From assembly GCA_043759945.1 (NCBI GenBank), contig JAYUPS010000333.1, positions 1-62,293 on the forward strand: a stretch of 62,293 bases of DNA, written 5' to 3'. Under the pieces are notes generated by a model. The model searched no databases. It was not told the origin of the DNA and worked only from the letters and a program-made list of their open reading frames with translations. Below, piece after piece: positions 1 through 62,293 of the stretch. The DNA comes from Bdellovibrio sp. (GTDB taxonomy: Bacteria; Bdellovibrionota; Bdellovibrionia; Bdellovibrionales; Bdellovibrionaceae). Positions within the stretch are counted from its first letter, which is position 1. Every line of letters starts with the position of its first letter. Both the position numbers and the translations under genes were made by a program.

Positions 1-103
1 GCGTTGGCGTCGGCGTTGGTGTCGGCGACGGCACCGGTGTCGGCGTTGGCGTCGGCGTTGGTGTCGGCGTCGGAGTTGGCGTCGGATTTGGCGTCGGAGT
101 TGG
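1..103 (-). repeat. coding hexanucleotide repeat (GGCGTC/GGTGTC/GGCGTT variants) encoding a Pro-Thr linker
   Basis: The plus strand reads gcgttggcgtcggcgttggtgtcggc... The reverse frame gives [26 protein letters not shown]. It is continuous with the metalloprotease frame. Confidence 0.85.
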
Positions 104-907
104 TAATGGACTGACGGATCCGCCGCCCGGGAACCAGCAACCGGCGCGATTGTTCACGGGCTGCACGCAGACCGTCGACATTTGGTCGGGATTGATGTTG
201 CAAAGAGCTCCGCGCAAAAATGTGTCCAGCCGACACTGATAAGACGCGTAGCCTTCGATGACCGTATTGGCTTTAGAGATATCGGGAGTGTCCAGAGCCG
301 CCGCTTTGCCTCCGCCGTTCAATGCACGACCTAGCTCCGCGACGGATTCTCCGGCCATCACGCTACGAACGCAAAGATCCAGATCCGCTGTCCCCGTCCA
401 AGTTGCCGTGCAGGCCTGTCGGGCTTTGGGATTTTCATTAGAAACTTTGTTATTTCGACCGTTCCAAAGTTTTCTCAGGCACTTGGCGGTCGAAAAGTAA
501 TCGGCCTGACCCTCTACCGAGGACCAAATTCCGGCGTACCGCGGGTCACCTGCCAAATGGTGGCCGACCTCGTGACAAGCTACTAGAGCCAAAGCATCTG
601 CCGTGATTGCGGGGTGACGGGCTAAACCCCCGTACATGAAAACCTGCCAGGTGGCGCCGACGCGAGCGGATTTCGAGTTAACGGTCCCGTCAAACCAATC
701 GTTGATAAACTGCAGTCGACCCCCCGCTTGGGCAACCACGGGAGTGTACAAGGTTTCGACTTCTTTTAAGATTTGATTGAATTGCTCTTCGGTCAGGCTG
801 GCATTGGAGACCTTGGGGATGTTTACGTCGACCCATAGAACATTGGCCGGAAACGATCCATGAGCGCCCAAAATCACTAAGCCTATATTGATAAAAGCGC
901 GCAACAT
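1..907 (-). CDS. secreted zinc metalloprotease (HExxH) with C-terminal Pro-Thr repeat linker; 3' end runs off the window
   Basis: Absent from the ORF track because there is no stop inside the window. The reverse frame from ATG (907-905) stays open to position 2. Translation starts [23 protein letters not shown] (signal-like). The HEVGHH zinc motif is encoded at 557-574. A Cys-rich middle is followed by a (PT)n tail. Confidence 0.7.
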
Positions 908-1185
908 GAGGTAACCCCTGATCTGGGCCCATGCTTACCTGCTTCAAAGTCCTACACGCAACCGGAAAGTTAAGAAAATCACACCACAAAAGGCTAAAAA
1001 GGCTCTAGGAAAGCTATATGAAAACTGGGCCGCAAAAATTGTCTTACTTTTAGACGCCTTGAGAAGACTTTTCCAAGCACCAACATTCAAAAATAGAAAT
1101 TCTAAACCTCTGTTAAATTAACTCACGCGGATGTTTTAACAGCGGTCTGAACAATTAAATAGCTTGTGATTTGGCGGAGGCCTTT

Positions 1186-1872
1186 GTGTTTATCGGAAAT
1201 AAAAATTTAATTGGTTGTATCATTTTGCTCGGATTCTTTTCGACCGGATGTAATAAAAATGATTCCGGCCCTGCGCAAACCCCTGCTTCCCAAGTGGTAG
1301 TGCCGGTACAATCTGAACCTATACCGGACCCGTCGGAGCAGCCTCCGGTTCAGGTCGACAATAATCCTCCCCAACAAGTCGGCTGCTCAGCCGATGCAGA
1401 TCTCAGCACGGTTTGTATCAAAAAGCTGATTAGCTCATCGTCACCAAGAATGACAATGTGGACCAACAACGGCGGCTTCTCTAAATCCGCCAAAGGTCCC
1501 TGGAAAATGAGTCAAATGTTTGAAGTCCGAAGGGACAAAAGTTTACGAAAAATGAAAGGGATTAATCGCGACGGCAGCCAGGCCGGTCCCTTGCTTGTAT
1601 GGAATGACTATGCCGAATTCCAGGATTGGGGAGACGAAGGTCAAACTTACAAAGCTTACGATATCTTCCAAACTCCCGAAGGCGCCGTGCGCTTCGAGTT
1701 AGAACGCATTACCTTGTTTAGCTATGACAATTTGATACTTGAATGTTTTATTCCCTCGGGAATGGAAGGCAAAAAGCTTCTGTGTGTTTGGTATCGCTTT
1801 GATTACCACACTCACCGGGATGTCTTTCGCGGCTACATTGAATTTGATCGTGCCAAAAAACATCGACATTAG
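1186..1872 (+). CDS. hypothetical lipoprotein
   Basis: ORF 1171..1872. GTG at 1186 follows GGAGG by about 5 nt. The N-terminus IILLGFFSTGC has a lipobox-like Cys and is followed by a Pro/Gln-rich linker. Confidence 0.6.
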   Translation: MFIGNKNLIGCIILLGFFSTGCNKNDSGPAQTPASQVVVPVQSEPIPDPSEQPPVQVDNNPPQQVGCSADADLSTVCIKKLISSSSPRMTMWTNNGGFSKSAKGPWKMSQMFEVRRDKSLRKMKGINRDGSQAGPLLVWNDYAEFQDWGDEGQTYKAYDIFQTPEGAVRFELERITLFSYDNLILECFIPSGMEGKKLLCVWYRFDYHTHRDVFRGYIEFDRAKKHRH

Positions 1873-1899
1873 ACTGACACTTTAAAAAACAAATCCATT

Positions 1900-2235
1900 T
1901 TAGCAGCAGTTGTCCTGACGAAGCTGGGCCATTTTCTGGGTCCAGCCAGTAAGCTGTTTTTGATACTGGACAAAAACTTTCCAGTCCATGCAATACCGCG
2001 ATCGCGGGCCATCCACGGTGCCTTTAATAATTCCCAGTTCCCGAAGAGCCTTAAGATGCTGACTGACTGTGGACTGTGCCAAGGGAAGATCCAAAACCAA
2101 TTCTCCGCAAAGACAGTCTTTACTTTCTGCAAGTTTCGTTAAAATTGCAATGCGTGCCGGGTGAGCCAATGCTTTTGCAAAATCGGCCACGCGGACCTCT
2201 TTGCTTTCAAATTCTTCTGTTCTTGCCACCGCCAT
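1900..2235 (-). CDS. arsR: ArsR/SmtB family transcriptional repressor
   Basis: 111 aa. The winged-HTH signature is LAHPARIAILTKL...CLCGELV...LAQSTVSQHLKALRELGII. The gene is divergent from arsC. Confidence 0.85.
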   Translation of the reverse strand: MAVARTEEFESKEVRVADFAKALAHPARIAILTKLAESKDCLCGELVLDLPLAQSTVSQHLKALRELGIIKGTVDGPRSRYCMDWKVFVQYQKQLTGWTQKMAQLRQDNCC

Positions 2236-2247
2236 GCCGAATGTTAT

Positions 2248-2263
2248 ATCGTATTCATACGAT
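2248..2263. promoter_or_regulatory. 16-bp perfect palindrome ATCGTATTCATACGAT in the arsR/arsC divergent intergenic region; candidate ArsR operator
   Basis: 7-bp arms ATCGTAT / ATACGAT with a 2-nt spacer, inside the 43-bp gap between arsR (start 2235) and arsC (start 2279). The arsC SD AAGGAG lies just downstream. Confidence 0.55.
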
Positions 2264-2278
2264 TAATCAAGGAGCTTT

Positions 2279-2695
2279 ATGAACATTCTTTTTATGTGCG
2301 TCGCAAATTCTGCTCGCAGCCAGCTCGCCGAGGGTTTGGCAAAACAAGTTTTTCCCGAAGACCAGATTGAAAGTGCCGGTTCGCATCCGACCGTGGTCAA
2401 TCCCTACGCCATCGAAGTCTTATCCGAAGTCGGCATCGACATTTCAAAAAATCATTCCAAGTTTTACGACGACCACACGCCAAAATTTTTAGCGGGTTTG
2501 GATTACGTCATTACTTTGTGCGCCGAAGAAGTCTGTCCCACGATCCCGACCCGCGCTAAGAAACTGCATTGGCCCTTCCCGGACCCAGCAAGCAAGGAGC
2601 CCTTGACCAAAGAAGAATCCTTAAAACGTTTTCGTCACACCCGCGACGGAATCTTGCAGCAGTTGAAAAAATTTAAAATCGAGCTGGGACAATGA
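2279..2695 (+). CDS. arsC: arsenate reductase, low-molecular-weight phosphatase (thioredoxin-coupled) type
   Basis: MNILFMCVANSARSQ contains the CX5R(S) P-loop. A downstream Cys pair lies in TLCAEEVCP. The stop overlaps the next start (ATGA at 2692-2695). Confidence 0.85.
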   Translation: MNILFMCVANSARSQLAEGLAKQVFPEDQIESAGSHPTVVNPYAIEVLSEVGIDISKNHSKFYDDHTPKFLAGLDYVITLCAEEVCPTIPTRAKKLHWPFPDPASKEPLTKEESLKRFRHTRDGILQQLKKFKIELGQ

Positions 2696-3366
2696 CGGAC
2701 CCCAAAAAACTACTTGCCGAATTTCTAGGAACTTCTGGACTGATTGTTGTCGTAGTGGGCTCCGGAATCATGGGTCAAAGTTTGTCGGGAAATAATGCCG
2801 GGCAGGCACTACTGGCAAACTCGGTGGCGACAGGGGCCGGACTTTTTGCCTTGATTAAATGTTTTGGGTCAATATCGGGGGCTCACTTTAACCCGGTGGT
2901 AAGCCTGATCACGTATCTGTCTAAAAATCTGACTCTCAAAGAATTTTTGCAGTACACCCTGGTGCAAATTCTTGGGGCCCTTGTCGGAGTCTTTGTGACT
3001 CATCTCATGTTTGGCCAACAGGTCTTTCAGTTAGCGACCCAAAATCGCGGGGAATTTCGTTTCTTTCTTTCCGAAGTGATCGCAACCTTTGGTTTAATAT
3101 TGGTCATTGCACTCTCCGGTAAGAAAAATGTGGAAGCCACACCGGCCGCGGTTTCGCTCTACATCGTGGCGGCTTACTGGTGCACTTCGTCCACTTCGTT
3201 TGCAAATCCCGCCGTCACCATCGCGCGCAGTTTGACAGACACATTTTCCGGTATCTTATGGACCGGCTCGCCGGGATTTATTTTCGCGCAGGTTCTAGGA
3301 ACCTTGCTCGCTGGGGCAACCTTAAAATATTTGAGCAGCAAAAGAGAACTCGTCAAAGAGTTTTAG
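2692..3366 (+). CDS. MIP-family aquaglyceroporin (AqpS-like candidate arsenite channel)
   Basis: 224 aa and hydrophobic. It has two NPx boxes, GAHFNPVVSL and FANPAVTIARS. It is translationally coupled to arsC. Confidence 0.8.
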   Translation: MTDPKKLLAEFLGTSGLIVVVVGSGIMGQSLSGNNAGQALLANSVATGAGLFALIKCFGSISGAHFNPVVSLITYLSKNLTLKEFLQYTLVQILGALVGVFVTHLMFGQQVFQLATQNRGEFRFFLSEVIATFGLILVIALSGKKNVEATPAAVSLYIVAAYWCTSSTSFANPAVTIARSLTDTFSGILWTGSPGFIFAQVLGTLLAGATLKYLSSKRELVKEF

Positions 3367-3889
3367 TCGCATTCAGTTTTGTCAATTGCAATAATACTGA
3401 ATGACCTTTGACTTCGACATTCAGTTGTCCGTCTTGCACCAACAAAGACCAACGATTATTTTTCTCGATTTGTTTTTCTAGCTCCAATAGAAAAACAGGA
3501 TCAAACCAATAAATTTCGATTTCGCCGGCCCGGTGAACGTCGTTTGAGATCATGTCGTTCATTAAGACCTGCGCACTTTTGTAGGTGTAAATCACGACTT
3601 GACGGGCGGCCTTGCTGACGCGATGAATTTTTCTGGCCGTCGGATTTCCGATTTCGATCCAAAGATCGACTCCTCCGTTGGAACCCATAATCTGGATTGC
3701 GGGCCCCTCGGGATCGCCCAAGCCCTTCGCGTTGAACTCCAAGCCCTGCTTGTAACTTAAGGCGTAAGCCAATGTTCGAGTTAGCAAATAGGGAATCGAC
3801 TCCGACGGATGCTGTGCCACCCGAAAATCCAAGGACTCGTAAATTCCCTGATCAATGTTGGAAAGTTCAATTTGAAAGCGGTAGAGCAT
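3353..3889 (-). CDS. yaeQ: YaeQ family protein
   Basis: 178 aa. MLYRFQIELSNID...FRVAQHPSESIPYLLTRTLAYAL matches my recollection of the YaeQ N-terminal pattern (ARHPSET...R.LA.AL). Confidence 0.7.
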   Translation of the reverse strand: MLYRFQIELSNIDQGIYESLDFRVAQHPSESIPYLLTRTLAYALSYKQGLEFNAKGLGDPEGPAIQIMGSNGGVDLWIEIGNPTARKIHRVSKAARQVVIYTYKSAQVLMNDMISNDVHRAGEIEIYWFDPVFLLELEKQIEKNNRWSLLVQDGQLNVEVKGHSVLLQLTKLNATKTL

Positions 3890-4140
3890 CCTGGGGTCGT
3901 AGCTAACTTCAAAGTTTTTGTAAAGCCCTGTCGAACTGTCGATCAGTTCAATGTCCGCGAATAGACTGCAAAAGCGGCCAATGAGACAAGGAGAGCGAAT
4001 AAAATTCCGACAATTTATTCAAAATTTGGAACCGCGAAATCTTCGCTCGCTGTGTTTGGGCACAGGCCCCTAAATTGCTCACTTCAGACCTGTGCGGGAT
4101 TCCTGAACTTCACAGACGTTCCGCTCGGAGGTTAAAAGCG

Positions 4141-5085
4141 ATGGCTCTATTTCCCTTAAAACAGACGGGTTCAAGTTTAAGTATCGCCGAGAAAGCCGAG
4201 CGACTGAATTTCCGGGACCTGCCCATCGGTCAAGACCAAGTCGAGAATTTTTTCCGCGAAAACTTATCAAAGCTTTTGGCTTCGGAAAACAACTTTATGA
4301 TTCTTGGGAGCCAACCGCTGCTGAGGAAACAATCTTATTTTAATATGACGGCGATCGACACCAAGGGTGACTTAGTCCAAATCCATATTCGGCACGGTAG
4401 TGATCCTACGGAATTAAATGAGTCCTTTGAAGCCAATGTAATTCAAGCGGCTGCAGTACTAAGTCAGATCCGTACAATTCAAGAACTAATTGGAAGCGTG
4501 GTCGTAAAGCAAATCGAAGATCTGCATCAATTTATAAACCACAATAAACTGATACAAAATTTTAATACCCGTCAGCGCATTGTCCTGATCGCGCCCCACT
4601 TTGAAGAACGCAGTCTGCAAACCTTGAATTGGCTTTCAAAAAATGGAATTGAACTTTCCTGTTATGAATTGAGCCCCATAAAAATAGGGAACAGCTTTGC
4701 CCTGGACTTGGAAAAGATTTTACCCACCGAGAAAGACCGCGATAATTTTACGGTACCGACCACAGTGCCCATTCCGACGACCGGACGACTCCCCCCGATG
4801 TTTCCAAACATGCAAAAACTTTTAGATTGGAAAATAATAAACTCGGGCGACCGTTTGAACATTCGTGACTTCGCAGATTCGGACGCCATCGTCGTGGATC
4901 ACAAATACGTCATGTTCAAAGGCGAAATCATGCCTTTTGATGAATGGGGGCTTGCCGTCACGGGTTGGAAATCCATCAATATCTTTGATTGGGCTTTTCA
5001 CCAGACAAAACGAAACACCCTGTTTGAATTAAGAGCCTTCAAAATGACCGAAGTTGATAGTTACTGCAAGCCGACTTTTGACTGA
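4141..5085 (+). CDS. hypothetical protein; NucS/DUF91-like nuclease-fold N-terminal region with degenerate catalytic residues and a RAMA-like C-terminal domain (weak)
   Basis: ATG at 4141 is preceded by GGAGG about 10 nt upstream. The segment AIDTKGDLVQIHIRH sits where PD-(D/E)xK proteins have D...E.K. The C-terminus GDRLNIRD...AIVVDHKYVMFKGEIMPFDEWG...GWKSINIFDW resembles RAMA/DUF4357-type tails. Confidence 0.5.
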   Translation: MALFPLKQTGSSLSIAEKAERLNFRDLPIGQDQVENFFRENLSKLLASENNFMILGSQPLLRKQSYFNMTAIDTKGDLVQIHIRHGSDPTELNESFEANVIQAAAVLSQIRTIQELIGSVVVKQIEDLHQFINHNKLIQNFNTRQRIVLIAPHFEERSLQTLNWLSKNGIELSCYELSPIKIGNSFALDLEKILPTEKDRDNFTVPTTVPIPTTGRLPPMFPNMQKLLDWKIINSGDRLNIRDFADSDAIVVDHKYVMFKGEIMPFDEWGLAVTGWKSINIFDWAFHQTKRNTLFELRAFKMTEVDSYCKPTFD

Positions 5086-6293
5086 GCCGGCTTTCGATCT
5101 GCCACCAAAGTTCCCGCGGCTTCGACTTGGCAACTGGCCACGACCTCGGCATCGGATTTAATTTGGCGCGCCACCTGAGGGAATCGATTTTTTAAATCTC
5201 TGACAATCTTATCCGCCGGAGAAAAAAAGCTAGGGCTTCCGCCGCCGTCCGTGGGTCCTCCCCATAATAGACATAATAGACCTATCCATTTTCCCTGCTT
5301 GTCGTAGATCCCAGAACCTGAGTTTCCGGGTTCGCTGTAGGCGCTGCTGACCATCGAATCACCCAAGTAGCCATAAGGTCGAGATGAAACCACAGCTCCG
5401 ATTTGGGTTAGCTTTTTAACTCCACCGTTTCTTGAAAAATTATGAGTTGCGACTCGAATTGGTTCTCCGATTTGGGGACGTCGATCCGCGATTTCAACCG
5501 GAGGAAAATATTTTCCAATGCCCGGGCACTTTACGATTGCGTAATCCAATCGATCGCGCGGGTTTCTAGCCGCAATTCCTTTGCAACGAAAGGCCCGCTT
5601 GCTTTCTCCGGCACCTAAGCCGAAAACAGCCTTAAGTGAGCCATTTGATCTTTCCATGCAATGGCTGTTGGTAATAATGTAATCCATCGCGATCACTTCA
5701 CCATTGCAGGCGCCCTGCCCGATGGAAAGAGCACCGGCCGATTTTCCAACTTTTTTACCAGCGCCTTCATGATTAAAGCACTGGTTGAGCGTCGGCGATT
5801 TCACCTCATCGGCGACCGGAGCTTTTGCCACCGGAGTGGCCTGCGGAACTGTTGCAGGGATAGATTCAGTGATTGTTTCAGAGATTGATTCTGGCACCGG
5901 TGTATCGCCCACGTCCGTTGCAGGCTCCGCTACAACTTCAGGCTCCGAGAAAGATCCGGTATCAAATCCGTTATTTGGGGTAAACGGCGGACTGAAAGAG
6001 GATCCCCCAAAACTGGCTTGCTGTGCGAGCATCGAAAGAATGGCCATCGCAAACAAAGGCGTAAGTGCCGGAGCGATAGGAACGGGAGAACCGGAAACAG
6101 AGATTTGAGGCCCGACCAATACTTTTGCCGCTCCCGGCGCCGCCGGAATCTGGCTCATCGCTGAATCACTGGTGATTTTTCCCAGCTTGCGGCTGGGCTT
6201 GGCCATCGCACCGGCAACAGTCGAGCTTGCTTGCATTACGAAAATTAATGTCGTCAATAAAATGATGGATTTGCGTCGATGACAGGATCTCAT
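5061..6293 (-). CDS. secreted trypsin-like (S1/chymotrypsin-fold) serine protease with Pro/Ala/Thr-rich linker
   Basis: 410 aa. The signal peptide is ...IILLTTLIFVMQASSTVAGAMA. The candidate catalytic His is in YIITNSHC and the Ser in EPGNSGSGIYD. Confidence 0.75.
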   Translation of the reverse strand: MRSCHRRKSIILLTTLIFVMQASSTVAGAMAKPSRKLGKITSDSAMSQIPAAPGAAKVLVGPQISVSGSPVPIAPALTPLFAMAILSMLAQQASFGGSSFSPPFTPNNGFDTGSFSEPEVVAEPATDVGDTPVPESISETITESIPATVPQATPVAKAPVADEVKSPTLNQCFNHEGAGKKVGKSAGALSIGQGACNGEVIAMDYIITNSHCMERSNGSLKAVFGLGAGESKRAFRCKGIAARNPRDRLDYAIVKCPGIGKYFPPVEIADRRPQIGEPIRVATHNFSRNGGVKKLTQIGAVVSSRPYGYLGDSMVSSAYSEPGNSGSGIYDKQGKWIGLLCLLWGGPTDGGGSPSFFSPADKIVRDLKNRFPQVARQIKSDAEVVASCQVEAAGTLVADRKPAQSKVGLQ

Positions 6294-6635
6294 TCGTGAA
6301 CTCCCTGGGCGTGTCCGATACCTGTCCTTTTACAAAAGGCATGCCCGTGCCAACAGGATTTAAACTCGCTCAGCGCCTCAGATTGGGAATCTTCTCAACC
6401 TTTTAAATTGTCAAATACCAACACCAGTCAACTGCTTGGTCAGTCTTATCCCGCTAATTTCAGGCTGAAATGCGAAAGAAATAAGAAAACGCCTAATTAT
6501 TTTTTTTGGTGCCGGAAAAACGTTTCACCGTGAATCAGATAATTGAAGATTTCAAAATTTGACCTCATTTTCTCAACCCCTTGTTGAGCTTAGGTCCAGC
6601 TAGACCGAAAAGTAACCTGTCTGGATGGAGGCTTT

Positions 6636-7742
6636 TTGAATCTTCGAATCATTTCGGGACTGTTAATCCTAGCGGTTTTCGGATCGGGTTGTGCCGGTCC
6701 CGCGACACCATTTGGGTCCGTGAATTGGCCCAGCTCTACCGCCAATTTTTTTCCCGACATCGAAAAGGTTTCAAGCTCAGCTCCGGGATACAATTTGCGT
6801 TTTTTCCCGGAACGACAAATCTTGCACGGCACCAATGACCTGGATCTTGTTATCGAAGACGCAGACGGCGTACTCGAAAACCCAAAACTGCAAGTTTCCT
6901 ACAATGGCCGAGACGTCACAGATAGTTTTATTGGACGCGCCGACAAGAGCTACACCGACGCTTCCAAACGCCGACTTAAACTGTCGGTCAAAGACTTCCG
7001 CCTTCCTTTACTAAGAAACCACGATATCCATGCGACCTATTGGCCGTCGAAACGAACCAAACCCGTACAAATCAGTTTCAATCCCCCAGTTTGCTCGGCC
7101 TTTAGTTGGAAAGGGCGGCTTACCAAAGTATCCGGTTTTGACGTGGATGAAGCCCTTATCAACTCCATCACCCACCAATCGACAACGCAAAGATACAGTC
7201 CGTTCCTGATTGCAGGTTTAATCGCGCAGGAATCGGGCTTCGATTCCAAAGCAGTTAGTCGCAGCCGCGCACTTGGGTTAACGCAGGTAACTCCCATCGG
7301 CGAGGCAGAAATAATCGACTTGTACCAGCATTGGCCACGCTATCCCGGCATCTCGGACATGGGATTTTTCAGCCTGCGAAGCGCGCTGGCCAACGGCGAA
7401 ATAAATCCGACGAATGAATGGCGACTGGATCCTGATTTATCCGTTCGCGGCGGAGTTGAGTATCTTAAATATCTAAACGACTACTGGAGCCGACCGGATA
7501 AAATGGCTTACATCGAAAAACATTTCCAAGGCTCTGAATTTAAGCGAAGTGAGATTTTACTGGCCAGCTACAATTCGGGCGCCGCAAGGGTCAGCCAGGC
7601 CCTGGAAAGTGACGGCGAAGACTTCCTAAAAAACTCGGAATTGGGCGAAGCCCGCAAATATGTAAAGCGCATAACCAGTTATTGTGATTACTTTTCACAA
7701 ACGGCTCAAATGGATCCTAGTGATCTGGGAGATTTCAGATGA
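6636..7742 (+). CDS. lytic transglycosylase (SLT domain) lipoprotein
   Basis: TTG start after GGATGGAGG. Lipobox LAVFGSGC. SLT motifs are LIAQESGFDSKAVSRSRALGLTQVTP and ASYNSGAARV. Confidence 0.8.
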   Translation: MNLRIISGLLILAVFGSGCAGPATPFGSVNWPSSTANFFPDIEKVSSSAPGYNLRFFPERQILHGTNDLDLVIEDADGVLENPKLQVSYNGRDVTDSFIGRADKSYTDASKRRLKLSVKDFRLPLLRNHDIHATYWPSKRTKPVQISFNPPVCSAFSWKGRLTKVSGFDVDEALINSITHQSTTQRYSPFLIAGLIAQESGFDSKAVSRSRALGLTQVTPIGEAEIIDLYQHWPRYPGISDMGFFSLRSALANGEINPTNEWRLDPDLSVRGGVEYLKYLNDYWSRPDKMAYIEKHFQGSEFKRSEILLASYNSGAARVSQALESDGEDFLKNSELGEARKYVKRITSYCDYFSQTAQMDPSDLGDFR

Positions 7743-8503
7743 GAAGTCGACCCCTGGTTTTATTTTTCATGGCCGCAGCCTATTTACTAATCGCCGCTTC
7801 ATTTCCGGTGCAAATCTATTTCTTGTACGAGCACACCTTGTCGGAACTTCCGCAGGTACTATCGAAGCTTACCATCCTGAACTGGCTGGTGATTGCCGGC
7901 TTGAGTACGGGCTCAATTTTATTCTATCGAGGTTCCACGAAGATGGTTCCCGCCGCGATTGGAATTTCTTTTCTAGTTTTGGGCAACAATATCATTGTTG
8001 GCCTGTTCGGCGAAGACTTTAACATCTACCAGACAGTCTTGGCTTCGGGAGTGTTTGCCAGTTTACATTTATCGCTTCGCAATTCGGAAGTTCAAAAGTT
8101 AATCCAGCAGCCAGAATTGCGCTGGTGGCGAACGGCTTACCGACAGAAGCTAAAAATTCCAATCACGATGCGCACAAAAAATTATCACCAACTTATTTTT
8201 GATACCTTTGATATTTCGGATTCCGGAATTTTTGTCGCAGTTTCAAATCAGGAGATTGCCGGTTTATCCGGTTTGACCTTGAACGAATCCGTTGAACTGA
8301 CGATGAAGTTTGATTCCTTGAACCAGATTAAATGCCAAGCTCGTTTGGCCAGGATCTCGAAAGGCAGCGGAAAATATCCGTCCGGCTTGGGAATCGAATT
8401 CACAGATCTGAGCGACAAAGATCGCAAACGAATTCATCGCTTTAGGGCAAAGCTGCTGCCCGAAGCTACCCCGAATGCCACGGCGCTGTTTACGAATACC
8501 TAG
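7739..8503 (+). CDS. membrane protein with C-terminal PilZ (c-di-GMP binding) domain
   Basis: About 4 N-terminal TM helices. PilZ motifs are RWWRTAYR (RxxxR) and DISDSGIFV (DxSxxG). There is a 4-nt overlap with the upstream gene. Confidence 0.75.
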   Translation: MRSRPLVLFFMAAAYLLIAASFPVQIYFLYEHTLSELPQVLSKLTILNWLVIAGLSTGSILFYRGSTKMVPAAIGISFLVLGNNIIVGLFGEDFNIYQTVLASGVFASLHLSLRNSEVQKLIQQPELRWWRTAYRQKLKIPITMRTKNYHQLIFDTFDISDSGIFVAVSNQEIAGLSGLTLNESVELTMKFDSLNQIKCQARLARISKGSGKYPSGLGIEFTDLSDKDRKRIHRFRAKLLPEATPNATALFTNT

Positions 8504-10285
8504 TTACAAAAAAGCCGGTTTCAAATTGGCCTTGTCCAGGGCAAAAGCGCAGTTAATGAGACCCACATGACTGTAAGTCTGCGGAAAGTTCCCCCACTGG
8601 CTGAGCGTGTTCGTATCAAAATCTTCCGACATCAAGCCCAAACTATTTTGGGCATTTAAGACTTCCTCGAACAGACCTTGGGCTTCTTCAACAAAACCCA
8701 AGACGGTAAGCGCTTCGATGAACCAAAAGCTACAAACTAAAAAGGCAGATTTTTGTTCACCGAAATCATCTTGGTGCTTGTAGCGCAAGAAAAAACCCGG
8801 AGCGATCTGAAGCTCTTTTTGAATGGCACGCAAATGGTTCGTGGCTTTCGCATGATCTTGGCCGTGGAAGAAACCGAGAGAGATCATCTGAAGCAAGCTC
8901 GCATCAAGCTCTTGAGAACCAACGGCCTGGGAATAGGCCCCGCGCTCGACGCTGTAACATTTTTCAATCATGGCCCGGGCACGCTCTCTGTTTTTTAATG
9001 CGCGTTCCGCCAAGGGCTTGTTTGAAACCATTTTGGCAATCTTTTCGCAGGCGCTGCTCCCGGCCCAATGAAACAACAGAGTGTAGGAATGAACCGCTTT
9101 TTTTCCACGAAATTCCCATACTCCGTTGTCGGGATTTTCCATCGTTTTTTCAATCAAACTTAATAACGTATTCAGAGATTGTTCCGACAATCGACGCCGA
9201 TCCACCAAACGCGCGTCCGTATGCAAATTAAATAGTGCAAGCAAAATTTGTCCATAGGCATCGTGCTGAACTTGCACCGAAGCCGCATTTCCCACCCGCA
9301 CAGGTTGATTGCCCTTGTAACCTGCAAGTTCCAAATTCATTTCGGGCATCTCGGGTTTTCCGTCAATGCAATACACGGGTTGCAAGTTCGAATTTTCCAA
9401 GATGTTTAAGTTCTCGATAAAATGAGCGTACTTTTCCATTTCCTCGAAATGTCCCAAAGAATTCAACGCATGAAGAGTGTAGTAAGTGTCCCGAAGCCAA
9501 CAAAAGCGGTAATCCCAATTGCGACCCTCGCCAGGAATTTCCGGAAGCGCGGTGGTTGTCGCGGCAATGATACCGCCCGTGTCTTCAAATTGATGAAGTT
9601 TCAATGCCAGTGCTGAGCGAATCACTTGCTGCTGAAACATCACCGGCAACTTGCAGCGCTCCACCCAGGTCTGCCAGTACTGAATTGTGCGGGATAAGAA
9701 ATCTTCGAAAGCTGATATCAACGGACCTTCGAGCGGTATTCCCCACGATAAAACCAAATAAAGGTCTTCGGACAAAGAAAACGCCCGCCCCTGGGTGATC
9801 ATGGTTAAAGACGCATTCGTCGTTAATCTGACGGGTGCTTCCAATCCCGTGTAGCGAATATGATTGCTACCCAGAAAAACTTCCGCACGATCGCTTCCGT
9901 AATTTCCCACGGGCTCACATTTAATTTTTATTCGCGGCGCGCCCGAAATACGCCGAATCTTACGAAAGAGCATCAAGGGCTTGTGAAAGCGTTCATTCAT
10001 CAAAAAACGTGGCGCGAAATCAATGACCTCGTAGATACCAGACTCGCACTCAAAGCGAGTTACCAACACATTGGTATTTACGATGTAACGTTGAGAGGAT
10101 TTAAATACCGAATCGTCAGGAGAAATTGAGAATTCACCGCCTTTTTCCTGATCGAGTAAAGAACCAAAGATAAAACTCGAGTCAAACCTTGGCCAGCACA
10201 GCCATCGAATGCTAGCTTGTGCATCGACCAGCCCCGAGAAATGGCAGTTTCCGATAATTCCAAGATCATATTTATGTGACTTCAT
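8504..10285 (-). CDS. glycoside hydrolase family 15 (glucoamylase/trehalase-like)
   Basis: Start is taken at MKSHKYDLGIIGNC (ATG 10285), which is the typical GH15 N-terminus. Motifs are NWDYRFCWLRDTYYTL and GNFPQTYSHVGLI. Confidence 0.8.
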   Translation of the reverse strand: MKSHKYDLGIIGNCHFSGLVDAQASIRWLCWPRFDSSFIFGSLLDQEKGGEFSISPDDSVFKSSQRYIVNTNVLVTRFECESGIYEVIDFAPRFLMNERFHKPLMLFRKIRRISGAPRIKIKCEPVGNYGSDRAEVFLGSNHIRYTGLEAPVRLTTNASLTMITQGRAFSLSEDLYLVLSWGIPLEGPLISAFEDFLSRTIQYWQTWVERCKLPVMFQQQVIRSALALKLHQFEDTGGIIAATTTALPEIPGEGRNWDYRFCWLRDTYYTLHALNSLGHFEEMEKYAHFIENLNILENSNLQPVYCIDGKPEMPEMNLELAGYKGNQPVRVGNAASVQVQHDAYGQILLALFNLHTDARLVDRRRLSEQSLNTLLSLIEKTMENPDNGVWEFRGKKAVHSYTLLFHWAGSSACEKIAKMVSNKPLAERALKNRERARAMIEKCYSVERGAYSQAVGSQELDASLLQMISLGFFHGQDHAKATNHLRAIQKELQIAPGFFLRYKHQDDFGEQKSAFLVCSFWFIEALTVLGFVEEAQGLFEEVLNAQNSLGLMSEDFDTNTLSQWGNFPQTYSHVGLINCAFALDKANLKPAFL

Positions 10286-10319
10286 ACCTGCCACAGACTT
10301 TAAAGGGAGAAAACGGCTT

Positions 10320-12509
10320 TTGACAAAACCAAAGATCATCTTTGTCTCAAATAGATTGCCGTTTAACATCAATGCCAAAACGGGAGAATTAAAGCGCAGC
10401 AGTGGCGGCTTGGTCTCGGCCCTGTTGGGAATTCAGCTGCAGGAGCCCTTTTACTGGTTTGGATTTGAAGTTGATTCTGACATTGCAAAACAGATCGAAT
10501 TGAAATCACGAGCCAAAGAGGCACACCTGCGCGTCGTGCCCGTCGTTTTAGATGAAAAACTGTATGAAAGTTACTACGACCGATTTAGTAACGATGTTCT
10601 TTGGCCCTTGTTTCACTACGAAAGCGAAAACGTTGTTTTTCATCGCCGGGATTGGACCGCGTACGTCGAAGCCAATCAGCAGATGGCCGATAAGATTGCA
10701 AAGATTGCCGGCGAAAACGATGTTGTTTGGATTCATGACTTTCATTTCATGATGCTTCCAAAATTTTTAAAAGAAAAAAAGCCGAATCTTAAAGTTGGAT
10801 TTTTCCTGCACACGCCTTTTCCGAGCGAAGAAATTTTTCGGCAATTGCCCGTGCGCGAAGAGCTCTTAAAAGGATTAATCAAGGCAGATCTTATCGGATT
10901 TCATGAACACTCTTACTTAAGACACTTTAATGTTTCATTGAAGTCCCATTTGGGCGTGGATTCCTCGTTCTTTCACGCCACGGTTAACGGACACAGTTTG
11001 CAGCTTGGTGTTTACCCTATCGGGATCGATAATTTTGGACTGACGAAAAAAGCGTCGACTTCGAAAGTTAAAGCTCTCACCGAGAAATATAAGAATTCGA
11101 TCAAGTCGAGTTTCTTGGTTCTAGGGATTGATCGCCTGGATTATTCCAAAGGACTTAAACTAAAAATGCGGGGGTTTCAGCGCCTGTTGCGCAAGTATCC
11201 GGACTTGCGCGGGCATATTAATCTTTTGCAGGTGGCGGTTCCTTCGCGCATAAAAGTTCCAGCCTACATCCGGCTTAAAAAAGAGATTGAACAATTGGTC
11301 GGCAACATCAACGGCGAATTCGGGCAACCTGGTTATGTGCCCGTACAATATATTTTTAACTCGGTGACCGAAAGTGAACTGTTGGCCCTGTACCGACGGG
11401 CCGAAAGTATTTTGATCACCAGCAAGCGAGACGGCATGAATTTGGTCGCCATCGAATACGCGGTGGCTCAAGATCTGGCCGATCCTGGCACATTGATCTT
11501 AAGTGAATTTGCGGGAGCCGCTTCGCTTTTGGGCGAATCCATTTTTATTAATCCTTGGGACGAAGACTCGATAGCGGATGCACTCTATCAAGCCTTTCAT
11601 ATGCCATTCGAAGAACGCCGCGGGCGTCTTGAATCTTTGCAGTACATGCTTAGCAAATACACATCGACCGAATGGGCTCAATCTTTTCTTCAAGACCTTA
11701 AACAAACCGGAAAGATAAAATTTAAGAACCGATTTACCGAGGTTTTGCCGGAAAATTCTTATGGCTCGGTTCATCGTAAAATGAAGACAACAAAAATGGA
11801 AAAATTATTGATTGATTACGATGGAACCCTCGTGGCTCTGCAGAAGCGGCCTGAATTGGCCGTTCTTTCGGACCAGTTCCGTCAGTGTCTTATTGAATTG
11901 AACAAGACTATTCCGGTTTGTATCGTCAGTGGGCGGAGCAAAACATTTATTGATTCACAATTCCCAGATTGTTCTTTTCCCTTGGCGGCCGAGCACGGGG
12001 GTTTTTACAAAGAGCCCGGCACAGAATGGCGAAGTCGAATATCCTCGGACATTGAATCCTGGTATTCCGAAGTAAAAAAAGTAATGGCGGCCTATGCGGA
12101 GAAAGTTCCGCTTTCGTTTGTCGAGGTCAAAGAGGCCTCGCTAGTCTGGCACTACCGGCAGTCACCAGCTGACTTTGCAAAATATCAAGCCCGTCGCTTG
12201 GATGAAGAATTGCAAGTGGGCTTGGCGAATTTACCTGTCACTATCGCGGCCGGCTCCAAAATTGTTGAGGCAAAAGCAATCGAATGCGACAAAGGGAATT
12301 TTTTAAGATGGATTATGGAACAAGATCAAAGCACAAACTATATTTGTATCGGCGATGATCCGACCGACGAAGATATGTTTCGGATTTTAGATGGTCGCGG
12401 CATAAGCATCAAGGTCGGCGACGGGGACACTTTGGCACAGTACCGCGTTCCGACGCAGCAACACATTTTAGGTTTCCTTCAGAGTTTGGCTCACCCCCAG
12501 CTGCATTAA
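10320..12509 (+). CDS. otsA: bifunctional trehalose-6-phosphate synthase (GT20) / trehalose-6-phosphate phosphatase (HAD) fusion
   Basis: TTG at 10320 lies 8 nt after GGGAG. GT20 motifs are IIFVSNRLPF and GFFLHTPFPSEEIF...DLIGF. The C-terminal HAD motifs are LIDYDGTL and GDDPTDEDMF. Confidence 0.85.
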   Translation: MTKPKIIFVSNRLPFNINAKTGELKRSSGGLVSALLGIQLQEPFYWFGFEVDSDIAKQIELKSRAKEAHLRVVPVVLDEKLYESYYDRFSNDVLWPLFHYESENVVFHRRDWTAYVEANQQMADKIAKIAGENDVVWIHDFHFMMLPKFLKEKKPNLKVGFFLHTPFPSEEIFRQLPVREELLKGLIKADLIGFHEHSYLRHFNVSLKSHLGVDSSFFHATVNGHSLQLGVYPIGIDNFGLTKKASTSKVKALTEKYKNSIKSSFLVLGIDRLDYSKGLKLKMRGFQRLLRKYPDLRGHINLLQVAVPSRIKVPAYIRLKKEIEQLVGNINGEFGQPGYVPVQYIFNSVTESELLALYRRAESILITSKRDGMNLVAIEYAVAQDLADPGTLILSEFAGAASLLGESIFINPWDEDSIADALYQAFHMPFEERRGRLESLQYMLSKYTSTEWAQSFLQDLKQTGKIKFKNRFTEVLPENSYGSVHRKMKTTKMEKLLIDYDGTLVALQKRPELAVLSDQFRQCLIELNKTIPVCIVSGRSKTFIDSQFPDCSFPLAAEHGGFYKEPGTEWRSRISSDIESWYSEVKKVMAAYAEKVPLSFVEVKEASLVWHYRQSPADFAKYQARRLDEELQVGLANLPVTIAAGSKIVEAKAIECDKGNFLRWIMEQDQSTNYICIGDDPTDEDMFRILDGRGISIKVGDGDTLAQYRVPTQQHILGFLQSLAHPQLH

Positions 12510-12804
12510 ATTGATTTTATAAGATCGGTTACTGATACGTCGACTCCTGTGGACGTTGTGGATCAAGGTCATCCCGTCGCTTGGGATCAAACTCCGGGTG
12601 CACGGGCGGCCCAAGGCGAAATTGTTAAAAATGAAGAAATCGAGGAAATCATATAGAAGAATGACAAGGGAACTTTTCATTTCGTTTGCAGTAGTGAGAA
12701 TCTCCCTCATTTTAGTACACGTCCCGACAGCGTTCTGCACTTTGTGCATGATGTAACAGGCTTTCGACACACTGCCCGTTAATTCTAAAAAATCTTCAAT
12801 TGAA

Positions 12805-15000
12805 ATGCCTGAATCCATCAGGCGATATGACAAGCACCTGCAGGAGGCCTTACAAATTCTTAAAACCTATTGCTACAGACATCGAGACGCTTTGTTTGCT
12901 TTGGGTTTTTGTTTAGCCCTGACTTTCGGCGCAACTTACTTTGCTTTTCGAAGCTCCCGTTTAGAAAATGCCGGTCGATTCGATAGAACCGTTTCAAATA
13001 TTTCAAACACCCTTAAAAATCGCATGACTGTTTATATCAATGCGCTTCTGTACACGCGAAATCTTTTTGAGATAAAGCCGAACCTTAACCAAAAAGATTT
13101 CAGCACTTTTGTTAGCGGCATGGCTTTGCCGGAAAATTTTCCCGGCATTCAAACCATGGGCTACGTTTAACGTTTGACCCACCCGGCGGCGATGGATCGA
13201 TTGCGAGAGCTCAAGATTCCGATAATGAATCTGACCCCCAATCGGGGGGACGATAAAATGGACGTTATTTTGTTTGTCGAGCAAATGCAGGACAGCCCAA
13301 TGGCGATCCCTGGAATGGATCTGAGCGTCAGTGCGGAACGAAAATCAGCGATGGATCAGGCTCGTGATTTGGGCGTACCGGTGGCCACAGACCGGGTTAT
13401 ACCCCTGCTGCCCACTTCCTCGCCGACGTTTGCATTTTTAGTTTTCGTTCCCCGCTACTTGCCGGGGGCCGATATTTCTTCGGTCGAAGCTCGTCGGGAA
13501 TCCTTGGTTGGATTTCTGTACGCCGGATTTAGAGCCCCAAATCTTTTTGGGCGCGCGGCTTCCGACGTGCGTTTGCAGAATCCAAATGTGGCGATTCGAA
13601 TTTTTGATGGTGCCGAGAAATCCCCCGAGCGCTTGATGTTTACCGAGGGTGACTTCGTTAACGAGGAAAGTCAGCTGACCCGAGTCACCGAGCTAACGGC
13701 TGCAAATCACACCTGGACGATTGAAGTTGCCGCTCCGAATGGCTTTGGCTTTTCCTATCTTAACTGGTCGCCGTTCTTCGTTCTGGCCCTGGGAATGATC
13801 TTAAGTTTTGCAGTGGCAGCTTCATTATTTAAAAGCGATCTTTTACAAGAACGGGTCCAAGCAGCCCTTAAAGAAGCCGACGAAGCCAATCACGCCAAAA
13901 CTTTATTTTTGGCCAACATCAGTCACGAGATTCGCACTCCGCTGGGGATCATTCTTGGTTTTGCCGAAAATGCTTTGGCTGAAACGGATCCCGAAAAAAG
14001 AACTGGTTTTCTTAAAACCATTCTTCGAAACGGTCGCGAACTGGCACGAATTATCGGCGATGTTTTGGATCTTTCAAAAATCGAAGCTAAGACTTTGCTT
14101 ATCGATACTCAAAGAGTGTCTTTAAAAACCTTGCACGAAGAGCTTCTTGAGATTTATGAGCCCCAAGCCATCGAGAAAGCACTCAAATTCAAGTTGCACC
14201 TGAATAAACTTTTGCCTGACTCTATTATGTCCGACGGCACGCGAATCAAACAAGTGTTGGTGAATTTGCTGTCGAATGCCTTTAAATTTACGGCTGCGGG
14301 TTCGATCGACATTACCGTCGAGCGCCGCAAGATTAAGTCCAACCAAGAAATGTTGGTTTACATTGTTGAAGACACCGGAATCGGCATTCCGATTGAAAAT
14401 CACAAGAGCTTATTTCGATCGTTTTCCCAGGGAGATAGCTCCATCACCCGGCAGTATGGGGGCAGTGGTCTTGGACTAGCGATTTCCCGAGAATTGGCGC
14501 AAGCGTTGGGAGGAGATTTAGTCATTGATGCTCATCCTGTGGGCCAGGGCAGTCGTTTTATCTTTACCCTGCCCCTGGTGGCTTCCGTTGCAAATGAGCA
14601 AAAGCCAAAATCCATCACTTTTGAAGACTCTTTGAAGGGTCGCCGAATTTTAGTGGTCGAAGATTCTTTAGATAATCAATTGCTGTTAGAAATGATTTTG
14701 AAAAAATCAGGCGTTGACGTGACGATTGCAAACAACGGATTTGAAGGCGTAAAACAAGCACTGGCGATGCCCTATGATTTAATTTTGATGGACATTCAAA
14801 TGCCCGTCATGGATGGTTATGCTGCTTTTGAAAATTTGAAATCCAAGGGAGTTCGGGTCCCGGTCATCGCTTTGACGGCGCACGCACTTAAAGATGAGCG
14901 CACAAAAGCTCTTGAAATGGGATTTGTAGCCTACCTGACAAAGCCTATCGATCGGTCCCAGTTGCTCAAGGCCAGCTTGGAAGCCATCGAGTTGACCTAG
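12805..15000 (+). pseudogene. CHASE-domain hybrid sensor histidine kinase / response regulator interrupted by one in-frame TAA (13168-13170)
   Basis: ORFs 12805..13170 and 13174..15000 share a frame. The junction reads PGIQTMGYV*RLTHPAAMDRL inside a CHASE-like periplasmic domain. Downstream lie a TM segment, the H-box SHEIRTPL (13921-13944), an HATPase domain (GGSGLGLAI) and a C-terminal REC domain (LILMDIQMPVMDG). Confidence 0.75.
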
Positions 15001-15021
15001 AACGTTTTAACTTTAAACGTT
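15001..15021. terminator. weak AT-rich hairpin between convergent genes
   Basis: AACGTTT-taacttt-AAACGTT lies between the kinase stop (15000) and the REC gene stop (15025). The stem is short and has no clear U-tract. Confidence 0.25.
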
Positions 15022-15024
15022 TAC

Positions 15025-15555
15025 TTAGCTCTCGTCTTTAGGATCGTCACCGTGTCCCTGTCGTTTACGGTTACGGGACTTGTCGGTGAAGAAATCTTTG
15101 AAATTAAGAAGCGTTCTTAAAACCTCGGCACTGCGAAGAGAACGGACCGGCTTCTGCAAAAGAACCGGGAATTCGTTCTCGTCTTCGCCAATCATCTTTA
15201 CAAAATCAGGCTTGCTGATAGAGCTCGTGAATAAAAACAGGGTTTGTTCTTTTCCGTATTTTCGCCACAAGTCCACCCCGTTTTTATCACCGTCTAAGAA
15301 AATATCTGAGACCACCAAGTCAAAATCTTGACCGAGCAGCCTCTGCTTTTCAATTAATATTTCCGCACCACTTTCAGTGTGCGCCTGTCGAATAATAGCG
15401 TCTTTATCGACCGATCGAATAATAGACTCCCACATCGGATGCATACTGTAGTCGTCTTCGACAACGAGCACCCGCAGCTGACGCTTCTGCGGACGGCGAT
15501 TAAACTGGGCCTTCAGGATCTCCGAAAACTCTCTAATTTCTTGTTGTTCTAACAT
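15025..15555 (-). CDS. single-domain response regulator (REC only)
   Basis: 176 aa. Motifs are RVLVVEDDYSM and DLVVSDIFLDGDKNGVDLW. There is no output domain. Confidence 0.75.
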   Translation of the reverse strand: MLEQQEIREFSEILKAQFNRRPQKRQLRVLVVEDDYSMHPMWESIIRSVDKDAIIRQAHTESGAEILIEKQRLLGQDFDLVVSDIFLDGDKNGVDLWRKYGKEQTLFLFTSSISKPDFVKMIGEDENEFPVLLQKPVRSLRSAEVLRTLLNFKDFFTDKSRNRKRQGHGDDPKDES

Positions 15556-15561
15556 GGGAGC

Positions 15562-16272
15562 CTACTTTTGTACTTCAACCAGACTGTTGATTGCTTTGCC
15601 GTTCATTGACCGAACATGTAGTAAATAGCGACCCGGTTTCATCGCTCCAACGTCCGTATCTTTTTCGAAGTAGAATTTTCCCGCTTTACAATCCGCACGT
15701 TCATCCATTTGGGCAATGGGTTGAACGACCAAAACGTCCGGTTGCACATCGAACTTTACTTCTTTTAAAAACATGCAGCTCGAGGGAAACTCACCCGACA
15801 GCGTTACGATGTTTCCTAGAACACTGCTTCGGAAAAAAGCTTGCGAAATCGGCGCATAAGGAAAATCATCTGGATTTCTGGTGGCCGCTACGGTGGTAAC
15901 CACATCCCCTAAAAAGCTGGATTGACCCTCTTGCTTCACTCTGTAGGTGCCGGATTTCAAAATACCGATATCGACCACGCGGTCAAACGGCAGTAAGACT
16001 TGGATGCACAGACCATCGTATTTGTAAGCAAAAGGTGAAAGGGTAATTAATCTCTGGTCGTGGTCGATACGAACTTTGGTTTCCGCGTTTCGATAGCAAC
16101 CGTTGTTGTAAATGCCTTCACCAACAATTTGGACCCTGTCGTTGCTGTCGAAACCTTGAGCGACGTAAATCTTTCCGAAGTTCACTTTGATTTTAGAAGG
16201 TCCCTGTTCTGCCAATGCAAAGGTATTAAAAAATAATAAACTCGCGGCCAGGCTGGTAAAAATTAATTTCAC
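15562..16272 (-). CDS. hypothetical secreted protein with an internal two-domain duplication
   Basis: GTG at 16272 follows AGGGGA. The signal peptide is KLIFTSLAASLLFFNTFALA. Two similar halves each carry a Cys pair and a G(T/R)Y motif. Confidence 0.6.
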   Translation of the reverse strand: MKLIFTSLAASLLFFNTFALAEQGPSKIKVNFGKIYVAQGFDSNDRVQIVGEGIYNNGCYRNAETKVRIDHDQRLITLSPFAYKYDGLCIQVLLPFDRVVDIGILKSGTYRVKQEGQSSFLGDVVTTVAATRNPDDFPYAPISQAFFRSSVLGNIVTLSGEFPSSCMFLKEVKFDVQPDVLVVQPIAQMDERADCKAGKFYFEKDTDVGAMKPGRYLLHVRSMNGKAINSLVEVQK

Positions 16273-16538
16273 TTTTTCCCCTTTGAAGGTGTTGGAATAG
16301 TTAGTAGCAACTGCAGTGCCACAGTGCATGCCTTGATTGCACAGCGACCAGTGCTCGCTAGTGGTAAATTTCCTCGTTCTTTAGACTTCTAAAGTTTTAA
16401 GGCTAATGTTAGGAACGGGTGTAGGGACTCTCAACGGCAGGAAACAATCTGACAGAACTCGATCCCAAACTTCAAAAAATTCGCGAAGGCTATGGTCCTA
16501 AATACCATCGTATTTACTCGGTTTCATTTCCAATAAAG

Positions 16539-17033
16539 ATGAAGAGCCGGTTGCAGGCCACAATGATTGAACTGCAAACGGATCTGAATGCCCTATCGCC
16601 GCAATTGCTCGCACGGTTTGATAAAGTTCGGGGCGCTCCTGAGAAACTGCAGGTCGATGACGAATTTTTGATCCACATTGCTGGCCCCTGGAATGGACCC
16701 GTGCGTGTCATGGAAGTCACTGAATCGGGTTTCAAGCTCGCCACCCTCGAGGGTCATATGGAGGCCGGTGAAATAGTATTTAACGTCGGCACCAAGAACA
16801 CCAAGGCCGTTTTTGAGATCGAGTCCGTTGCCCGAAGTCGCGATGTGGTCGTGGATTTATTCTACGATAAAATTGCGGTTGCCAAATTTGCACAAACCGA
16901 AATGTGGACCAATTACTGTACGAATTTCGCAGAGAAAGTCTTGGGCAACAAAGACCAGATTCCCCAGACTTGCGGCGACGTCTCCATTTTGACCGAACGA
17001 CAAAATGAAAGTGGTCAATGGGAAACTATTTAA
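16539..17033 (+). CDS. DUF1990-like domain protein (start uncertain)
   Basis: FKLATLEGHMEAGEIVFNV resembles the DUF1990 TL.GHPE.GEE.F core. The open frame extends upstream without an ATG/GTG/TTG. Confidence 0.5.
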   Translation: MKSRLQATMIELQTDLNALSPQLLARFDKVRGAPEKLQVDDEFLIHIAGPWNGPVRVMEVTESGFKLATLEGHMEAGEIVFNVGTKNTKAVFEIESVARSRDVVVDLFYDKIAVAKFAQTEMWTNYCTNFAEKVLGNKDQIPQTCGDVSILTERQNESGQWETI

Positions 17034-17680
17034 GTTGGAATCAGTACCAAGACCAAATTCAATCACTGGCAAAACTTGACTACAATTATGATGAGAAGGT
17101 CTATCACGCCTCGAAAGACAAGCAAGGATGGAACCTGGACAAGTATCAGGCAACACTTTCAAAAGAGCCGCCCGGTGAACCAATAGCCAAAGGGCCCTTC
17201 AATGCCGTTAAAGAAGTAATTATTCTTTATAAATTTTCAGATCCCCGTTTAATTCGGGCTGTTTTTGATCCCAATCAAGATTTGGCCGGCCGAAATATGC
17301 TTTTGCTTGCCAAATTTTTGGGCTTCCATTTTACCTTTGGAGTGCGAATCACTTCGGTCATTGATGAAGTTCGAAAAAACGATAAGGGCGATTCAATTCG
17401 ACTTTGGGGGTACAGTTACCGAACCCTAACGGGACATTTCGAACTCGGTGAAATATGGTTTCAGGTGGAGAAAAATCTAAACACCGGTGAAATTAATTTT
17501 GAAGTTACCAGCTATTCCAAAGCCGATCGTATTCCGAATTTTTTTTATCGCATCGGTTTCAAAATATTTGGACGCTGGCTGCAAAAGTATTTCGTAAAAT
17601 CTTCGATCAAGAATTTACAAAGAGTTGCAGCAGCATCAGCCCAATCCCAAGCATCGACGTCATCCATACCAAAGTTCTAA
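17018..17680 (+). CDS. DUF1990 family protein
   Basis: 220 aa. Motifs are GWNLDKYQATLSKEPPGEPIAKGPF and WGYSYRTLTGHFELGEIWFQVEKN...INFEVTSYSKADR. Confidence 0.65.
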   Translation: MGNYLSWNQYQDQIQSLAKLDYNYDEKVYHASKDKQGWNLDKYQATLSKEPPGEPIAKGPFNAVKEVIILYKFSDPRLIRAVFDPNQDLAGRNMLLLAKFLGFHFTFGVRITSVIDEVRKNDKGDSIRLWGYSYRTLTGHFELGEIWFQVEKNLNTGEINFEVTSYSKADRIPNFFYRIGFKIFGRWLQKYFVKSSIKNLQRVAAASAQSQASTSSIPKF

Positions 17681-17757
17681 TTCCCACCAGGCCAATATAA
17701 GATGAAGACCACCCAAAACAACCACCAAGGTCAGTACAAACATTTCCATGCTCATAG

Positions 17758-18126
17758 CTACTGGTTCATTGTACCTGTGGTCGGATAAGCTTCAGCAGGG
17801 TCAGCACCCATGGCCCGACTTTTCTGGTCCCCAGTTTGGCTACCGGTCTGATAACCGGTCTTTGAATTCCAGTCGGTGGTTGAGTTGTTGCCGCGTTTGA
17901 TAAAGTTGCGTCCCGAATTTTGATTCTGATCGCCTTCGGGCATCGTGCCGGTGTCACTGTTGGTTACGGGATTGTCACTGGCCGTGCGTTCTTTCAATCC
18001 GTTCGTGGTTGTACTGCTGTTGCTACTTGCACTGTTTGGGCTGCTCGCGCTAACCGTTGCCGCAAACAAGGTCACCGCAAATACACAAATAATATTTTCT
18101 TTGCAAAAGATTTCTCTCGTTTTCAT
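17758..18126 (-). CDS. small secreted low-complexity (Ser/Thr/Asn/Gly-rich) protein
   Basis: 122 aa. A signal-anchor-like stretch IICVFAVTLFAATVSA is followed by a hydrophilic low-complexity tail. Confidence 0.5.
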   Translation of the reverse strand: MKTREIFCKENIICVFAVTLFAATVSASSPNSASSNSSTTTNGLKERTASDNPVTNSDTGTMPEGDQNQNSGRNFIKRGNNSTTDWNSKTGYQTGSQTGDQKSRAMGADPAEAYPTTGTMNQ

Positions 18127-18144
18127 TTTTTCTCCTTCAGGTTT

Positions 18145-18765
18145 TTAAAGACTGTTTAAATCAAGTTCTCCGGCAGTTGTCCGCGACAACCGCTCTAAAT
18201 TTCCATTTGGCGCCGTTTTGAACTCACCCAAATAGGTTTTGCATTTGTTGATGTATTCCTCTCGCAGGACTTCAATCTCGGAAGCATTCATATCCTTCTG
18301 TGCAATCAGAAACATTTGGGTCTCTTCTTCTTTCATGTGGGCCTTTACCAGGTTTGCGACAACGATGGCCTTGGCCGCAATTTCTTCGTTCCACACAGTG
18401 AGATAATTCATTTTCAAAAGCTCATCTTCCAACTGAAAAGCCAAGTCGTGTTCGTCTTGACCGGCATATCCTTCAAGTCTGGCCTCTCTATCGCGGTTGA
18501 ATCGCAGATGAACATAAAGTGTTTCCTCTTCGGCTTTTCCGTGCATCTCAACCAATCGAAAAAACCGAATTAGATTTACTTGCTTGTCCGTGTCCGTCGC
18601 CGTTTTACTGGTAACGACATTAATTGATTCACTTAGGTATTGGTGATGTTCTTTTAAAACCGAAAAAAAATCTTTCTTCTCGACGCGCGCGACTTCAAGA
18701 GCTTCTTCCACTTCCATTAAAGACCGTGGTTCGCCGTGGAAAAGATCTTTCATAAAATTCGACAT
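18145..18765 (-). CDS. hemerythrin-like (HHE cation-binding) domain protein
   Basis: ATG at 18765 lies 7 nt after AAGGAG. His/Glu motifs are EHHQYLSE, EMHGKAEEETLY and KAHMKEEETQMF. Confidence 0.55.
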   Translation of the reverse strand: MSNFMKDLFHGEPRSLMEVEEALEVARVEKKDFFSVLKEHHQYLSESINVVTSKTATDTDKQVNLIRFFRLVEMHGKAEEETLYVHLRFNRDREARLEGYAGQDEHDLAFQLEDELLKMNYLTVWNEEIAAKAIVVANLVKAHMKEEETQMFLIAQKDMNASEIEVLREEYINKCKTYLGEFKTAPNGNLERLSRTTAGELDLNSL

Positions 18766-18902
18766 CTCAAACTCCTTGCTTTCAATTGTGGAAGATTTCC
18801 CCTCGGAAACCTTCCCACTCCAATATTTGTATACAGTCTGCAAAAGCTACGCCTTGGGTTAGCTCGGCATCGGCGTTGCATTAAAAAGTGCGGAGGGAAC
18901 TT

Positions 18903-19559
18903 ATGGCGAACCACATTTTCCAAGATCGAAAACAGGCCGGGCAACTCCTTGGGCAATGCTTACGTATTCTACCCTCTGAGAATTTGATAAATACCCTAAT
19001 AGTAGCTTTGCCCCGTGGTGGGGTTCCCGTGGGATTTGAAATATCAAATTTACTTGGTCTTCCACTGGAGACTTTAATTGTTCGAAAAATTGAACATCCT
19101 CGCCACGAAGGGATGGCCATCGGCGCTCTTGTCGAAGGGGGACTTTCTTCGCTCTACGAAGACGAAGGTTTTGGAACGGACGTTTCCGGCGAAATAATTC
19201 AGGAAATTATTCGCAAAGAAAAATTGGAAATTACGCGCCAGGCGGAAAAATACCGCGATGGAAAATCCCATACCCCCTTTGCCGGTAAAAATATTATTTT
19301 AGTGGATGATGGTTTAGTGAGCGGATTGACAGCCAAGGCGGCCAGTCATTATTGCCGCTCCAAAGGGGCCCGAAGCGTGATGATCGCTGTTCCGGTTTGC
19401 TCACAAAAAACGATTGTAAAGCTGCAGGGTGAAGTCGATGTTTTGATTTGTTTAACTTCGCCCCATTACTTTTCAGCGGTGGGATATTCCTACATGGATT
19501 ATCATCAAGTTTCTGATGAAGAAGTTGTAAAAATTTTAGATCAAAGAGTCATCGGCTGA
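18903..19559 (+). CDS. phosphoribosyltransferase family protein
   Basis: ATG at 18903 follows GGAGGG. The PRPP-binding motif is NIILVDDGLVSGLTAKAA. Confidence 0.75.
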   Translation: MANHIFQDRKQAGQLLGQCLRILPSENLINTLIVALPRGGVPVGFEISNLLGLPLETLIVRKIEHPRHEGMAIGALVEGGLSSLYEDEGFGTDVSGEIIQEIIRKEKLEITRQAEKYRDGKSHTPFAGKNIILVDDGLVSGLTAKAASHYCRSKGARSVMIAVPVCSQKTIVKLQGEVDVLICLTSPHYFSAVGYSYMDYHQVSDEEVVKILDQRVIG

Positions 19560-19815
19560 ACTTCAGGATCTTCGACTTTTACCGGCGGAACAATCTCGGG
19601 ATCTTCCTTGGTGGGTGGTGTGCGTGGTGGTGGATTTTTTTTCTTGTCATTCATAATTTTCTTATCGATGCAACGTTGAGACCATGCTTGAAAAAACGCC
19701 TAAAGCACATAATATTGATAAAAACTTAAGAATCACGTTGCACTATTTCCCCCTTCGCCACCATTGTGAACCACAGATATGTTTGGAATGTGTTTGGAAA
19801 TAGAGGAGGTTGTTA

Positions 19816-20799
19816 ATGAAAGTTGATAAAGCCAGCAGAACGGCACTTACAATTAGCCTAAGTCAGTTTGTGCTCCAATCCCACGAGCCCTTCAAAGCTT
19901 TAATGTCCACAGAGCAAACCACGGTGGCCACCGAAGTTTACAAGTATTTTCATCCGGTTCTTTATCAAATTTTAAATTTTCTGCGGCCCTTTGGTTTTTT
20001 CATCCGCCTTTTGGGACGTATTCAAAGCAAGCGGGCCGTTGGCGGGCTTTCTAGTTATTGGATTGTTCGCAAACGTGCGATTCAAGACGCCGTCGAGGGC
20101 GTCTTGAAAAACGAAAAAGACATTCAAGTTGTGGCTTTGGCCGCCGGCTTTGACACCCTCACGCATCGACTTTCAAAAAAATATCCCCTGGTCGAGTTTT
20201 TTGAAACCGATCATCCGGCCACCCAGCGGGTGAAATGTTTGGTCTACGAAAAGTTGGGCATGTTTACCAAAAACAATCACATTGTCCCCTGCGATTACAC
20301 CAAAGTGTCCGTTGAGAGCATGCTCGAAAAACATCCTCGATTTGATTGCGCAAAAAAAACGATCTTTATGGCCGAAGGTCTAATGATGTATTTGCCGCAC
20401 GAGATCTATTTAAAAATGCTTGGTTCCATGAAGAATTTTATTAATGCGGACTCATTTATGATTTTTAGTTACCTGCAAAATCGACCCAACGGAAAACCCG
20501 GATTTAAAGATCAAAGTGAACGCTTGGATCCGTGGCTGGAAGAAAAGGGCGAACCATTTATGTGGGGACAGAGCCCTATGCAGCTTGAAGCTGAAGTGAT
20601 TAACGAGGGTTACGAGATTATCTCGCACTTTAATCACGAGACTTTAAAGCAGGTGTACTTTAAAAATAAAGACGTCAAGTTTGCCGAGGGCGAAAATATT
20701 GCCCTTGTGGGACACCGCAAAGGGAACGTGGCAAAAAGCAACTTTTCCGCTTCGAGAGAGAATCATTTTTCCCCGCCAGAGCTCAACGCCCAGCTTTAA
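19816..20799 (+). CDS. class I SAM-dependent methyltransferase (leucine carboxyl methyltransferase / TIGR00027-like)
   Basis: ATG at 19816 follows GAGGAGG. Motifs are VVALAAGFDTLTHRL, ETDHPATQRVK and IFMAEGLMMYLP. Confidence 0.65.
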   Translation: MKVDKASRTALTISLSQFVLQSHEPFKALMSTEQTTVATEVYKYFHPVLYQILNFLRPFGFFIRLLGRIQSKRAVGGLSSYWIVRKRAIQDAVEGVLKNEKDIQVVALAAGFDTLTHRLSKKYPLVEFFETDHPATQRVKCLVYEKLGMFTKNNHIVPCDYTKVSVESMLEKHPRFDCAKKTIFMAEGLMMYLPHEIYLKMLGSMKNFINADSFMIFSYLQNRPNGKPGFKDQSERLDPWLEEKGEPFMWGQSPMQLEAEVINEGYEIISHFNHETLKQVYFKNKDVKFAEGENIALVGHRKGNVAKSNFSASRENHFSPPELNAQL

Positions 20800-20861
20800 A
20801 TTCACGGACTTGTTGGCCCTTAATGTGCTTTGTCCAAGGACCAGACAAAGGATGGTCCTCT

Positions 20862-21980
20862 ATGAACAATTCCCTTAAAAAAGAACTCTCGCTCCTGACC
20901 GGCTTATTGGCCTTTTCGGCAAAAAGTAAACATCCCGTTTTATGTCGAATACTTTCGTTTGCTGCCGGCGCAATTTATCTGTCCTCAATTTCTAAAGATT
21001 TTGATTTTAATGGGAAAAGCGTGCTTATCACTGGTGGTTCCCGCGGGCTTGGTCTTTCGCTCGCATGGAATCTTTTGGAAAAGGGCGCACAAGTGACTTT
21101 GCTTGCGCGTGAACAGGCTGAACTGGATCGAGCCAAAAACCAACTTTTGGGCGATTACCCAAGCGCCAGCATTATTACCATTGTCTGTGACGTTACCCAA
21201 AAAGTTGATCTGCAGAATGCTTTTGAAAAAGCCATCGTCGAAATGAATGGCATTGATCTGTTAATTAACAATGCCGGATCTATTTTGGTGGGGCCCTTTA
21301 CATCGATGGAATTGGAAGATTTTGAAGCTCAAATGAATCTCCATCTTTACGCGGTAGTTCACGCCACCCAATTGGCCGTGCCCCACTTTAAATCTCGTGG
21401 GGGCGGTCGGATTCTTAATATCTGCTCGATGGGCGGGAAAGTTGCCGTTCCGCACATGCTTCCCTACGACGCTTCTAAATTTGCGCTGGCCGGATTTAGT
21501 CAGGGTGTGACCGCTGAATTAGCTAAAGACGAAATCATCGTCACTACGGCCTACCCAACACTGCTGCGAACAGGGTCCGCCATACAGGCGGTGTTCAAAG
21601 GGGAGCACGAGAAAGAATTCGCCTGGTTTGAAACCGTAGACAATATGCCCGGTATTTCAATGTCGGCTGATTCTGCAGCTAAAAAAATATTAAGTGCCGT
21701 CCAAGATGGGCAAAGTGAAGTCATTCTTTCGGTTCCTGCAAAATTAAGAATGATGGTGGGCGCATTTCTACCGGAGACTATGGGAATGTTGATGGGCCTA
21801 GCTGATCGGTTTATGCCCCAAGGGGATTCCACTCTGCGAAAAACCGGAGCCGACAGCCAAAGCCTGCTTGAAAATTCGAAGTACTTAAAACCAATTTTGG
21901 ATAAGGCGCGCAAAGACGAGGCGAAGTACAACCAGGAGCCCCATCACGACGCCGAAAAAAATATGGGGCTTTTGCATTAG
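20862..21980 (+). CDS. SDR family oxidoreductase with N-terminal hydrophobic segment
   Basis: Motifs are VLITGGSRGLGLSLA (TGxxxGxG), NNAGS and YDASKFA (YxxxK). The start could be 20823 or 20862. Confidence 0.8.
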   Translation: MNNSLKKELSLLTGLLAFSAKSKHPVLCRILSFAAGAIYLSSISKDFDFNGKSVLITGGSRGLGLSLAWNLLEKGAQVTLLAREQAELDRAKNQLLGDYPSASIITIVCDVTQKVDLQNAFEKAIVEMNGIDLLINNAGSILVGPFTSMELEDFEAQMNLHLYAVVHATQLAVPHFKSRGGGRILNICSMGGKVAVPHMLPYDASKFALAGFSQGVTAELAKDEIIVTTAYPTLLRTGSAIQAVFKGEHEKEFAWFETVDNMPGISMSADSAAKKILSAVQDGQSEVILSVPAKLRMMVGAFLPETMGMLMGLADRFMPQGDSTLRKTGADSQSLLENSKYLKPILDKARKDEAKYNQEPHHDAEKNMGLLH

Positions 21981-23572
21981 GTTAATAGCTGGTCAAAATC
22001 CGGGTCTTTCGTAATGATCGATCCCGGAACGTAAGGCTCGGAATCTTGAATGGGTTCTAATCCCGAAAGTGCCGGTCCCGTTATCACGTGACCATCCACC
22101 GCAAATCGCGAACCATGACATGGGCAGTCCCAGGATTTTTCGACGGAATTCCAGTGAACAATGCCCCCCAAATGAGGGCATACCGCACTGACTTCGGTTA
22201 AAGCGCCATTTTCGTTCTTGAACACCGCCACTTTCTTAAAGTCTTTTAAAATAACGGCGCCTTCACCGCGTTTGATTTCATTCAGATTGTTCACTTCCGA
22301 GGGTTTTAGGTAGTCTTTGTACTGCCAAGCAACGTTCAAATTTTCTTTTAAAAATTCCACTGCCGAACCAAACATCGTGCGAGACGGATCATAAAGCTCT
22401 TCCCAGGGATGTCCGCGTCCGTTGACCAATTCGAGCAACATCATCCCTGCAATTGTGCCGTAAGTTAAACCCTGACCGGTGTCACCCGTCACGACAAAAG
22501 TATTTTTGTCCCCGGGATTTCTACCGATGAATGCCAGGCCATCGTTGGATTCCCAAACCTGGCCAGACCACTGATATTTGAATGAATTGATCATCGGAAA
22601 TTTTTCTAAGGACCATTTTTTTAGATTTTCAAAACAATGTTTTGGATCGTCTTCTTGACCCGTTTTGTGATCCTCACCACCCAGAATTAAAGTTTCGTAA
22701 TATTCCGATTCCTGATCCGGTGCAACCCGAACGTAATGATAGGGATCTTCGGTGTCCCAATAGAGCGCCCACGATACGCTACTCTTTGGAATCTGGGCTC
22801 CGACAACGTAGGTGCGGTAGGGAGCTTGCTTGGTGTGAATGGCAAATCGATCGTTGATGGGCGAGTTGGTCGCCACAATAATTTTATCGGCTGTAATTAC
22901 TTTGCCATCAGACAAAATAACTTTTGCGGGATCATCTTCGACACTTTTTACCACGCACTGATCAAAAACTTGGCCGCCGTACTTTTCAATCGCCCGCACC
23001 AGTCCATTCATGTATTTAATCGGATGAAACTGCGCTTGATTGGGAATACGGAGTGCTTTTCCGGTGCTAAAAAATAAACTTGAGACTCCATCTTCCAATT
23101 GGACATCTTGAAAGCCCAATTTCTGAAGGGTCTCAAACTCGTCATTAATTTCTTTCGCGGCCGAATCCGGTTCAGAATAAAGATAGCCATCCACACGTGC
23201 AAAATCGCAATCAATGTCCTCGGTGCGGCAGATCGTTTCAATTTGGTCAATCGCGTCCCGGTGACTCTCGATGATGAGCCGAGTTTTGGCTTCTCCCAAA
23301 CGTCGATTGAAATCAGTAAAATGGGTATCGGTCTTATAAGTCAGATGCGCCGAGGTTCGGCCTGTTTGCCCCCCAGATATTGGACCCCTATCAACGACCA
23401 CCACGGTTTTTCCGTGTTTAGCCAATTGATATGCCGCAGAAAGGCCAGCAATTCCCGCTCCAATAACACAAACCTCAACAGCCGTGCTGGTTGAGCCTTT
23501 TAGGGGCGAAAATGGAGCAACCTCCATCCATGTGGAAACAGTTTCCCCAGAATTTGTCTTGCGCGTATCCAT
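21977..23572 (-). CDS. FAD-dependent oxidoreductase fused to a C-terminal Rieske [2Fe-2S] domain
   Basis: The dinucleotide fold is VCVIGAGIAGLSAAYQL. The Rieske motif is CPHLGG...CPCHGSRF. The start is ambiguous (23572 or 23608). Confidence 0.8.
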   Translation of the reverse strand: MDTRKTNSGETVSTWMEVAPFSPLKGSTSTAVEVCVIGAGIAGLSAAYQLAKHGKTVVVVDRGPISGGQTGRTSAHLTYKTDTHFTDFNRRLGEAKTRLIIESHRDAIDQIETICRTEDIDCDFARVDGYLYSEPDSAAKEINDEFETLQKLGFQDVQLEDGVSSLFFSTGKALRIPNQAQFHPIKYMNGLVRAIEKYGGQVFDQCVVKSVEDDPAKVILSDGKVITADKIIVATNSPINDRFAIHTKQAPYRTYVVGAQIPKSSVSWALYWDTEDPYHYVRVAPDQESEYYETLILGGEDHKTGQEDDPKHCFENLKKWSLEKFPMINSFKYQWSGQVWESNDGLAFIGRNPGDKNTFVVTGDTGQGLTYGTIAGMMLLELVNGRGHPWEELYDPSRTMFGSAVEFLKENLNVAWQYKDYLKPSEVNNLNEIKRGEGAVILKDFKKVAVFKNENGALTEVSAVCPHLGGIVHWNSVEKSWDCPCHGSRFAVDGHVITGPALSGLEPIQDSEPYVPGSIITKDPDFDQLLT

Positions 23573-23704
23573 AATTAACCCCCATTTCATCAAACTTCGT
23601 TTGTGCAAGATGCAAGCCGCCTATTTTTTTCAAAACATAATGGCCGTCCGTGACAACCTGGCTCAAAAAAAATAGGACCAGGTCCACCGCAAATAGGAGA
23701 GTTC

Positions 23705-24409
23705 ATGAGATTCATTAAAAATTTGGCACTACTTCTAGCCCTCGCAAATCCGGCTCAAGCTATTCAGTGGCAATCCGTTTTTGTCGCGGGAGACAACTCG
23801 ATTGAAAATTTTGATAATGGCCGAAAAGATCTTTCGCAAATGTTTGGACAGATAGGCCAGTTGAATCAGGTTCATTTGTCATCGGCTCAAAATGAAATTT
23901 CGGAAACAAAAGGCGTCTGGGCCGCCACTCAACCCAATCTTTCTAGTGCGTTTCCTGATCAGACAGTTGGGGCCGGTGAAGGCTGTTTGGTGCACATGAC
24001 GTCTCATGGAGCTAAATCCCAAGGCTTCTACTTAGCTCTTTCAGGAATTTTGTCGCCGGCTTCGTTCGCTCAGTTCGTGAATCGTCGCTGCGGAAAAGCA
24101 CCGACAATTGTTTTGATTTCAGCCTGCTTTTCGGGGCAGTTCGTTACTCCCGCGCTTCAGGGCGACAACCGCGTAATCCTGACTGCGGCCAGTTCAGAGC
24201 GTCCCAGTTTTGGTTGCAGTCCCGACACCAGGTACACGTATTGGGACAACTGCCTGCTGCAGGAAGTTCCCCGTTCCCGCAATTGGACCGATGTGGCCAC
24301 CAATGTACGTAATTGCATTCAAGCCCGCGAAAGTGCTGAGGGCTTTGAGAGTTCAAATCCGCAAAGCTTTATCGGGACTGCCGCTAAAGCTTGGATCAAT
24401 CTACTTTAA
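23705..24409 (+). CDS. secreted peptidase C13 (legumain/caspase-fold)-like protein
   Basis: SD AGGAGA. The signal peptide is LALLLALANPAQA. The His-Cys dyad context is VHMTSHGA and LISACFSG, followed by TAASSERPSFGC. Confidence 0.55.
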   Translation: MRFIKNLALLLALANPAQAIQWQSVFVAGDNSIENFDNGRKDLSQMFGQIGQLNQVHLSSAQNEISETKGVWAATQPNLSSAFPDQTVGAGEGCLVHMTSHGAKSQGFYLALSGILSPASFAQFVNRRCGKAPTIVLISACFSGQFVTPALQGDNRVILTAASSERPSFGCSPDTRYTYWDNCLLQEVPRSRNWTDVATNVRNCIQARESAEGFESSNPQSFIGTAAKAWINLL

Positions 24410-24418
24410 TCGAATTTT

Positions 24419-24874
24419 TTAGTTAAGACGGTGGCCTTGCAGTTCGCAGCTAACCTGCCACCGTGCACCGTCTTCGGATATTTCCCATAAAATTGACATG
24501 GTATTACCGTCCGCGCTCAACTTGATACTTGCGCGCTCGTTTTCCCCGTCACATTTAATTTCGCCGTCTTGAACTTCCAGGCCGTAAATTCTAAGAAATC
24601 CTGAATTTGAAATCGAATAGGAAAGATATTTGCCGGTACTGCTGTCGTAACCAATCCAGCCCATCCCGGTGAAACGTTTGTTTCCCACCATGCGATCAAA
24701 GTGATTAATCAGAAAATATTCACCCTCGAACCATTCGTAAGTCTCTTCGCCGGTGATGTTAAGGCCTTCGACGCGCCAAGTGCCGACAAAGGCATTCAAA
24801 TGGTGGTGTCCGGGTCCCTCTTCGGGCTTGGCTGTGTTGCGATTTTTCAAGGCTTCTTTAAGTTCGGTCAGCAT
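24419..24874 (-). CDS. hypothetical protein (DUF1579-like beta-barrel, weak)
   Basis: Start is taken at MLTELKE (24874). The LNAFVGTWRVEG pattern supports the assignment. There is no signal peptide. Confidence 0.5.
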   Translation of the reverse strand: MLTELKEALKNRNTAKPEEGPGHHHLNAFVGTWRVEGLNITGEETYEWFEGEYFLINHFDRMVGNKRFTGMGWIGYDSSTGKYLSYSISNSGFLRIYGLEVQDGEIKCDGENERASIKLSADGNTMSILWEISEDGARWQVSCELQGHRLN

Positions 24875-24885
24875 GGATCCCCCCG

Positions 24886-25692
24886 CTACTTGCATCTGAT
24901 ATCGTGCAAGATCTTAGGAATGATTTCAAAAAGATCACTGGCAAGCAAGGACAAATGATCCCGCCCCGACTTGGTCCATTCTTGCGACGCTTGCCCGTGT
25001 ACAAAGGCTCCTAAGCTTGCTGCCTGCATGGGCGACAAACCTTGTGCCAATAGACCCGTAATAACGCCTGTTAATACGTCACCCGTTCCCGCTTTAGCCA
25101 AACTTGAATTACCGCTAGCAACTTTTATTTTTGATCGGGAATTTATTATTTTTGTTACAGCACCCTTTAATAAAATATGACAGCCGTATTTTTTCTGCGC
25201 TTGTTTCAAAGATCCCTGCTTACCGATCAATCGCGAAAGCTCGCCTGTGTGCGGGGTTAAAATCCAAGATTCAGGCAAAGGGTAGATCTTCTTTTTCGCA
25301 ATCACGGTTAGAGCGTCCGCGTCGCAGACAACGTTTTGAATTTTTAATTTTAACAAAAGACGTAGAATCTTTTCGGTCCGACTTGTGACACCAAGGCCTG
25401 GTCCGATTGCGATGGCATCAAAGTGAGCGTAATCTTTGAAGCCGAAGTTTTTTATTAAAAAATCAGGATGTCGATGCACCGGAAAATGTCGAGTGTCCGT
25501 TTGGAGATACGTGTACCCGGAACCCACTCGGGCGGCGGCGGTTGCGGCTAAAACCGCAGCGCCAAATAAACTCTGGCTTCCAGCTATAATTAGAGTCTTT
25601 CCGCCATGAGTTTTATTGTCTTTTGTTTTTCGGCGCGGCAGTTTAGTCAGGTAACGCTGGCTATTGGGATTCAAAAGACGTGCAATCTTCAT
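24886..25692 (-). CDS. nnrD: ADP-dependent NAD(P)H-hydrate dehydratase (YjeF C-terminal domain)
   Basis: Motifs are GGKTLIIAGS...GAAVLAATAAARVGSGYTYL, LLKGAVT and AKAGTGDVLTGVITGLLAQG. Confidence 0.85.
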   Translation of the reverse strand: MKIARLLNPNSQRYLTKLPRRKTKDNKTHGGKTLIIAGSQSLFGAAVLAATAAARVGSGYTYLQTDTRHFPVHRHPDFLIKNFGFKDYAHFDAIAIGPGLGVTSRTEKILRLLLKLKIQNVVCDADALTVIAKKKIYPLPESWILTPHTGELSRLIGKQGSLKQAQKKYGCHILLKGAVTKIINSRSKIKVASGNSSLAKAGTGDVLTGVITGLLAQGLSPMQAASLGAFVHGQASQEWTKSGRDHLSLLASDLFEIIPKILHDIRCK

Positions 25693-25739
25693 ACGGACGG
25701 GATAACAAATTTTTCTGATGGCGACTAGGAACGGTTAGC

Positions 25740-26339
25740 ATGACACCCCTTGAGATTGCAGAACAATTGGGCCGAAATGGTCTTTGTGTTTGTCCAAATT
25801 ATCTTTCGGGCCAATTGCTCTTGGATCTGCACGGCGATCTGATTCAGCAGCAGTCCACGGGACAATTTAAGCGGGCGAGTATTGGTCAGGGCTCTTCGAA
25901 GCAAATCTTTGACTCCGTTCGACGGGATGAAATTTTTTGGTGGGAACGAGCCTCATCTAATTCGACCAAAAATCTGTTGTGGGAAAAACTTGATAGCTTA
26001 CAACAGGCGCTGAATCGCACTTTGTTCCTGGGAGTTCAAAGTTTTGAGGGCCACTACGCCTATTATCCTGCCGGCGGCTTTTACCAACGTCACCGGGATT
26101 CTTTCCCTTCAAAAAATGACCGGATTGTTTCATTGGTTGTTTACCTGAATCCCGACTGGAAATCCGAAGACGGAGGACGCCTTCGGATCTACGACAAAGA
26201 TCAATTCTTCGACATAGATCCCGTTGGCGGAACTTTGGTTGCTTTTTTGAGTGAAGCGATCGAGCACGAGGTTTGCCCAAGCCAGTCCCCTCGGTGCAGT
26301 TTTACTGGTTGGTTTAAGCGCGCCGAACCTGGTGAATAA
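25740..26339 (+). CDS. 2OG-Fe(II) oxygenase (prolyl 4-hydroxylase-like)
   Basis: Motifs are YQRHRDSF (HxD), GGRLRIY and AIEHEV (distal His). Confidence 0.7.
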
Positions 26340-26763
26340 TTTCGTCAAGTTTGGCTAAAAACTGGGACTTTGCTTTTTTGTCCATGGGCGCAGGTCCTCC
26401 GCGATTTTCACCCATATGCCTTAGATTCTGCATGAGCTCTCTTGTTGCCACAGCCGTTCCGATATTGTCTTCGGTAAACTCAATGCCCTTGTGTCCCAAA
26501 ACCCGCATTGATTTTTTCAGGCAGGCGTTCGCGAGCAAAATATCTACGGTAATAACGATATCTTTGGCTGAGCCGTTCTCAACGATCCAGTCGTCGGCCG
26601 CATCAAAGTTTCCTTTCACCACCACCATTTCAATTTTTGGGTGAACCGGCAAACCAAGTTGCTTATTGGCTACCACCAAAACACCCAAATCGTAACGTGC
26701 GGCTACTTTGTAAACCTCGTCTTTGACGGGGCATCCATCCGCATCGATAAAAATTCGGATCAA
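26314..26763 (-). CDS. yaiI: YaiI/YqxD family protein (UPF0178/DUF188)
   Basis: The TTG start at 26763 overlaps the pqiB stop (TTGA). [32 protein letters not shown] aligns with my recollection of E. coli YaiI. Confidence 0.75.
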
Positions 26764-27641
26764 GGAAACTCCAGCTTGGGGTTCCATTTTTCGTAGCCCT
26801 TGGGCGGTCCTGCCCCAAAGGCGAATCGGTGATTGGCTTTGGCCATGGGCTGAATCTCGTTTGGCGTCGCAAATTCGATACCGCCATTCATAATCGAATC
26901 CATCGAATTGACTTTGATTTCTGATCCAAACAGTCCAAGCTTTGCGTGCACACCGACCTTGCGCCAAAATTGCGTGTTGTCTCGGATCAGCTTCGTGTAC
27001 TTGTTTTCGATATTTATTTGAATTTGAATTTGTTGAGAGTCCTTCGATAAGCTCAAGACCGTGATCGTTCCGACTTTCAGTCCTCGATAGGTCACTGCAT
27101 TTCCGACGCTGACCGATTCTGCATTGTCAGCCGCTAAAACGTAGCTGCTAGTCTCGTCCCGGGTTTCGGTTGAATTGCTGCTCGTCTGAGCCTTGAACTC
27201 GTTTTTTTCTGCCCCGTCTGATTTTCCTGGTAACACTTCGATGTAGGATCCTTCGAACAAAGTTTCTAAGCCGCTGATCCCCTGGAAGCCGACCTTGGGC
27301 ATAACCATCGAGAATTTAGATCCCTCGACCGCAAATTGCTTGGCATCTTTACGTAAAACCACTGTTGCAACGACGTCTTTCATATCTTCAGAAATCGCAA
27401 GATCTGTGACGGTTCCCACGGCGACGCCTCGGTAACGCAATTTGGTTTTTTCAACTTGAATGCCACCGGCCTCTTCAAAAACAATCTTAATGACGGGTCC
27501 GTGTTGCCGGTAATAGTCGGCAATTAGCCAGCCCGTAATCAAGAGCGCGATAACGGGGAAAAGCCACAAGTACCAATCTGATTTTACTTTTTCAGGAATT
27601 TTAGGTTTCAAATTTTTTCTCCCACAGAATTCTTGGATCAA
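26760..27641 (-). CDS. pqiB: PqiB/MlaD (MCE domain) family protein
   Basis: An N-terminal TM segment ([18 protein letters not shown]) is followed by MCE-like repeats. The start is uncertain (27641, or TTG 27611). Confidence 0.7.
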
Positions 27642-28215
27642 AGGCCGCTGATGCCAACATCGTAAATATCACAACAATTGCGAACATAAGGGAACCCAAC
27701 CCTGGTTCTACCGTTGTCCAAGGCGACAATTTCATGACGGCCACCAAAATAGCCAATAAGAAAATATCCAGCATGGACCAGCGCCCAACCGCTTCCACAA
27801 AGCTAAATATTTTCATTTTAAATCTTTGTTGCCGGTAAGAAGTCGGTCTTAAAGACAGATAAAACAACATCAGAATTTTTAAAAAAGGAATCAGGAAACT
27901 TGCCAAGAAAACAATGACTGCCACCGCAATGGATCCGGATTCGGCCAAAGAAACAATGCCTGACCAAATTGTAGAACTGTTGCGGTTCCCGTAGAGCTCA
28001 ATGGTCATAAAAGGGTACAGATTAGCCGGGACATAAAAGATTAAAGCCGTTAGTGAAAAGGCAATTGTCCACTTGGCATGGCGTCGTTCGTTGTGTTTGT
28101 TAACGTAACCACAATGATCGCAGGGTTGGTTGGTGGTCTCGTCCATGGGCCGAGGATGACTGCACACGCGACATTCGTAATAGCGCTGCGGCTTTGGTTC
28201 TTCCGGGGAGGTCAT
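27601..28215 (-). CDS. pqiA: paraquat-inducible protein A family membrane protein
   Basis: N-terminal zinc-ribbon CRVC...CDHCG followed by 4 TM helices. It lies immediately upstream of pqiB. Confidence 0.75.
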   Translation of the reverse strand: MTSPEEPKPQRYYECRVCSHPRPMDETTNQPCDHCGYVNKHNERRHAKWTIAFSLTALIFYVPANLYPFMTIELYGNRNSSTIWSGIVSLAESGSIAVAVIVFLASFLIPFLKILMLFYLSLRPTSYRQQRFKMKIFSFVEAVGRWSMLDIFLLAILVAVMKLSPWTTVEPGLGSLMFAIVVIFTMLASAAFDPRILWEKKFET

Positions 28216-28287
28216 TCTTTGGACCTTACCAGGGTGAAATGCACGCTGGCTAGGATAATGGTTTGAAGAAATCTACACATTGTTGAT

Positions 28288-28962
28288 TTAGGAACCTTTT
28301 GTCGGCACTTCAAAAACCTCAGGGCCGGCAACGGCAAAAATGCGTTGGTCTTTCTTCGGTTTGATCTCAAAACCCCCCGTCAAAGTTCCAAACGAAGGCA
28401 AAATCAGCGAGTTTTCACCCAGAACGAAGCACGGCAGCCGAAGACGGACAGAGCCCTCTCGAATTAGAACCACGGGATGAATGTGCCCGCAAATCTGAAA
28501 ACTGGATTCTTTCTGGTCAGGTTTAAAATGACCCGCTTCATGGCCGTGGGACATTCTAATTTTACCGATCTGATGATCTTCGGGCATCAATTCCAAAGGA
28601 TAATTTTTTAGTTCTGGGATGGAGCCCCGCTCATGATTTCCCAAAAGCAAATTGAACTCGGTCGAAGAGTGCTTTTGAAAAAAGTCTGTCAAATCCCGGT
28701 GGATATTTTCGGTCCAGCTGCTTTTGTGGTGAACCAAATCGCCCAAGATAAAGACGCGAGTGGCTTCGGTTTCATGAATTAAGCTAGAGATATTGGCAAG
28801 ATCTTGTTGGTGTTCACCCGACGGAAGAGGAACCCCCCACTGTTGAAAGCTCTCGGCTTTTCCCAAATGCACATCTGAAAATCCCAAGATCTTTTCCCGC
28901 GGCCAAAAAAAAGCTTTTTTAGAAAGAAGATGCAGGTCTTCATTTTGGACTGTGATTTTCAA
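28288..28962 (-). CDS. pdeM: ligase-associated DNA damage response metallophosphoesterase (PdeM/MPE)
   Basis: Calcineurin-like motifs are FSDVHLGK, ILGDLVHH, GNHE and GHIHP. It is the last gene of the ligase/helicase operon. Confidence 0.8.
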   Translation of the reverse strand: MKITVQNEDLHLLSKKAFFWPREKILGFSDVHLGKAESFQQWGVPLPSGEHQQDLANISSLIHETEATRVFILGDLVHHKSSWTENIHRDLTDFFQKHSSTEFNLLLGNHERGSIPELKNYPLELMPEDHQIGKIRMSHGHEAGHFKPDQKESSFQICGHIHPVVLIREGSVRLRLPCFVLGENSLILPSFGTLTGGFEIKPKKDQRIFAVAGPEVFEVPTKGS

Positions 28963-31378
28963 GGGACCCTTTCTCCCAGCCTTTTTTTAGACGGGCGACT
29001 TTGGCTTCTAAAGTTTCGTTCGACAAACGAACTCCCTGACCCATCGAAAAATAAAGTGGAAATCCCAATGGCGAAGGATAAGTGACTAACTTCCACTGAA
29101 CCTGCTGCTTTGACAATCGATCCAAAGTGGTGCGCATGCGTTCGCTTTCCAAGGACCCTTTGAGTACCTCCTCGAAACTTTGCCGGATGAGCAGGTTACC
29201 CGGCTCGTGCTTTCGAAAAACCTCGTAAAGCAGACTAGAACTAATTTGCATTTGTCGACCCGATTTGGGCGAGCCCGGATAGCCGCTAAATACCAATCCC
29301 GCAATCGCAGAGACTTCCCGAAACTTGCGTTGACTGAGAGAGCTGACTTCCAGGGAATCTTTTAGTTCAAGTTCGATGTTATCCGAGGAAAAAAAATCAT
29401 CATCAAAAAGTTCCTGAAAGTCGTAGTCTGCGGGCCCCAGGATCTCAAAACCGTATTCGTTGATCGCAAATGAAAAAGTTGCGGGCTGGCGCTGGCTAAA
29501 GCGATGCGCCCACAGTTGACTTAGACCTTCGTGCACAAGTCGCCCCTCAAAGGGATAAACAAACAAGTGACTGCCCTCTTTGGATTCCCATTTTTCAAGC
29601 AAAAGTGATTGCGGCTGCGGTACAGCGGAGCGTTGCCTTTGGGCTTCAAACAAGGGGGCGAGCAATCCTTGGGTTTCTTGGGATCGTTCGCCGATAACTT
29701 CCCGCAGAGAACGACTTAAGGTCTCGGACATGGGAAGCAGTCCTCCGTCCCACGAAGGAATAGTGTTCGTTGGGCGGTTGGTGAGCTTTACGTAAGCCGT
29801 CATATCTTTAATCATGATAAGTTCTAATTTTCGACCACCAAACTGGAACACATCACCCCGCTTCATGCGCGAAATGAAATTTTCCTCCACGGAACCCAGC
29901 TTTTTTTGGTTTTGAAATGCCAAGCGCACCGATTCACGAGAAACTATTGTACCAATCGACATCCGATGCAAAGTCGCCAAACGACGATTGCTCAATCGAT
30001 AGTACCCGGTTTCTTGATCGTAGGAAATCTTATGAAACTGCGGATAGGCTTTAAGAGTTTCACCGCCCTTGGTTAGAAATTGCAAACACCACTGCAGTTC
30101 CTTTTCGGTAATTTCTGAAAATGAAAAGGTGGACTTTACGGCCTCTGTCAATTCATCCATGCGCAGTCCCGGACCACAAGCCAGCGTCGTCATATGTTGA
30201 AGTAAAACATCAATCGGCTTTTTCAGGGGATGGCGATTTTCAACGTGTCTTGCATCCAATGATTTTCGAACGGCCTCAAGTTCCAAGATCTCCCAGGAAT
30301 TTGTGGGCAGAAATAATAACTGACTGGTGCCGCCCGGACGATGTGCCGAACGACCCGCTCGCTGAATAAGCCGCGCCACCAGTTTCGGACTGCCGATTTG
30401 CACAACTTTTTCCACAGGCTGAAAATCGACTCCCAAATCCAAAGACGAGGTGCAAATAACCCATTTCAGGTCGCCATTGCGAATACCCTCTTCCACCATT
30501 TCACGGTCTTCGCGATCCAGAGAACTGTGGTGAATGGCGATAAGATCTTTCATATCGGGGCGGCTCTGAACAAAGGCCTCGTACCAACGCTCGGCTTGAG
30601 AACGGGTGTTTGCAAAGATAAGCGTCGATTCATCCGGATTGAGTGTCGCCAATAACTTGTCTTTGAGCGCAAAACCCAGGTGTCCTGCCCAGGGGAATCC
30701 ATCAATGCGGTCGGGAAGCAGGCATTCCATATCTAATTTTCGATCGGAACCGCCGGAAATAATTTTGGGACGAATCGTTGGACCAACTGCGACTTGGGCG
30801 GCTTCTTCAAGATTTCCAATGGATGCCGAAAGTGCGATCACTTGCAGTTCGGGATTTAAAAATCGCAGGTAAGACAAAGACAGTTCCAGCAGACTGCCTC
30901 TTTTACTGGAAAGAAGCTCATGCCATTCGTCCAAGATGACAACTTCGATCGTTTTTAAATAATTTTCAGCATCGATCTGCGAAATTAAGACCGCCAAAGA
31001 CTCTGGCGTCGTTAACAAAAGATCCGGAGGACTAAGAAGTTGTTTTTTCTTTGCCGAACCCTTGGTGTCTCCGGTTCGCGATTCGATCTTGATAGACCAG
31101 CCCTCTTGCTCGATGGGTTCCCGAATCGCATGCTCTATGTCCCGCGTCAGCGCCCGCAAGGGTGTTAGATACAACGCTTTAAGCCCCTTTTTTGGTTTTG
31201 CTAAAAATCGCGCCAGGGGGCCCAAGACCGCGGCATAAGTTTTCCCGCTTCCTGTCGGCACATGCAGCAGTGTCGATTCACCATCAAGAAAAGCATTCCA
31301 AGCTTCTTCTTGAAACGGGAAGGGTTTCCATTTTCGGCTTTTAAAAAACTTTTGGATCGGTAGAAGTTCTGCTCTCAC
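28940..31378 (-). CDS. ligase-associated DNA damage response DEXH-box helicase (Lhr-core-like)
   Basis: 812 aa. Motifs are PTGSGKT (Walker A), ILDEWHEL (DExH) and QRAGRSAHR (motif VI). Confidence 0.85.
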   Translation of the reverse strand: MRAELLPIQKFFKSRKWKPFPFQEEAWNAFLDGESTLLHVPTGSGKTYAAVLGPLARFLAKPKKGLKALYLTPLRALTRDIEHAIREPIEQEGWSIKIESRTGDTKGSAKKKQLLSPPDLLLTTPESLAVLISQIDAENYLKTIEVVILDEWHELLSSKRGSLLELSLSYLRFLNPELQVIALSASIGNLEEAAQVAVGPTIRPKIISGGSDRKLDMECLLPDRIDGFPWAGHLGFALKDKLLATLNPDESTLIFANTRSQAERWYEAFVQSRPDMKDLIAIHHSSLDREDREMVEEGIRNGDLKWVICTSSLDLGVDFQPVEKVVQIGSPKLVARLIQRAGRSAHRPGGTSQLLFLPTNSWEILELEAVRKSLDARHVENRHPLKKPIDVLLQHMTTLACGPGLRMDELTEAVKSTFSFSEITEKELQWCLQFLTKGGETLKAYPQFHKISYDQETGYYRLSNRRLATLHRMSIGTIVSRESVRLAFQNQKKLGSVEENFISRMKRGDVFQFGGRKLELIMIKDMTAYVKLTNRPTNTIPSWDGGLLPMSETLSRSLREVIGERSQETQGLLAPLFEAQRQRSAVPQPQSLLLEKWESKEGSHLFVYPFEGRLVHEGLSQLWAHRFSQRQPATFSFAINEYGFEILGPADYDFQELFDDDFFSSDNIELELKDSLEVSSLSQRKFREVSAIAGLVFSGYPGSPKSGRQMQISSSLLYEVFRKHEPGNLLIRQSFEEVLKGSLESERMRTTLDRLSKQQVQWKLVTYPSPLGFPLYFSMGQGVRLSNETLEAKVARLKKGWEKGSLENHSPK

Positions 31379-33057
31379 CGGAACTCACTTTTTTGAATTA
31401 CGCCGGCGGCGGCGTTGAGCAAATGCATCGCCGTCTGCAAAGTATCGGCGTCTTCGACCTTCTTATCTTTACGCCAACGTAAAATGCGCGGAAAACGCAC
31501 CGCTATTCCCGATTTATGACGCTTTGACGCCAAGATGCCCTCAAATGCGATTTCAAAAACATGATGGGGTTGAAGACTGCGCACGGGACCAAATTTTTCT
31601 TTCGTGTGCCTGCGAATCCAAGCATCCAATTCATCGATTTCCGCCTGATTAAGCCCCGAATACGCTTTGGCAAAAGGAACCAGCTGCCGTTCGTTTTTTT
31701 CATTTTCTGCGGACCACAAAGCAAAGGTGTAATCTGTGTACAGGTTCGCGCGACGGCCCGTCCCCGCCTGGGCATAGATAAGAGCGGCATCCAAGGTCAA
31801 GGGATCTACTTTGTGTTTCCACCAAGCTCCCGTTTTTCGCCCAACACTGTAATTGCTCTCCCAGTCTTTGAGCATGAGCCCTTCGGCGTCCGTTTCTCTA
31901 GACTGGGCTCTCAAGGCCTCTAAGTCTTCTAAACTTTCTGCTTTTAAAATTGGAGACACCAGAAAATGATCGCTCACTAAGGGCTGGCAAAGTTCGTTCA
32001 AGTGCATTTTGCGCGCTCTCAGTGACTTTTGGCGGATGTCTTGGCCCTGATATTCCAAACAATCATAGGCCATGAATCCCGCAGGATAATCTTTCAATGT
32101 GGTTGGCGAAACTTTCTTTCGCCCCAATCGTTTTTGCAAAGCTTGAAAAGGTTGAATCCGCCCGTCTTTGATAATCAAAATCTCGCCATCCAGAACACTA
32201 CCCGCCGGAAGTTTTTCAAATAAGCCCACCAAGTCTGGAAAAGATCTTTTGATTTCCTCTTCGCCGCGAGACCAAATCCAAAGATTTTCCTTTCCTTGAT
32301 CCTCCCGCTTTATGGCTTGCGATCGGATACCGTCGTATTTCCATTCAATCGCCCAGGTCGCGGGATTCCAATCTTTTTGGGATCGATCTGTCCAGGCATG
32401 AGCTAAACAAAACGGATAAGGTTGGCTCGGAACAAATTCAATCGTCCCCGGGCTGATGAGTCTTTCAAAATTTTCGCCGCCGGGGGCAACTTGGCCGGTC
32501 AACCGATGCGCCACCAGATCTGTCGGCACTCCAAAAACATCAGCGAGCGCGCGGACAACCAGTCTTTCACTGACTCCGACCCGAAAACCGCCGGTCATTA
32601 ATTTACTAAGAACAAATATTTCCGAGGGCAAAAGCTGCTTCCAGTATTCAAGAAGCTTCTGTGATTTCTGGTTCACATCTTCAATTTCGGCGATTTGGGG
32701 GATTTCAGTTTCCATCCATTCACTCAAAGTTTTATCAACTAAGTTGGTATTCTTATCTCCCTCTTTTTTGGTAAGCCCTTGGGACTGCAAGAGCAAGCTC
32801 ACGGTCTCTGCGGTATCGCCGACCTGCGAATAACTTTCCTCGAAGAGCCAGTCGGGGTAATTGGTGGCTTTCAAAAACAGCTCCCGAACGGATCTCGAGG
32901 TCAAAACTCGCTTCGAAACCCGAGACGTTAAAATTAATACCGCCCACATCGCATCCTGAGAATTTGTTTGTGCAAAATACTTTTTCAGAACGTCTATCTT
33001 TTCATTTGTCGAAGTCGTGGCGTCAACATTTTCGAAAAGCTGGGTAAAGGCCTTCAC
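31375..33057 (-). CDS. ATP-dependent DNA ligase
   Basis: 560 aa. The adenylation motif is EWKYDGIRSQ. Motifs EGLMLK and WWKHK are also present. It has 4-nt overlaps with both neighbours. Confidence 0.85.
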   Translation of the reverse strand: MKAFTQLFENVDATTSTNEKIDVLKKYFAQTNSQDAMWAVLILTSRVSKRVLTSRSVRELFLKATNYPDWLFEESYSQVGDTAETVSLLLQSQGLTKKEGDKNTNLVDKTLSEWMETEIPQIAEIEDVNQKSQKLLEYWKQLLPSEIFVLSKLMTGGFRVGVSERLVVRALADVFGVPTDLVAHRLTGQVAPGGENFERLISPGTIEFVPSQPYPFCLAHAWTDRSQKDWNPATWAIEWKYDGIRSQAIKREDQGKENLWIWSRGEEEIKRSFPDLVGLFEKLPAGSVLDGEILIIKDGRIQPFQALQKRLGRKKVSPTTLKDYPAGFMAYDCLEYQGQDIRQKSLRARKMHLNELCQPLVSDHFLVSPILKAESLEDLEALRAQSRETDAEGLMLKDWESNYSVGRKTGAWWKHKVDPLTLDAALIYAQAGTGRRANLYTDYTFALWSAENEKNERQLVPFAKAYSGLNQAEIDELDAWIRRHTKEKFGPVRSLQPHHVFEIAFEGILASKRHKSGIAVRFPRILRWRKDKKVEDADTLQTAMHLLNAAAGVIQKSEFR

Positions 33058-34091
33058 ACGCTGACCCCTTCGGTGTCCTGATATTCTGTCTCGAACAAAC
33101 GAACATCCAAATTTTTCTCTTTAAGATAGCGCTCTAGCACATCCGTCTTACCATGAGTCAAAAAGATGGTTTTTGCGCCCGTTTGTTCGATGGTTAAATT
33201 TAGCTCGGCCCAGTCGGCATGATCTGAAAGCACGAACCCTTTTTCGTAGCCTTTACGTCGACGGGCTCCGCGCACTTGCATCCATCCCGACGCAAACGCC
33301 GTTTGTGGAAGTTTAAATCTTTTCATCCAGGTTGAACGGTGGGCCGAGGGTGGAGCTAAGATCAATTGACCCTTAAAATCAGTTGTTTTGTCGGTTTCCG
33401 CAATGGGGATTGTGGGAAGCATCCGCACACCCTGCTCGCGATAAATTTCCGTCAAAGTTTGAATCGCTCCATGCAGGTAAACAGATTGTCTTGTCAGGGG
33501 CGCGAGTTCCGCTAAAATTCGTTGAGCTTTTCCCAGGGCATAACAAAATAAGATCGAGGGTCTGTCGGGATCGGACTGCCACCATTCAAATATTTTCCTG
33601 CCGGTAACATCGCCTGGCTCCCATTGGTAAATCGGCAGGGCAAAGGTTGCTTCGGAAACAAAAGTATCGCACTTCACCACTTCAAATGGGTCACAGCTTG
33701 GATCTGGAGTTCTTTTGTAATCACCCGATAGAACCCAAACCTGGCCCTGGTGTTCGATCCGAACTTGCGAAGATCCCAGAATGTGCCCAGCGGGATGAAA
33801 ACTGACGGTCGTTGCCCCCAGCTGAAATTTCTTTCCGTATGCATAGCCTTGAATATTAATGTTCGCACCCAATCGGTGATAAAGCAGCGGAACGCATTTC
33901 TGACTTGAGTAGTAGTTTTTCGATCCCACGCGCGCATGGTCGGAATGCCCATGAGTGATCACAGCCACATCCACGGGTCGCCAAGGATCAATGTAGAAAT
34001 CCCCGGCCTGACAATAAAGGCCTTTCTTGGTGACCGTCACAAGATCTTTCATCAATTCTTTCATTGGGCCGGGTATAACATTATTCCCCAT
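33054..34091 (-). CDS. ligase-associated DNA damage response exonuclease (metallo-beta-lactamase / beta-CASP fold)
   Basis: MBL motif ITHGHSDH. The C-terminal LSDHAD is beta-CASP-like. It is the first gene of the operon. Confidence 0.8.
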   Translation of the reverse strand: MGNNVIPGPMKELMKDLVTVTKKGLYCQAGDFYIDPWRPVDVAVITHGHSDHARVGSKNYYSSQKCVPLLYHRLGANINIQGYAYGKKFQLGATTVSFHPAGHILGSSQVRIEHQGQVWVLSGDYKRTPDPSCDPFEVVKCDTFVSEATFALPIYQWEPGDVTGRKIFEWWQSDPDRPSILFCYALGKAQRILAELAPLTRQSVYLHGAIQTLTEIYREQGVRMLPTIPIAETDKTTDFKGQLILAPPSAHRSTWMKRFKLPQTAFASGWMQVRGARRRKGYEKGFVLSDHADWAELNLTIEQTGAKTIFLTHGKTDVLERYLKEKNLDVRLFETEYQDTEGVSV

Positions 34092-34130
34092 CTTCGGCTT
34101 CTAGTTTGGGAAAAATTTGGACAATTTTAG

Positions 34131-34547
34131 CTAGTTCCAGATCTCTTGGATCTTGTCGGCCTCGGTCCCTTTCATTAAAGCCTGTAGTATTTTTACCGCT
34201 CCAGATTCTTCACACCGAAGGGTGTACATCGTCGATTCAGAAAAGTGGGCCGAATTGTTATCTTGCGTGTAGGGCCATCGCACCCAAGCCAGCGCAATGT
34301 GTTGAGTCGGCCACTCCAAACCCTCGAGCACCGGGTGGGTGTGCCGGATCCCCTTGCGGTTGTACTGCACTTTGGCCTGAGAAAAAAAATTTTTCGCCTG
34401 GGTCGGGGACGTCACCGCAAAAGACATTTGCTCGCCAACAACCAAAGAAGGATAAGCCCACATGTTCGACAAACTCTCAACGTCGCCTTTGGTCATTGCT
34501 TTCCCGTAGCTCTCTAAAAATTCTTTGATGCGGGACTCAAGTTGCAT
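34131..34547 (-). CDS. hypothetical NTF2/SnoaL-like fold protein (weak)
   Basis: 138 aa. The start MQLESRIKEFLESYGKAMTKGDVESLSNMW is typical of NTF2-like small proteins. The overlapping plus-strand ORF is Arg/Ser/Pro-rich and looks spurious. Confidence 0.5.
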   Translation of the reverse strand: MQLESRIKEFLESYGKAMTKGDVESLSNMWAYPSLVVGEQMSFAVTSPTQAKNFFSQAKVQYNRKGIRHTHPVLEGLEWPTQHIALAWVRWPYTQDNNSAHFSESTMYTLRCEESGAVKILQALMKGTEADKIQEIWN

Positions 34548-34612
34548 CGGGTCCTCCGTTTATTGGTTTCAGAATTGCAGACTTTGCTCGAAGTCTTGCC
34601 AGGGAGGCAGCA

Positions 34613-35185
34613 ATGAACGAGCCAAAGATTGAAATTCCATTGTCAGAAAAAATGAAGAGTGTTCCCGGATTTTTTGGGATCCGTCTGGACGAAGAACCTC
34701 CGTTCGAAGTTTTGAATCACGAAGGTGATAAAGAAATTCGTCTTTACGATGAACAGATACTTGCGACGACGCCAATGGCCTCTAACCAAGAAAGTGACCG
34801 CAGCTTGGCGTTTCTTCGGTTGGCCGGCTATATTTTTGGAAATGAAATCCCAATGACCATTCCCGTAATAACTCATCAAGATGTTGACGGGTGGACAATG
34901 TCATTCGTCCTTCCTAAGAATTGCCAAATTGAATCCGTCCCGCAGCCACCCAATCAGATTGTTTTGCAAAAAATTGAGACTCAAATTTGGGCGGCGATCC
35001 GTTACACCGGCAATTTTGATAGGAACGTCATGAATGCAAAAGCACGGGAGTTGGAAATTTGGGTGGCTTCCCAATCCGGATTTCAATCGGCGTCAAAGCC
35101 GCGGTGGGCGCAGTATGATGCTCCGTTCACGATTCCTTTTTTAAAACGAAATGAAGCTCAAATTCAAGTTCTGCCTTTGCAATAA
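34613..35185 (+). CDS. SOUL heme-binding protein family
   Basis: Motifs are EIRLYDEQILATT and FLRLAGYIFGNEIPMTIPV (the F..L..YI.G.N....MT.PV pattern). Confidence 0.7.
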   Translation: MNEPKIEIPLSEKMKSVPGFFGIRLDEEPPFEVLNHEGDKEIRLYDEQILATTPMASNQESDRSLAFLRLAGYIFGNEIPMTIPVITHQDVDGWTMSFVLPKNCQIESVPQPPNQIVLQKIETQIWAAIRYTGNFDRNVMNAKARELEIWVASQSGFQSASKPRWAQYDAPFTIPFLKRNEAQIQVLPLQ

Positions 35186-35220
35186 TCTGTAATGTTATTA
35201 ACAACCCAAAGGATTAATTC

Positions 35221-36264
35221 ATGAAAATTTCTCTTCGAAAAAAACTGTTTCAATCGGCAGCGGCTATTGGATTTGCGTTGGGCCTGACCGCAATTCCTTT
35301 GGTAGCAAAAACGGCAACACCCGACAAAGACATGAAAAAAGTTTTGGATCAACTGGCTTCTAAAAATGGAAAGCCAATTGAAACTTTATCCCCTGCTGAA
35401 GCCCGAATGCAGCCTTCTCCGGCCGATGCTGTGAAAGATATTTTGGTGAAAGAAAAAATGGAAAAAACTCCGCCACTAGCATCAGTGAATGACATTACCA
35501 TCACGGGTGCAGCCGGAAATATCTCCGCCAGGGTCTACACTCCCAAAGGCAAGGGCCCACTGCCAGTGGTGGTCTATTACCACGGCGGTGGATTTGTCAT
35601 TGCGACCAATGACACCTACGACGCGACCCCACGCTCGCTCGCCAGTCAATCCGGAGCAATTTTTATATCAGTTGAATATCGAAAAGCTCCCGAATCAAAA
35701 TTTCCTGCGGCTCACGACGATGCCTTTGCGGCTTACAAGTGGGTGCTGGCAAATGCGGCCACATTGGGTGGTGATTCTACGCGTGTGGCGGTTGCGGGAG
35801 AAAGTGCCGGTGGAAACCTGGCACTGAATGTGGCGATCAAAGCCCGAGACGAAAAGATTCAAACTCCCGTTTACTCGCTCCTGGTCTATCCCGTGGCCAG
35901 CAACGATTTGAATTCTGCGTCTTATAAAGAGCATGCTTCCGCCAAGCCTTTAAATAAACCAATGATGGAGTGGTTCGTAAAACAATACTTGGTCTCGCCG
36001 GATCAGGCGAAAGATCCACGCATCAATTTGGTGGCCGCAAACCTAAAGGGCCTGCCCGCGACAACAATTATCACGGCCGAAATTGATCCTTTGCAGGTTG
36101 ATGGAAGTCTTTTGGCAGATAAATTGAAACAAGCCGGAGTCAAAGTGAACTACAAGAATTACAAGGGCGTGACCCACGAGTTTTTCGGCATGGCCGCTTT
36201 GGTGGATGATGCAGAAGAAGCGCAAGAGTACGCGGTCTCTGATCTAAAAAAATCTTTCAAATAG
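35221..36264 (+). CDS. secreted alpha/beta hydrolase, hormone-sensitive-lipase-type esterase
   Basis: Signal peptide present. The oxyanion motif is YYHGGGF, the nucleophile elbow is GESAGGN, and a C-terminal His lies in GVTHEF. Confidence 0.8.
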   Translation: MKISLRKKLFQSAAAIGFALGLTAIPLVAKTATPDKDMKKVLDQLASKNGKPIETLSPAEARMQPSPADAVKDILVKEKMEKTPPLASVNDITITGAAGNISARVYTPKGKGPLPVVVYYHGGGFVIATNDTYDATPRSLASQSGAIFISVEYRKAPESKFPAAHDDAFAAYKWVLANAATLGGDSTRVAVAGESAGGNLALNVAIKARDEKIQTPVYSLLVYPVASNDLNSASYKEHASAKPLNKPMMEWFVKQYLVSPDQAKDPRINLVAANLKGLPATTIITAEIDPLQVDGSLLADKLKQAGVKVNYKNYKGVTHEFFGMAALVDDAEEAQEYAVSDLKKSFK

Positions 36265-37672
36265 ATTCTTCTAATTTAGCGGCTAATTTCAAATCCTCGA
36301 CCAAATCGCGCAAGCGTTGGTCGAGCTCTTCTTGGTTGAAAGAACGTAAAATCGCAGCGGGATGCCAAGAGATAATTACTGATTTCGCGTAGGGATTATC
36401 TTTGATAATTTTCCCGCGTTCGCTGCCAATTTTCGGTAACCGCCCCAGAACGCTCGTGGCCGCAGTTATCCCGAGGGCTACAATAATATCGGGTTTCACG
36501 TGATTGATTTCGGCTTCGAGCCACGGTCGACAGGCATGCATCTCGGTGCCCGTGGGTTTTTGATGAATACGAGCTTTGCTGGACCCTTCCGCGGGGCGCC
36601 CTTCCGCGGGGCGCCACTTGAAATGCTTAACTGCGTTTGTTAGGTAGACGCTTTCGCGATTTAAGCCGGCTTGGCTGAAAGCCCGATTGAGCATTTCCCC
36701 GGCGGGCCCCACAAACAGTCGGCCGCTCAAGTCCTCTTGGTCGCCGGGTTGTTCTCCGACAATAAAAATTCTTGCGTCTTCGGGACCCTCGCCAAAAACA
36801 GTTTGGGTTGCGTGGCTGTAGAGCGGACAGGCCGTGCAGACTTTGGCGGCCTGTTTTAAAACTTGGAGACTCTTTGTGTCAGGCACTTTGGCTTGGATAT
36901 TTTGTTTTTTTGCCATCTCTTGCAATCTTTGTGGCGCTTGGCGCACAAGTTCCTGCATGATCTCGATCTCTGGCAGGCTCTCCCAATACTTTGGAGCCAT
37001 TTCCGCTCTCATAGCCTTGATTTTAATACGGGCCGGATTAAAAATTGAGGCGTAATAGGATTTCCACAACTCGTCGAAATCATCTTTGAACTTGAATTGA
37101 TTTTGGGGAATTCCCTCGGAGAAAGTAAGTCTCATTCCATCCCAATGGGCGGAACTGTCAGGGGTAAAGATCGACCAGGGTTTATCACCGAAACGACGAA
37201 CAAAAAATTGAGCGCCCTCTTCGAGACAGGGATGCTCGGGGCGATGCCAAGCGACGTAGCGCTGTTCACCCTGCCATTCGACTTCTTTAAACCGAACAAA
37301 GGCATGCATTTTATGAAGATCCCGCTTTACTGATTTGTACAAATCATTGAATTTCAAAATGTCGGAATCAATCAAGATATTTAAAAGTTCGGGTTCGTCA
37401 TTTTGCAGTCGAAACAAGATTCGATAAAGCAAAGCCCACTTGCCATCGTCTCGACTTAAGGAAACAAACCGGGCGGCCTTTAAAAATTCCGGCGGGACCG
37501 TGGGACTTTTCTTTATTGGCACGACCGGCTCTGAGATCTGCATCGAAAAAAGATTTAAAGACTCGCTGGCTTCGCTCCACTGAATATGCTCCGGCTCTAT
37601 CCCCGCGATCAAAAGTCGGCGTGCTTCAACCCTCCAACTTTTAAAATGGGGCTCAAACTGAGCGGTAATCAT
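36257..37672 (-). CDS. DUF4130 domain fused to a family-4 / UdgX-like uracil-DNA glycosylase domain (partner of the DNA modification/repair radical SAM protein)
   Basis: 471 aa. The C-terminal half has CTACPL (Fe-S Cys), VGEQPGDQED (motif A), NAVKHFKW...KARIHQKP...ACRPW and SWHPAAILR (motif B). There is a 4-nt overlap with the upstream radical SAM gene. Confidence 0.75.
   Translation of the reverse strand: MITAQFEPHFKSWRVEARRLLIAGIEPEHIQWSEASESLNLFSMQISEPVVPIKKSPTVPPEFLKAARFVSLSRDDGKWALLYRILFRLQNDEPELLNILIDSDILKFNDLYKSVKRDLHKMHAFVRFKEVEWQGEQRYVAWHRPEHPCLEEGAQFFVRRFGDKPWSIFTPDSSAHWDGMRLTFSEGIPQNQFKFKDDFDELWKSYYASIFNPARIKIKAMRAEMAPKYWESLPEIEIMQELVRQAPQRLQEMAKKQNIQAKVPDTKSLQVLKQAAKVCTACPLYSHATQTVFGEGPEDARIFIVGEQPGDQEDLSGRLFVGPAGEMLNRAFSQAGLNRESVYLTNAVKHFKWRPAEGRPAEGSSKARIHQKPTGTEMHACRPWLEAEINHVKPDIIVALGITAATSVLGRLPKIGSERGKIIKDNPYAKSVIISWHPAAILRSFNQEELDQRLRDLVEDLKLAAKLEESI
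36586..36615 (-). repeat. perfect 15-bp tandem duplication CTTCCGCGGGGCGCC x2 inside the glycosylase gene
   Basis: Read directly: 36586-36600 is identical to 36601-36615. It is in frame and encodes RPAEG-RPAEG. Confidence 0.95.
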
Positions 37673-38958
37673 AATTCTCCGTTAACCGCAGACTTGGTGA
37701 CGTCAAACAAAGTCAGCTGTTGCGCTTTGGGTTTCAACCGATTTTCCAAGGTGTCCGAATCAATCAATAGCAAATCCGCGTTGTGATCCGCAGTTTTTAT
37801 AAAAAATCGAGCGCGGTTCCACGCAATACGAAACTTTTTTAAGTCCTCGACGCGAAGCTTTCGATATTTCCGAACCAGGAGCATGCGGTCGACATTTCTT
37901 ACCCCAAATCCAGGCACCCTTAAAAGTTCTTCCCGTGAGCCGGTATTCACATCAACCGGAAAAAAACTGCGGTGCCCGATGGCCCATGCCGTCTTGGGAT
38001 CCAGCTCAAGAGATAAATTTTTATTTTTCTCGTCCGTCAGTTCCCCCGCCTTAAAATCATAGAACCGAATGAGCCAATCCGCTTGGTACAAACGATTTTC
38101 ACGAATCAGCGAAGGTTTCTCGACCGGAAGCAAAGCATCCGCATGGGGAATCGGACTGTAAGCCGAGTAATAGACGCGCTTTAATTTAAAGTCGTCGTAC
38201 AATTTTGACGAAGTCTCCAAAATACTTGCGTCCGTGCTTTCGGTAGCGCCCACGATCATTTGCGTGGTTTGACCGGCCGGCGCAAACTTCAAAACATTTT
38301 TAAATTTCTTTTGGTCTTCTTTGGTTTCGATAAGCTTTTCTTTGATCTGGCTCATTGTTGCTTCGGCGGCATCAATTGTTTTTGCCGGTGCCAAGCGATC
38401 CAGATCGGATTGCAGGGGCATTTCGATATTGGCGGAAATTCGATCAGCCCAGATCCCCGCTCGCTCGGTCAGCTCCTGGGATGAGCCGGCCACGACCTTG
38501 AGATGGATGTAACCGTTGAAGCGATGATCCTGGCGCAGGGATCTGGCCACTTCGATAAGCAGTTCCATGGTGCTGTCGGGGCTGTCGATAATCCCTGAGC
38601 TTAAAAATAATCCTTCGATATAATTTCGACGATAAAACTCAAGGGTCAGCCAAACGACTTCGGCCGGCGTAAATTTAGCTCGCTTGGTGTCACTCGAAAC
38701 GCGATTGATACAAAATTTGCAGTCATAAATGCAGTAATTGGTAAGCAGAATTTTTAAAAGCGAAACGCATCGGCCATCGGGTGTATAGCTGTGGCAAATT
38801 CCCATTCCTTCCACGTTGCCCATTCCGTTGGGATCACGGGTGCGCTTTGCGCCGCTGCTCGAACATGAGGCATCATATTTTGCGGCATCCGCTAAGATTT
38901 TCAATTTGGCTTGAACGGCGACGGCAGAGATGGTCGGCAGGCGTGCATTTTCATTCAT
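37669..38958 (-). CDS. putative DNA modification/repair radical SAM protein with C-terminal helix-hairpin-helix
   Basis: 429 aa. The CxxxCxxC cluster motif is CIYDCKFC. The HhH-like segment is ELLRVPGFGVRNVDRML. Confidence 0.8.
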   Translation of the reverse strand: MNENARLPTISAVAVQAKLKILADAAKYDASCSSSGAKRTRDPNGMGNVEGMGICHSYTPDGRCVSLLKILLTNYCIYDCKFCINRVSSDTKRAKFTPAEVVWLTLEFYRRNYIEGLFLSSGIIDSPDSTMELLIEVARSLRQDHRFNGYIHLKVVAGSSQELTERAGIWADRISANIEMPLQSDLDRLAPAKTIDAAEATMSQIKEKLIETKEDQKKFKNVLKFAPAGQTTQMIVGATESTDASILETSSKLYDDFKLKRVYYSAYSPIPHADALLPVEKPSLIRENRLYQADWLIRFYDFKAGELTDEKNKNLSLELDPKTAWAIGHRSFFPVDVNTGSREELLRVPGFGVRNVDRMLLVRKYRKLRVEDLKKFRIAWNRARFFIKTADHNADLLLIDSDTLENRLKPKAQQLTLFDVTKSAVNGEL

Positions 38959-38961
38959 AAC

Positions 38962-38978
38962 TTACATATAATTTACAT
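38962..38978 (-). promoter_or_regulatory. direct-repeat box TTACAT-ATAAT-TTACAT, 3 nt from the radical SAM start codon
   Basis: The plus strand reads TTACATATAATTTACAT. It is 16/17 identical to the box at 53415-53431. There is no SD between the box and the ATG at 38958. Confidence 0.5.
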
Positions 38979-39005
38979 GCGCCGAGAAGTCTACCAATGA
39001 CGCTC

Positions 39006-39587
39006 TTAAATGATTTGAAATTGAATGGGTTTGCAATGACCGCCGTTGGTTCCCTCGTCCGAACAGGCGGTTAGACCTAAGACCAGGTCACGGCAGGCTT
39101 GGAGCACAACGTAGTCGCCCGCTTTCGAAGTCGGAGGCCGTATCTCGATCTTTCCGGACTGCTGAACCAAAACATTCATAAAAATATTGAAAGTCGCAGT
39201 GACCTGCCATTCCCCGATTCCAAATGGCTTAAGATTCTGGATTAAGTTTTCAGCACAGCTTGGATGATAGTCCTGACTTGGATTCATCATCTGAAACATC
39301 TGCCGGCTACAAGGGGTAACCAAAATATCGTGTTGCTCGCAGGTGTCTTCAACGATTTCCATAAGGTCGTTTCCGGAATGACCAAAAAGCTTGTGGCCTT
39401 GTCGCAGGTAAATGGTTTCATTGTAGTCAATAGTCCGCCCCGCAGAAAGTGAATCATTTAAATTTTGGGCGTCCGCACAAAACAGATCCGAGACCTGACG
39501 ACCCTCCACATCGATGACTTTCAACTTCTGACCTTGCTCGAGCCGAAAAGCTATTCCTTGCTGTGACTTAATCGTTTGAATACTCAT
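39006..39587 (-). CDS. DUF1989 (urea carboxylase-associated / carboxyguanidine deiminase-like) family protein
   Basis: The start at MSIQTIK (39587) overlaps the upstream stop (ATGA). Motifs are GQKLKVIDVEGRQVSDLF, EDTCEQHDILVTPC, NIFMNV and AGDYVVLQACRDLVLGLTAC. Confidence 0.7.
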   Translation of the reverse strand: MSIQTIKSQQGIAFRLEQGQKLKVIDVEGRQVSDLFCADAQNLNDSLSAGRTIDYNETIYLRQGHKLFGHSGNDLMEIVEDTCEQHDILVTPCSRQMFQMMNPSQDYHPSCAENLIQNLKPFGIGEWQVTATFNIFMNVLVQQSGKIEIRPPTSKAGDYVVLQACRDLVLGLTACSDEGTNGGHCKPIQFQII

Positions 39588-40237
39588 CTGAATTGAAAGG
39601 GACATTTCCAATGGTCCGGATTTACCTGACCAGAAAACTGAATTGCTTCCCGGGCATCATGGTGGCGTTCGACCATTGGATTGACACATCCCTGAAATTT
39701 AAAATCTCTTTCCCGGTTTGTTTCAATCATCGGGTGATACAAACCTTGGGAATCGAGCTGGCGAAATTGTTCGTACACATTAAAAATCAAAGCCGGCCAC
39801 GGGAACCGACGTGCTTTGCGAGAACTTTCGGGGTGCAATCCGACGACAAAAAAAGCCATGCCCTCGAGCGAAAAGCAAAAATTATGGTCCTCGGGATTGT
39901 TGCTAAAATCAGGATCTTTGTCGAACGTTTTGGTTTTTAGGCTAGTCAACGAAGAAAGTTCGCTCCAAAGTCGCGATTCAAACTGCGCTTCGTTCATTTC
40001 CCCTGAATTTTTAAACACTGCCCAGAAAGTAAAGTAAGGCGATTTGGTCTTCTGGTAGATAACTTTATAGGCCAATAGATCTTCCCGCAATTCGGGTCGT
40101 TGATACTTCTTCCCAAATTCATCATAAATTTTTAGCTGATAATCCTTTTTGTTAAAAGACCTTAGCGCCGCCACACAAGGATAATTCTTTTGCGAAAATA
40201 TTAAGTTGATCGCCGATTCGACTTGGTCATCCGCCAT
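39584..40237 (-). CDS. YqcI/YcgG family protein (family of the heme-dependent N-hydroxylase GntA)
   Basis: 217 aa. Motifs are NYPCVAALRSF, YFTFWAVF and MAFFVVGLHPESSRKARRFPWPALIFN. Confidence 0.7.
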   Translation of the reverse strand: MADDQVESAINLIFSQKNYPCVAALRSFNKKDYQLKIYDEFGKKYQRPELREDLLAYKVIYQKTKSPYFTFWAVFKNSGEMNEAQFESRLWSELSSLTSLKTKTFDKDPDFSNNPEDHNFCFSLEGMAFFVVGLHPESSRKARRFPWPALIFNVYEQFRQLDSQGLYHPMIETNRERDFKFQGCVNPMVERHHDAREAIQFSGQVNPDHWKCPFQFR

Positions 40238-41306
40238 TGTCTGTCTCCGGTCGACTCTCGAGATTCTTTAAGTCGATTCCGTTTCCAAAACCGGGCTTCA
40301 CATCACCCTTGCGATTTTTAACCGCGGACCAAAATGCGGTGGAGCCGTCGACATTGAATTTTCCGCCTCGACGCTCAAACGGGACATGCGCGGAGACCGA
40401 TTTATTGTCGTTGTTCTTCAAGAACCAATTCGCGAAGGCACTCGCAATTTCTAATCCGAAATGTTTTAACGAAACTAAATTCTGCTGGGGCGCTATGACA
40501 TCAAAGTCTTTTAAATAGAGATTGGCGTACCCGACAACCTCGCCCTTTGACATCGCGGCTTCGCCAAAAACACTGACGCTGCCTTTGGTGATATCGAGCG
40601 GCAAATAGTGAAGCAGAAGCGCATTCATTGTCTGGGGTTGAAAATTTTCGATTTCAACGTTTATATCGCCGCGCAAACTTTTCGCCATGGCATCCGCGCG
40701 CCCGTTAACCTTCAAATCGGCGTGCTCTTGAACCCGAGCTTTCAGAAAAAAAGGACTTAGGTCCTTTGAGCCGCGTCGCACATGGCTTCGTAGGTTCTCG
40801 ACTTTGAAATCAATTTTTTCTATCTTCACCGGTATATTTTTTCCTAAATCCGAGTTTGAAAATTGAATCGAAGAGTTTTTAATCTGTAAACTTTCGATGG
40901 AAACTGGAATTAAAACCTGAAGCACATCACGCCAATTTTTTTCGTCATTGCCCAATTGCTTTTTTTCTCCGTCCTGACTGTCGGAGAGTTTCACAACGGC
41001 ATTATCAATAATGATATCCGCCAGTATTTTCCCGCGAAATAATTCGCGCCACGCCACCGATAAATCCGCCTCGCTCACGCTAATTATTGGATCCAGTTTG
41101 GAATTTTTCTTTTGTAGAACCAACCCCTGCAGTTGGTAGGCTCCGCGATACAAGCTTAAGTCAAAATCTTGCAGAGAACCGGTGTAAGCTTCCATTTTGG
41201 TAGAAAGCGCCCAGTTGATGGTTTTCTTCCCGATCATTGGCAAAGCCGCGCGCACGCCGACTAACAAAACCAACAGGACCAGGACAATAGCTATTTTCCT
41301 TTTCAT
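40227..41306 (-). CDS. membrane-anchored DUF748-like protein
   Basis: The N-terminal TM is IAIVLVLLVLLVGV. The YTGSLQDFDLSLYRGAYQLQGLVL pattern is followed by repetitive beta-rich sequence. Confidence 0.5.
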   Translation of the reverse strand: MKRKIAIVLVLLVLLVGVRAALPMIGKKTINWALSTKMEAYTGSLQDFDLSLYRGAYQLQGLVLQKKNSKLDPIISVSEADLSVAWRELFRGKILADIIIDNAVVKLSDSQDGEKKQLGNDEKNWRDVLQVLIPVSIESLQIKNSSIQFSNSDLGKNIPVKIEKIDFKVENLRSHVRRGSKDLSPFFLKARVQEHADLKVNGRADAMAKSLRGDINVEIENFQPQTMNALLLHYLPLDITKGSVSVFGEAAMSKGEVVGYANLYLKDFDVIAPQQNLVSLKHFGLEIASAFANWFLKNNDNKSVSAHVPFERRGGKFNVDGSTAFWSAVKNRKGDVKPGFGNGIDLKNLESRPETDNGG

Positions 41307-42175
41307 GTCATTGCCACTTCTGCACCAACTCGTCGGTAGGACTTAAACTTGGTGGTCGGGGATAAAAGCGCCGAGAACTCGGCACCCAAAAAGACGATAA
41401 CCGAAGAATAGTAAATCCAGACTAAGAAAACCACAAACGAACCGGCAGCTCCGTAAGCCGAACCAACGGCTGCTTGCCCCAGGTAAACACCAATCAGAAT
41501 TTTTCCCAGGACAAAAAGCACAGCGGTGATCGCACCCCCTTGAAGGGTCGCGCGCCAAGATACCTTGCGATCTGGCATCCATCGAAAGACCAAGGCGAAC
41601 ACTCCCGAATAAACTCCAAAAGACAGGATATGATGCACAATCGCGATCGAGCCCTTAAATTCTGAAGTCACCACGAGAGATAAGAAGGTAGATCCCGCCA
41701 GCGAAACTACCGAAATGGCGACAAAGGTCACCATGACTCCAATACAAACCAAACGACGAATCACGTATTCGCCAATGGCATTCCACCATTTCGCACTGAC
41801 GGGCGCAGGCTCTGCGGATTCAAAAATCACATTCAGCGAAGATTGCAGCTGAGAAAAAATAATGCTTCCAGAAAAAAGCACGACTGCCAGACTCCAGGCA
41901 TCAGCTTTTGCGATAAGCGATTTGCTGCCTGTGGAGCTTAGAATAATGGTTTCCAAAACGCTGGCCGCTTCGGTTCCCATCATATTCTGGACCTGAATAA
42001 GCAACTCTTGCTGCAAACCCAGGTTCAAGGATCCCAGAAAGGAAAGTAGAAGAATCATAACGGGTGACAAAGCCAATGCCGTGTAAAAAGCCAATGCCGC
42101 AGCCATGGTCAGTAAATCGTGTTTAATAATTCGGTCTTTCAGTGAATTGAAATCAATCAAACTAAATAAAATCAT
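41303..42175 (-). CDS. YihY/BrkB family inner membrane protein
   Basis: Motifs are AAALAFYTALALSPVMILL and YGAAGSFVVFLVWIYYSSVIVFLGAEF. Confidence 0.8.
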   Translation of the reverse strand: MILFSLIDFNSLKDRIIKHDLLTMAAALAFYTALALSPVMILLLSFLGSLNLGLQQELLIQVQNMMGTEAASVLETIILSSTGSKSLIAKADAWSLAVVLFSGSIIFSQLQSSLNVIFESAEPAPVSAKWWNAIGEYVIRRLVCIGVMVTFVAISVVSLAGSTFLSLVVTSEFKGSIAIVHHILSFGVYSGVFALVFRWMPDRKVSWRATLQGGAITAVLFVLGKILIGVYLGQAAVGSAYGAAGSFVVFLVWIYYSSVIVFLGAEFSALLSPTTKFKSYRRVGAEVAMT

Positions 42176-42186
42176 CTGAATGTTAC

Positions 42187-43308
42187 CTAGAGTTCTTTCG
42201 CGTGCACGGGTTCTGGGGCGCGGCTCAATGCCGGGCGCTCAATTCTTTGGGACATGCTGGGCCATTTTACTTTTTGGGGAGCTTCTTCCGCACTTAAAGT
42301 CACCGAACAACGCCCTTTGAGTGATCGATTAACGGCCTCGATGACCCGAACATCGGCAAGACCCTCAAGCCCCGACGGCTCGGGCTTTATGTTATTGAGT
42401 ATACAATTTGAAAAGTAGATCAGCTCCGAGGCAAACTGATCTTTCTTTTGGAATTTTTTCTTCTTTACGACTTTGTCGCGGGTGATTTCAAGTTCCATCG
42501 GATGAGCATAGTCATAGCCACTTTCGATGTGGATACGTCCCGTAGTCCCAATTAAATCATAACTGGAAGCCTCTGCCGCGCCAAAGCTCACCGTAAAAGT
42601 CGCCAATTGACCCTTTGGAAATCGCATGATGACGCTAACCATCTCATCGACTTCAGTAAACCGTGAATCCCCGGTGCTCGAGGGTATTGCAAAGACCTCG
42701 ATCGGTTCTTGGTGAAAAATATTTCGGGCCGCATTGATGCAGTAAATTCCGATGTCGTACAACGGACCGCCCCCCATTTCGGCCTGCAAACGAATATTTT
42801 TTCGATCTTGCAATTGCATCGTAAAAACGGAACTAAAAACTTTCAATTCACCCAAGCGTTTTGAACGAGCGATTTCGATGGCTTGCAGGTTTGCAGTTTC
42901 AAAATGCAGTCGGTAAGCAATCATCAACTTAATGCCATGAGCGTCCGCCGAATCAATCATGGATTGGCAGCTAATTTCGTCCAATTCCATGGGCTTCTCG
43001 CAAAGCACATGTATTCCGTGATGCGCGGCAAGTTGAACAATGTCCTTGTGTTTGTTGTTTGGGGTTGCGACGTAAAGTGCATCGATATCGCCACTAGCTA
43101 AACATTCTTCAAGTCCGTCACGACTATAAAGGTTTGATACCCCATAGGTTTTTCCAAGCTTAGCGAGTTTAACCGGATCACCCGATATGAGTGCGCACAA
43201 AACTGAGTTTTCTTTAGCATGTACAAATGCCGGCATCATCGCCGTTTGAGCAATATGACCCAGACCCACAATTCCGTAGCGAATTTTTCTAGGTTGATGA
43301 ACTCTCAT
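42187..43308 (-). CDS. Gfo/Idh/MocA family oxidoreductase
   Basis: ATG at 43308 follows GGAGG. Motifs are IRYGIVGLGHIAQ (Rossmann) and VLCEKPM. Confidence 0.8.
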   Translation of the reverse strand: MRVHQPRKIRYGIVGLGHIAQTAMMPAFVHAKENSVLCALISGDPVKLAKLGKTYGVSNLYSRDGLEECLASGDIDALYVATPNNKHKDIVQLAAHHGIHVLCEKPMELDEISCQSMIDSADAHGIKLMIAYRLHFETANLQAIEIARSKRLGELKVFSSVFTMQLQDRKNIRLQAEMGGGPLYDIGIYCINAARNIFHQEPIEVFAIPSSTGDSRFTEVDEMVSVIMRFPKGQLATFTVSFGAAEASSYDLIGTTGRIHIESGYDYAHPMELEITRDKVVKKKKFQKKDQFASELIYFSNCILNNIKPEPSGLEGLADVRVIEAVNRSLKGRCSVTLSAEEAPQKVKWPSMSQRIERPALSRAPEPVHAKEL

Positions 43309-43445
43309 TAAAGCCTCCGGGAAAATCGAATCTAAAACTGCAGTTTGAGAGAGCATGGGGCGTGCCGCAGGCTCTTCACCAGAAGGATTGGTTTCAAGGC
43401 TATTGTGGGGAGAATTTGTCTAAGAATTTGGGAAATAAGCCCCAA

Positions 43446-44717
43446 TTAGTTTGCAGAGCTGGGTGTTAAAACGAAATAAAGAGCCAATGAACCTAAAACT
43501 GCAGCACAGATCACATAAGTCTCTTTGGAAAACTGCGAAATGAAAAGGACCGAAAGCAGGGCTCCGAATACAGGTAAAATCGGAACTCGGCGAAAACTAA
43601 AGGGAGTTTTAAAGGGACGTTTTTTATTCGGATTAGAAAATCGAAGAGAAATCAGCGCAATATTAACAGCAAAAAAACTGATTATCGTTGCCAAAGAAGA
43701 CACCGCCGCAACGGATTCAATTCTACCCAATGGAAGTAATAACCAAGAGGCTCCTCCGCAAAACAAAATCGCAACCCAAGGCGACTGACGAGATTTTGAA
43801 ACCTTAGAAAGATATTTCGGAATAGCCTTAGCTTTTCCCATTCCGTAGAGCACTCGACTTGATCCAATCATCGCAATAAGTGCGGTGTTGGCCGTCGAAA
43901 ACAAAGCAATGGCTCCCAGGATTTGAGCGATTTTTTCAGATTTCGTTCTGGCCGCAACTGCCAGTACAGCATCTGATTCTGCCAGTGCCTGGGGTGTCAA
44001 AAGCGCCAATGCGGCAACACTTACTAAAATATAAAGCAGAGTTGAAACGCCGATGCTGATAAGAATTGCGCGCGGCAAATCTTTTTCAGGATCTTTGGCT
44101 TCTTCGGCTAGATTGACAATATTTTCGAAACCAAAATACGAAAATACAATCAACGCCGTTCCCGACAAAGTTCCCCAATGGATTTGCATTGATAAATTAG
44201 TCCCAAATTTATCGGTCGTCCAAGCAAGACCAATGAACAGCAAAAGTCCACCAATCTCGATTAACGTAAATAAAATGTTGGTCCATCCAGACTCTTTAAC
44301 TCCAACTAAATTTACAAAGGTTGCCAAGAAAAGTACGGCTCCAGCAATTAGCATTGTCGGCATTTCGATAAATTCATTTAAATAGCCACTGAAAGCGAGT
44401 GCGACCGTGCAAGCCGTTGCAATTCCTGAAAACACCATGGCCATGCCGATAGTTTTTGCCAGCCATCCCTGCTTTTCAAAAGCATGGCTTAGATACACAA
44501 ATTCGCCGCCCGCTTTTGGATACATTGTGGACAGTTCGGCGTAAGACAGGCCCGTAATTAATGCCATAATTGCCGCAAAAATAAATCCAATCCACAAACT
44601 GTATCCTGTCTCGCCGGCCGCTTTTCCAATCACAGAATAAATCCCTGCGCCTAAAATCATGCCGGTTCCATAAAATGTCAGAAAACCCAATCCTAATGAT
44701 TTCTTAAGTTCTGCCAT
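43446..44717 (-). CDS. APC superfamily amino acid permease
   Basis: 423 aa with about 12 TM helices. The N-terminus is LTFYGTGMILGAGIYSVIGKAAG. Confidence 0.8.
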   Translation of the reverse strand: MAELKKSLGLGFLTFYGTGMILGAGIYSVIGKAAGETGYSLWIGFIFAAIMALITGLSYAELSTMYPKAGGEFVYLSHAFEKQGWLAKTIGMAMVFSGIATACTVALAFSGYLNEFIEMPTMLIAGAVLFLATFVNLVGVKESGWTNILFTLIEIGGLLLFIGLAWTTDKFGTNLSMQIHWGTLSGTALIVFSYFGFENIVNLAEEAKDPEKDLPRAILISIGVSTLLYILVSVAALALLTPQALAESDAVLAVAARTKSEKIAQILGAIALFSTANTALIAMIGSSRVLYGMGKAKAIPKYLSKVSKSRQSPWVAILFCGGASWLLLPLGRIESVAAVSSLATIISFFAVNIALISLRFSNPNKKRPFKTPFSFRRVPILPVFGALLSVLFISQFSKETYVICAAVLGSLALYFVLTPSSAN

Positions 44718-44949
44718 TTTAGCTCCGCTCCGCTTCTTGAAGATTCAAAAATTCCCTCTTCATAAAACGAATCGGCCTTTTTTTCCACGTAACAAAACAA
44801 ATTTTTTGAACGAGCTCAAAACAACTGATGCCTGACCAAAAATTTTATGATGGCCAAGATCTTGCTTCGTATCTCTGTGTTCGTCGCACGAGCGAATAAA
44901 AATCCCTTTAACCAATGGATCTTCGGATCCTCAACCAAGGAGTAATCAG

Positions 44950-45153
44950 ATGGCACAACAACCGAACCAAAACCAACAAGGTGGTTCACAACAACCTTCA
45001 AGAGCTGGTGGTCAAGAACAAGACCAAAAACAAGCTCAACGTTCCGGCGGTTCTACAGATCAAAAATCTGCAGGATTTGACGCTAACAAAAAACAATCTG
45101 ACACAGGTCGTTCAGATCGTTCAACTCCATCTAAAGACATGGATGAAGAGTAG
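44950..45153 (+). CDS. small hydrophilic Gln/Gly/Ser/Asp-rich protein (stress-protein-like)
   Basis: 67 aa. A strong SD (AAGGAG) lies 7 nt upstream and a strong terminator follows directly. Confidence 0.6.
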   Translation: MAQQPNQNQQGGSQQPSRAGGQEQDQKQAQRSGGSTDQKSAGFDANKKQSDTGRSDRSTPSKDMDEE

Positions 45154-45162
45154 TCTTCAATC

Positions 45163-45193
45163 GAGGGGAGCTTTGCTCCCCTCTTCTTTTTTT
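45163..45193. terminator. rho-independent terminator (bidirectional position)
   Basis: GAGGGGAGC-ttt-GCTCCCCTC is a 9-bp GC-rich stem followed by TTCTTTTTTT. It lies between convergent genes ending at 45153 and 45192. Confidence 0.85.
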
Positions 45194-46460
45194 AAATAAA
45201 AGCGCCGACCACAGCAGCGGTCATCATCGAAGCCAAGGTCCCACCTAAGACGGCTTTTAATCCCAGCTTCGCCAAGTCGGACCGGCGATGGGGCGCCAGC
45301 GGTGAGATTCCACCAATTTGAATTGCGATCGAAGAGAAATTGGCAAACCCACTTAAAGCGTAACTCATTAAAATAAAAGTACGATCGCTCAATGTGGTCT
45401 TCATTTCGGCCAAATGAACATAGGCTACAAATTCGTTTAAAATTGTTTTTTCACCTAAAAGAGCTCCGGCCAAAGTCATTTCGCTCGCGGGCACTCCGAT
45501 AGCCCAAGCAAACGGGGCCAATATCCAGCCCAATATTAATTGCAAAGACAAATTGTCAAATCCGGCAAGTCCACCCAACCATCCGATGCCCGCATTTAAA
45601 AGTGCGATCAGCGCAATAAAAGCGATCAACATCGCTCCGACATTCAGAGCCAAACTCAGTCCCTCGCTAGCGCCGCTGGCCGCGGCATCAATAACATTGG
45701 CGTGCGGACTGCGGTCCATATCTTTGGGCAAAGATCCCAAAGTTTCAGGCTTCTCAGTTTCCGGGAGAATTATTTTCGTTAATAAAAGTGCCGCCGGCGC
45801 GCTGAGAATACTGGCGGTCAACAAGTGACCGCCGATGTCGGGAATTCGGTCTCGCAGCAAGCCGACATAGGCTGCTAGAACTCCTCCGGCCGTGTTGGCC
45901 ATCCCGCCAACCATCAGACACAAAAGCTCACTGCGGGTCATTTTGGCAATGTAGGGTTTAATCACCAGGGCGGCTTCCGTCTGCCCGACAAAAATATTTG
46001 CGGCGCAAGCCAGAGTTTCGGCACCCGAAGTCTTCAACGTTTTTTGCATGATGATCGCAAATCCGTAGGTGATTCGTTGCATGATACGCAGGTGGTAAAG
46101 AATCGACATCAAAGATCCGATAAAAATAATTGTCGGCAAAACCTGGAAGGCAAAAATAAAACCAAGTTTCTTAGATTCGGCCAATTCGCCAAAGATGAAG
46201 CGACTTCCCTCAACTGAAAAATCAATAACCCGATTGATCAAAGTGTTTGCGGCTTCAAAGATAAAACGTAAAGGACCAGGAACTTCCAGCGCCGGAATGC
46301 CAAGAACCAAAAGGCAAAAAAAGATTTGCAGGCCGACGCCCCAAGCAATCTGTCGCCACGGAAAAAGTCGGCGGTTTTCTGAAAAGACAAAAGCAATTCC
46401 AATCAAAACTAGCAGCCCAAAAAGAGCGTTTAAGATATTTAACATAGCCGTCGATATCAT
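45192..46460 (-). CDS. nupC: NupC/NupG-type concentrative nucleoside transporter
   Basis: The start at MISTAMLNIL (46460) overlaps the upstream stop (ATGA). The GIAFVFSENRR N-terminal signature and multiple TM helices support the call. Confidence 0.8.
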   Translation of the reverse strand: MISTAMLNILNALFGLLVLIGIAFVFSENRRLFPWRQIAWGVGLQIFFCLLVLGIPALEVPGPLRFIFEAANTLINRVIDFSVEGSRFIFGELAESKKLGFIFAFQVLPTIIFIGSLMSILYHLRIMQRITYGFAIIMQKTLKTSGAETLACAANIFVGQTEAALVIKPYIAKMTRSELLCLMVGGMANTAGGVLAAYVGLLRDRIPDIGGHLLTASILSAPAALLLTKIILPETEKPETLGSLPKDMDRSPHANVIDAAASGASEGLSLALNVGAMLIAFIALIALLNAGIGWLGGLAGFDNLSLQLILGWILAPFAWAIGVPASEMTLAGALLGEKTILNEFVAYVHLAEMKTTLSDRTFILMSYALSGFANFSSIAIQIGGISPLAPHRRSDLAKLGLKAVLGGTLASMMTAAVVGAFI

Positions 46461-46990
46461 CCAGTTGGCGGCCCCTGGTCTAGACAAAACTTCGTCGGTT
46501 CTAAAATAAATACATCATCGCCCTGGGCTTTGGGATCAATCCAAAGGATGTCCTCTTCATTGACGTCTTCTCCGCAGCCGCCGTACATTACGAATCCGTT
46601 ATTTTTAAAGGTGATGCCATTCTCGGTGAAAGCATTTTCCCAACTGATGTCGGCAGATCCTCCGTCGCACTCTATAAAGCAATGCAGTGAGGTCGAATTT
46701 TGATTGCACATCATACTGGTTTTGTAGACTTTGAATCCCCCCTTAGGGCCCCGAACGGTGCCTATGATATCTAGGGTGAGCATACCCGCGTTCCTGGTAT
46801 CTGCTTTGAATTTCAGGTCCAAGGCCTGTACGGTTTGGTTGGGGCGCGCATTCATGTGACTGCGGTCGTAAGATTTCGAAAAACAAACTGGTTCGTCGCC
46901 TTGAATTTTTTGAAAAGGGTTCGCCATGGCTATTGCCGCGAAAAGACTTAAGTTCAAAAGACTCAGCCAAAATCCCCATTTAGTTCCCAC
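46457..46990 (-). CDS. hypothetical secreted Cys-rich protein
   Basis: GTG at 46990 lies 6 nt after GGAG. The signal peptide is WGFWLSLLNLSLFAAIAMA. There are 6 Cys residues in the mature part. Confidence 0.55.
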   Translation of the reverse strand: MGTKWGFWLSLLNLSLFAAIAMANPFQKIQGDEPVCFSKSYDRSHMNARPNQTVQALDLKFKADTRNAGMLTLDIIGTVRGPKGGFKVYKTSMMCNQNSTSLHCFIECDGGSADISWENAFTENGITFKNNGFVMYGGCGEDVNEEDILWIDPKAQGDDVFILEPTKFCLDQGPPTG

Positions 46991-47128
46991 GATGTACTCC
47001 TTAGTGAAAGTATCCCGGACTTCAATGTGAGGCGTCGGTGTTGCCTTGAATTGCCGAAAAAGATTGCGATTACGCCAAGTCCCAAGAATTCGGTCCAAGG
47101 TCTGGGGCAGAGAGTTTAATTAGAATTA

Positions 47129-47563
47129 CAAACTGGCCCCTTTGCGTGGTGTTAGTTTTAACCAAGCTGTTTCTCACAGATATTTTCCTAAACTTAAATT
47201 CAAGGTCGGTCGAACCGGGAGGGTTCGACCGAAACAGGATCAAAAGGACGGCGTCCTTTTTGGCCCGGACGGCCCCTTATTTAGATCGAAGTCGTTCATT
47301 GTGAATCCAAGCATAGATCATCAAAAGTGCTTTGGGAAAAGTGTTTGTCGCACCGCTCACACCAGAATCTCTGAACAGCTTGCCCGTCAGAAACCCTGCG
47401 GTACTTGCCGTCTTTACGGATTGGCCGAGATCCGCTCAGAGCATTGCGTAAGCTTCCACAACTAGGGCATTGGATGGTCATGCTTTGGTAGAATCGCAAA
47501 GACTCAGCCAGGACTTCAAACACTAAAAGCTATGCTAAAACACCACGCAAAGGGGCCAGTTCT
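47129..47563 (-). mobile_element. miniature IS1/IS1595-like element (terminal inverted repeats + target-site duplication, zinc-ribbon ORF only)
   Basis: The 23-bp perfect IR AACTGGCCCCTTTGCGTGGTGTT at 47131-47153 has its reverse complement at 47539-47561. A 9-bp direct repeat TTAGAATTA lies at 47120-47128 and 47564-47572. The interior encodes a transposase-type zinc ribbon but no catalytic domain. Confidence 0.7.
47296..47523 (-). CDS. transposase N-terminal zinc-ribbon protein (InsA / IS1595 Zn-ribbon-like), truncated
   Basis: The pattern MTIQCPSCGS...(24 aa)...QRFWCERCDKHFSQST resembles IS1 InsA (CPSC...QRYLCSHCRKTW). There is no HTH or DDE region. An alternative start is at 47481. Confidence 0.55.
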   Translation of the reverse strand: MFEVLAESLRFYQSMTIQCPSCGSLRNALSGSRPIRKDGKYRRVSDGQAVQRFWCERCDKHFSQSTFDDLCLDSQ

Positions 47564-47659
47564 TTAGAATTAACTCTTTCTGCTCTGCGCGCAGGTTGCC
47601 AGCAGCACTGATTATCAATAATCCAAGTGTTACAGACAAAACCAACCCAAGGAGATACT

Positions 47660-47908
47660 ATGAAATCCATCGTTACTGCTCTTGTTAGCATCCTGATGAT
47701 CGCAACTGCCAACGCTTCAGATGTTGAAAGCACAACTTCTGCAACGACCGACACGACCACTGAAAAAACAGTGAAAAAAACGGACATGATGGCCAAAGAA
47801 CTTTACAACGAGACTAAGCCCAATACCAAAGAAACTGCTAAGAAGAAGAAGAAGACCGGAAAAACTAAAGCTGAGACCGAGACAGAAACTACAAAAACAA
47901 CCTATTAA
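47660..47908 (+). CDS. small secreted Thr/Lys-rich protein
   Basis: ATG at 47660 lies 7 nt after AAGGAG. The signal peptide is MKSIVTALVSILMIATANA. A terminator lies downstream. Confidence 0.65.
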   Translation: MKSIVTALVSILMIATANASDVESTTSATTDTTTEKTVKKTDMMAKELYNETKPNTKETAKKKKKTGKTKAETETETTKTTY

Positions 47909-47930
47909 TTTTTGATAAGTTATAAAAAAT

Positions 47931-47962
47931 AAAAAAGGCTGCTCGCAAGGCAGCCTTTTTTA
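47931..47962. terminator. rho-independent terminator between convergent genes
   Basis: AAAAAAGGCTGC-tcgcaag-GCAGCCTTTTTTATTTT has A-tract and T-tract flanks, so it could work in both directions. Confidence 0.8.
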
Positions 47963-47986
47963 TTTTGTTATGAATACCGCCTAAGA

Positions 47987-48625
47987 TTAACGGTTTGGCT
48001 GCGGGGTTATTCGCAAATAGGGTTTAATAACTTTGTACCCTTTCGGGAACAACCGTTTCATTTCAGCCTCATCCTGCAAAGAGGGAACGATGATAACGTC
48101 TTGCCCATCTTTCCAATTCACCGGCGTCGCGACCTTGTATTTGTCAGTTAATTGCAAAGAGTCAATAACGCGTAAAAGTTCGGTAAAATTTCGGCCCGTG
48201 CTCGCAGGGTAAGTCAGAATCAAACGAATCTTTTTATTGGGATCAATAACAAAGACGGAGCGTACGGTGAAAGTGTCGTTCGCGTTCGGGTGAATCATAT
48301 CAAATAAAGTTGAAACTTTTTTATCTGGATCGGCCAGCAAGGGGAAATTCAGCGCGCAGCCTTGGGTTTCCTGAATATCACCTACCCATTTTACATGATC
48401 TGCCAAGGGGTCCACACTCAAACCCAAAACTTTCACGTTTCGTTGATCAAATTGCGGCTTTAACTTGGAAGCTTCTCCTAATTCCGTCGTGCAAACCGGA
48501 GTAAAGTCACGCGGGTGCGAGAATAATACCCCCCAGCTATTCCCCAACCACTTGTGAAACGAAATGGGACCTTCGGTCGATTCTTGTGTAAAATCCGGGG
48601 CGGTGTCGCCCAATCTAAGAGTCAT
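47987..48625 (-). CDS. 1-Cys peroxiredoxin (Prx6 type)
   Basis: Motifs are MTLRLGDTAPDF and SHPRDFTPVCTTELG. Confidence 0.9.
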   Translation of the reverse strand: MTLRLGDTAPDFTQESTEGPISFHKWLGNSWGVLFSHPRDFTPVCTTELGEASKLKPQFDQRNVKVLGLSVDPLADHVKWVGDIQETQGCALNFPLLADPDKKVSTLFDMIHPNANDTFTVRSVFVIDPNKKIRLILTYPASTGRNFTELLRVIDSLQLTDKYKVATPVNWKDGQDVIIVPSLQDEAEMKRLFPKGYKVIKPYLRITPQPNR

Positions 48626-48655
48626 AGAAACCTCCTTATAAGGTAAACTTTTTGT

Positions 48656-49357
48656 TTAGGAACGCCGACTATAAACGCCGACGGTGGCTCTTACAAATTT
48701 AAAAAATGGCATGGCGACCCGCAATTCATTTCCGATTTGCTGGGCCAACTTTGGACTCTTCAGTTCCTGCTTTGTGAAATGTCGAGCAATAAAGAATTGT
48801 TTATTCATCAACAACTTTGAATAGGGCTGATCGATCGGAAAACCTTTGGGGTAGCGGACAAATTTTTCCCCTTCAAAACCTCGCCAAATTTGTTTAAACT
48901 TTCGCTCCGTTAAAATTTCGTTAAGCTCCAGGTATTCTTCGGCGATTTTGGTTCGCATCAAACTCATTTGTCGCGAGCTGACCATGTACAGACCAACGCC
49001 CAAAACATTGTCTTCGGGATCGTTCCCGATTTGAAAATAAATAGTCGGATTCCATTCAAAAAGTGAGGTTCGTTTTTCCCAAAGGGTGAAATGCGAAGTC
49101 GTTTTGACAAGACCCTGGTCGGATTTATTTTTAGAATTCAAGGGTCGTGTTAACACTTTCGAGTCGATCCGGATTCGGGGCAAATCTTCCTGCAATTCGC
49201 GACGAATCTTTTCTAAAATTTGTACCATCGGCCCCTTTACTTCGGCTTCGTACAGTTCCCTATTTTTTTCAAACCACGTGCGTTTATTGCGATTGGCTTT
49301 GGCGTTTTTGAAATAATTAAAGGTTTTAGCATTGAAATGAGCTCGAGTTTTCATCAT
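48656..49357 (-). CDS. DUF2461 (TIGR02453) family protein
   Basis: The N-terminal pattern FNYFKNAKANRNKRTWFEKNRELYEAEVKGPM supports the call. Confidence 0.7.
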   Translation of the reverse strand: MMKTRAHFNAKTFNYFKNAKANRNKRTWFEKNRELYEAEVKGPMVQILEKIRRELQEDLPRIRIDSKVLTRPLNSKNKSDQGLVKTTSHFTLWEKRTSLFEWNPTIYFQIGNDPEDNVLGVGLYMVSSRQMSLMRTKIAEEYLELNEILTERKFKQIWRGFEGEKFVRYPKGFPIDQPYSKLLMNKQFFIARHFTKQELKSPKLAQQIGNELRVAMPFFKFVRATVGVYSRRS

Positions 49358-49428
49358 TACCGAAGCTAGGACAGAAAGGAGTCGACTTCAAGACCCGCTC
49401 TCGGTACTAAGAACACTCTCTTTTTTGA

Positions 49429-50697
49429 ATGGAAACCATGACTCAATTTGCTGATTTGAACCTGAATCCGATCATCCAGAACTCCCTCAAACTGGCCGGA
49501 TACGACACCCCGACGCCGATTCAACAACAAGCCATCCCCGTAATTTTACAGGGTCATGATTTGCTAGGGATCGCTCAAACCGGAACCGGAAAAACTGCGG
49601 CGTTTTGTTTGCCGATTTTAGATTTATTGCATCAACGTCAGATCCGCCGCGAACCGCGATGCCCCCGGGTGCTGGTTTTAACTCCGACCCGCGAGCTGGC
49701 TATTCAAATTCATCAAAGTCTTTTGACCTACGGCAATGGTTTGAAACAAAAATACTCAGTCATTTACGGCGGCGTTGGCCAGGGAACTCAAGTTCGGGAT
49801 CTTTCCCAAGGAACCGATGTTTTGGTTGCCACTCCGGGACGACTTTTAGATTTGATCGAACAAAGACATTTAAAATTAGATCGGGTTGAAATTTTTGTTT
49901 TGGACGAAGCCGATCGCATGCTTGACATGGGTTTCATGCGCGATATTAAACGCATACTGCCGCTCCTGCCTGCGAAACGTCATAATTTGTTTTTTTCAGC
50001 AACGATGCCGCCGGAAATTCAAACTTTGGCGCACACCATTTTAAAGCATCCTCAAAAAGTCGAAGTCACTCCGCCGGCGACCACGGTCGAGCGAATTCAC
50101 CAGATGGTTATGTTCGTCGAGAAAAAAGACAAGATGGATTTGTTAGTTCATTTGTTGAAACACAAAAGCCAAAAGAAAACTTTGGTCTTTGTCGAGATGA
50201 AACACGTCGCCAACAAAGTCAGCGAAAAACTTTTGAAGAATGGAATTTCTTCGGCCGCGATTCACGGAAATAAATCACAGGGAGCCCGTCAACGAGCCAT
50301 TCAAGACTTCACAAACGATCGCGTGAAGGTTTTAGTTGCGACCGACATAGCCTCCCGTGGAATTGATATCGATGGAATCACCCACGTTATAAACTACGAA
50401 CTTTCAAATATTCCTGAGAGCTACGTTCACCGGATCGGACGAACGGCTCGTGCCGGAGCCGATGGTTCTGCCATCTCTCTGGTGACGGGCGAAGAAAAAT
50501 CTTATTTAGCCAGCATCGAACGCACCACAAAACAAGTGATCGAGGTCGTTACCGATCAGCCCTATCATTCGGAAACTGCGGCCCGGGCGAGCATCATGAG
50601 CGTCGGCAAAGCCAAAGCCCAAATCGAGGGTCGCAGACCCGGTAGTGGCGGCGGTGGTAATCGTCGCGGTGGTCCCCCGCGACGACGTCGTTCTTAA
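49429..50697 (+). CDS. rhlE: DEAD-box ATP-dependent RNA helicase with Arg/Gly-rich tail
   Basis: Motifs are the Q-motif region PTPIQQQAIP, AQTGTGKT, DEAD, SAT and HRIGRTARAG. The C-terminus is GSGGGGNRRGGPPRRRRS. Confidence 0.85.
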   Translation: METMTQFADLNLNPIIQNSLKLAGYDTPTPIQQQAIPVILQGHDLLGIAQTGTGKTAAFCLPILDLLHQRQIRREPRCPRVLVLTPTRELAIQIHQSLLTYGNGLKQKYSVIYGGVGQGTQVRDLSQGTDVLVATPGRLLDLIEQRHLKLDRVEIFVLDEADRMLDMGFMRDIKRILPLLPAKRHNLFFSATMPPEIQTLAHTILKHPQKVEVTPPATTVERIHQMVMFVEKKDKMDLLVHLLKHKSQKKTLVFVEMKHVANKVSEKLLKNGISSAAIHGNKSQGARQRAIQDFTNDRVKVLVATDIASRGIDIDGITHVINYELSNIPESYVHRIGRTARAGADGSAISLVTGEEKSYLASIERTTKQVIEVVTDQPYHSETAARASIMSVGKAKAQIEGRRPGSGGGGNRRGGPPRRRRS

Positions 50698-50704
50698 ACA
50701 AGCC

Positions 50705-51202
50705 CTAGCGAATCGCCTTCAATGCGGCTTCGTAATTGGGCTCTTGAGTAATGTCCGGCACAAGTTCGGTGTAAACGACTTTGTTGTCGGGGGACAAAAT
50801 CACAACCGCTCGGGCCATCAAGCCCATAAATGCACTGTCCGCGAGCTGCAGTCCCCACTCTTTTCCAAGAGGGCTTCTGAACGCGGAAACCGTCTCGCAA
50901 TTTTTAATTCCTTCGGCACCACAAAAACGCGCGAGCGCAAACGGAAGATCATAGGAAACATTAATGACCGTCGTATTTTTTAGCCCGCTGGCTTCTTTGT
51001 TAAATCGGCGAACCGAAGCGGCGCAAACGCCGGTATCGATGCTCGGGAAAATATTCATAACTTTGAATTTTCCAGCAAATTGATCCGTTGAAATTTCGGT
51101 CAGATCCGTTTTTACAAGTTTTGAGAAATTCACGGTCTGTCCAACTTTGGGAAGATCGCCAACCGTATTTACCGGGGTTCCTTGGAATGCCAATTTTGCC
51201 AT
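50705..51202 (-). CDS. tpx: thiol peroxidase (atypical 2-Cys peroxiredoxin)
   Basis: Near-colinear with my recollection of E. coli Tpx. Motifs are NIFPSIDTGVCAASVRRFN and LPFALARFCGAEG. Confidence 0.9.
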   Translation of the reverse strand: MAKLAFQGTPVNTVGDLPKVGQTVNFSKLVKTDLTEISTDQFAGKFKVMNIFPSIDTGVCAASVRRFNKEASGLKNTTVINVSYDLPFALARFCGAEGIKNCETVSAFRSPLGKEWGLQLADSAFMGLMARAVVILSPDNKVVYTELVPDITQEPNYEAALKAIR

Positions 51203-51232
51203 CTGTATGCTCCTTGATTGAATCTCAAGTTG

Positions 51233-53410
51233 TCATGAGATGGGGTCCGCTGTCATCTGATCCTTTGCCGGGGGCTCAATGCGTCTTCCGTTAATCATCA
51301 GAAGCAGCTGGGCTGCGGCCCGAGCATCGCACATCGCACGGTGATGTTGCTCCAGTTTAATATCAAAGTGACTCGTCAGATTTTTCAGGCTGTAAGAGGA
51401 AATTCCCGGAAAGTTTTTACGCATTCCGGCCACCGTGCACATCTGCGGACGAACATAATTTGAATCTAGTCTTTGGAATTCGCGCTGAATAAATCCGTAA
51501 TCAAACCTCACGTTGTGCGCGACAAAAATAGCGCCTTTGGTGAATTCCTGAAAACGATCTGCCACTTCGGCAAAAACCGGTGCGTTTTTTACCATTTCGT
51601 CATTGATTCCCGTGATCATCGTGATGTTGCGGGGAATCGGTCTTCCGGGATTTAGCAAAGTTTGAAACTCGTCGATAATTTCGCCGTTTTGGACTTTGAC
51701 CGCGCCGATTTCGGTACAACGGTGAAAACCTGAAGATCCCCCGGTGGTTTCTACGTCGACCACCACGTAAACTTGATTCGGATCCGTTTGCCAGCGCACT
51801 TTTAGTATTTCAACTTCAAAACCCGCTTCGGTCAGTAGTCGCACTTTAGAAAGTTGTTTGGTGCGAAGACTGTCGCCTTCGGCTTTTACTTCGACAAAGG
51901 ACGGAATGCCCTGTTTCACAACCATCAGATCCGGGTAGCCGCTGTGGTAAGAACTAAATTTTTGAGCCATCGTCCGAAAGATCAATGCCAAGTTTTTTCC
52001 CTGCGAATTTCTTAAAAACTCGAGCACCGTCGTTAAAAGATTGGGATGCCACTGAAAAATATCGTTCAGTTTTCCGTAATGCTGGGTCACGGTTTTCAAA
52101 ATGTATTTTTCGGTATTTTTTAGGTCCGAGAGAAGCAAAAGCTTTTTCTCCACGTCTAATTTGTGATTATCGTAGAATTCAGGACCCACAAGATCACTGG
52201 GGGATCGTTCAAAGGGATTAAAAATTGCCGTCCCTTCGTTTTCGAAGAGTTCGTCCCAAAACAAAAGACCAAAAAGTCCCACCCACAAATAATTTTCGGT
52301 AAAATGAGCAGCAAAGCCTTGTTTCCGAAAGAAATCGCGAACGCCACGCTCTGGTTTCCTAAGGTAAAAATCACTCAAAGTCAGCTCTTTGGCATTCTGA
52401 AGAATCTCGGTTAGATAACCGACTTTTTTCTTGTCAAATTTGCGCGCTAAAAAATCTTCGGCAAACAACAGTTCTTCATCGCCGGCTGGTTCTTGAATTA
52501 TCGCATTCAAAAGTGCGCGGCATTCTTCTTTGCGGCTGAGTTTGTAAAGAAGTCGCGCTTGGCGCTCTTTTGCCGGTGGAGTCCGGCATTCTGCCAAAGC
52601 TTGCAGAGCAATTTCGGGATCTCTGATCTCGGATTGACTTGCGATGTCCAATAAAAGTTGATCCTTCAACGCCAACGCTGTTGGCTTCAAATCCTTTTGA
52701 ATCTTACAAAAGTTCAGAAGCTCACGGACTTGTTCGGAGTCTTTTAGCTCCTGAAAAGTTTCAACTTTGTGGGATAATTGATACTCGGTGTAAGCTTCTT
52801 CCAAAACTGAAAAGCGAGGCTTAAAATTAGTTTTCAAAGTGCTCGTTTTGCGAATGCCCAAATCCCGTAGGGTGTACAAGCCTAATGATTTCTGAATTCG
52901 TCCAAAATACAGAAAAAACAGGTAGTCGAGATCCGCACCCTTTTTTTGAACAACGATATCCTCCGCATTCGGCAAATGGGGCAGCAACAAAGACTCTAGA
53001 TTTGTTCTGGCAAAATCGATAATTTCTTCTCGGGATGCCGAGGACTTGACCTCGAACCCTGATTTCAGGAGCCAGGTTCGTAAATTTGATTTGGTCAGAA
53101 AATCCGGAAGCTGGGATTTGTCCTGTTCGGCGGGAACCGCGACGAAACTTTTGCTCTGCAGTTCCGCGATGCATTGGATCGGGTCTGCAATTTCCGAATA
53201 CTTCTTAAAAGACTTCAGACTAAAGATTTCGCCTTTGCGGTTGATCATGCGTACGAATATGCACTGTGCGTCTTCCGACAATTCCCGGAACTCCAACAAG
53301 AATTCCTTGTGTGCTTCCTGGAGAACAGGTTGATAATGTTCCTCAAGCACTTCGATCAGTTCAAAAAAGTGATCCAAATAGTATTTGGCGGACAAAATCG
53401 GAAGTGCCAT
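51233..53410 (-). CDS. FAN1-like VRR-NUC nuclease fused to a C-terminal DnaQ/epsilon-type 3'-5' exonuclease
   Basis: 725 aa. The N-terminus YYLDHFFELIEVLEEHY...FVRMINRKGEIF is FAN1-like. The SAP-like segment is LTKSNLRTWLLKSGF. The VRR-NUC core is GYPDLMVV...SFVEVKAEGDSLRTKQ. The DEDDh exonuclease motifs are VVVDVETTGG, FVAHNVRFDYGF and HHRAMCDARA. Confidence 0.75.
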   Translation of the reverse strand: MALPILSAKYYLDHFFELIEVLEEHYQPVLQEAHKEFLLEFRELSEDAQCIFVRMINRKGEIFSLKSFKKYSEIADPIQCIAELQSKSFVAVPAEQDKSQLPDFLTKSNLRTWLLKSGFEVKSSASREEIIDFARTNLESLLLPHLPNAEDIVVQKKGADLDYLFFLYFGRIQKSLGLYTLRDLGIRKTSTLKTNFKPRFSVLEEAYTEYQLSHKVETFQELKDSEQVRELLNFCKIQKDLKPTALALKDQLLLDIASQSEIRDPEIALQALAECRTPPAKERQARLLYKLSRKEECRALLNAIIQEPAGDEELLFAEDFLARKFDKKKVGYLTEILQNAKELTLSDFYLRKPERGVRDFFRKQGFAAHFTENYLWVGLFGLLFWDELFENEGTAIFNPFERSPSDLVGPEFYDNHKLDVEKKLLLLSDLKNTEKYILKTVTQHYGKLNDIFQWHPNLLTTVLEFLRNSQGKNLALIFRTMAQKFSSYHSGYPDLMVVKQGIPSFVEVKAEGDSLRTKQLSKVRLLTEAGFEVEILKVRWQTDPNQVYVVVDVETTGGSSGFHRCTEIGAVKVQNGEIIDEFQTLLNPGRPIPRNITMITGINDEMVKNAPVFAEVADRFQEFTKGAIFVAHNVRFDYGFIQREFQRLDSNYVRPQMCTVAGMRKNFPGISSYSLKNLTSHFDIKLEQHHRAMCDARAAAQLLLMINGRRIEPPAKDQMTADPIS

Positions 53411-53414
53411 TGAT

Positions 53415-53431
53415 TTACATATTATTTACAT
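53415..53431 (-). promoter_or_regulatory. direct-repeat box TTACAT-ATTAT-TTACAT, 4 nt from the FAN1-DnaQ start codon
   Basis: The plus strand reads TTACATATTATTTACAT. It is 16/17 identical to 38962-38978. It lies in the 36-bp divergent gap between 53410 (-) and 53447 (+). Confidence 0.5.
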
Positions 53432-53446
53432 AGAGGATGCGAAGCA

Positions 53447-54022
53447 ATGAACAAAAATCGACTCGAGGCATTTAGTGATGGTGTTATGGCAATTATCATC
53501 ACCATCATGGTTTTAGAATTAAAGGTTCCTCACGGCGCAAGTTTTGAAAATCTAGTTCCCCTGGCTCCAATATTTTTAAGTTACATTTTGAGTTTCATCT
53601 ACGTCGGAATTTATTGGAACAATCACCACCATCTGTTTCAAATCGTAAAAGTCGTTAACGGTCCGATTTTGTGGGCAAATATGCATTTGTTATTTTGGCT
53701 TTCGATTACACCTTTTGTTACTGCCTGGTCCGGCGAAAATAACTTTCAGGAACTGCCCGTTGCACTTTATGGCGTCGCGCTCTTTATGTGCGGTGTGGCC
53801 TATTACATTTTGGCGCAGGTTTTAACTAAACATCATGGAAAAGATTCTGACTTAGCAAAAGCAATTGGCGACGATTTCAAAGGGCGACTTTCCTTGTTAA
53901 TTTATTCGATGGGTATCGGGCTGGCCTTTGTTAATCCCTACATTTCGCTGACGCTCTACATTGCCGTGGCGATTATCTGGCTCGTGCCAGACCGTCGAGT
54001 TGAAAAAGTCATCGAAGCTTAG
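53447..54022 (+). CDS. TMEM175 (DUF1211) family potassium channel
   Basis: RLEAFSDGVMAIIITIMVLEL is the signature first helix. There are 6 TM helices. Confidence 0.8.
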   Translation: MNKNRLEAFSDGVMAIIITIMVLELKVPHGASFENLVPLAPIFLSYILSFIYVGIYWNNHHHLFQIVKVVNGPILWANMHLLFWLSITPFVTAWSGENNFQELPVALYGVALFMCGVAYYILAQVLTKHHGKDSDLAKAIGDDFKGRLSLLIYSMGIGLAFVNPYISLTLYIAVAIIWLVPDRRVEKVIEA

Positions 54023-54034
54023 GGCTGAAAGCCA

Positions 54035-54226
54035 CTAATTCGTTGTTAAAGATTTTCCGCAATCATTGCAGAATTTATTGCGATCTTTCCGACGCTTAGC
54101 ATGGGATTCGGGGGAGCAAGATTTACTTGAGATATCACGCCCCACAACCTCTCCACAATCGGAGCAAAAACGGACGGGAACATTCATACGAGAGTGATTA
54201 TTATTTGAACAACGAGGTGCAGCCAT
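54035..54226 (-). CDS. small zinc-ribbon protein
   Basis: 63 aa with two CxxC pairs, CSDCG and CNDCG. The start may be the internal MNVPVRF. Confidence 0.45.
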   Translation of the reverse strand: MAAPRCSNNNHSRMNVPVRFCSDCGEVVGRDISSKSCSPESHAKRRKDRNKFCNDCGKSLTTN

Positions 54227-54339
54227 CTAAAGATCGTATCGGAGATACATGGCTTAAGATAGTTTAATAAAATTAGCTGCGATAATAAGTCCTTAACAGT
54301 CTGATATCCTTAGGTATAAAAGATGTCTAGGAGACCACC

Positions 54340-55380
54340 ATGAAAACCAAAGCCTACGCTGCGTTCTCGGCCAGTTCACCCCTTCAACCCTATGAATTTG
54401 ATCGCCGGGAGCCAAAACCGGATGACGTTGTTATCGAAATCGCATTTTGTGGGATCTGTCACTCGGACATTCACACAGCCCGCAGCGAATGGGGTCCAGT
54501 AAAATATCCCTGTGTTCCCGGCCATGAAATTGTCGGCAAAGTGATTCGTGTCGGTAAAAAAGTGAAGCGGTTTAAAGTCGATGATCTTGCCGGAGTCGGA
54601 TGTTTTGTGGACTCTTGTGGAAAATGCGTAAGTTGCAAAGCCAACGAACAGCAATTTTGCCAAAAGCATGTTTCCTTTACCTATGCGAGCACCGAAGCCG
54701 ATAAAAAAACTCTGACCCAGGGCGGTTACTCCACTCTGATCACCGTGAAAGACGCCTACGTTTTCAAGATCAAAAAGGGCTTGCCGCTCGATCGCGTGGC
54801 TCCGCTCCTGTGCGCGGGAATTACGACTTACTCGCCCTTGAAAAGATACAAAGTTAAAAAAGGTTCCAAAGTCGGAATCGTGGGCCTGGGTGGTCTTGGT
54901 CACATGGGTGTGAAAATCGCAAAAGCAATGGGCGCCGAGGTCACAGTATTTAGCACTTCACCGAATAAAGAGGCTGACGCAAAAAAACTGGGAGCAAAAA
55001 ATTTCGTGATCACTAAAGATCCTGCTAATTTTGCAGCCCTTGCCGGAAAGCTGGATCTCATCATTAATACTGTGTCGGCCAATCACGATTTTTCCCCGTT
55101 TTTAGGGACTTTGAAGATTGACGGCACCATGGTGCTGGTCGGCGTTGCTCCAGAACCAAATCAAGTGGCGGCCTTTGCTTTAATTGGAGGACGCAAAAAG
55201 TTAACGGGCTCTCTGATTGGTGGAGTTAAAGAAACTCAGGAAATGCTCGACTTCTGCGCCGCTAAGAAAGTATTTTCCGACATTGAGTTAATTTCTGCAG
55301 ATCAGATCAACCAAGCCTATGAACGCACAATTAAGGGCGACGTTAAATATCGATTCGTCATCGATGCGAAAACTTTTTGA
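54340..55380 (+). CDS. yahK: zinc-dependent NADP-dependent alcohol/aldehyde reductase (cinnamyl alcohol dehydrogenase family, YahK-like)
   Basis: Colinear with my recollection of E. coli YahK. Motifs are CGICHSDIH, PCVPGHEIVGKV, LLCAGITTYSPL, GLGGLGHMGVK and VKYRFVID. Confidence 0.85.
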   Translation: MKTKAYAAFSASSPLQPYEFDRREPKPDDVVIEIAFCGICHSDIHTARSEWGPVKYPCVPGHEIVGKVIRVGKKVKRFKVDDLAGVGCFVDSCGKCVSCKANEQQFCQKHVSFTYASTEADKKTLTQGGYSTLITVKDAYVFKIKKGLPLDRVAPLLCAGITTYSPLKRYKVKKGSKVGIVGLGGLGHMGVKIAKAMGAEVTVFSTSPNKEADAKKLGAKNFVITKDPANFAALAGKLDLIINTVSANHDFSPFLGTLKIDGTMVLVGVAPEPNQVAAFALIGGRKKLTGSLIGGVKETQEMLDFCAAKKVFSDIELISADQINQAYERTIKGDVKYRFVIDAKTF

Positions 55381-55392
55381 GAGAGAGAAAAC

Positions 55393-57516
55393 ATGAAGAA
55401 AGTAATGTCCGTATTTTCTGGAGTATTTATGACGGCTTCGATTGCCTTGTCTGTCACGACACCAAACCCTTTGCTTAACAACTGGTGGAAGGGTCCCTAT
55501 GGCGGAGTTCCCGAATTTGACAAGGTCAAGGTCGCCGACTTTAATTCCGCGATCGAAGAGGGTATGAATCAACTTCGAACCGAAATTAAAACCATCGCCG
55601 AGAATCCTGCGGCACCGACTTTTGAAAATACCCTGGCCGCTTTGGAAAAATCAGGACGCACCCTGGATCGCGTTCTGGGTTATTATTACACTTGGAGCGG
55701 TTCGATGAGCACTCCCGACTTTCAAGTCATTGAAAAAGAAATGGCACCAAAGCTTGCGGCCTTTCAAGATGAAATTATACAGAATCAAAAACTTTTTAAG
55801 CGCATCGAAACTATTTATAATTCGCCGGAAAAAGTAAAATTAAATCCAGAACAACAACGTTTGTCATGGTACCAGTGGAACCGTTTTATCCTTCAGGGCG
55901 CAAAACTTGATGGTAAGCAAAAATTGAAAATTACCGAGCTTAACCAAAAATTGGCAACGTTAACGACGCAGTTTAGCCAAAACCAGTTGGCCGATGAAGA
56001 AAATGAATTCATGGTCATCGAGAAAAAAGAAGATCTGGCGAACCTGCCCCAAAGCGTGATCGATGCCGCCGCCGGCGAGGCCACCGCGAAAAAATTAAAT
56101 GGCAAATGGGTTTTGACGAATACTCGTTCTTCGGTTGAGCCGTTCTTGACCTACTCTTCAAATCGTCCTTTGCGCGAAAAAGCTTTTAAGATGTGGACCT
56201 CTCGCGGCGACAACAACAATTCTTTCAATAACAACAAAGTGGTGACGGAGATCTTAAAACTTCGGGCCGAACGGGCAAAAATATTGGGTTTTCCGACTTT
56301 TGCTCACTGGCGCTTGGCCGACACAATGGCCAAAGATCCCCAACAAGCCATGGATCTGATGATGAAGGTTTGGACTCCTGCCTTAGCCCAAGCGAAAAAA
56401 GAAGTGGCGGACATGCAAGCCATTGTCGATAACGAAAAAGGCGGATTTAAAATCGCCGCTTGGGATTATCGCTATTACGCCGAGAAAGTTCGCCAAGCAA
56501 AATTCGATCTGGATTTCAACTTGGTCAAGCCCTACCTGCAACTGGACAACATTCAAAAAGGACTGTTTTTATCAGCAGGTAAGCTTTTTAATTTAAAATT
56601 TTCAAAGTTGACCGGCATTCCTACTTTTCACAGAGATCAAACGGTTTACAAAGTTTCCCGAGACGGAAAACAAGTGGGTCTCTGGTATTTTGACCCTTAC
56701 GCGCGCACCGGAAAAAATTCGGGCGCTTGGATGTCGGCCTATCGCGAGCAAAACAAGGTGGATGAATTTCCTATTACAACCATCGTTTCGAATAACTCGA
56801 ACTTTATCAAAACAAAGCCGGGCCAGCCCGTTCTGATCTCATGGGATGATGCCATCACCATGTTTCATGAATTCGGACACGCCATCCATGGTCTTAGCTC
56901 CAACGTTACCTACCCGAGCATTTCGGGAACGAACACGGCCCGGGACTTTGTCGAGTTTCCGTCGCAAGTTTACGAAAACTTTTTAGAAACTCCCGACGTC
57001 ATGGCGCTTTTAAAAAACAAGGAAGGCAAATCACTTCCAAAAGACCTGATTGCGAAAATTGAAAAAGCTCGAACTTTTAACGAAGGCTTTGCGACCGTCG
57101 AATTCCTGTCCTCGGCGATTGTTGACATGAAACTTCATCTCGCCGGAGATAAAACAATCGACCCTGCGAAATTCGAAAAAGACACCTTGAAAGAGATTGG
57201 TATGCCCTCGGAGATTGTTATGCGCCATCGGATCCCGGCGTTCGGTCATTTGTTCTCAAGCGACAGCTACGCTGCCGGATATTACAGTTACCTGTGGTCG
57301 CAGGTTTTGGACCATGACGCTTTTGAAGCTTTCACCGAGGTCGGAAATCCCTACGACAAAACGGTCGCGAAAAAATTAAATGACTATATTTTCTCGATCG
57401 GAAACACGATGGATCCAGCCGAGGGCTATCGTAAATTTCGCGGTCGCGACCCCTCGGTTAATGCGCTTTTAAGAGCGAGGGGCTTTCCGGTTCCCGCCCA
57501 GACGACAACCAAATAG
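55393..57516 (+). CDS. dcp: M3 family peptidyl-dipeptidase (Dcp-like), secreted
   Basis: 707 aa. The signal-like N-terminus is followed by the zinc motif HEFGHAIH and the downstream EFPSQ. Confidence 0.8.
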   Translation: MKKVMSVFSGVFMTASIALSVTTPNPLLNNWWKGPYGGVPEFDKVKVADFNSAIEEGMNQLRTEIKTIAENPAAPTFENTLAALEKSGRTLDRVLGYYYTWSGSMSTPDFQVIEKEMAPKLAAFQDEIIQNQKLFKRIETIYNSPEKVKLNPEQQRLSWYQWNRFILQGAKLDGKQKLKITELNQKLATLTTQFSQNQLADEENEFMVIEKKEDLANLPQSVIDAAAGEATAKKLNGKWVLTNTRSSVEPFLTYSSNRPLREKAFKMWTSRGDNNNSFNNNKVVTEILKLRAERAKILGFPTFAHWRLADTMAKDPQQAMDLMMKVWTPALAQAKKEVADMQAIVDNEKGGFKIAAWDYRYYAEKVRQAKFDLDFNLVKPYLQLDNIQKGLFLSAGKLFNLKFSKLTGIPTFHRDQTVYKVSRDGKQVGLWYFDPYARTGKNSGAWMSAYREQNKVDEFPITTIVSNNSNFIKTKPGQPVLISWDDAITMFHEFGHAIHGLSSNVTYPSISGTNTARDFVEFPSQVYENFLETPDVMALLKNKEGKSLPKDLIAKIEKARTFNEGFATVEFLSSAIVDMKLHLAGDKTIDPAKFEKDTLKEIGMPSEIVMRHRIPAFGHLFSSDSYAAGYYSYLWSQVLDHDAFEAFTEVGNPYDKTVAKKLNDYIFSIGNTMDPAEGYRKFRGRDPSVNALLRARGFPVPAQTTTK

Positions 57517-57552
57517 GTAAACATCCTCGAACTGCAGTTCAAATATTCATTT

Positions 57553-58821
57553 ATGCATTTACCCCGACCGAAGAATGGGGCTATACCTTTTCCCATGAAG
57601 AATCTTATCGCTCTAGCCTTGTTTTTTACGTGCCTGCAGGCTCCCGCAAAGATCGAAGTTTTATTTCATCCCCGTGATCCCACACTTTCCAAAATTGCCG
57701 AATGGATTGGATCCGCTCAGTCCCGTGTCGACATCGCGATGTACAATATGGATCTCACCGACAGGTCACCGATTATTCAAAAACTGAAGTCTCCTGAAAT
57801 TCAGGCTCGACTGCGGAGCGGGGCTTTAAAAATAAGAATTATTTTCGAAGGTCCAGGTCCGCGAAAGGCCAACGAAACTCGGCTAAATCTGTTGGAAGCC
57901 CTGGGAATTGACGCCCGGTATTTGGGGAAAGCGATCAAGGTTCACCACAAAGTTGCGGTCCTGGATACGGGCTCTTCGCTCGAGAGAGTCATCACGGGCA
58001 GTGCAAACTGGTCCATTTCCTCTTTCACGAACTACAACGAGAATATTTTATTTTTTGAAGGTGAGCCCGAGTTAAATTATCGGTATCAGACAGAGTTTGA
58101 TCGAATTTGGAGCCGCAGCAAACCCTTTGGAATTGAAAAAGAAACCTTTTTCAATGAGCCTTCTTTTTTTGATCAAAACGAAATTGAGATCTTTTTTAAC
58201 TCGCCCCGCCACTTTAGGATGGAAGGCCAAGAAAAAAATAATCTAACAGAACAAGTTGTTCGGCTGATTGATGCCGCCAAATCACAAATCGAAGTCGCGA
58301 CGACGCGGATCCGAGCCGAGCCTATTTTGGACGCGGTAAAGCGAGCGGCTGATCGTGGATTAAAAATTCAGATATTGTTGAGCCAAGATGATTTCAAAGA
58401 TTTAAACCAACGCGCCCGTTGGCTTTTTGGTAATGCCAACATCCAGCTGCGAGTAAAGTTTTATAATTTAAAAATCGGCAATTACTTGGGTTTTCAGATG
58501 CACAACAAATTTATGATCATCGACCGCGAAAACCTGATGTCGGGATCTTTTAATTGGTCCGACTCGAGTGAAAATTTACATCTAGAAAATCTTGTCGTTT
58601 TGACGGGAACCGCTTCTCAGTCCGTCATAGGCACCTACACCCACGAATTTGAATCTTTGTGGATTTTGGGTCGAAGTCATTTGCAAGAGTTAAAAGAACG
58701 TCTGGCCCAGTCCAAAGCCGCCGGGATTCATCCCGCATGCGCCTTCAATCCCACCGCGCTAGAAATTTCAGAAATTAATTTTTTGATATCGGAATACCAA
58801 GATTGCAGTTCTCAAAAATGA
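57553..58821 (+). CDS. secreted phospholipase D / Nuc-like protein with two HKD motifs
   Basis: HKD motifs are HHKVAVLD...GSANWS and HNKFMIID...GSFNWS. The signal peptide begins at MKNLIALALFF, so the start may be 57595. Confidence 0.75.
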   Translation: MHLPRPKNGAIPFPMKNLIALALFFTCLQAPAKIEVLFHPRDPTLSKIAEWIGSAQSRVDIAMYNMDLTDRSPIIQKLKSPEIQARLRSGALKIRIIFEGPGPRKANETRLNLLEALGIDARYLGKAIKVHHKVAVLDTGSSLERVITGSANWSISSFTNYNENILFFEGEPELNYRYQTEFDRIWSRSKPFGIEKETFFNEPSFFDQNEIEIFFNSPRHFRMEGQEKNNLTEQVVRLIDAAKSQIEVATTRIRAEPILDAVKRAADRGLKIQILLSQDDFKDLNQRARWLFGNANIQLRVKFYNLKIGNYLGFQMHNKFMIIDRENLMSGSFNWSDSSENLHLENLVVLTGTASQSVIGTYTHEFESLWILGRSHLQELKERLAQSKAAGIHPACAFNPTALEISEINFLISEYQDCSSQK

Positions 58822-58885
58822 ACGGCCCCTCGAGTGGGGCCGCCCGGCTGATCATGGGAATGACCAGACTAATTCGAGGCATTAA

Positions 58886-59092
58886 TTAAACTTTTTTCGG
58901 ATGATTTGGATTCTTGTGAGTTTTCTCAATTTTATCCCCCAAATTATAAACCTTTTGTCCAAGGTCTTTAGCTCCGGCATCGGCAATTTTTTCGCCCAGG
59001 CCTTCGACAGCTCCACCGACTTTGTCGCGTAAACTTTCTTTTTTACCCACAGCAGTTTTATCACCCGGTGTATTCATATTTGGATTTTGCAT
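58886..59092 (-). CDS. small hydrophilic Lys/Gly-rich protein (CsbD-like, weak)
   Basis: ATG at 59092 lies 3 nt after GGAGGA. The sequence is MQNPNMNTPGDKTAVGKKESLRDKVGGAVEGLGEKIADAGAKDLGQK. Confidence 0.55.
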   Translation of the reverse strand: MQNPNMNTPGDKTAVGKKESLRDKVGGAVEGLGEKIADAGAKDLGQKVYNLGDKIEKTHKNPNHPKKV

Positions 59093-59275
59093 AAATCCTC
59101 CGTTTCTGTCGGACTTAAATTGCAATCATTGTGCAGCACCGATTGGCTTTTAAAAGCGAACTGAAATGAAATTTTGTCGGATTGTCCCGTTTTCTCCCCA
59201 ATTCAAGTCCCAAATGGCCTCGACCAGTTCCGCAAGCCTCTTGCTCTCGTTCGTAGGCTCTTTGATAATAAAAAA

Positions 59276-59872
59276 ATGAAGTTTGTATTGTTTCTTCTGC
59301 TAACGATCGGTTTGACCGCGTGTACGACGACACCTGATCCGGTAGATCCGCCGTTTGAGGACATCGAAGTTCCGCCGGCTCTGAAAAAACCGCGGTCATC
59401 GCGAGGGGGCGCTCCGAAACCCGTCTTGGTTCCGCCCGCAGCGGTTAATGTCGATTATGAAGGCTTGTCGCGCTCTTTTGGTATGGATCCGCCCCGAGAA
59501 GCTTTGGGCTTCAAAGAAAAGTCTTTTGATACCTGTCGGGTCGGTTACGGGTACTCAGCTTCTCAAGACTGCCGTCAAAACTTTTTCGCGGTGATTAATT
59601 TTCGTATTCTGTGTCGTGATTCCGAGGGCACCGTCTCCGTAGCTATTAACCCCCAGGATTTACGACCCTTGAGTGGTCGAGCTCTTACGTGGCTCTTAAA
59701 TAACAATACGGGTTCACTTCGCCTAGACAACCAAGGTTACGGACAAATAAAAATAACCGGGGAAAATTCTTCACGGGAAGAGCGGTTGAAAATCTCTGCG
59801 GACAATGATTTTCTTTATCTGCGTGCCGGTCAGGTCAGCCGCATCGTTACCCCCAAAAACTGGTGCAACTAA
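59276..59872 (+). CDS. hypothetical lipoprotein
   Basis: MKFVLFLLLTIGLTAC carries a lipobox and is followed by a Pro-rich linker. Confidence 0.6.
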   Translation: MKFVLFLLLTIGLTACTTTPDPVDPPFEDIEVPPALKKPRSSRGGAPKPVLVPPAAVNVDYEGLSRSFGMDPPREALGFKEKSFDTCRVGYGYSASQDCRQNFFAVINFRILCRDSEGTVSVAINPQDLRPLSGRALTWLLNNNTGSLRLDNQGYGQIKITGENSSREERLKISADNDFLYLRAGQVSRIVTPKNWCN

Positions 59873-60192
59873 GTTTGAACAAAATGCAAAAGAGCCAAAC
59901 CAAATAGTAACGTCACCAAGACATTTTTGGTAAGATACGCCACCACCAAGGCCGCAACCGCAACCAAAATTTTATTTCTAAACTCTTGGGGCGTCGAAGG
60001 TTGTGATAAAATATTATTTGAGATGATCGCGGAAAAAACCGCAGGCCCCAGAAGAGCCAGAAAATTCTCTGGTATTTTTTGAGCGAATTTTTTGCCTTGA
60101 TCGCTAATGAACGAGTAACGGTAGCAAAAAGTAATTATTCCCAAGCAAATCATTCCGACGATCATGGATAAATACTGATCTGACGAAATCAT
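59869..60192 (-). CDS. azlD: branched-chain amino acid transport protein AzlD
   Basis: About 107 aa and hydrophobic. The start at MISSDQYL (60192) overlaps the azlC stop (ATGA). Confidence 0.7.
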   Translation of the reverse strand: MISSDQYLSMIVGMICLGIITFCYRYSFISDQGKKFAQKIPENFLALLGPAVFSAIISNNILSQPSTPQEFRNKILVAVAALVVAYLTKNVLVTLLFGLALLHFVQT

Positions 60193-60887
60193 TTTTTCGC
60201 CTCGACAAAGCAGCGAATAAAGTAGCCACAAAAGCACGCGCTCAGTATGGCCGCAATCACTCCCAAGCCATAAGGAAAATTCCGAAATAGAATCACGAAA
60301 CAGACTGACAATACCACCGTAAGAAACGCGAAACGATCTTTGCAAACTGAGATAACCAAGGGCATAAACATTAGCGGTATTGAAAAGCTTAGATTCCAAG
60401 AAGCCGGAATTAACTGACCAAAGAAAATGCCCAAAAACGAAGATCCAATCCAAAAAAACCAAGTCCCCAAAGCCGCACCCAGAAAAAACCAGTGCCGCTG
60501 AACTTGCGGAATTTGATCAATCTCTTCCCGATGCGACAGTGCTATGGCATAAAGTTGATCGGTGAGCCAATAACCCAAGACCAGACGCCACTTTTTGGGG
60601 AATTGTGAAAATTCCTGACTGACCCCCGCGCTGTATATAAAATGGCGCGCATTCACGATGTTAGAGCCCAAAACGGCCTGAAAGGCCGAGCCAACTTGGC
60701 TGTAAAGATCGATAAATACCAGCTGCGACGAGCCACCGAAAACCAAGATTGAAAAAAACTGCACCAGCCACCAGGGAAATCCGACACTTGTGGCGATCGT
60801 GCCGTACAAGATTCCAAAAGGGATCACTCCCCCTTGCAAGGGGAGAATCTTTAGGAATCCCCTCCAAAGAATAGTTTTTGTGCTCAT
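60189..60887 (-). CDS. azlC: AzlC family branched-chain amino acid permease component
   Basis: 232 aa and multi-TM. Motifs are GVIPFGILYG and SILVFGGSSQLVFIDL. Confidence 0.75.
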   Translation of the reverse strand: MSTKTILWRGFLKILPLQGGVIPFGILYGTIATSVGFPWWLVQFFSILVFGGSSQLVFIDLYSQVGSAFQAVLGSNIVNARHFIYSAGVSQEFSQFPKKWRLVLGYWLTDQLYAIALSHREEIDQIPQVQRHWFFLGAALGTWFFWIGSSFLGIFFGQLIPASWNLSFSIPLMFMPLVISVCKDRFAFLTVVLSVCFVILFRNFPYGLGVIAAILSACFCGYFIRCFVEAKK

Positions 60888-60892
60888 GCTTC

Positions 60893-61525
60893 CTATCTCT
60901 TTTTCGATGCCGGATTTTTTTCTTGCACCAAGTAGCGAAGACCAATCAATGCTCCATAGTGATCACTGCTTTCGTGCTCTTTCTTTGTGAGCGAAACCGA
61001 ATAACGAGTATCTAAAATGACTGACCAATAAGGCTTCTGCCAAAGTTCAGTCTGAACGGCCAGGTCGAACCCGTATTCGGTAATGTCCCGGGCCGAAGTA
61101 TCAAAATCGGTTCCAGTACTAAAATCGTTATAGACTTGGATAGCTTGGCCGATGGAATAGGAAGAATAAATCGCCAGCGAAGCCGAAAGCCTGGAAGCCA
61201 ACCAACGACGGTACCCCATGGTAACATGCATTATTTCGGCGCGCTCCCCCACCAAACTCGGGGTCAATAATCGATAAAAATGTTTTCTCATGTAGAAAAT
61301 GCCGATTTCCAAGGAACCTTTGTCGCTAAAATCACCAACCGCCATGATGGCAGCTCCGTTCAGAAACTTATTTTCGGTGGCGCGAGCCTCTTGAAAATTT
61401 GTTTTGCTAAAAAATGGGCCAACAATGGCACTGATATTGCCTTCTTTCGGAGTGTACGCAAAACTTAAGCTTGGAAATAGATTCGGAACTAAAATTAGTA
61501 AAATTATAACGATGAGCCTTCTCAT
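60893..61525 (-). CDS. hypothetical outer-membrane beta-barrel-like protein
   Basis: The signal peptide is MRRLIVIILLILVPNLFPSLSFA. The rest shows alternating aromatic/hydrophilic beta-strand patterns. Confidence 0.5.
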   Translation of the reverse strand: MRRLIVIILLILVPNLFPSLSFAYTPKEGNISAIVGPFFSKTNFQEARATENKFLNGAAIMAVGDFSDKGSLEIGIFYMRKHFYRLLTPSLVGERAEIMHVTMGYRRWLASRLSASLAIYSSYSIGQAIQVYNDFSTGTDFDTSARDITEYGFDLAVQTELWQKPYWSVILDTRYSVSLTKKEHESSDHYGALIGLRYLVQEKNPASKKR

Positions 61526-61540
61526 GCAGGAAGATTAAAT

Positions 61541-62293
61541 TTGGTCACCAAGAAAACCAATCAAAATCTGATTCAAATACTTATTTGCCTGTTGCTTGTC
61601 CTATTGCCGGCTATGGTTCACGCTCAAAAAATTCCGGCTCCTACTTTCGAAGAAGAGGACGAGGAAGTCGAACGGACCTGGGAACAAATCTTTATCGAAG
61701 ATAACGTTCGCTTTTCTCGGTGGTTTGACGGGGTCGCCGAAGGCCTTGATTTATTTATCGTTGGTAAGAAAGTCACAGAAAAGCGAAATGAGTCCAGCGT
61801 TCGCGTTGAAAACTCAACGTTTTCAGTGGAAAGCGAACGCGTTAGCAATTCGACGGCATTAAGTATCAATCCCCGATTTCCCAATCTTGAAGAGTACTGG
61901 AATTTAAAATTTACCACTTACGATGAAAGAGAGGACAATCGTAATGCCCAAAGTAGTTACTTGCGCCAAGTTCCTCGTGAACGCAATGTGGGAGCAAGCG
62001 TTGGTTTATTTAACAAACTAGGGAATGTGCGAACGGCATTTCAGCCCCGAGTCGAATTGCAAAATCCTTTGAAGATTTCCCACTCTTTAAGTTTTGAAAG
62101 TGTTTCGGACAATAAATCATGGCAGATCAACCCGAAAATTGAATTTTACGCCACACCAATAAAAGGGGTCGGCGTATTTCAGGCCTTAAATTTTAATTTT
62201 TACTTAACGCCCAAATACACATTTACCTTAATTAATCAGGGCGACTATATCGAAAAGCAAAATCGCTTCGAGGCCACCAATGGGTTTTCGCTG
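61541..62293 (+). CDS. hypothetical secreted protein, 3' end runs off the window
   Basis: Not in the ORF track because there is no stop in the window. The frame from TTG 61541 (or ATG 61613) is open to 62293. The signal peptide is LIQILICLLLVLLPAMVHA. The sequence is beta-rich and has a YWNLKFTTYDE pattern. Confidence 0.55.
   Translation, partial: MVTKKTNQNLIQILICLLLVLLPAMVHAQKIPAPTFEEEDEEVERTWEQIFIEDNVRFSRWFDGVAEGLDLFIVGKKVTEKRNESSVRVENSTFSVESERVSNSTALSINPRFPNLEEYWNLKFTTYDEREDNRNAQSSYLRQVPRERNVGASVGLFNKLGNVRTAFQPRVELQNPLKISHSLSFESVSDNKSWQINPKIEFYATPIKGVGVFQALNFNFYLTPKYTFTLINQGDYIEKQNRFEATNGFSL

Follow-up and report, generated by a model that had tools for sequence, protein, structure and literature searches.

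UdgX is a uracil-DNA glycosylase (UDG) in wide use for uracil mapping, in base editors, and for DNA-protein conjugation. The Mycobacterium smegmatis protein (MSMEG_0265; PDB 6AIL, 6AJO, 6IOD, 8IIE) is a standalone polypeptide of 209 aa that crosslinks to DNA through His109, and single substitutions of this residue convert it to a turnover enzyme. The UdgX literature calls its physiological role unknown, and gene context is nowhere mentioned in the biochemical papers searched.

The gene context has been described from another direction. In 2013, Aravind's group connected DUF4130, radical-SAM (rSAM), and UDG proteins, and labelled this radical-SAM clade SplB (PMC3765255). The corresponding set of families, TIGR03916, TIGR03915, and TIGR03914, appears in the SOS literature as the COG4277-COG1573 "UDG-based repair operon," which is SOS-regulated (PMC8565304). 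Damage-response regulation of the pair has been reported in other phyla (PMC8565304; PMC12392091). A preprint presents an AF3 model of the DUF4130-rSAM complex (ipSAE 0.80), and rSAM-DUF4130 pairs without any UDG exist (preprint; PMC12392091). NCBIfam model names already carry the link (rSAM_link_UDG, SAM_7_link_chp, and "UdgX family"), and in RefSeq, homologues from Bdellovibrio already go by the name "UdgX family uracil-DNA binding protein." The original prediction held that a mechanism coupling the two activities was undescribed for this gene pair. Indeed, a search of 8.4 million papers found no co-mention of "UdgX" and "radical SAM"; however, the link itself is not novel, being present in these database names and in two of the papers cited above (PMC8565304; PMC3765255).

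Here we describe a copy of this gene set from an uncultured member of the Bdellovibrionaceae, encoded on the reverse strand of a 62,293-nt contig (JAYUPS010000333.1; the window). The locus is a translationally coupled operon of two genes (Table 1). Its reading frames had been predicted to overlap by 4 nt, and the ORF coordinates and the shared ATGA confirm this; GGAG sits 7 nt upstream of the fusion-gene ATG. The upstream product scores 570.8 bits against TIGR03916 (cut-off 343.5; HMM search), and its homologues, at 67-82% identity, are annotated under the same name as the TIGR03916 protein. The downstream product is a fusion, to which Pfam assigns DUF4130 (PF13566, E 3.4e-34) and UDG domains; it scores 181.9 bits against TIGR03915 (cut-off 112.25) and 242.9 bits against TIGR03914, "UdgX family" (cut-off 189.95; 244.8 bits in the genome search). 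With E-values from 1e-51 to 1e-171, these identities are not due to chance. The operon is typical of its gene family, which is widespread and already has a name: the families are the same, all above their cut-offs; gene order and damage-responsive regulation are alike; and there is no essential difference from the COG4277-COG1573 operon. The locus alone adds little. What it does add is a clear SOS-type operator for the Bdellovibrionales, and evidence that the UdgX domain is one and the same enzyme whether linked to the cassette or standing alone.

Table 1. Features of the operon (window coordinates).
Feature	Position	Strand	Description
rSAM gene	37669-38958	-	429 aa; TIGR03916 family
Fusion gene	36257-37672	-	471 aa; DUF4130/TIGR03915 domain and UdgX-family UDG domain
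ATGA overlap	37669..37672	-	4 nt; rSAM stop and fusion start (translational coupling)
Candidate SOS (LexA-type) operator	38961..38977	-	TGTAAATTATATGTAAG; ends 2 nt before rSAM ATG
CIYDCKFC	38710..38733	-	CX3CX2C, radical-SAM [4Fe-4S] cluster motif; residues 76-83 (C76, C80, C83)
HhH-like motif, putatively DNA-binding	37870..37959	-	LRVPGFGVRNV; rSAM residues 334-363; weak HHH_3
DUF4130/TIGR03915 domain	36968..37657	-	residues 6-235; presumed rSAM adaptor
UdgX-family UDG domain	36284..36955	-	residues 240-463; TIGR03914
Motif A, GEQPG	36743..36757	-	G306-G310; E307 = UdgX E52, Q308 = UdgX Q53
Tandem duplication	36584..36613	-	CGCCCCGCGGAAGGG twice, exact, 15 nt; encodes RPAEG-RPAEG in the variable loop directly before the R-loop
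R-loop, KARIH	36563..36577	-	K366-H370; H370 aligned on crosslinking His109, R368 on R107
Motif B, HPAAILR	36344..36364	-	H437-R443; H437 = UdgX H178, R443 = UdgX R184

The UDG half belongs to the UdgX family proper. It aligns with M. smegmatis UdgX from end to end (6ail, 6ajo, 6iod; phmmer E 4e-51, 46% identity over about 205 residues), with motif A, motif B, both the Arg and the His of the R-loop, and the three Fe-S cysteines all matched. The original prediction had pointed to UdgX-type motifs in place of the usual GE(A/G)PG, and all three lie where it placed them: GEQPGDQED (residues 306-314) aligns on GEQPGDKED, its first five residues on UdgX 51-55; KARIH on KRRIH, differing by an Ala for Arg at position 2; and HPAAILR on HPSSLLR, where Ala and Ile occur as frequent variants across the UdgX family. 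In the alignment proposed as a check, the loop residue His370 is homologous to His109, so the prediction withstands this refuting test. These residues are retained widely. Among 79 fusion proteins, E307 is invariant and Q308, R368, and the R-loop His are each at least 90% conserved; H437, P438, L442, and R443 are invariant in the fusions; and of the 150 top-ranked representatives of the family, 142 have an xxRxH loop. Cysteines C279, C282, and C381, also invariant, align on three M. smegmatis UdgX cysteines, predicting an Fe-S cluster. The principal difference is one of architecture: here the domain forms the carboxyl-terminal half of a DUF4130 fusion downstream of an rSAM gene.

Could the domain instead be an ordinary, turnover family-4-like UDG that bears UdgX-like motifs but does not capture DNA covalently? 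It shares with the family-4 enzymes of Thermus thermophilus (1UI0) and Thermotoga maritima (1L9G) the fold, the Fe-S cysteines, the uracil-pocket Phe and Asn, and the motif B His, and it also scores above threshold against TIGR00758, a broad model for the family-4 subfamily (134.5 bits; cut-off 125.3). However, the TIGR03914 score is far higher, and the domain falls well below the archaeal type-4 equivalog NF040953 (127.2 bits against 250). It is not a canonical family-4 UDG: Q308 replaces the A or G of motif A, and the additional R-loop carries the equivalent of the UdgX nucleophile. Sequence matches to family-4 enzymes are weaker (E 1e-28), and the structural comparison agrees. The AF2 model of the fusion (pLDDT 93.0, pTM 0.74) fits UdgX structures (Foldseek TM 0.89-0.92, rmsd 1.3-2.5 Å) better than family-4 UDGs (TM 0.81-0.88, rmsd 3.2-4.1 Å). 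That single His109 substitutions make UdgX turn over gives the turnover reading some purchase, as does the segment directly before the R-loop, where an insertion and duplication could displace His370. This segment, which contains the 5-residue duplication, is 8 residues longer than in M. smegmatis UdgX, and AF2 models it with less confidence than any other part of the UDG domain (block pLDDT 81-84). Nevertheless, its length ranges from 6 to 16 residues across homologues, with similarly long loops in close relatives, and His370, E307, Q308, and R368 are all kept and conserved family-wide. Loss of covalent capture here is thus improbable.

The rSAM protein bears the predicted CIYDCKFC motif, and its three cysteines are invariant among 45 homologues. 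The remaining cysteines are only C32, C55, and C64, each invariant or nearly so in the same set. A carboxyl-terminal HhH had also been predicted. The motif is visible, with P349, G350, and G352 invariant (45 homologues), but its profile match (HHH_3, E 0.023) is below the Pfam threshold, and matches to ComEA are weak; PF12836 is present in the rSAM homologues P0325 and P0344. The AF2 model (pLDDT 83.7) forms a radical-SAM barrel. Its nearest solved folds are HydE, HydG, LIAS, and BioB, with viperin and MiaB also in the top 50 Foldseek matches. Resemblance to HydE, BioB, and LipA is only distant (TM about 0.4-0.5), and the fold gives no clue to the substrate. Like SplB, the protein is a radical-SAM enzyme tied to DNA repair and the SOS response, to which it adds the three (near-)invariant cysteines and the weakly matched HhH. 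A spore photoproduct lyase-like identity was considered and rejected: no spore photoproduct lyase appeared in a PDB sequence search (E up to 1) or among the top 50 Foldseek matches.

How firmly are the two proteins associated? In all 25 cassette loci, which span seven phyla, rSAM comes first, followed by DUF4130 and then UdgX, and in 24 of them DUF4130 and UdgX are fused in one frame. Among 80 sampled UdgX loci, no DUF4130 match occurred without an upstream rSAM match. Within the order, the rSAM gene is present in exactly those 6 of 41 related genomes that encode the fusion. Fusions of this kind make up half of the top-ranked family representatives and roughly one-third of the sampled genome loci. 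The remainder are different: about 54 of the 80 loci contain neither rSAM nor DUF4130 within 8 kb, and cassette-linked and standalone UdgX domains interleave on the tree, the context having switched at least four times. Because some two-thirds of the loci are standalone and the two contexts interleave, UdgX can do without an rSAM partner. The catalytic residues are at least 85% conserved in both groups, with no discriminating columns, so that uracil excision with covalent capture would be expected.

These patterns bear on a second possibility, that the chemistries are independent: UdgX would handle uracil alone, the rSAM/DUF4130 pair would repair an unrelated lesion, and the fusion would serve for co-expression or co-localisation at damaged DNA. 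The standalone loci and context switches, the lack of specialised residues in cassette-linked UdgX domains, and the rSAM-DUF4130 pairs lacking a UDG all fit such an arrangement. Yet in all but one cassette locus the UDG shares a polypeptide with the predicted rSAM adaptor, and co-occurrence within the order is complete (6/6). Moreover, an irreversible crosslinker would fix the entire complex at a single site, and free, independent action is difficult to square with this. Independence is therefore conceivable but doubtful.

The operon is preceded by a 17-bp direct repeat, TGTAA-N6-TGTAA. In the same genome, the exact 17-mer is also present in the recA (C172:2948-2964) and lexA (C382:932-948) promoters, with a chance expectation of about 3e-4 per extra copy; a loose form of the pattern was not enriched. 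The box likewise adjoins the rSAM ATG in relatives from three other genera (G009, G002, and G025), where it also precedes dinB, imuA, imuB, and the gene for an SRAP protein. (The SRAP-like gene of G025, whose product starts MCFS, carries the TGTAA-N6-TGTAA box.) The new observations are the box sequence at the operon start codon and at recA and lexA, its presence in related genomes, and, as noted above, the lack of residues that tell cassette-linked from standalone UdgX domains. Since recA and lexA share this operator, the operon is assigned to the SOS regulon, and binding by LexA is very likely. A search for sequencing runs turned up DNA metagenomes and no RNA runs. The Bdellovibrio bacteriovorus LexA operator has been reported as a TTAC-N3-GTAA palindrome rather than a direct repeat, and the operators described for this gene set in Alphaproteobacteria, Verrucomicrobia, and Bacteroidetes also differ.

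The same evidence disfavours a role other than repair, in which the operon would form a DNA-modification (base hypermodification) or anti-phage system. The NCBI name leaves "modification" open, Aravind's group suggested that DUF4130 might modify thymines (PMC3765255), and the distribution within the order (6 of 41 genomes) is patchy. Against this stand the operator common to recA, lexA, dinB, and imuAB and the damage-response regulation published for several phyla (PMC8565304; PMC12392091). Moreover, neither protein matched a PADLOC model (E up to 0.01), and the genes next to the operon include none for restriction, methylases, or phage functions. A modification or anti-phage function seems very remote.

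Together, these results make it likely that the operon is an SOS-controlled system in which a UdgX domain captures DNA and DUF4130 holds the rSAM partner. DNA damage would derepress the operon. The UdgX domain would then flip out and excise uracil, and His370, activated by E307, would attack the sugar C1' to form a stable protein-DNA bond. Full conservation of the catalytic set makes it probable that this step proceeds as in M. smegmatis UdgX; since the fused members are known from sequence, covalent capture by them is argued by analogy with that one protein. The rSAM partner, held by DUF4130, would thereby be brought to the same DNA site, a step that is reasonably likely given the fusion, the strict co-occurrence, and the published AF3 model. 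Finally, the rSAM protein would apply the 5'-deoxyadenosyl radical to DNA at or near the captured site, either processing or resolving the histidine-sugar adduct or repairing a neighbouring lesion. Action on the adduct itself can be proposed only tentatively.

That covalent capture and radical chemistry are coupled is a plausible proposal, although weakened by the roughly two-thirds of UdgX loci that are standalone. In its most specific form, the rSAM enzyme would abstract a sugar hydrogen and thereby release, convert, or repair a UdgX histidine-C1' adduct that shields the abasic sugar in single-stranded DNA at stalled forks. This version is unlikely, but if true, a "suicide" glycosylase would be made catalytic by its radical-SAM partner, opening a new radical-based route for repairing DNA-protein crosslinks or for base excision repair. 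A functional analogy exists in SRAP (HMCES/YedK), an SOS-linked protein that also bonds covalently to abasic sites; its fold is unrelated, its nucleophile is an amino-terminal Cys that forms a thiazolidine rather than a His-C1' bond, and it excises no base. More generally, fusion to the adaptor of a putatively damage-inducible rSAM enzyme provides a concrete setting for the role of UdgX, and the same setting bears on an uncharacterised, highly conserved radical-SAM clade.

Two details of the fusion gene complete the description. The tandem duplication before the R-loop comprises 2.1 copies at 100% match (TRF), and two runs reproduce it in their Logan contigs, although these probably go back to the same sample. 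The gene also overlaps, by 8 nt, the end of a convergent esterase gene (35221-36264).

The cassette consists of two ORFs, encoding a radical-SAM protein (rSAM) and a DUF4130-UDG fusion, both found on the minus strand where the original prediction had placed them. The end of rSAM and the start of the fusion gene share the sequence ATGA, and a GGAG motif lies 7 nt upstream of the second start codon; such an arrangement commonly signals translational coupling, and suggests it here. Families were assigned with NCBIfam models and their bit cut-offs, with Pfam as a second source. Both halves of the fusion exceed their NCBIfam cut-offs, and Pfam finds DUF4130 and UDG in the same ORF, so that the two sources are consistent; the domain identities and the fusion itself are firm. 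The motifs CIYDCKFC, GEQPG, KARIH, and HPAAILR are all present in the translated ORFs. Evidence for the HhH element proposed at the rSAM carboxyl terminus is mixed: the HHH_3 match is sub-threshold (E 0.023), but its PGFG core does not vary among 45 homologues.

Positions of the cassette and associated features (coordinates refer to the window unless a contig or residue range is named)
Feature	Position	Strand	Remark
Radical-SAM ORF	37669-38958	minus	429 aa
rSAM C32, C55, H56, C64	38767-38865		amino-terminal of CX3CX2C
Fusion ORF	36257-37672	minus	471 aa
TIGR03915 "putative DNA repair protein" (Pfam DUF4130)	fusion residues 6-235		181.9 bits; cut-off 112.25
TIGR03914 "UdgX family uracil-DNA binding protein"	fusion residues 240-463		242.9 bits; cut-off 189.95
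Exact 15-nt tandem duplication (RPAEG-RPAEG)	36584-36613	minus	in frame; variable loop just before the catalytic R-loop
Operator box TGTAA-N6-TGTAA	38961-38977		direct repeat, period 11 bp; rSAM start
17-mer copy	C172:2948-2964 (another contig of the same genome)		about 90 nt upstream of recA
17-mer copy plus inverted second copy	C382:914-948 (another contig of the same genome)		lexA promoter
Two-change box variant	53414-53430		adjoins start codon of second repair gene
Second repair gene	51233-53410	minus	725 aa
Ligase-associated cluster	28288-34091	minus	four genes
YqcI/YcgG and DUF1989 gene pair	39006-40237	minus	overlapping genes, directly upstream of operator
Two UdgX forms of G009 (complete Bdellovibrio genome)	C1:1690984-1691598; C1:3472019-3472660

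Three lines of evidence agree that the glycosylase half is UdgX-like. In a PDB sequence search, chains of Mycobacterium smegmatis UdgX rank first (E about 4e-51), ahead of the true family-4 UDGs (1e-28 or weaker). In the alignment to UdgX, GEQPGDQED falls on GEQPGDKED, KARIH on KRRIH, and HPAAILR on HPSSLLR. Because the motifs coincide, His370 of the fusion is homologous by position to the crosslinking His109, as are E307 to E52, Q308 to Q53, R368 to R107, H437 to H178, and R443 to R184; the functions of these UdgX residues are described in PMC10359453. Finally, the AlphaFold2 model of the whole fusion, of high confidence (pLDDT 93.0), was compared with known structures by Foldseek. The predicted fold fits UdgX crystal structures (TM-score 0.89-0.92, rmsd 1.3-2.5 Å) better than family-4 enzymes (TM-score 0.81-0.88, rmsd 3.2-4.1 Å). 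UDG structures took up the whole list of matches, so this comparison bears on the UDG half of the fusion, not on DUF4130. Alignment, ranking, and model fit thus uphold the homology of the loop histidine with His109, on which the original prediction of covalent capture depended. That the UDG half might instead be a turnover glycosylase is unlikely, given the conservation of His370 and its partner residues. The duplication just before the R-loop was considered as a unique insertion and rejected: close relatives have non-repeated loops of nearly the same length, so the RPAEG-bearing loop is no outlier. The locus and this duplication both recur in Logan contigs from two sediment metagenome runs, although these runs probably represent the source sample and hence are not independent.

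The cassette is entirely typical of its family. More than 8000 relatives of the fusion are found in databases, and the closest are Bdellovibrionaceae proteins already named "UdgX family uracil-DNA binding protein" by NCBI. When 1.8 billion cluster representatives were searched exhaustively with the UDG half, 611 clusters were returned at E <=1e-30; among the best 150 of these, 72 are fused and 64 standalone, with GEQPG present in 138 and an xxRxH loop in 142. The complete UdgX catalytic set is conserved: an alignment of 79 fusion proteins shows no variation at E307, R368, H437, or R443, and conservation of 90% or more at Q308 and H370.

Gene context was surveyed with one genome per prokaryotic species, yielding 80 loci spread over nine or more phyla. 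The order rSAM, DUF4130, UdgX on one strand occurs in 25 of the 80, and in all but one of these (24/25) DUF4130 and UdgX share a reading frame. About 54 loci carry standalone UdgX, with neither rSAM nor DUF4130 within 8 kb. Co-occurrence of DUF4130 and rSAM is strict: every DUF4130 match in the 80 loci had an rSAM match upstream, and none was found elsewhere. Likewise, within the window's own order the rSAM gene is present in exactly the same 6 of 41 genomes as the fused form. In a maximum-likelihood tree of UDG domains, cassette-linked and standalone contexts are intermixed, with at least four context switches forced by well-supported branches and 11 by parsimony. When the two groups were compared column by column, 63 positions proved to be conserved at >=85% in each, and apart from F/W and L/I preferences no column discriminated between them. 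The cassette-linked domain is hence the same enzyme as standalone UdgX, and the notion that it reads a different lesion was dropped. The two contexts can coexist, since G009 has a fused cassette as well as a standalone UdgX (229-aa frame).

Conservation of the rSAM partner is high, with 67-82% identity across its 120 best relatives. Of its cysteines, six in all, three make up the CX3CX2C triad and the others are C32, C55, and C64. These last three, together with H56, are invariant or nearly so in 45 homologues from several phyla. The segment that bears them is poorly modelled, with pLDDT below 50 at residues 32-62. Low model confidence is common in cluster-binding loops, so C32, C55, C64, and H56 may form the site for an auxiliary Fe-S cluster. 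Among solved structures, its fold is closest to those of HydE, HydG, lipoyl synthase, biotin synthase, viperin, and MiaB, with TM-scores of about 0.4-0.5. A spore photoproduct lyase-like identity is unsupported by sequence, and because this enzyme is missing from the first 50 fold matches, the "SplB-like" label given to the clade (PMC3765255) is not supported. In a 2026 preprint, an AlphaFold 3 model confidently places a DUF4130 protein in complex with the radical-SAM protein encoded next to it, and nucleic-acid binding is proposed to be shaped by DUF4130.

The 47-nt spacer 5' of the rSAM gene holds TGTAAATTATATGTAAG, ending 2 nt short of the ATG. The same 17-mer has just two further copies in the 2.9-Mb assembly, before recA and lexA. 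At lexA it adjoins its inverted second copy, and the junction, TTACAGTGTAA, matches TTAC-N3-GTAA, the published LexA box of Bdellovibrio bacteriovorus as quoted in PMC8565304. Unlike that palindrome, the operator of this operon is a direct repeat. As a candidate box for the operon the palindrome was rejected: it has 14 matches in the genome, only the lexA-promoter match being relevant and none lying at the operon. As a loose pattern, TGTAA-N6-TGTAA shows no enrichment by itself, either in the genome (6 found versus 7 expected) or in the window (2 versus 2.7); the case for the operator therefore rests on the exact identity of the 17-mer and its position. TGTAA-N6-TGTAA also adjoins the rSAM start codon in three related genera, whose genomes have it before genes reading as dinB, imuA, imuB, an SRAP-type peptidase, and a ligase-associated exonuclease. 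The box thus apparently marks the SOS regulon in these genera and in the window's genome. We conclude that the operon is probably part of this lineage's SOS regulon, with LexA as the presumptive binding protein. This agrees with published regulation: the COG1573-COG4277 operon is SOS-regulated in Verrucomicrobia, Alphaproteobacteria, and Bacteroidetes (PMC8565304), and the rSAM/TIGR03915 pair is under damage-response control in Acinetobacter (PMC12392091). The SOS context also makes it unlikely that the pair is a DNA modification or defence system; PADLOC returned no match, and an anti-phage identity was rejected.

A mechanism may be proposed in which DNA damage derepresses the operon. The UdgX domain would excise uracil, and His370 would then be bonded to sugar C1'. 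Because UdgX is fused to its adaptor, the radical-SAM enzyme would be held at the crosslink site, and might act on the adduct or on DNA close by. The chief alternative is that the modules share an operon but have independent chemistries, a reading favoured both by UdgX working alone in most genomes and by the existence of rSAM-DUF4130 pairs without a UDG.

The original prediction regarded its mechanism as undescribed for this gene pair. This is right in part: the gene set, the UdgX-family name, and the SOS regulation are already in databases or papers, but covalent UdgX chemistry together with a radical-SAM partner is missing from the searchable literature, in which no single paper was found to treat both. 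The UdgX papers searched for mention of operons, fusions, or neighbours gave nothing on gene context. Because the family is known and the two chemistries have not been treated together, the prediction identified a real open question rather than a new object: the locus is an ordinary member of a known family.

Standalone UdgX (55 loci) has no strong conserved neighbour, and only weak recurrences: response regulator genes (10), imuB (5), and dnaE2 (4). The imuB-like and dnaE2-like genes lie within 4 kb, at 5/55 and 4/55 loci respectively (for example, L039 and L085), another tie of UdgX to SOS mutagenesis.

Other genes in the window merit mention. The second repair gene encodes FAN1_HTH, VRR-NUC, and DnaQ/RNase T 3'-5' exonuclease domains; its product is predicted to be a FAN1-like crosslink-repair nuclease fused to a proofreading-type exonuclease. 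On the operon's own strand, 2.2 kb downstream of it, the window has a complete "ligase-associated DNA damage response" cluster, with an exonuclease, an ATP-dependent ligase, a DEXH helicase, and PdeM. In the window this cluster has no SOS-type box before it; the related genome G002 has one before the exonuclease gene (locus L113). The gene pair on the other side of the operator encodes a YqcI/YcgG-family protein and a DUF1989 / urea-amidolyase-associated-like protein, and appears unrelated to DNA repair. The YqcI/YcgG-family protein exceeds the cut-off of the model for GntA, a heme-dependent N-hydroxylase.

What the first reader, a model, noticed from the sequence alone, without database searches (positions are those of the whole stretch)
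38959..39005. Near-identical 17-bp direct-repeat box (TTACAT-N5-TTACAT) abutting the start codons of two unlinked DNA-repair loci
TTACATATAATTTACAT (38962-38978) lies 3 nt from the ATG of the radical-SAM/UdgX-like operon. TTACATATTATTTACAT (53415-53431) lies 4 nt from the ATG of the FAN1-DnaQ fusion.
- They are 16/17 identical and have the same orientation relative to both minus-strand genes.
- The half-site period is 11 bp, one helical turn.
- Neither gene has a Shine-Dalgarno sequence between the box and the ATG.
- In gene orientation the box reads ATGTAAAT(T/A)ATATGTAA and embeds a -10-like hexamer (TTATAT / TAATAT) 7-8 nt upstream of the ATG.

This fits leaderless mRNAs whose promoter is covered by a repressor operator, that is, a small damage-inducible regulon. 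By-eye scanning of the other intergenic regions found only single TTACAT copies inside genes. The ligase-associated operon lacks the box.
Basis: partly seen in the sequence, partly recalled or inferred. Interest (0 to 1): 0.7.

Follow-up and report, generated by a model that had tools for sequence, protein, structure and literature searches.

The report
Direct-repeat LexA (SOS) operator boxes
The two near-identical 17-bp boxes are real, conserved regulatory sites, most likely binding sites for the DNA-damage repressor LexA in a Bdellovibrio-like bacterium, placed over the core promoters of two DNA-repair operons that seem to be transcribed without a leader.

Summary
TTACAT-N5-TTACAT occurs exactly twice in 62 kb (expected 0.01), 3-4 nt from the start codons of a radical-SAM/UdgX operon and a FAN1-DnaQ gene. 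The window comes from a Bdellovibrionales relative.

- **Conservation:** the box sits at the same position upstream of 15 of 21 Bdellovibrionales radical-SAM orthologues. It is also upstream of 2 of 5 full-length FAN1-DnaQ orthologues examined outside the window.
- **Geometry:** the layout is constant: TTGAC-like -35, 16-17 bp, T[T/A]ATAT inside the box, then 7-9 nt to the ATG. This points to leaderless transcripts.
- **Link to lexA:** the same 11-bp-period repeat (TTACAY-N5-TTACAY) fills the core promoter of lexA(-imuA-imuB-dnaE2) operons. These are two Oligoflexia genomes and one unclassified metagenome contig. Other lexA promoters carry lineage-specific versions (TTACGT, TTACGC, TGTATA).
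- **Covariation:** half-site positions 5 and 6 covary with two residues of the LexA recognition helix in 7 of 7 cases, one predicted before look-up.
- **Neighbouring lineages:** lexA lies divergently next to the radical-SAM operon in four sister loci.

My conclusion is a lineage-specific, direct-repeat LexA operator. It is a new variant of a known kind, because the published B. bacteriovorus box is the palindrome TTAC-N3-GTAA. LexA binding, damage induction and the transcription start are inferred, and the window organism's own lexA was not seen.

The parts
38962..38978 (-). SOS-box 1. In gene orientation it reads ATGTAAATTATATGTAA: two TGTAA half-sites 11 bp apart. The tandem 11-mer unit extends to 38957-38978. 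Proposed LexA operator.
   Evidence: (PWM score 32.3). Conserved upstream of 15 orthologues.
38966..38971 (-). -10-like hexamer TTATAT, formed by the spacer between the two half-sites, 7 nt before the A of the ATG.
   Evidence: T[T/A]ATAT is near-invariant across orthologous promoters.
38988..38993 (-). -35-like hexamer TAGACT, 16 bp upstream of TTATAT.
   Evidence: The column consensus TtGAc lies at the same place in 16 aligned promoters.
37669..38958 (-). Putative DNA modification/repair radical SAM protein (TIGR03916). First gene of the regulated operon. Its ATG at 38956-38958 is the proposed 5' end of a leaderless mRNA.
36257..37672 (-). DUF4130 (TIGR03915) fused to a UdgX-family uracil-DNA-binding domain. 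Second gene of the operon, overlapping the first by 4 nt.
53415..53431 (-). SOS-box 2. In gene orientation it reads ATGTAAATAATATGTAA. The exact 9-mer ATTTACATA occurs twice at spacing 11 (53413-53432). Proposed LexA operator.
   Evidence: (PWM score 29.8). Conserved upstream of FAN1-DnaQ in L104/L105 and L106.
53419..53424 (-). -10-like hexamer TAATAT inside box 2, 8 nt before the A of the ATG.
53442..53447 (-). -35-like hexamer TTGCTT, 17 bp upstream of TAATAT. It abuts and overlaps the start codon of the divergent TMEM175 gene.
   Evidence: The orthologues have TTGACC/TTGACT at 16 bp.
51233..53410 (-). FAN1_HTH + VRR-NUC nuclease fused to a DnaQ-type 3'-5' exonuclease. Regulated gene 2.
50705..51202 (-). 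Thiol peroxidase (Tpx), 30 bp downstream of FAN1-DnaQ on the same strand, with its own AAGGAG. Possibly co-transcribed. The synteny is kept in L104.
   Evidence: Co-transcription was not tested.
53447..54022 (+). Divergent TMEM175-family channel gene. Only 36 bp separate its ATG from the FAN1-DnaQ ATG, so box 2 lies 15 nt upstream of it.
   Evidence: The same divergent arrangement occurs in L104.

Best explanation
The boxes are LexA operators (SOS boxes) of a Bdellovibrionota lineage. Here the operator is a head-to-tail direct repeat, TTACAY-N5-TTACAY with an 11-bp period, rather than a palindrome.

At both window loci the operator is fused to the core promoter. The AT-rich spacer between the half-sites is the -10 hexamer (T[T/A]ATAT). 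A TTGAC-like -35 lies 16-17 bp upstream. The ATG follows 7-8 nt after the -10, so transcription should start at or next to the A of the ATG, giving a leaderless mRNA.

A LexA dimer on the two half-sites would cover positions -26 to -4 relative to the A of the ATG and exclude RNA polymerase. RecA-stimulated self-cleavage of LexA after DNA damage would then derepress both loci, the radical-SAM/UdgX operon and the FAN1-DnaQ nuclease-exonuclease.

**Shown here:** the motif, its conservation, its constant geometry, its presence in lexA promoters of relatives, and its covariation with the LexA recognition helix.

**Inferred:** LexA binding, the transcription start, damage induction, and that the window organism's own LexA belongs to the TTACAT-recognising type.
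For: 1. **Non-random and specific.** There are 2 exact matches against 0.01 expected. The strict pattern NTGTAA-N6-TGTAAN occurs in the window plus 21 Bdellovibrionales loci only upstream of radical-SAM orthologues and at the two window sites. PWM scores of true sites are 24.7-32.4, apart from the degenerate L008 site at 19.8. The best background hit over 1.5 Mb scores 18.3.

2. **Conserved geometry.** The information content is 2 bits at TGTAA..T.A..TGTAA, with a second peak at TtGAc. In 17 of 18 promoters the -10 to ATG gap is 7-9 nt.

3. **FAN1-DnaQ orthologues.** L104 (71% identity, same synteny) and L106 (60%) carry GTGTAAATAATATGTAAGT behind TTGACC/TTGACT.

4. **lexA promoters carry the same repeat.**
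   - L099: TTGACTTACATATAACTTACAT.
   - L101 and L103 (Oligoflexia MAGs): TTGACTTACACAT[T/A]ACTTACAC.
   - L108: TTGACTTACGTAAAACTTACGT.
   - In 7 lexA promoters the longest self-match among offsets 6-15 is at offset 11 (6-11 nt). Only 2.3% of shuffles reach 6 nt or more.

5. **Orientation.** The box is inverted relative to the gene at lexA compared with the radical-SAM and FAN1 genes. That fits a DNA-bound repressor. It does not fit a directional promoter or RNA element.

6. **Helix covariation.** LexA with 'FSVQQ' pairs with TTACAT, 'FSVQR' with TTACAC, 'GSVQR' with TTACGC and 'SSVQQ' with TTACGT. All 7 cases are consistent, and one (P0139) was predicted at position 6 before look-up.

7. **Physical linkage.** lexA is divergent from, and shares a 44-bp operator region with, the radical-SAM operon in L010-L012, and is adjacent in L018.

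8. **Literature.** The half-site TTAC/GTAA equals that of the experimentally defined B. bacteriovorus LexA box TTAC-N3-GTAA. LexA is known to bind an 11-bp-period direct repeat in Alphaproteobacteria (GTTC-N7-GTTC). The UDG/radical-SAM two-gene operon (COG1573-COG4277) is reported as SOS-regulated in Verrucomicrobia and Alphaproteobacteria and predicted so in Bacteroidetes (PMC8565304, PMC3323433).
Against: - No lexA gene lies in the window, and no single genome was shown to carry the box at both lexA and a target gene. The link is made across lineages.
- The published Bdellovibrio LexA box is a palindrome with different spacing, which the window boxes do not contain.
- Three of five other full-length FAN1-DnaQ orthologues examined (L081, L082, L107) lack the box.
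- The window promoters are weak by consensus: TAGACT/TTATAT and TTGCTT/TAATAT are not called by the simple sigma-70 scan.
- No terminator separates the upstream DUF1989 gene from box 1, so read-through transcripts with long leaders are possible.
- The helix-to-base covariation rests on about five independent lineages.
Confidence: 0.78

Rival explanations
1. The box is an operator for a different, non-LexA DNA-damage regulator. Candidates are a winged-helix (OmpR/PhoB-type) protein, which typically binds 10-11-bp-period direct repeats, or an XRE/WYL-type damage regulator. Such a regulator would control lexA-imuAB-dnaE2, radical-SAM/UdgX and FAN1-DnaQ together.
For: The direct-repeat architecture with an 11-bp period is the hallmark of tandem winged-helix binding. 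LexA-independent damage regulators exist in related groups, for example DdiA in Myxococcus (PMC12288472). Campoy et al. [quoted passage not shown] No LexA binding was measured here.
Against: The repeat sequence covaries with LexA recognition-helix residues in 7 of 7 lexA promoters. The position overlaps -35/-10, which means repression rather than response-regulator activation. The half-site equals the known Bdellovibrio LexA half-site. No regulator gene other than lexA is recurrently linked: lexA is the divergent neighbour of the radical-SAM operon in L010-L012 and L018.
Confidence: 0.12
2. The box acts directionally rather than as a repressor site. It could be a special promoter element for an alternative sigma factor. 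Or it could act on the transcript, since ATG-TAA, GTG-TAA and TTG-TAA read as start-stop mini-ORFs.
For: The first base of each half-site varies only among A, G and T, so every variant is a start codon followed by TAA. The distance to the real ATG is tightly conserved.
Against: At lexA promoters the same repeat occurs in the opposite orientation relative to the gene. That is incompatible with a directional promoter or RNA element. L008 has TTGTTAG, which is not a start-stop. Ordinary TTGAC -35 and TWATAT -10 elements explain transcription. There is no Rfam match.
Confidence: 0.04
3. The resemblance is chance similarity in AT-rich intergenic DNA, or a short dispersed repeat without function.
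For: With 2 mismatches allowed the pattern is as frequent as in shuffles. The motif is AT-rich.
Against: Exact matches are 200-fold over expectation. The box is conserved at orthologous positions in lineages whose proteins are only 60-77% identical, while flanking bases are not. It is absent from the remainder of about 1.5 Mb.
Confidence: 0.01

Closest known systems
Bdellovibrio bacteriovorus LexA box TTAC-N3-GTAA (Campoy et al. 2005, as cited in PMC8565304 and PMC3323433)
   Same: It comes from the same order-level group and has the same half-site core (TTAC / GTAA, here TTACA / TGTAA). From my memory of the paper's abstract, which is not held here, it controls lexA and a dinP/dnaE-type cassette. 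That is the same context in which the direct repeat is found in L099, L103 and L108.
   Different: The published site is an 11-bp inverted repeat. The window boxes are direct repeats 11 bp apart and contain no TTAC-N3-GTAA. The targets here, radical-SAM/UdgX and FAN1-DnaQ, were not reported for B. bacteriovorus as far as I recall.
Alphaproteobacterial LexA box GTTC-N7-GTTC
   Same: It is a direct-repeat LexA operator with the identical 11-bp period, overlapping core promoters. The UDG/radical-SAM operon is among reported alphaproteobacterial SOS genes (PMC8565304).
   Different: The half-site sequence differs (GTTC against TTACAY) and the phylum is unrelated. If both bind LexA, the direct-repeat mode arose independently or was retained separately.
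SOS regulation of the UDG + radical-SAM (COG1573-COG4277) operon in Verrucomicrobia, Alphaproteobacteria and Bacteroidetes (PMC8565304)
   Same: The same two-gene cassette sits directly behind a LexA-type operator.
   Different: The operator sequence and architecture differ. Here the UDG is a UdgX-type domain fused to DUF4130, and the transcript appears leaderless.
OmpR/PhoB-family response-regulator boxes (for example the pho box, direct repeats with a 10-11 bp period)
   Same: Two hexamer direct repeats lie one helical turn apart.
   Different: Those boxes usually replace or lie upstream of the -35 and activate. This box covers the spacer, the -10 and the start site. It is found in lexA promoters and covaries with LexA.

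Membership tests
LexA operator (SOS box) | Lies within or overlapping the core promoter of DNA repair or mutagenesis genes | tested here: met
   The box spans the spacer, the -10 and the region up to 3-4 nt from the ATG of the radical-SAM/UdgX and FAN1-DnaQ genes.
LexA operator (SOS box) | The same motif is present in the promoter of lexA itself (autoregulation) | tested here: met
   This is met in related lineages: L099 (TTACAT-N5-TTACAT) and L101/L103 (TTACAC-N5-TTACAC), with L108, L095, L097 and L098 as lineage variants. It could not be tested for the window's own genome, because lexA is not in the window.
LexA operator (SOS box) | Two half-sites suited to a LexA dimer | tested here: met
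   There are two TGTAA half-sites at an exact 11-bp spacing. The arrangement is direct, as in the alphaproteobacterial GTTC-N7-GTTC box, not inverted.
LexA operator (SOS box) | Operator sequence covaries with the LexA DNA-recognition helix | tested here: met
   Q/R in the helix tracks T/C at half-site position 6, and F versus S/G tracks A/G at position 5, in 7 of 7 LexA-promoter pairs. The position-6 base of one pair was predicted beforehand. The sample is small.
LexA operator (SOS box) | Specific binding by LexA, and derepression after DNA damage that depends on RecA and LexA cleavage | not testable with these tools
   This needs EMSA or footprinting and expression data.
Published B. bacteriovorus LexA box (TTAC-N3-GTAA palindrome) | An 11-bp inverted repeat TTAC-N3-GTAA | tested here: not met
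   There is no such palindrome at either site. The only window match (10078-10088) lies among trehalose genes at chance frequency. Only the half-site is shared.
Leaderless mRNA | The transcription start coincides with, or lies within a few nt of, the A of the start codon, with no Shine-Dalgarno sequence | tested here: inconclusive
   The geometry fits: the -10 ends 7-9 nt before the ATG in 17 of 18 promoters, and there is no room for an SD. About 24 of 56 other window ORF starts have an SD-like sequence. No transcription-start data exist, and the window promoters fall below the simple scan threshold.
OmpR/PhoB-type response-regulator box | Direct repeats upstream of or replacing the -35, with a linked response-regulator gene | tested here: not met
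   The box overlaps the -10 and the start site. The recurrent neighbour is lexA, not a response regulator.

The most novel reading that the evidence does not exclude
LexA of many Bdellovibrionota binds head-to-tail direct repeats with an 11-bp period, TTACAY-N5-TTACAY and lineage variants. Under this reading the published TTAC-N3-GTAA palindrome is an incomplete or special-case description.

A simple two-residue recognition code (helix Q/R reading T/C, and F versus S/G reading A/G) tracks operator drift across the phylum.

The operator's spacer doubles as the -10 hexamer of leaderless promoters. It forms a compact composite promoter-operator-start module of about 45 bp. That module has been installed in front of unrelated repair genes, including a FAN1-DnaQ fusion not previously linked to the SOS response.
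Probability: 0.5. Interest if true: 0.55.

Novelty: new variant of a known kind. Interest (0 to 1): 0.45.

Why it matters
LexA is the textbook case of a transcription factor whose binding motif has changed repeatedly in evolution. A second, independent phylum using an 11-bp direct repeat would help in three ways.

- **Tractable system:** with visible helix-to-base covariation across lineages, it offers a way to study how a dimeric repressor switches between inverted and direct half-site arrangements and retunes base specificity.
- **SOS regulon of predatory bacteria:** the predicted regulon extends beyond lexA and the mutagenesis cassette to a radical-SAM/UdgX system and a FAN1-DnaQ nuclease-exonuclease. 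That gives a testable functional hint, damage-induced repair, for two poorly understood enzyme systems.
- **Annotation:** the motif allows SOS genes to be called in Bdellovibrionota MAGs.

Tried and rejected
- **Source genome look-up.** An exact-protein look-up of the window's radical-SAM protein found nothing on record. The source genome could therefore not be scanned for lexA.
- **Metagenome scan with FAN1-DnaQ.** It gave only three full-length orthologues, none with the box. Closer ones had to be fetched through the protein search.
- **Primary Bdellovibrio LexA paper.** PMC1196036 is not held. The published motif is therefore taken from citing papers.
- **LexA of the complete Bdellovibrio sp. 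HCB genomes.** These genomes carry the box at the radical-SAM gene, but their LexA was not among the listed hits. A within-genome link is missing.
- **Palindromic LexA box in the window.** There is one chance-level hit among trehalose genes, which I rejected.
- **Known RNA families.** None were found.
- **Simple sigma-70 and terminator scans of both regions.** Neither window promoter is called, and no terminator lies upstream of box 1.
- **Leaderless-type promoters elsewhere in the window.** A crude scan showed no general pattern.
- **Whole-collection scan for the motif.** I considered this and did not run it. It would be swamped by chance hits, which I estimated at thousands for an AT-rich pattern with about 15 fully specified bases. 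The single scans were better spent on proteins.
- **Start-stop mini-ORF idea (ATG-TAA).** Rejected because the box is inverted at lexA.

Full report
**1. Observation**

TTACATATAATTTACAT is at 38962-38978 and TTACATATTATTTACAT at 53415-53431 on the + strand. Read on the minus strand they are ATGTAAATTATATGTAA and ATGTAAATAATATGTAA. They end 3 and 4 nt before the ATGs of the minus-strand genes 37669-38958 and 51233-53410.

Exact TTACAT-N5-TTACAT occurs twice in the window against 0.01 expected, and none of 100 dinucleotide-preserving shuffles has two. With two mismatches allowed the pattern is not enriched: 3 found against 3.97 expected. The signal is therefore the exact pair.

The repeat finder shows that each site is a tandem of 11-nt units. 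These are ATAACTTACAT/ATAATTTACAT at 38957-38978, and ATTTACATA twice at spacing 11 at 53413-53432.

The gene assignments hold:
- 37669-38958 is the TIGR03916 putative DNA modification/repair radical SAM protein.
- 36257-37672 overlaps it by 4 nt and carries DUF4130/TIGR03915 plus a UdgX-family domain.
- 51233-53410 carries FAN1_HTH, VRR_NUC and a DnaQ-type exonuclease.

The divergent gene 53447-54022 is a TMEM175-family channel, and only 36 bp separate the two start codons. The ligase-associated Lhr operon (28288-34091) has no box.

**2. Origin of the window**

The radical-SAM protein's best relatives (60-77% identity) are all Bdellovibrionales/Pseudobdellovibrionaceae genomes and MAGs. Planctomycetota, Clostridia and others follow. 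The exact protein is not on record, so the source genome could not be retrieved.

**3. Conservation at orthologous promoters**

In 15 of the 21 Bdellovibrionales radical-SAM loci the same element lies directly in front of the start codon. The loci are L001, L002, L004-L009, L013-L017, L019 and L020.
- The element reads [A/G]TGTAA[A/G]T[T/A]ATATGTAA[G/A/T].
- It is followed by a further 2-4 nt and then the ATG.
- L008 is degenerate.

The strict pattern NTGTAA-N6-TGTAAN occurs nowhere else on either strand of the window plus these 21 loci.

A 19-nt weight matrix separates true sites (24.7-32.4; L008 19.8) from the best background hit (18.3) in 1.5 Mb, which includes about 60 non-Bdellovibrionota radical-SAM loci. 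The flanking genes of the fetched loci serve as an internal negative control.

For FAN1-DnaQ, the fusion is widespread in Bdellovibrionota.
- The closest orthologue is L104/L105 (71% identity). It has the same synteny: ADH and TMEM175 divergent, Tpx downstream.
- A 60% orthologue (L106) and L104/L105 both carry GTGTAAATAATATGTAAGT, 1-3 nt before the ATG.
- Bdellovibrio sp. qaytius (L107, 55%) and two metagenome orthologues (L081, L082; 57% and 51%) do not.

**4. Promoter geometry**

I anchored 16 non-redundant promoters on the box.
- Information content is 2 bits at TGTAA, at the single T and A positions of the spacer, and at the second TGTAA.
- It falls to about 0.2 bits in the flanks and rises again at a TtGAc block.
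- The best -35-like hexamer lies 16 bp (sometimes 17 or 18) upstream of T[T/A]ATAT. It is TTGACT in L015, L019, L020 and L106, and TTGACC in L104.
- T[T/A]ATAT is the spacer between the half-sites.
- The ATG follows 7-9 nt after that hexamer in 17 of 18 cases.

In the window the elements are TAGACT (38988-38993)-N16-TTATAT (38966-38971)-N7-ATG, and TTGCTT (53442-53447)-N17-TAATAT (53419-53424)-N8-ATG.

This is the geometry of a leaderless transcript. It is an inference only.
- The simple sigma-70 scan does not call either window promoter.
- No terminator separates the upstream DUF1989 gene from box 1.

Many other window genes have clear AAGGAG- or GGAGG-type ribosome-binding sites. The absence of one here is therefore a feature of these genes, not of the organism.

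**5. Identity of the regulator**

- The genes are divergent, with a 44-bp shared intergenic region, in L010-L012.
- They are adjacent in L018, and 1.7 kb away in L003.
- The LexA_DNA_bind + Peptidase_S24 architecture was later confirmed by precomputed Pfam hits.

In those loci the shared region carries TGTATA-type repeats at a 12-bp period instead of the TGTAA box.

I fetched LexA homologues from other Bdellovibrionota-like contigs. Each promoter below is written through to the start codon.

| Locus | Context | Promoter |
|---|---|---|
| L099 | lexA followed by probable imuA-imuB-dnaE2 | TTGACTTACATATAACTTACATATTATGTTCTGAGCC-ATG, an exact TTACAT-N5-TTACAT |
| L101/L102 | Oligoflexia MAG | TTGACTTACACATTACTTACACATATG... 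|
| L103 | Oligoflexia MAG; lexA-RecA_N(imuA)-imuB-dnaE2 | TTGACTTACACATAACTTACACATATG... |
| L108-L110 | lexA-imuA-imuB-dnaE2 | TTGACTTACGTAAAACTTACGTATTAT... |
| L097 | lexA-dinB | TTACGC-N5-TTACGC |
| L095 | | TTACGT-N5-CTACGT |
| L098 | | ATGTAT-N5-ATGTAT |

In all seven promoters the longest exact self-match among offsets 6-15 is at offset 11 (6-11 nt). Only 2.3% of shuffled 80-mers reach 6 nt at that offset.

Oligoflexia is a class of the phylum Bdellovibrionota. The first half-site overlaps the -35 TTGACT and the -10 follows the second, so these lexA promoters also put the ATG 6-9 nt after the -10.

At lexA the repeat points towards the gene (TTACAY orientation). At the radical-SAM and FAN1-DnaQ genes it points away (ATGTAA orientation). 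An orientation-independent element over the core promoter is what a repressor operator looks like. It argues against a directional promoter element or an RNA-level signal.

**6. Covariation with the LexA recognition helix**

I aligned the LexA proteins (more sequences). The region homologous to E. coli helix 3 reads as follows, paired with the half-site in the cognate promoter.

| LexA | Helix | Half-site |
|---|---|---|
| P0017 | LFSVQQ | TTACAT |
| P0121 | IFSVQQ | TACAT (contig starts inside the box) |
| P0125, P0126 | FFSVQR | TTACAC |
| P0035 | FGSVQR | TTACGC |
| P0014 | ISSVQQ | TTACGT |

So Gln goes with T and Arg with C at half-site position 6. Phe goes with A, and Ser or Gly with G, at position 5.

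Before the last look-up I predicted T at position 6 for P0139 (ISSVQQ). Its promoter has TTACGT.

The pattern holds in 7 of 7 cases but represents only about five independent lineages. The LexA proteins keep the Ala-Gly cleavage site and the Ser/Lys dyad as invariant columns.

**7. Comparison with what is known**

The held literature gives the B. bacteriovorus LexA motif as the palindrome TTAC-N3-GTAA. It gives the alphaproteobacterial motif as the direct repeat GTTC-N7-GTTC (PMC8565304, PMC3323433). The primary Bdellovibrio paper is not held.

The window boxes share the TTAC/GTAA half-site with the former and the 11-bp direct-repeat architecture with the latter. They do not contain the palindrome.

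The same review-level source reports that a UDG + radical-SAM two-gene operon (COG1573-COG4277) is SOS-regulated in Verrucomicrobia and Alphaproteobacteria and is predicted to be in Bacteroidetes. LexA control of the window's first locus therefore fits a known pattern.

I found nothing in the held library on a direct-repeat LexA motif in Bdellovibrionota. I also found nothing on SOS control of FAN1-DnaQ fusions. Absence from this library is not proof of absence.

**8. Mechanism proposed**

A LexA dimer binds the two half-sites one helical turn apart, covering positions -26 to -4 relative to the A of the ATG. It occludes the -10 hexamer that is built into the operator's spacer.

After DNA damage, RecA-stimulated self-cleavage releases LexA. 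A leaderless mRNA beginning at the ATG is then made.

Shown here are sequence, conservation, geometry, presence at lexA, and covariation. Inferred are binding, induction, the transcription start, and that the window organism's LexA is of the 'FSVQQ'/TTACAT type.

**9. Rivals**

- **A non-LexA regulator that binds direct repeats (about 0.12).** Not excluded without binding data. It would not explain the LexA-helix covariation or the lexA linkage.
- **A directional promoter or RNA-level element (about 0.04).** This includes the curious fact that ATG-TAA, GTG-TAA and TTG-TAA half-sites read as start-stop pairs. It is contradicted by the inverted orientation at lexA and by L008.
- **Chance (about 0.01).** Excluded by conservation.

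**10. Verdict**

It is a lineage-specific, direct-repeat LexA operator fused to leaderless-type promoters. That makes it a new variant of a known kind.

Interest is moderate. LexA motif plasticity is well known, but three things are useful and testable: an independent direct-repeat LexA system with a readable recognition code, the compact promoter-operator-start module, and the addition of FAN1-DnaQ to an SOS regulon.

Noticed in passing
window 53411-53446: Only 36 bp separate the divergent start codons of FAN1-DnaQ and the TMEM175-family gene. The proposed -35 of FAN1-DnaQ (53442-53447) overlaps the TMEM175 ATG, and box 2 lies 15 nt upstream of it. LexA binding could therefore also affect the TMEM175-ADH genes. 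The same divergent arrangement is kept in L104.
   Followed up: partly
L010, L011, L012 (about 9930-9980); L018 (about 9800-9860): lexA and the radical-SAM/UdgX operon are divergent, with a 44-bp intergenic region: AAAGTATACAAAAAGTTATACATAAAGTATAC. It carries TGTATA/TATACA repeats at an 11-12-bp period, which is a different operator dialect. These LexA proteins have a different helix (GSVQK/GSVQT).
   Followed up: partly
L015, L019, L020 (just upstream of the box, about 9940-9960 / 2320-2340); L004, L007, L013: A third, inverted half-site precedes the direct repeat. In L015, L019 and L020 it overlaps the -35: TTGAC-TTACAT-ATAT-ATGTAA (L020) and TTACAC-GTAC-GTGTAA, a perfect 16-bp palindrome (L019). 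In L004, L007 and L013 it forms the palindrome TTACATATGTAA. The spacing of the inverted pair varies (N4 or N8), whereas the direct pair is always 11 bp apart.
   Followed up: no
L099 3770-3780: TTACATTGTAA is an exact instance of the published B. bacteriovorus LexA palindrome TTAC-N3-GTAA. It lies 137 nt upstream of the lexA ATG, in addition to the direct repeat in the core promoter. It may be a second operator.
   Followed up: no
L107 9950-10000 (Bdellovibrio sp. qaytius CP025734): The FAN1-DnaQ orthologue has TTGACC-N17-TAGAAT-N7-ATG but no box. The leaderless-type promoter is kept while the operator is absent. This suggests the operator was gained or lost on a pre-existing leaderless promoter.
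   Followed up: no
L016 9473-9500: The box is intact, but the position of the start codon reads ATA instead of ATG, and the next ATG is 59 nt downstream. This could be a sequencing error, a non-canonical start or a decaying gene.
   Followed up: no
window 10078-10088: This is the only TTAC-N3-GTAA palindrome in the window (TTACGATGTAA). It lies in the overlap zone of a GH15 trehalase-like ORF and a trehalose-6-phosphate synthase/phosphatase ORF. The frequency is at chance level (0.54 expected).
   Followed up: yes
window 39006-40237: Directly upstream of the radical-SAM operon on the same strand are a DUF1989 protein (urea-amidolyase-associated type) and a YqcI/YcgG protein. The latter matches the GntA guanitoxin N-hydroxylase model above its cut-off. 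No terminator was found between them and box 1.
   Followed up: no
window 28288-34091: The ligase-associated repair operon has no box. It comprises a 345-aa ORF with no Pfam match (by position possibly the ligase-associated exonuclease), an ATP-dependent ligase, an Lhr helicase and a 224-aa ORF with no Pfam match. It is apparently outside this regulon.
   Followed up: partly

Follow-up and report, generated by a model that had tools for sequence, protein, structure and literature searches.

A FAN1-DnaQ nuclease fusion gene with a putative LexA operator in a Bdellovibrio sp. genome

Gene and domain organization

The window analyzed here is the whole 62,293-nucleotide stretch of Bdellovibrio sp. 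contig JAYUPS010000333.1 (assembly GCA_043759945.1). Positions 51233..53410 of its reverse strand contain a FAN1-DnaQ fusion gene that begins with ATG, encodes 725 amino acids plus a stop codon, and has no internal stops. Full-length counterparts form more than 120 clusters at a 90% identity threshold and about 100 at 50%. An initial annotation, made from the sequence alone, had read the gene as one polypeptide joining a FAN1-like VRR-NUC nuclease to a DnaQ-type exonuclease, and the single open reading frame (ORF), profile matches, a PDB sequence search, and an AF2 model compared by Foldseek all agree with it. Every motif quoted there occurs in the ORF (YYLDHF, RMINRKGEIF, GYPDLMVV, FVEVKAEGDSLRTKQ, VDVETTGG, FVAHNVRFDYGF, and HHRAMCDA), and the HMM domain check that it proposed placed FAN1_HTH, VRR_NUC, and RNase_T each over the Pfam gathering score. 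The AF2 model of the whole protein has a pLDDT of 94.3 and a pTM of 0.86. All of the domain coordinates below are on the reverse strand.

The proposed bacterial FAN1 layout of residues 1 to about 540 is borne out, with HTH, SAP, helical/TPR, and VRR-NUC segments found collinear with Pseudomonas aeruginosa FAN1 (PaFAN1) over residues 8-543. The N-terminal HTH/winged-helix domain (residues 10-90; 53141..53383) matches FAN1_HTH (PF21315; E 1.6e-18, 66.8 bits versus a cut-off of 27) and aligns with the PaFAN1 N-terminal domain. A SAP-like helix pair (residues 106-137; 53000..53095) gives a sub-threshold Ish1/SAP-like Pfam match and is collinear with the PaFAN1 SAP region. The helical, TPR-like middle domain (approximately residues 200-430; 52121..52813) is delimited by the PaFAN1 alignment, is all-helical in the AF2 model, and holds E354, invariant in the fusion alignment, and the E372-N373 “TEN” motif. 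The VRR-NUC domain, of the PD-(D/E)XK nuclease type (residues 435-540; 51791..52108), matches PF08774 (E 2.9e-15, 56.8 bits versus a cut-off of 23.8) and has the signature residues P493-D494, E507-V-K509, D513, and Q519. These signature residues, among them catalytic D494, E507, and K509, are invariant in 68 diverse fusion proteins of 31-70% identity, the set over which all active-site invariance was counted.

In a PDB sequence search, residues 8-543 gave an end-to-end alignment with residues 19-558 of PaFAN1 structure 4r89 (E 2.5e-28), and the AF2 model superposes on PaFAN1 5y7g with a Foldseek TMt of 0.81 over 559 columns; the TMt to human FAN1 is 0.67. The fusion has the HTH, SAP, helical, and VRR-NUC order of PaFAN1 (PDB 4r89/4r8a/5y7g) and its PD...E-x-K...D...Q catalytic signature, and both lack the eukaryotic UBZ region, although the fusion is only about 24% identical to PaFAN1 and has a C-terminal DEDDh exonuclease that is found in none of the solved FAN1 structures. 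FAN1 orthologues are monomeric 5′ flap nucleases (PMC4103454), and homology with those enzymes suggests flap-nuclease activity for this part of the protein.

The C-terminal part was claimed to be a complete DEDDh exonuclease from about residue 545 to 725; the domain spans residues 548-707 (51290..51769) and has all of the DEDDh residues. This DnaQ/PolC-type 3′-5′ exonuclease matches RNase_T (PF00929) over residues 549-703 (E 1.4e-37, 130.2 bits versus a cut-off of 24) and TIGR00573 (dnaq; 124 bits versus a cut-off of 71.5). Residues 545-705 align with the PolC exonuclease 2p1j (E 4e-29, PDB sequence search), and the Foldseek TMt to polymerase III epsilon is 0.87. Exo I (D-x-E), Exo II (D), and Exo III (H-x4-D) correspond to D552, E554, D637, H690, and D695, which are invariant in the 68 fusions; both active sites therefore appear to be under selection. 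A linker of about 6 residues (residues 541-547, ending in TDPNQV; 51770..51790) joins VRR-NUC strand 532-541 to exonuclease strand 548-555 and is modeled with high pLDDT, while residues 715-725 of the C-terminal tail (51236..51289), with pLDDT below 50, are likely disordered.

The fold and motifs of the exonuclease are those of DnaQ/epsilon, the PolC exonuclease, and the Firmicutes DinG exonuclease (rmsd of 1.4 Å to that of Staphylococcus aureus DinG), but the helicase or polymerase partner domains of those proteins are absent from the fusion. The best NCBIfam match, confined to the exonuclease part, is NF005906 (E 3.6e-52; 177.5 bits versus a cut-off of 495). Assignment to replicative polymerase III epsilon (DnaQ proper) was rejected, with scores of 99.5 bits versus 222.7 for TIGR01406 (dnaQ_proteo) and 94.2 versus 196 for NF004316. 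The host genome has two other DnaQ paralogues, one of which has a C-terminal QLDLMSLF motif. The exonuclease module is 34-36% identical to these two and 52% identical to that of a Bdellovibrionota exonuclease-GIY-YIG (UvrC-N/Cho-like) protein, which makes the Cho-like module its closest relative among the proteins compared here. Membership in that Cho-like family (PRK07883) was likewise rejected, as Pfam gave no GIY-YIG match in the fusion protein.

Integrity and distribution of the fusion

The metagenome-assembled genome (MAG) that carries the gene has about 6× coverage and is in 389 contigs, so that adjacent fan1 and dnaQ genes might have been merged through a sequencing or assembly error. 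As a check for the frameshift or stop that would separate two genes, contigs from two sediment-metagenome runs were found to match the whole gene with 0 substitutions and 0 indels, one of them crossing the domain junction (about position 51778) without indels. The gene sequence was matched in DNA runs only, all of them sediment metagenomes. Because these two runs are possibly the source of the MAG itself, conservation is the stronger argument: the identical in-frame junction is present in complete genomes of cultured Pseudoalteromonas piscicida, Pseudoalteromonas xiamenensis, Bradyrhizobium sp. 172, and Allohahella sp. A8, and over 100 independent clusters share it. An artefact has a negligible probability and is refuted for practical purposes by the conserved junction. 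The gene is a real, intact fusion of a complete bacterial FAN1 flap nuclease and a DnaQ-type 3′-5′ exonuclease.

A survey of how widespread the fusion is, as the initial annotation had suggested, found the architecture shared by all of the clusters counted above. Holders include Bdellovibrionota, Pseudoalteromonas, Woeseiaceae, Hellea, Neomegalonema, and Bradyrhizobium plasmids. RefSeq already lists members, with no annotation beyond the generic “exonuclease domain-containing protein” (for example, WP_308362729.1 of P. xiamenensis and WP_247767870.1 of Bradyrhizobium sp. 172). The distribution is patchy, resembles horizontal transfer, and includes conjugative Bradyrhizobium plasmids; no full-length copy was found in 50,697 phage records. 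In a FAN1 tree, the fusions split from 18 stand-alone FAN1 representatives with support of 1.0. Three “stand-alone” sequences that group with the fusions are truncated proteins. Remnants of the linker or of the exonuclease start survive in P0229 and P0234, and P0240 simply ends past VRR-NUC. Repeated fission was rejected as a reading of these three, since two of them carry such remnants. By the tree and the survey, the fusion is an old, widespread, large family of single origin and is not rare. The orthologues in genomes G007 and G190 contain internal stops, and the gene is therefore dispensable. The initial annotation knew of no characterized example, and full-text literature searches, whose coverage is incomplete so that absence is not proof, likewise found no paper on a FAN1-exonuclease fusion.

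An all-against-all BLAST comparison of the ORFs of 35 loci found no neighbor gene common across lineages; the only multi-locus ORF clusters were antisense shadow ORFs within the fusion gene. On Bradyrhizobium p172_1, the gene immediately upstream of the fusion gene is one for an “SOS response-associated peptidase.”

Predicted LexA operators

The TTACAT-N5-TTACAT box reported at the start of the gene is present as TTACATATTATTTACAT at 53415-53431 (no strand assigned), 4 nt before the ATG. This direct repeat, TTACAT-ATTAT-TTACAT (ATGTAA-ATAAT-ATGTAA in the direction of the gene), is a putative LexA operator. A sister box, TTACATATAATTTACAT (38962..38978, no strand assigned), stands 3 nt upstream of a radical-SAM (COG4277)/UDG operon, which is predicted to belong to the same regulon. 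A scan of the 2.9-Mb genome for the 16-mer TTACATATAATTTACA with up to two mismatches found three exact sites (0.002 expected), upstream of recA, lexA, and the radical-SAM/UDG operon; a single one-mismatch site (0.10 expected), at the fusion gene; and no two-mismatch sites (2.2 expected). As in a member of the SOS regulon, the box at the fusion gene matches the lexA and recA sites of the same genome, with one mismatch. Only four LexA targets are predicted in the host genome, the fusion gene among them, which suggests a very small SOS regulon to whose core the gene belongs.

LexA motifs vary and include direct repeats, and the COG4277-COG1573 operon is an SOS member (PMC8565304). The host box equals neither of two published motifs, alphaproteobacterial GTTC-N7-GTTC and TTAC-N3-GTAA of Bdellovibrio bacteriovorus, but it is a direct repeat like the former, with an 11-bp period, has the TTAC half-sites of the latter, and stands at lexA and recA, where LexA operators are expected. 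The box sits in a 36-bp divergent intergenic region with a TMEM175-like gene, at 53447, on its other side, and on this genome alone it could regulate that gene instead. A simple scan for the sigma-70 consensus gave no promoter prediction at the box. By eye, a candidate TTGCTT-N17-TAATAT promoter and a leaderless reading were noted.

At orthologous loci, predicted boxes are of each lineage's own type, those immediately upstream of the gene in Pseudoalteromonas, Hellea, Neomegalonema, and Bradyrhizobium being canonical gamma- or alphaproteobacterial LexA boxes. Five Pseudoalteromonas loci have CTGT-N8-ACAG 18-43 nt upstream of the fusion gene, and GTTC-N7-GTTC or GAAC-N7-GAAC is upstream in Hellea (two), Neomegalonema (one or two), Bradyrhizobium (three), and two MAG contigs. 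Within 240,894 nt of loci, three of the five strict gamma-type LexA matches and 6 of the 11 strict alpha-type matches lie at a fusion start. In genome G184, the radical-SAM/UDG operon and the fusion gene are divergent neighbors with one common box. TTACAT-N5-TTACAT is absent at 10 of 11 Bdellovibrionota orthologue loci. Four genomes of the same family (G064, G280, G007, and G298) have no TTACATATAATTTACA 16-mer within 13 kb of the fusion gene and do carry it elsewhere, as found by a genome-wide pattern search. Woeseiaceae, Allohahella, and Paraglaciecola loci have no recognizable LexA box. Boxes occur in some lineages and not in others, and SOS control would therefore be frequent but not universal; overall, these predicted boxes suggest that the fusion gene is frequently LexA controlled. 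Fusions, which form a clade separate from stand-alone bacterial FAN1 (support of 1.0), frequently have such a box upstream.

Predicted function

The protein is probably a cytoplasmic, bifunctional, SOS-inducible “incise and resect” DNA repair nuclease, a reading in which inducibility, substrates, and cooperation of the two sites are all predicted from sequence and homology. LexA would bind the direct repeat that immediately precedes the start codon, presumably at the core promoter, and DNA damage would lift this repression. The FAN1 module, as a monomeric structure-specific nuclease recognizing a nick or 5′ flap, would dock where a lesion has given rise to a branched or nicked intermediate (such as a stalled fork, interstrand or bulky adduct, or flap), incise the flap strand, and degrade it 5′ to 3′. 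The tethered, active-looking exonuclease would take the 3′-OH end at the same junction, whether that of a 3′ flap or the one made by the incision, and resect it 3′ to 5′. With both polarities cleared by one polypeptide, repair synthesis or recombination would be left with a clean gap. The two-polarity resection at a lesion that the initial annotation envisaged is plausible.

To our knowledge, work on bacterial FAN1 has largely used it as a structural and biochemical proxy for the human enzyme rather than to establish what it does in bacterial cells. Here, a large single-origin clade of bacterial FAN1 bears a proofreading-type exonuclease permanently, and in several unrelated lineages the gene lies behind what is predicted to be that lineage's own LexA operator, which would tie FAN1 to the bacterial DNA damage response. 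To the earlier reading of the gene, the present comparisons add the single origin of a large family, the frequent LexA-type boxes, and the kinship of the exonuclease with Cho-like proteins. The prediction is a one-protein, two-polarity processing step at lesions, and it is directly testable because the fusion occurs in cultured Pseudoalteromonas and Bradyrhizobium strains.

The two domains might instead work independently, with the fusion merely coexpressing or colocalizing a FAN1 flap nuclease and a general 3′-5′ exonuclease (for example, to clean ends or to proofread gap-filling or translesion synthesis) that act at different junctions. DnaQ-like domains are promiscuously joined to helicases (DinG), polymerases (PolC), Cas2, and GIY-YIG nucleases, and the 35 loci yielded no conserved partner genes. 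We nevertheless find this unlikely: the short linker is conserved and, in a model with a pTM of 0.86, confidently placed, which argues for a fixed mutual orientation; the fusion has stayed intact over about 100 divergent clusters since its single origin; and the two truncated derivatives with linker or exonuclease-start remnants look broken rather than like stable split genes. Less probable still is a role in antiphage or antiplasmid defense, or in prey DNA degradation by a predatory bacterium, rather than in chromosome repair. The host is a Bdellovibrio-like bacterium, the patchy, transfer-like distribution of the family, conjugative plasmids included, would suit such a role, VRR-NUC domains act as type VI secretion system toxins (PMC9635880), and the exonuclease domain matches PADLOC candidate PDC-S48 and Cas-associated DEDDh models. 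These PADLOC matches, however, are limited to the generic exonuclease domain, and the N-terminal part is a full FAN1, not a bare VRR-NUC. No signal-like N terminus was seen by eye, neither a PAAR nor an Rhs delivery domain was found in the fusion protein, no immunity-like or defense neighbor is conserved at the 35 loci, and the phage records hold no full-length copy. The LexA-type boxes that the gene has in common with recA and lexA speak for the SOS response.

The predicted incise-and-resect mechanism parallels that suggested for mycobacterial Cho-like proteins, GIY-YIG nucleases that carry a fused epsilon exonuclease, for which an “incise, then digest through the lesion” model has been put forward (PMC1564403). 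The Cho-like proteins (PRK07883) likewise tie a DnaQ-type 3′-5′ exonuclease to a nuclease that incises specific structures or lesions, but theirs is GIY-YIG whereas that of the fusion is FAN1/VRR-NUC, of the PD-(D/E)XK fold, and the order is reversed, with the exonuclease N-terminal in Cho-like proteins and C-terminal in the fusion. More tentatively, and with greater doubt than the general repair role, FAN1-DnaQ may be a self-contained, LexA-controlled, two-way incise-and-resect enzyme that acts on crosslinked or blocked DNA, with an exonuclease that serves as a portable 3′-5′ resection cassette and has been joined in evolution to two unrelated incision nucleases (GIY-YIG Cho-like and PD-(D/E)XK FAN1). 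If so, bacterial FAN1 would gain its first physiological role, and bacteria would have a branch of crosslink or fork repair that does not depend on UvrC. There is precedent for a DnaQ-family exonuclease dedicated to repairing crosslinker damage in MrfB, a DEDDh enzyme of mitomycin C repair (PMC11194089).

The fusion gene (51233–53410, minus strand) is a single ORF encoding 725 aa from an ATG start. The nearest in-frame stop lies only five sense codons upstream of this ATG, and none of the five is a start codon. All sequence motifs quoted in the initial annotation were found in the translation, and its proposal of a FAN1-type N-terminal layout joined to a complete exonuclease was borne out by Pfam, PDB-sequence alignment, and AlphaFold2/Foldseek. 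Pfam matches were well above the gathering threshold for FAN1_HTH (residues 10 to 90), VRR_NUC (435 to 540), and RNase_T (549 to 703) and weak for a SAP-like segment (106 to 137); NCBIfam matches were to DnaQ-family exonuclease models only, all within residues 545 to 710. Among PDB sequences, residues 8 to 543 form an unbroken alignment to residues 19 to 558 of Pseudomonas aeruginosa FAN1 (E, 2.5e-28), and residues 545 to 705 align with the Thermotoga PolC exonuclease domain (E, 4e-29). The AlphaFold2 model, made from 68 homologues, has very high confidence (mean pLDDT, 94.3; pTM, 0.86), with low confidence restricted to the final 11 residues, which are likely disordered. Foldseek matched the model to P. 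aeruginosa FAN1-DNA complexes (TM-score, 0.81) and human FAN1 (0.67) and its C-terminal domain to Pol III epsilon (0.87) and the S. aureus DinG exonuclease (rmsd, 1.4 Å); no PDB chain among the matches listed covers both halves. In the model, an interdomain linker of about six residues runs between the final VRR-NUC strand, which ends at residue 541, and the first strand of the exonuclease domain, which begins at 548.

The concern that a frameshift or stop might separate two genes was not upheld: contigs from two sediment-metagenome runs are identical to the gene, and one spans the domain junction. Since both runs may be the source of the MAG itself, conservation was weighted more as evidence against an artefact. 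A survey of the fusion's spread across 5.8 billion proteins recovered at least 120 clusters at 90% identity, with 39 to 71% identity to the query; almost all of them span its full length and carry the three Pfam domains. An exhaustive HMMER scan, run on 1.84 billion representatives at 50% identity, yielded about 100 full-length fusions (700 to 790 aa, 33 to 54% identity), with stand-alone FAN1 proteins (about 550 aa, 29 to 33% identity) ranking only below them. Across 68 diverse aligned fusions, the FAN1 site (P493, D494, E507, K509, D513, Q519, and E354/E372/N373) and the DEDDh site (D552, E554, H632, D637, H689, H690, and D695) are invariant, so both predicted activities are under purifying selection. 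The Logan contigs of both runs break at 52129–52141 inside the gene, away from the domain junction, with overlaps of only 6 to 13 nt; strain variation or low coverage may account for this shared break.

The source names of fusion relatives in the window's phylum indicate Bdellovibrionota, where, of 301 species genomes, only about 13 have the complete fusion. It is absent from one large Bdellovibrionota genus represented mostly by complete genomes, and a stand-alone FAN1 takes its place in some genomes of the phylum. Two orthologues (G007:C7:174161-176263 and G190:C2:385055-387148) each contain one or two in-frame stop codons and are possibly pseudogenes, which would mean that the gene is dispensable. 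Beyond the phylum, cluster look-ups placed fusions in a Planctomycetota MAG, Halobacteriovoraceae, and Pseudoalteromonas sp. T1lg65, and a query across the junction, run against one genome per species, recovered full-length fusions (704 to 781 aa) in Woeseiaceae, Allohahella sp. A8, several Pseudoalteromonas, Paraglaciecola, Hellea, Neomegalonema, and Bradyrhizobium oligotrophicum. Six full-length copies are in PLSDB, carried by large replicons that comprise Pseudoalteromonas second chromosomes and two conjugative Bradyrhizobium plasmids; their only annotation is "exonuclease domain-containing protein". The phage collection has none. In a maximum-likelihood tree of the FAN1 portion only, 18 stand-alone FAN1 representatives are split from all fusions by a long branch (support, 1.0), and the fusion clade interleaves alphaproteobacterial, gammaproteobacterial, and Bdellovibrionota members. 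Three short sequences fall within this clade; two still have the DPxQ linker or the beginning of DIETTG and are thus broken fusions, and the other stops after VRR-NUC. We infer one ancient fusion event, then horizontal spread with occasional loss.

The TTACAT-N5-TTACAT box that the initial annotation had placed at the gene's start is present (TTACATATTATTTACAT, 53415–53431), 4 nt before the ATG. The 16-mer TTACATATAATTTACA was scanned over the whole 2.9-Mb assembly, a 92%-complete MAG. Three exact copies occur (0.002 expected): one lies 85 nt before recA; another directly precedes lexA, where a further, weaker, inverted copy gives two overlapping boxes in opposite orientation; and the third, at 38962–38978, is 3 nt ahead of the radical-SAM/UDG operon at 38958. 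One site has a single mismatch, that at the fusion gene (0.10 expected), and none in the 2.9 Mb has two (2.2 expected). The placement at lexA and recA supports the box as a putative LexA operator, and the predicted LexA regulon of the MAG comprises four sites only: lexA, recA, the radical-SAM/UDG operon, and FAN1-DnaQ (C172:2947, C382:915-947, and the two window sites). In contrast, going by the title of a 2005 paper by Campoy et al., the canonical SOS genes of B. bacteriovorus are reportedly not under LexA repression. LexA motifs vary, direct repeats among them, and the COG4277-COG1573 operon recurs among SOS members (PMC8565304). The box at the fusion gene sits in a 36-bp divergent intergenic region, which makes its target ambiguous from this genome alone; orthologues were therefore examined in lineages with established LexA motifs. 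A TMEM175/DUF1211-like membrane protein gene (53447–54022, opposite strand) starts 36 bp from the fusion gene, with the box just upstream of its ribosome-binding site, and could be co-repressed.

At five Pseudoalteromonas loci, a canonical CTGT-N8-ACAG box (e.g., tACTGTTTAAAAAAACAGTa) lies 18 to 43 nt upstream of the fusion gene, and another gammaproteobacterial MAG has a one-mismatch version. GTTC-N7-GTTC or GAAC-N7-GAAC with A/T-rich spacers stands directly upstream at both Hellea loci, Neomegalonema, three Bradyrhizobium loci, and two MAG contigs. In 240,894 nt of loci, 3 of the 5 strict gamma-type matches and 6 of the 11 strict alpha-type matches fall at the fusion start. On Bradyrhizobium sp. 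172 plasmid p172_1 (L097 1667-2416), an SRAP/YedK-type "SOS response-associated peptidase" gene directly precedes the fusion on the same strand, with a GAAC-N7-GAAC box between the two. In G184, a genome from another family of the window's order, the fusion and radical-SAM (COG4277) genes are divergent neighbours with a common TTACATATAACTTACA box (L014 3676-3776); the window's two box-bearing loci are physically linked there. No recognisable LexA box was seen upstream of the fusion in Woeseiaceae, Allohahella, or Paraglaciecola loci, and in four same-family relatives the 16-mer is absent near the fusion gene, though present elsewhere in those genomes. With boxes at the fusions of several lineages and absent in others, predicted SOS control is recurrent, with an origin under each of at least three distinct LexA motifs, and is not obligatory. 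Three Woeseiaceae loci (L017, L020, and L022, the last with a GTG start) share a conserved TT(T/C)GCTACATT about 10 to 30 nt upstream of the fusion start, which may be the -10 element of a leaderless transcript or an operator. Locus L029 has a canonical CTGTTTAAATACACAG LexA box (6718-6733) about 30 nt downstream of the fusion stop and none upstream; this downstream box may be that of the following gene. In MAGs labelled "uncultured archaeon" (L032, where the fusion ORF is interrupted) and "Patescibacteria group" (L036), the fusion is preceded by an alphaproteobacterial-type GAAC-N7-GAAC box, which suggests that these contigs are mis-binned.

FAN1 orthologues, that of Pseudomonas among them, are monomers that combine 5'-flap endonuclease with 5'-3' exonuclease activity (PMC4103454). 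In the simplest model, which we consider fairly probable, DNA damage would induce the fusion gene, the FAN1 module would dock on a nicked or branched intermediate and incise the 5'-flap strand, and the rigidly tethered 3'-5' exonuclease would take the 3' end at the same junction, so that a single protein would clear both polarities. Independent action of the two domains is unlikely by comparison, a role as a defence or predation nuclease is a slimmer prospect still, and an artefact, with conservation weighed in, has a negligible chance. The FAN1-exonuclease architecture is already in public databases under generic names, and no paper describing or characterising it emerged from full-text literature searches, some of which targeted the fusion directly. 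It combines known kinds (FAN1 family, DEDDh fusions, and SOS genes) and is no new category; its value is that it ties bacterial FAN1 to the SOS response and offers a tractable test system.

The most similar non-fusion exonuclease among the proteins compared (52% identity) is the N-terminal domain of Bdellovibrionota proteins of about 440 aa (L095 696-2015 in genome G237 and L096 627-1970 in G150) that additionally have a GIY-YIG domain with matches to UvrC-N and Cho. Such proteins are common in one Bdellovibrionota family. PRK07883, the best NCBIfam match of the fusion's exonuclease domain, has this same architecture. A model proposed for the mycobacterial Cho-epsilon fusion has the exonuclease digest the damaged strand, starting at the incision and passing through the lesion (PMC1564403). 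MrfB, an exonuclease of the DnaQ family, is dedicated to damage by mitomycin C (PMC11194089). Identity as the replicative proofreader (epsilon) was rejected, since the fusion exonuclease scores far below the NCBIfam epsilon equivalog cut-offs. The genome's own two DnaQ paralogues (207 and 296 aa) are only 34 to 36% identical to it. The 207-aa paralogue (L002 1143-1766, contig C167) ends in KQLDLMSLF, resembling a beta-clamp-binding motif, and is a candidate for the true replicative proofreader.
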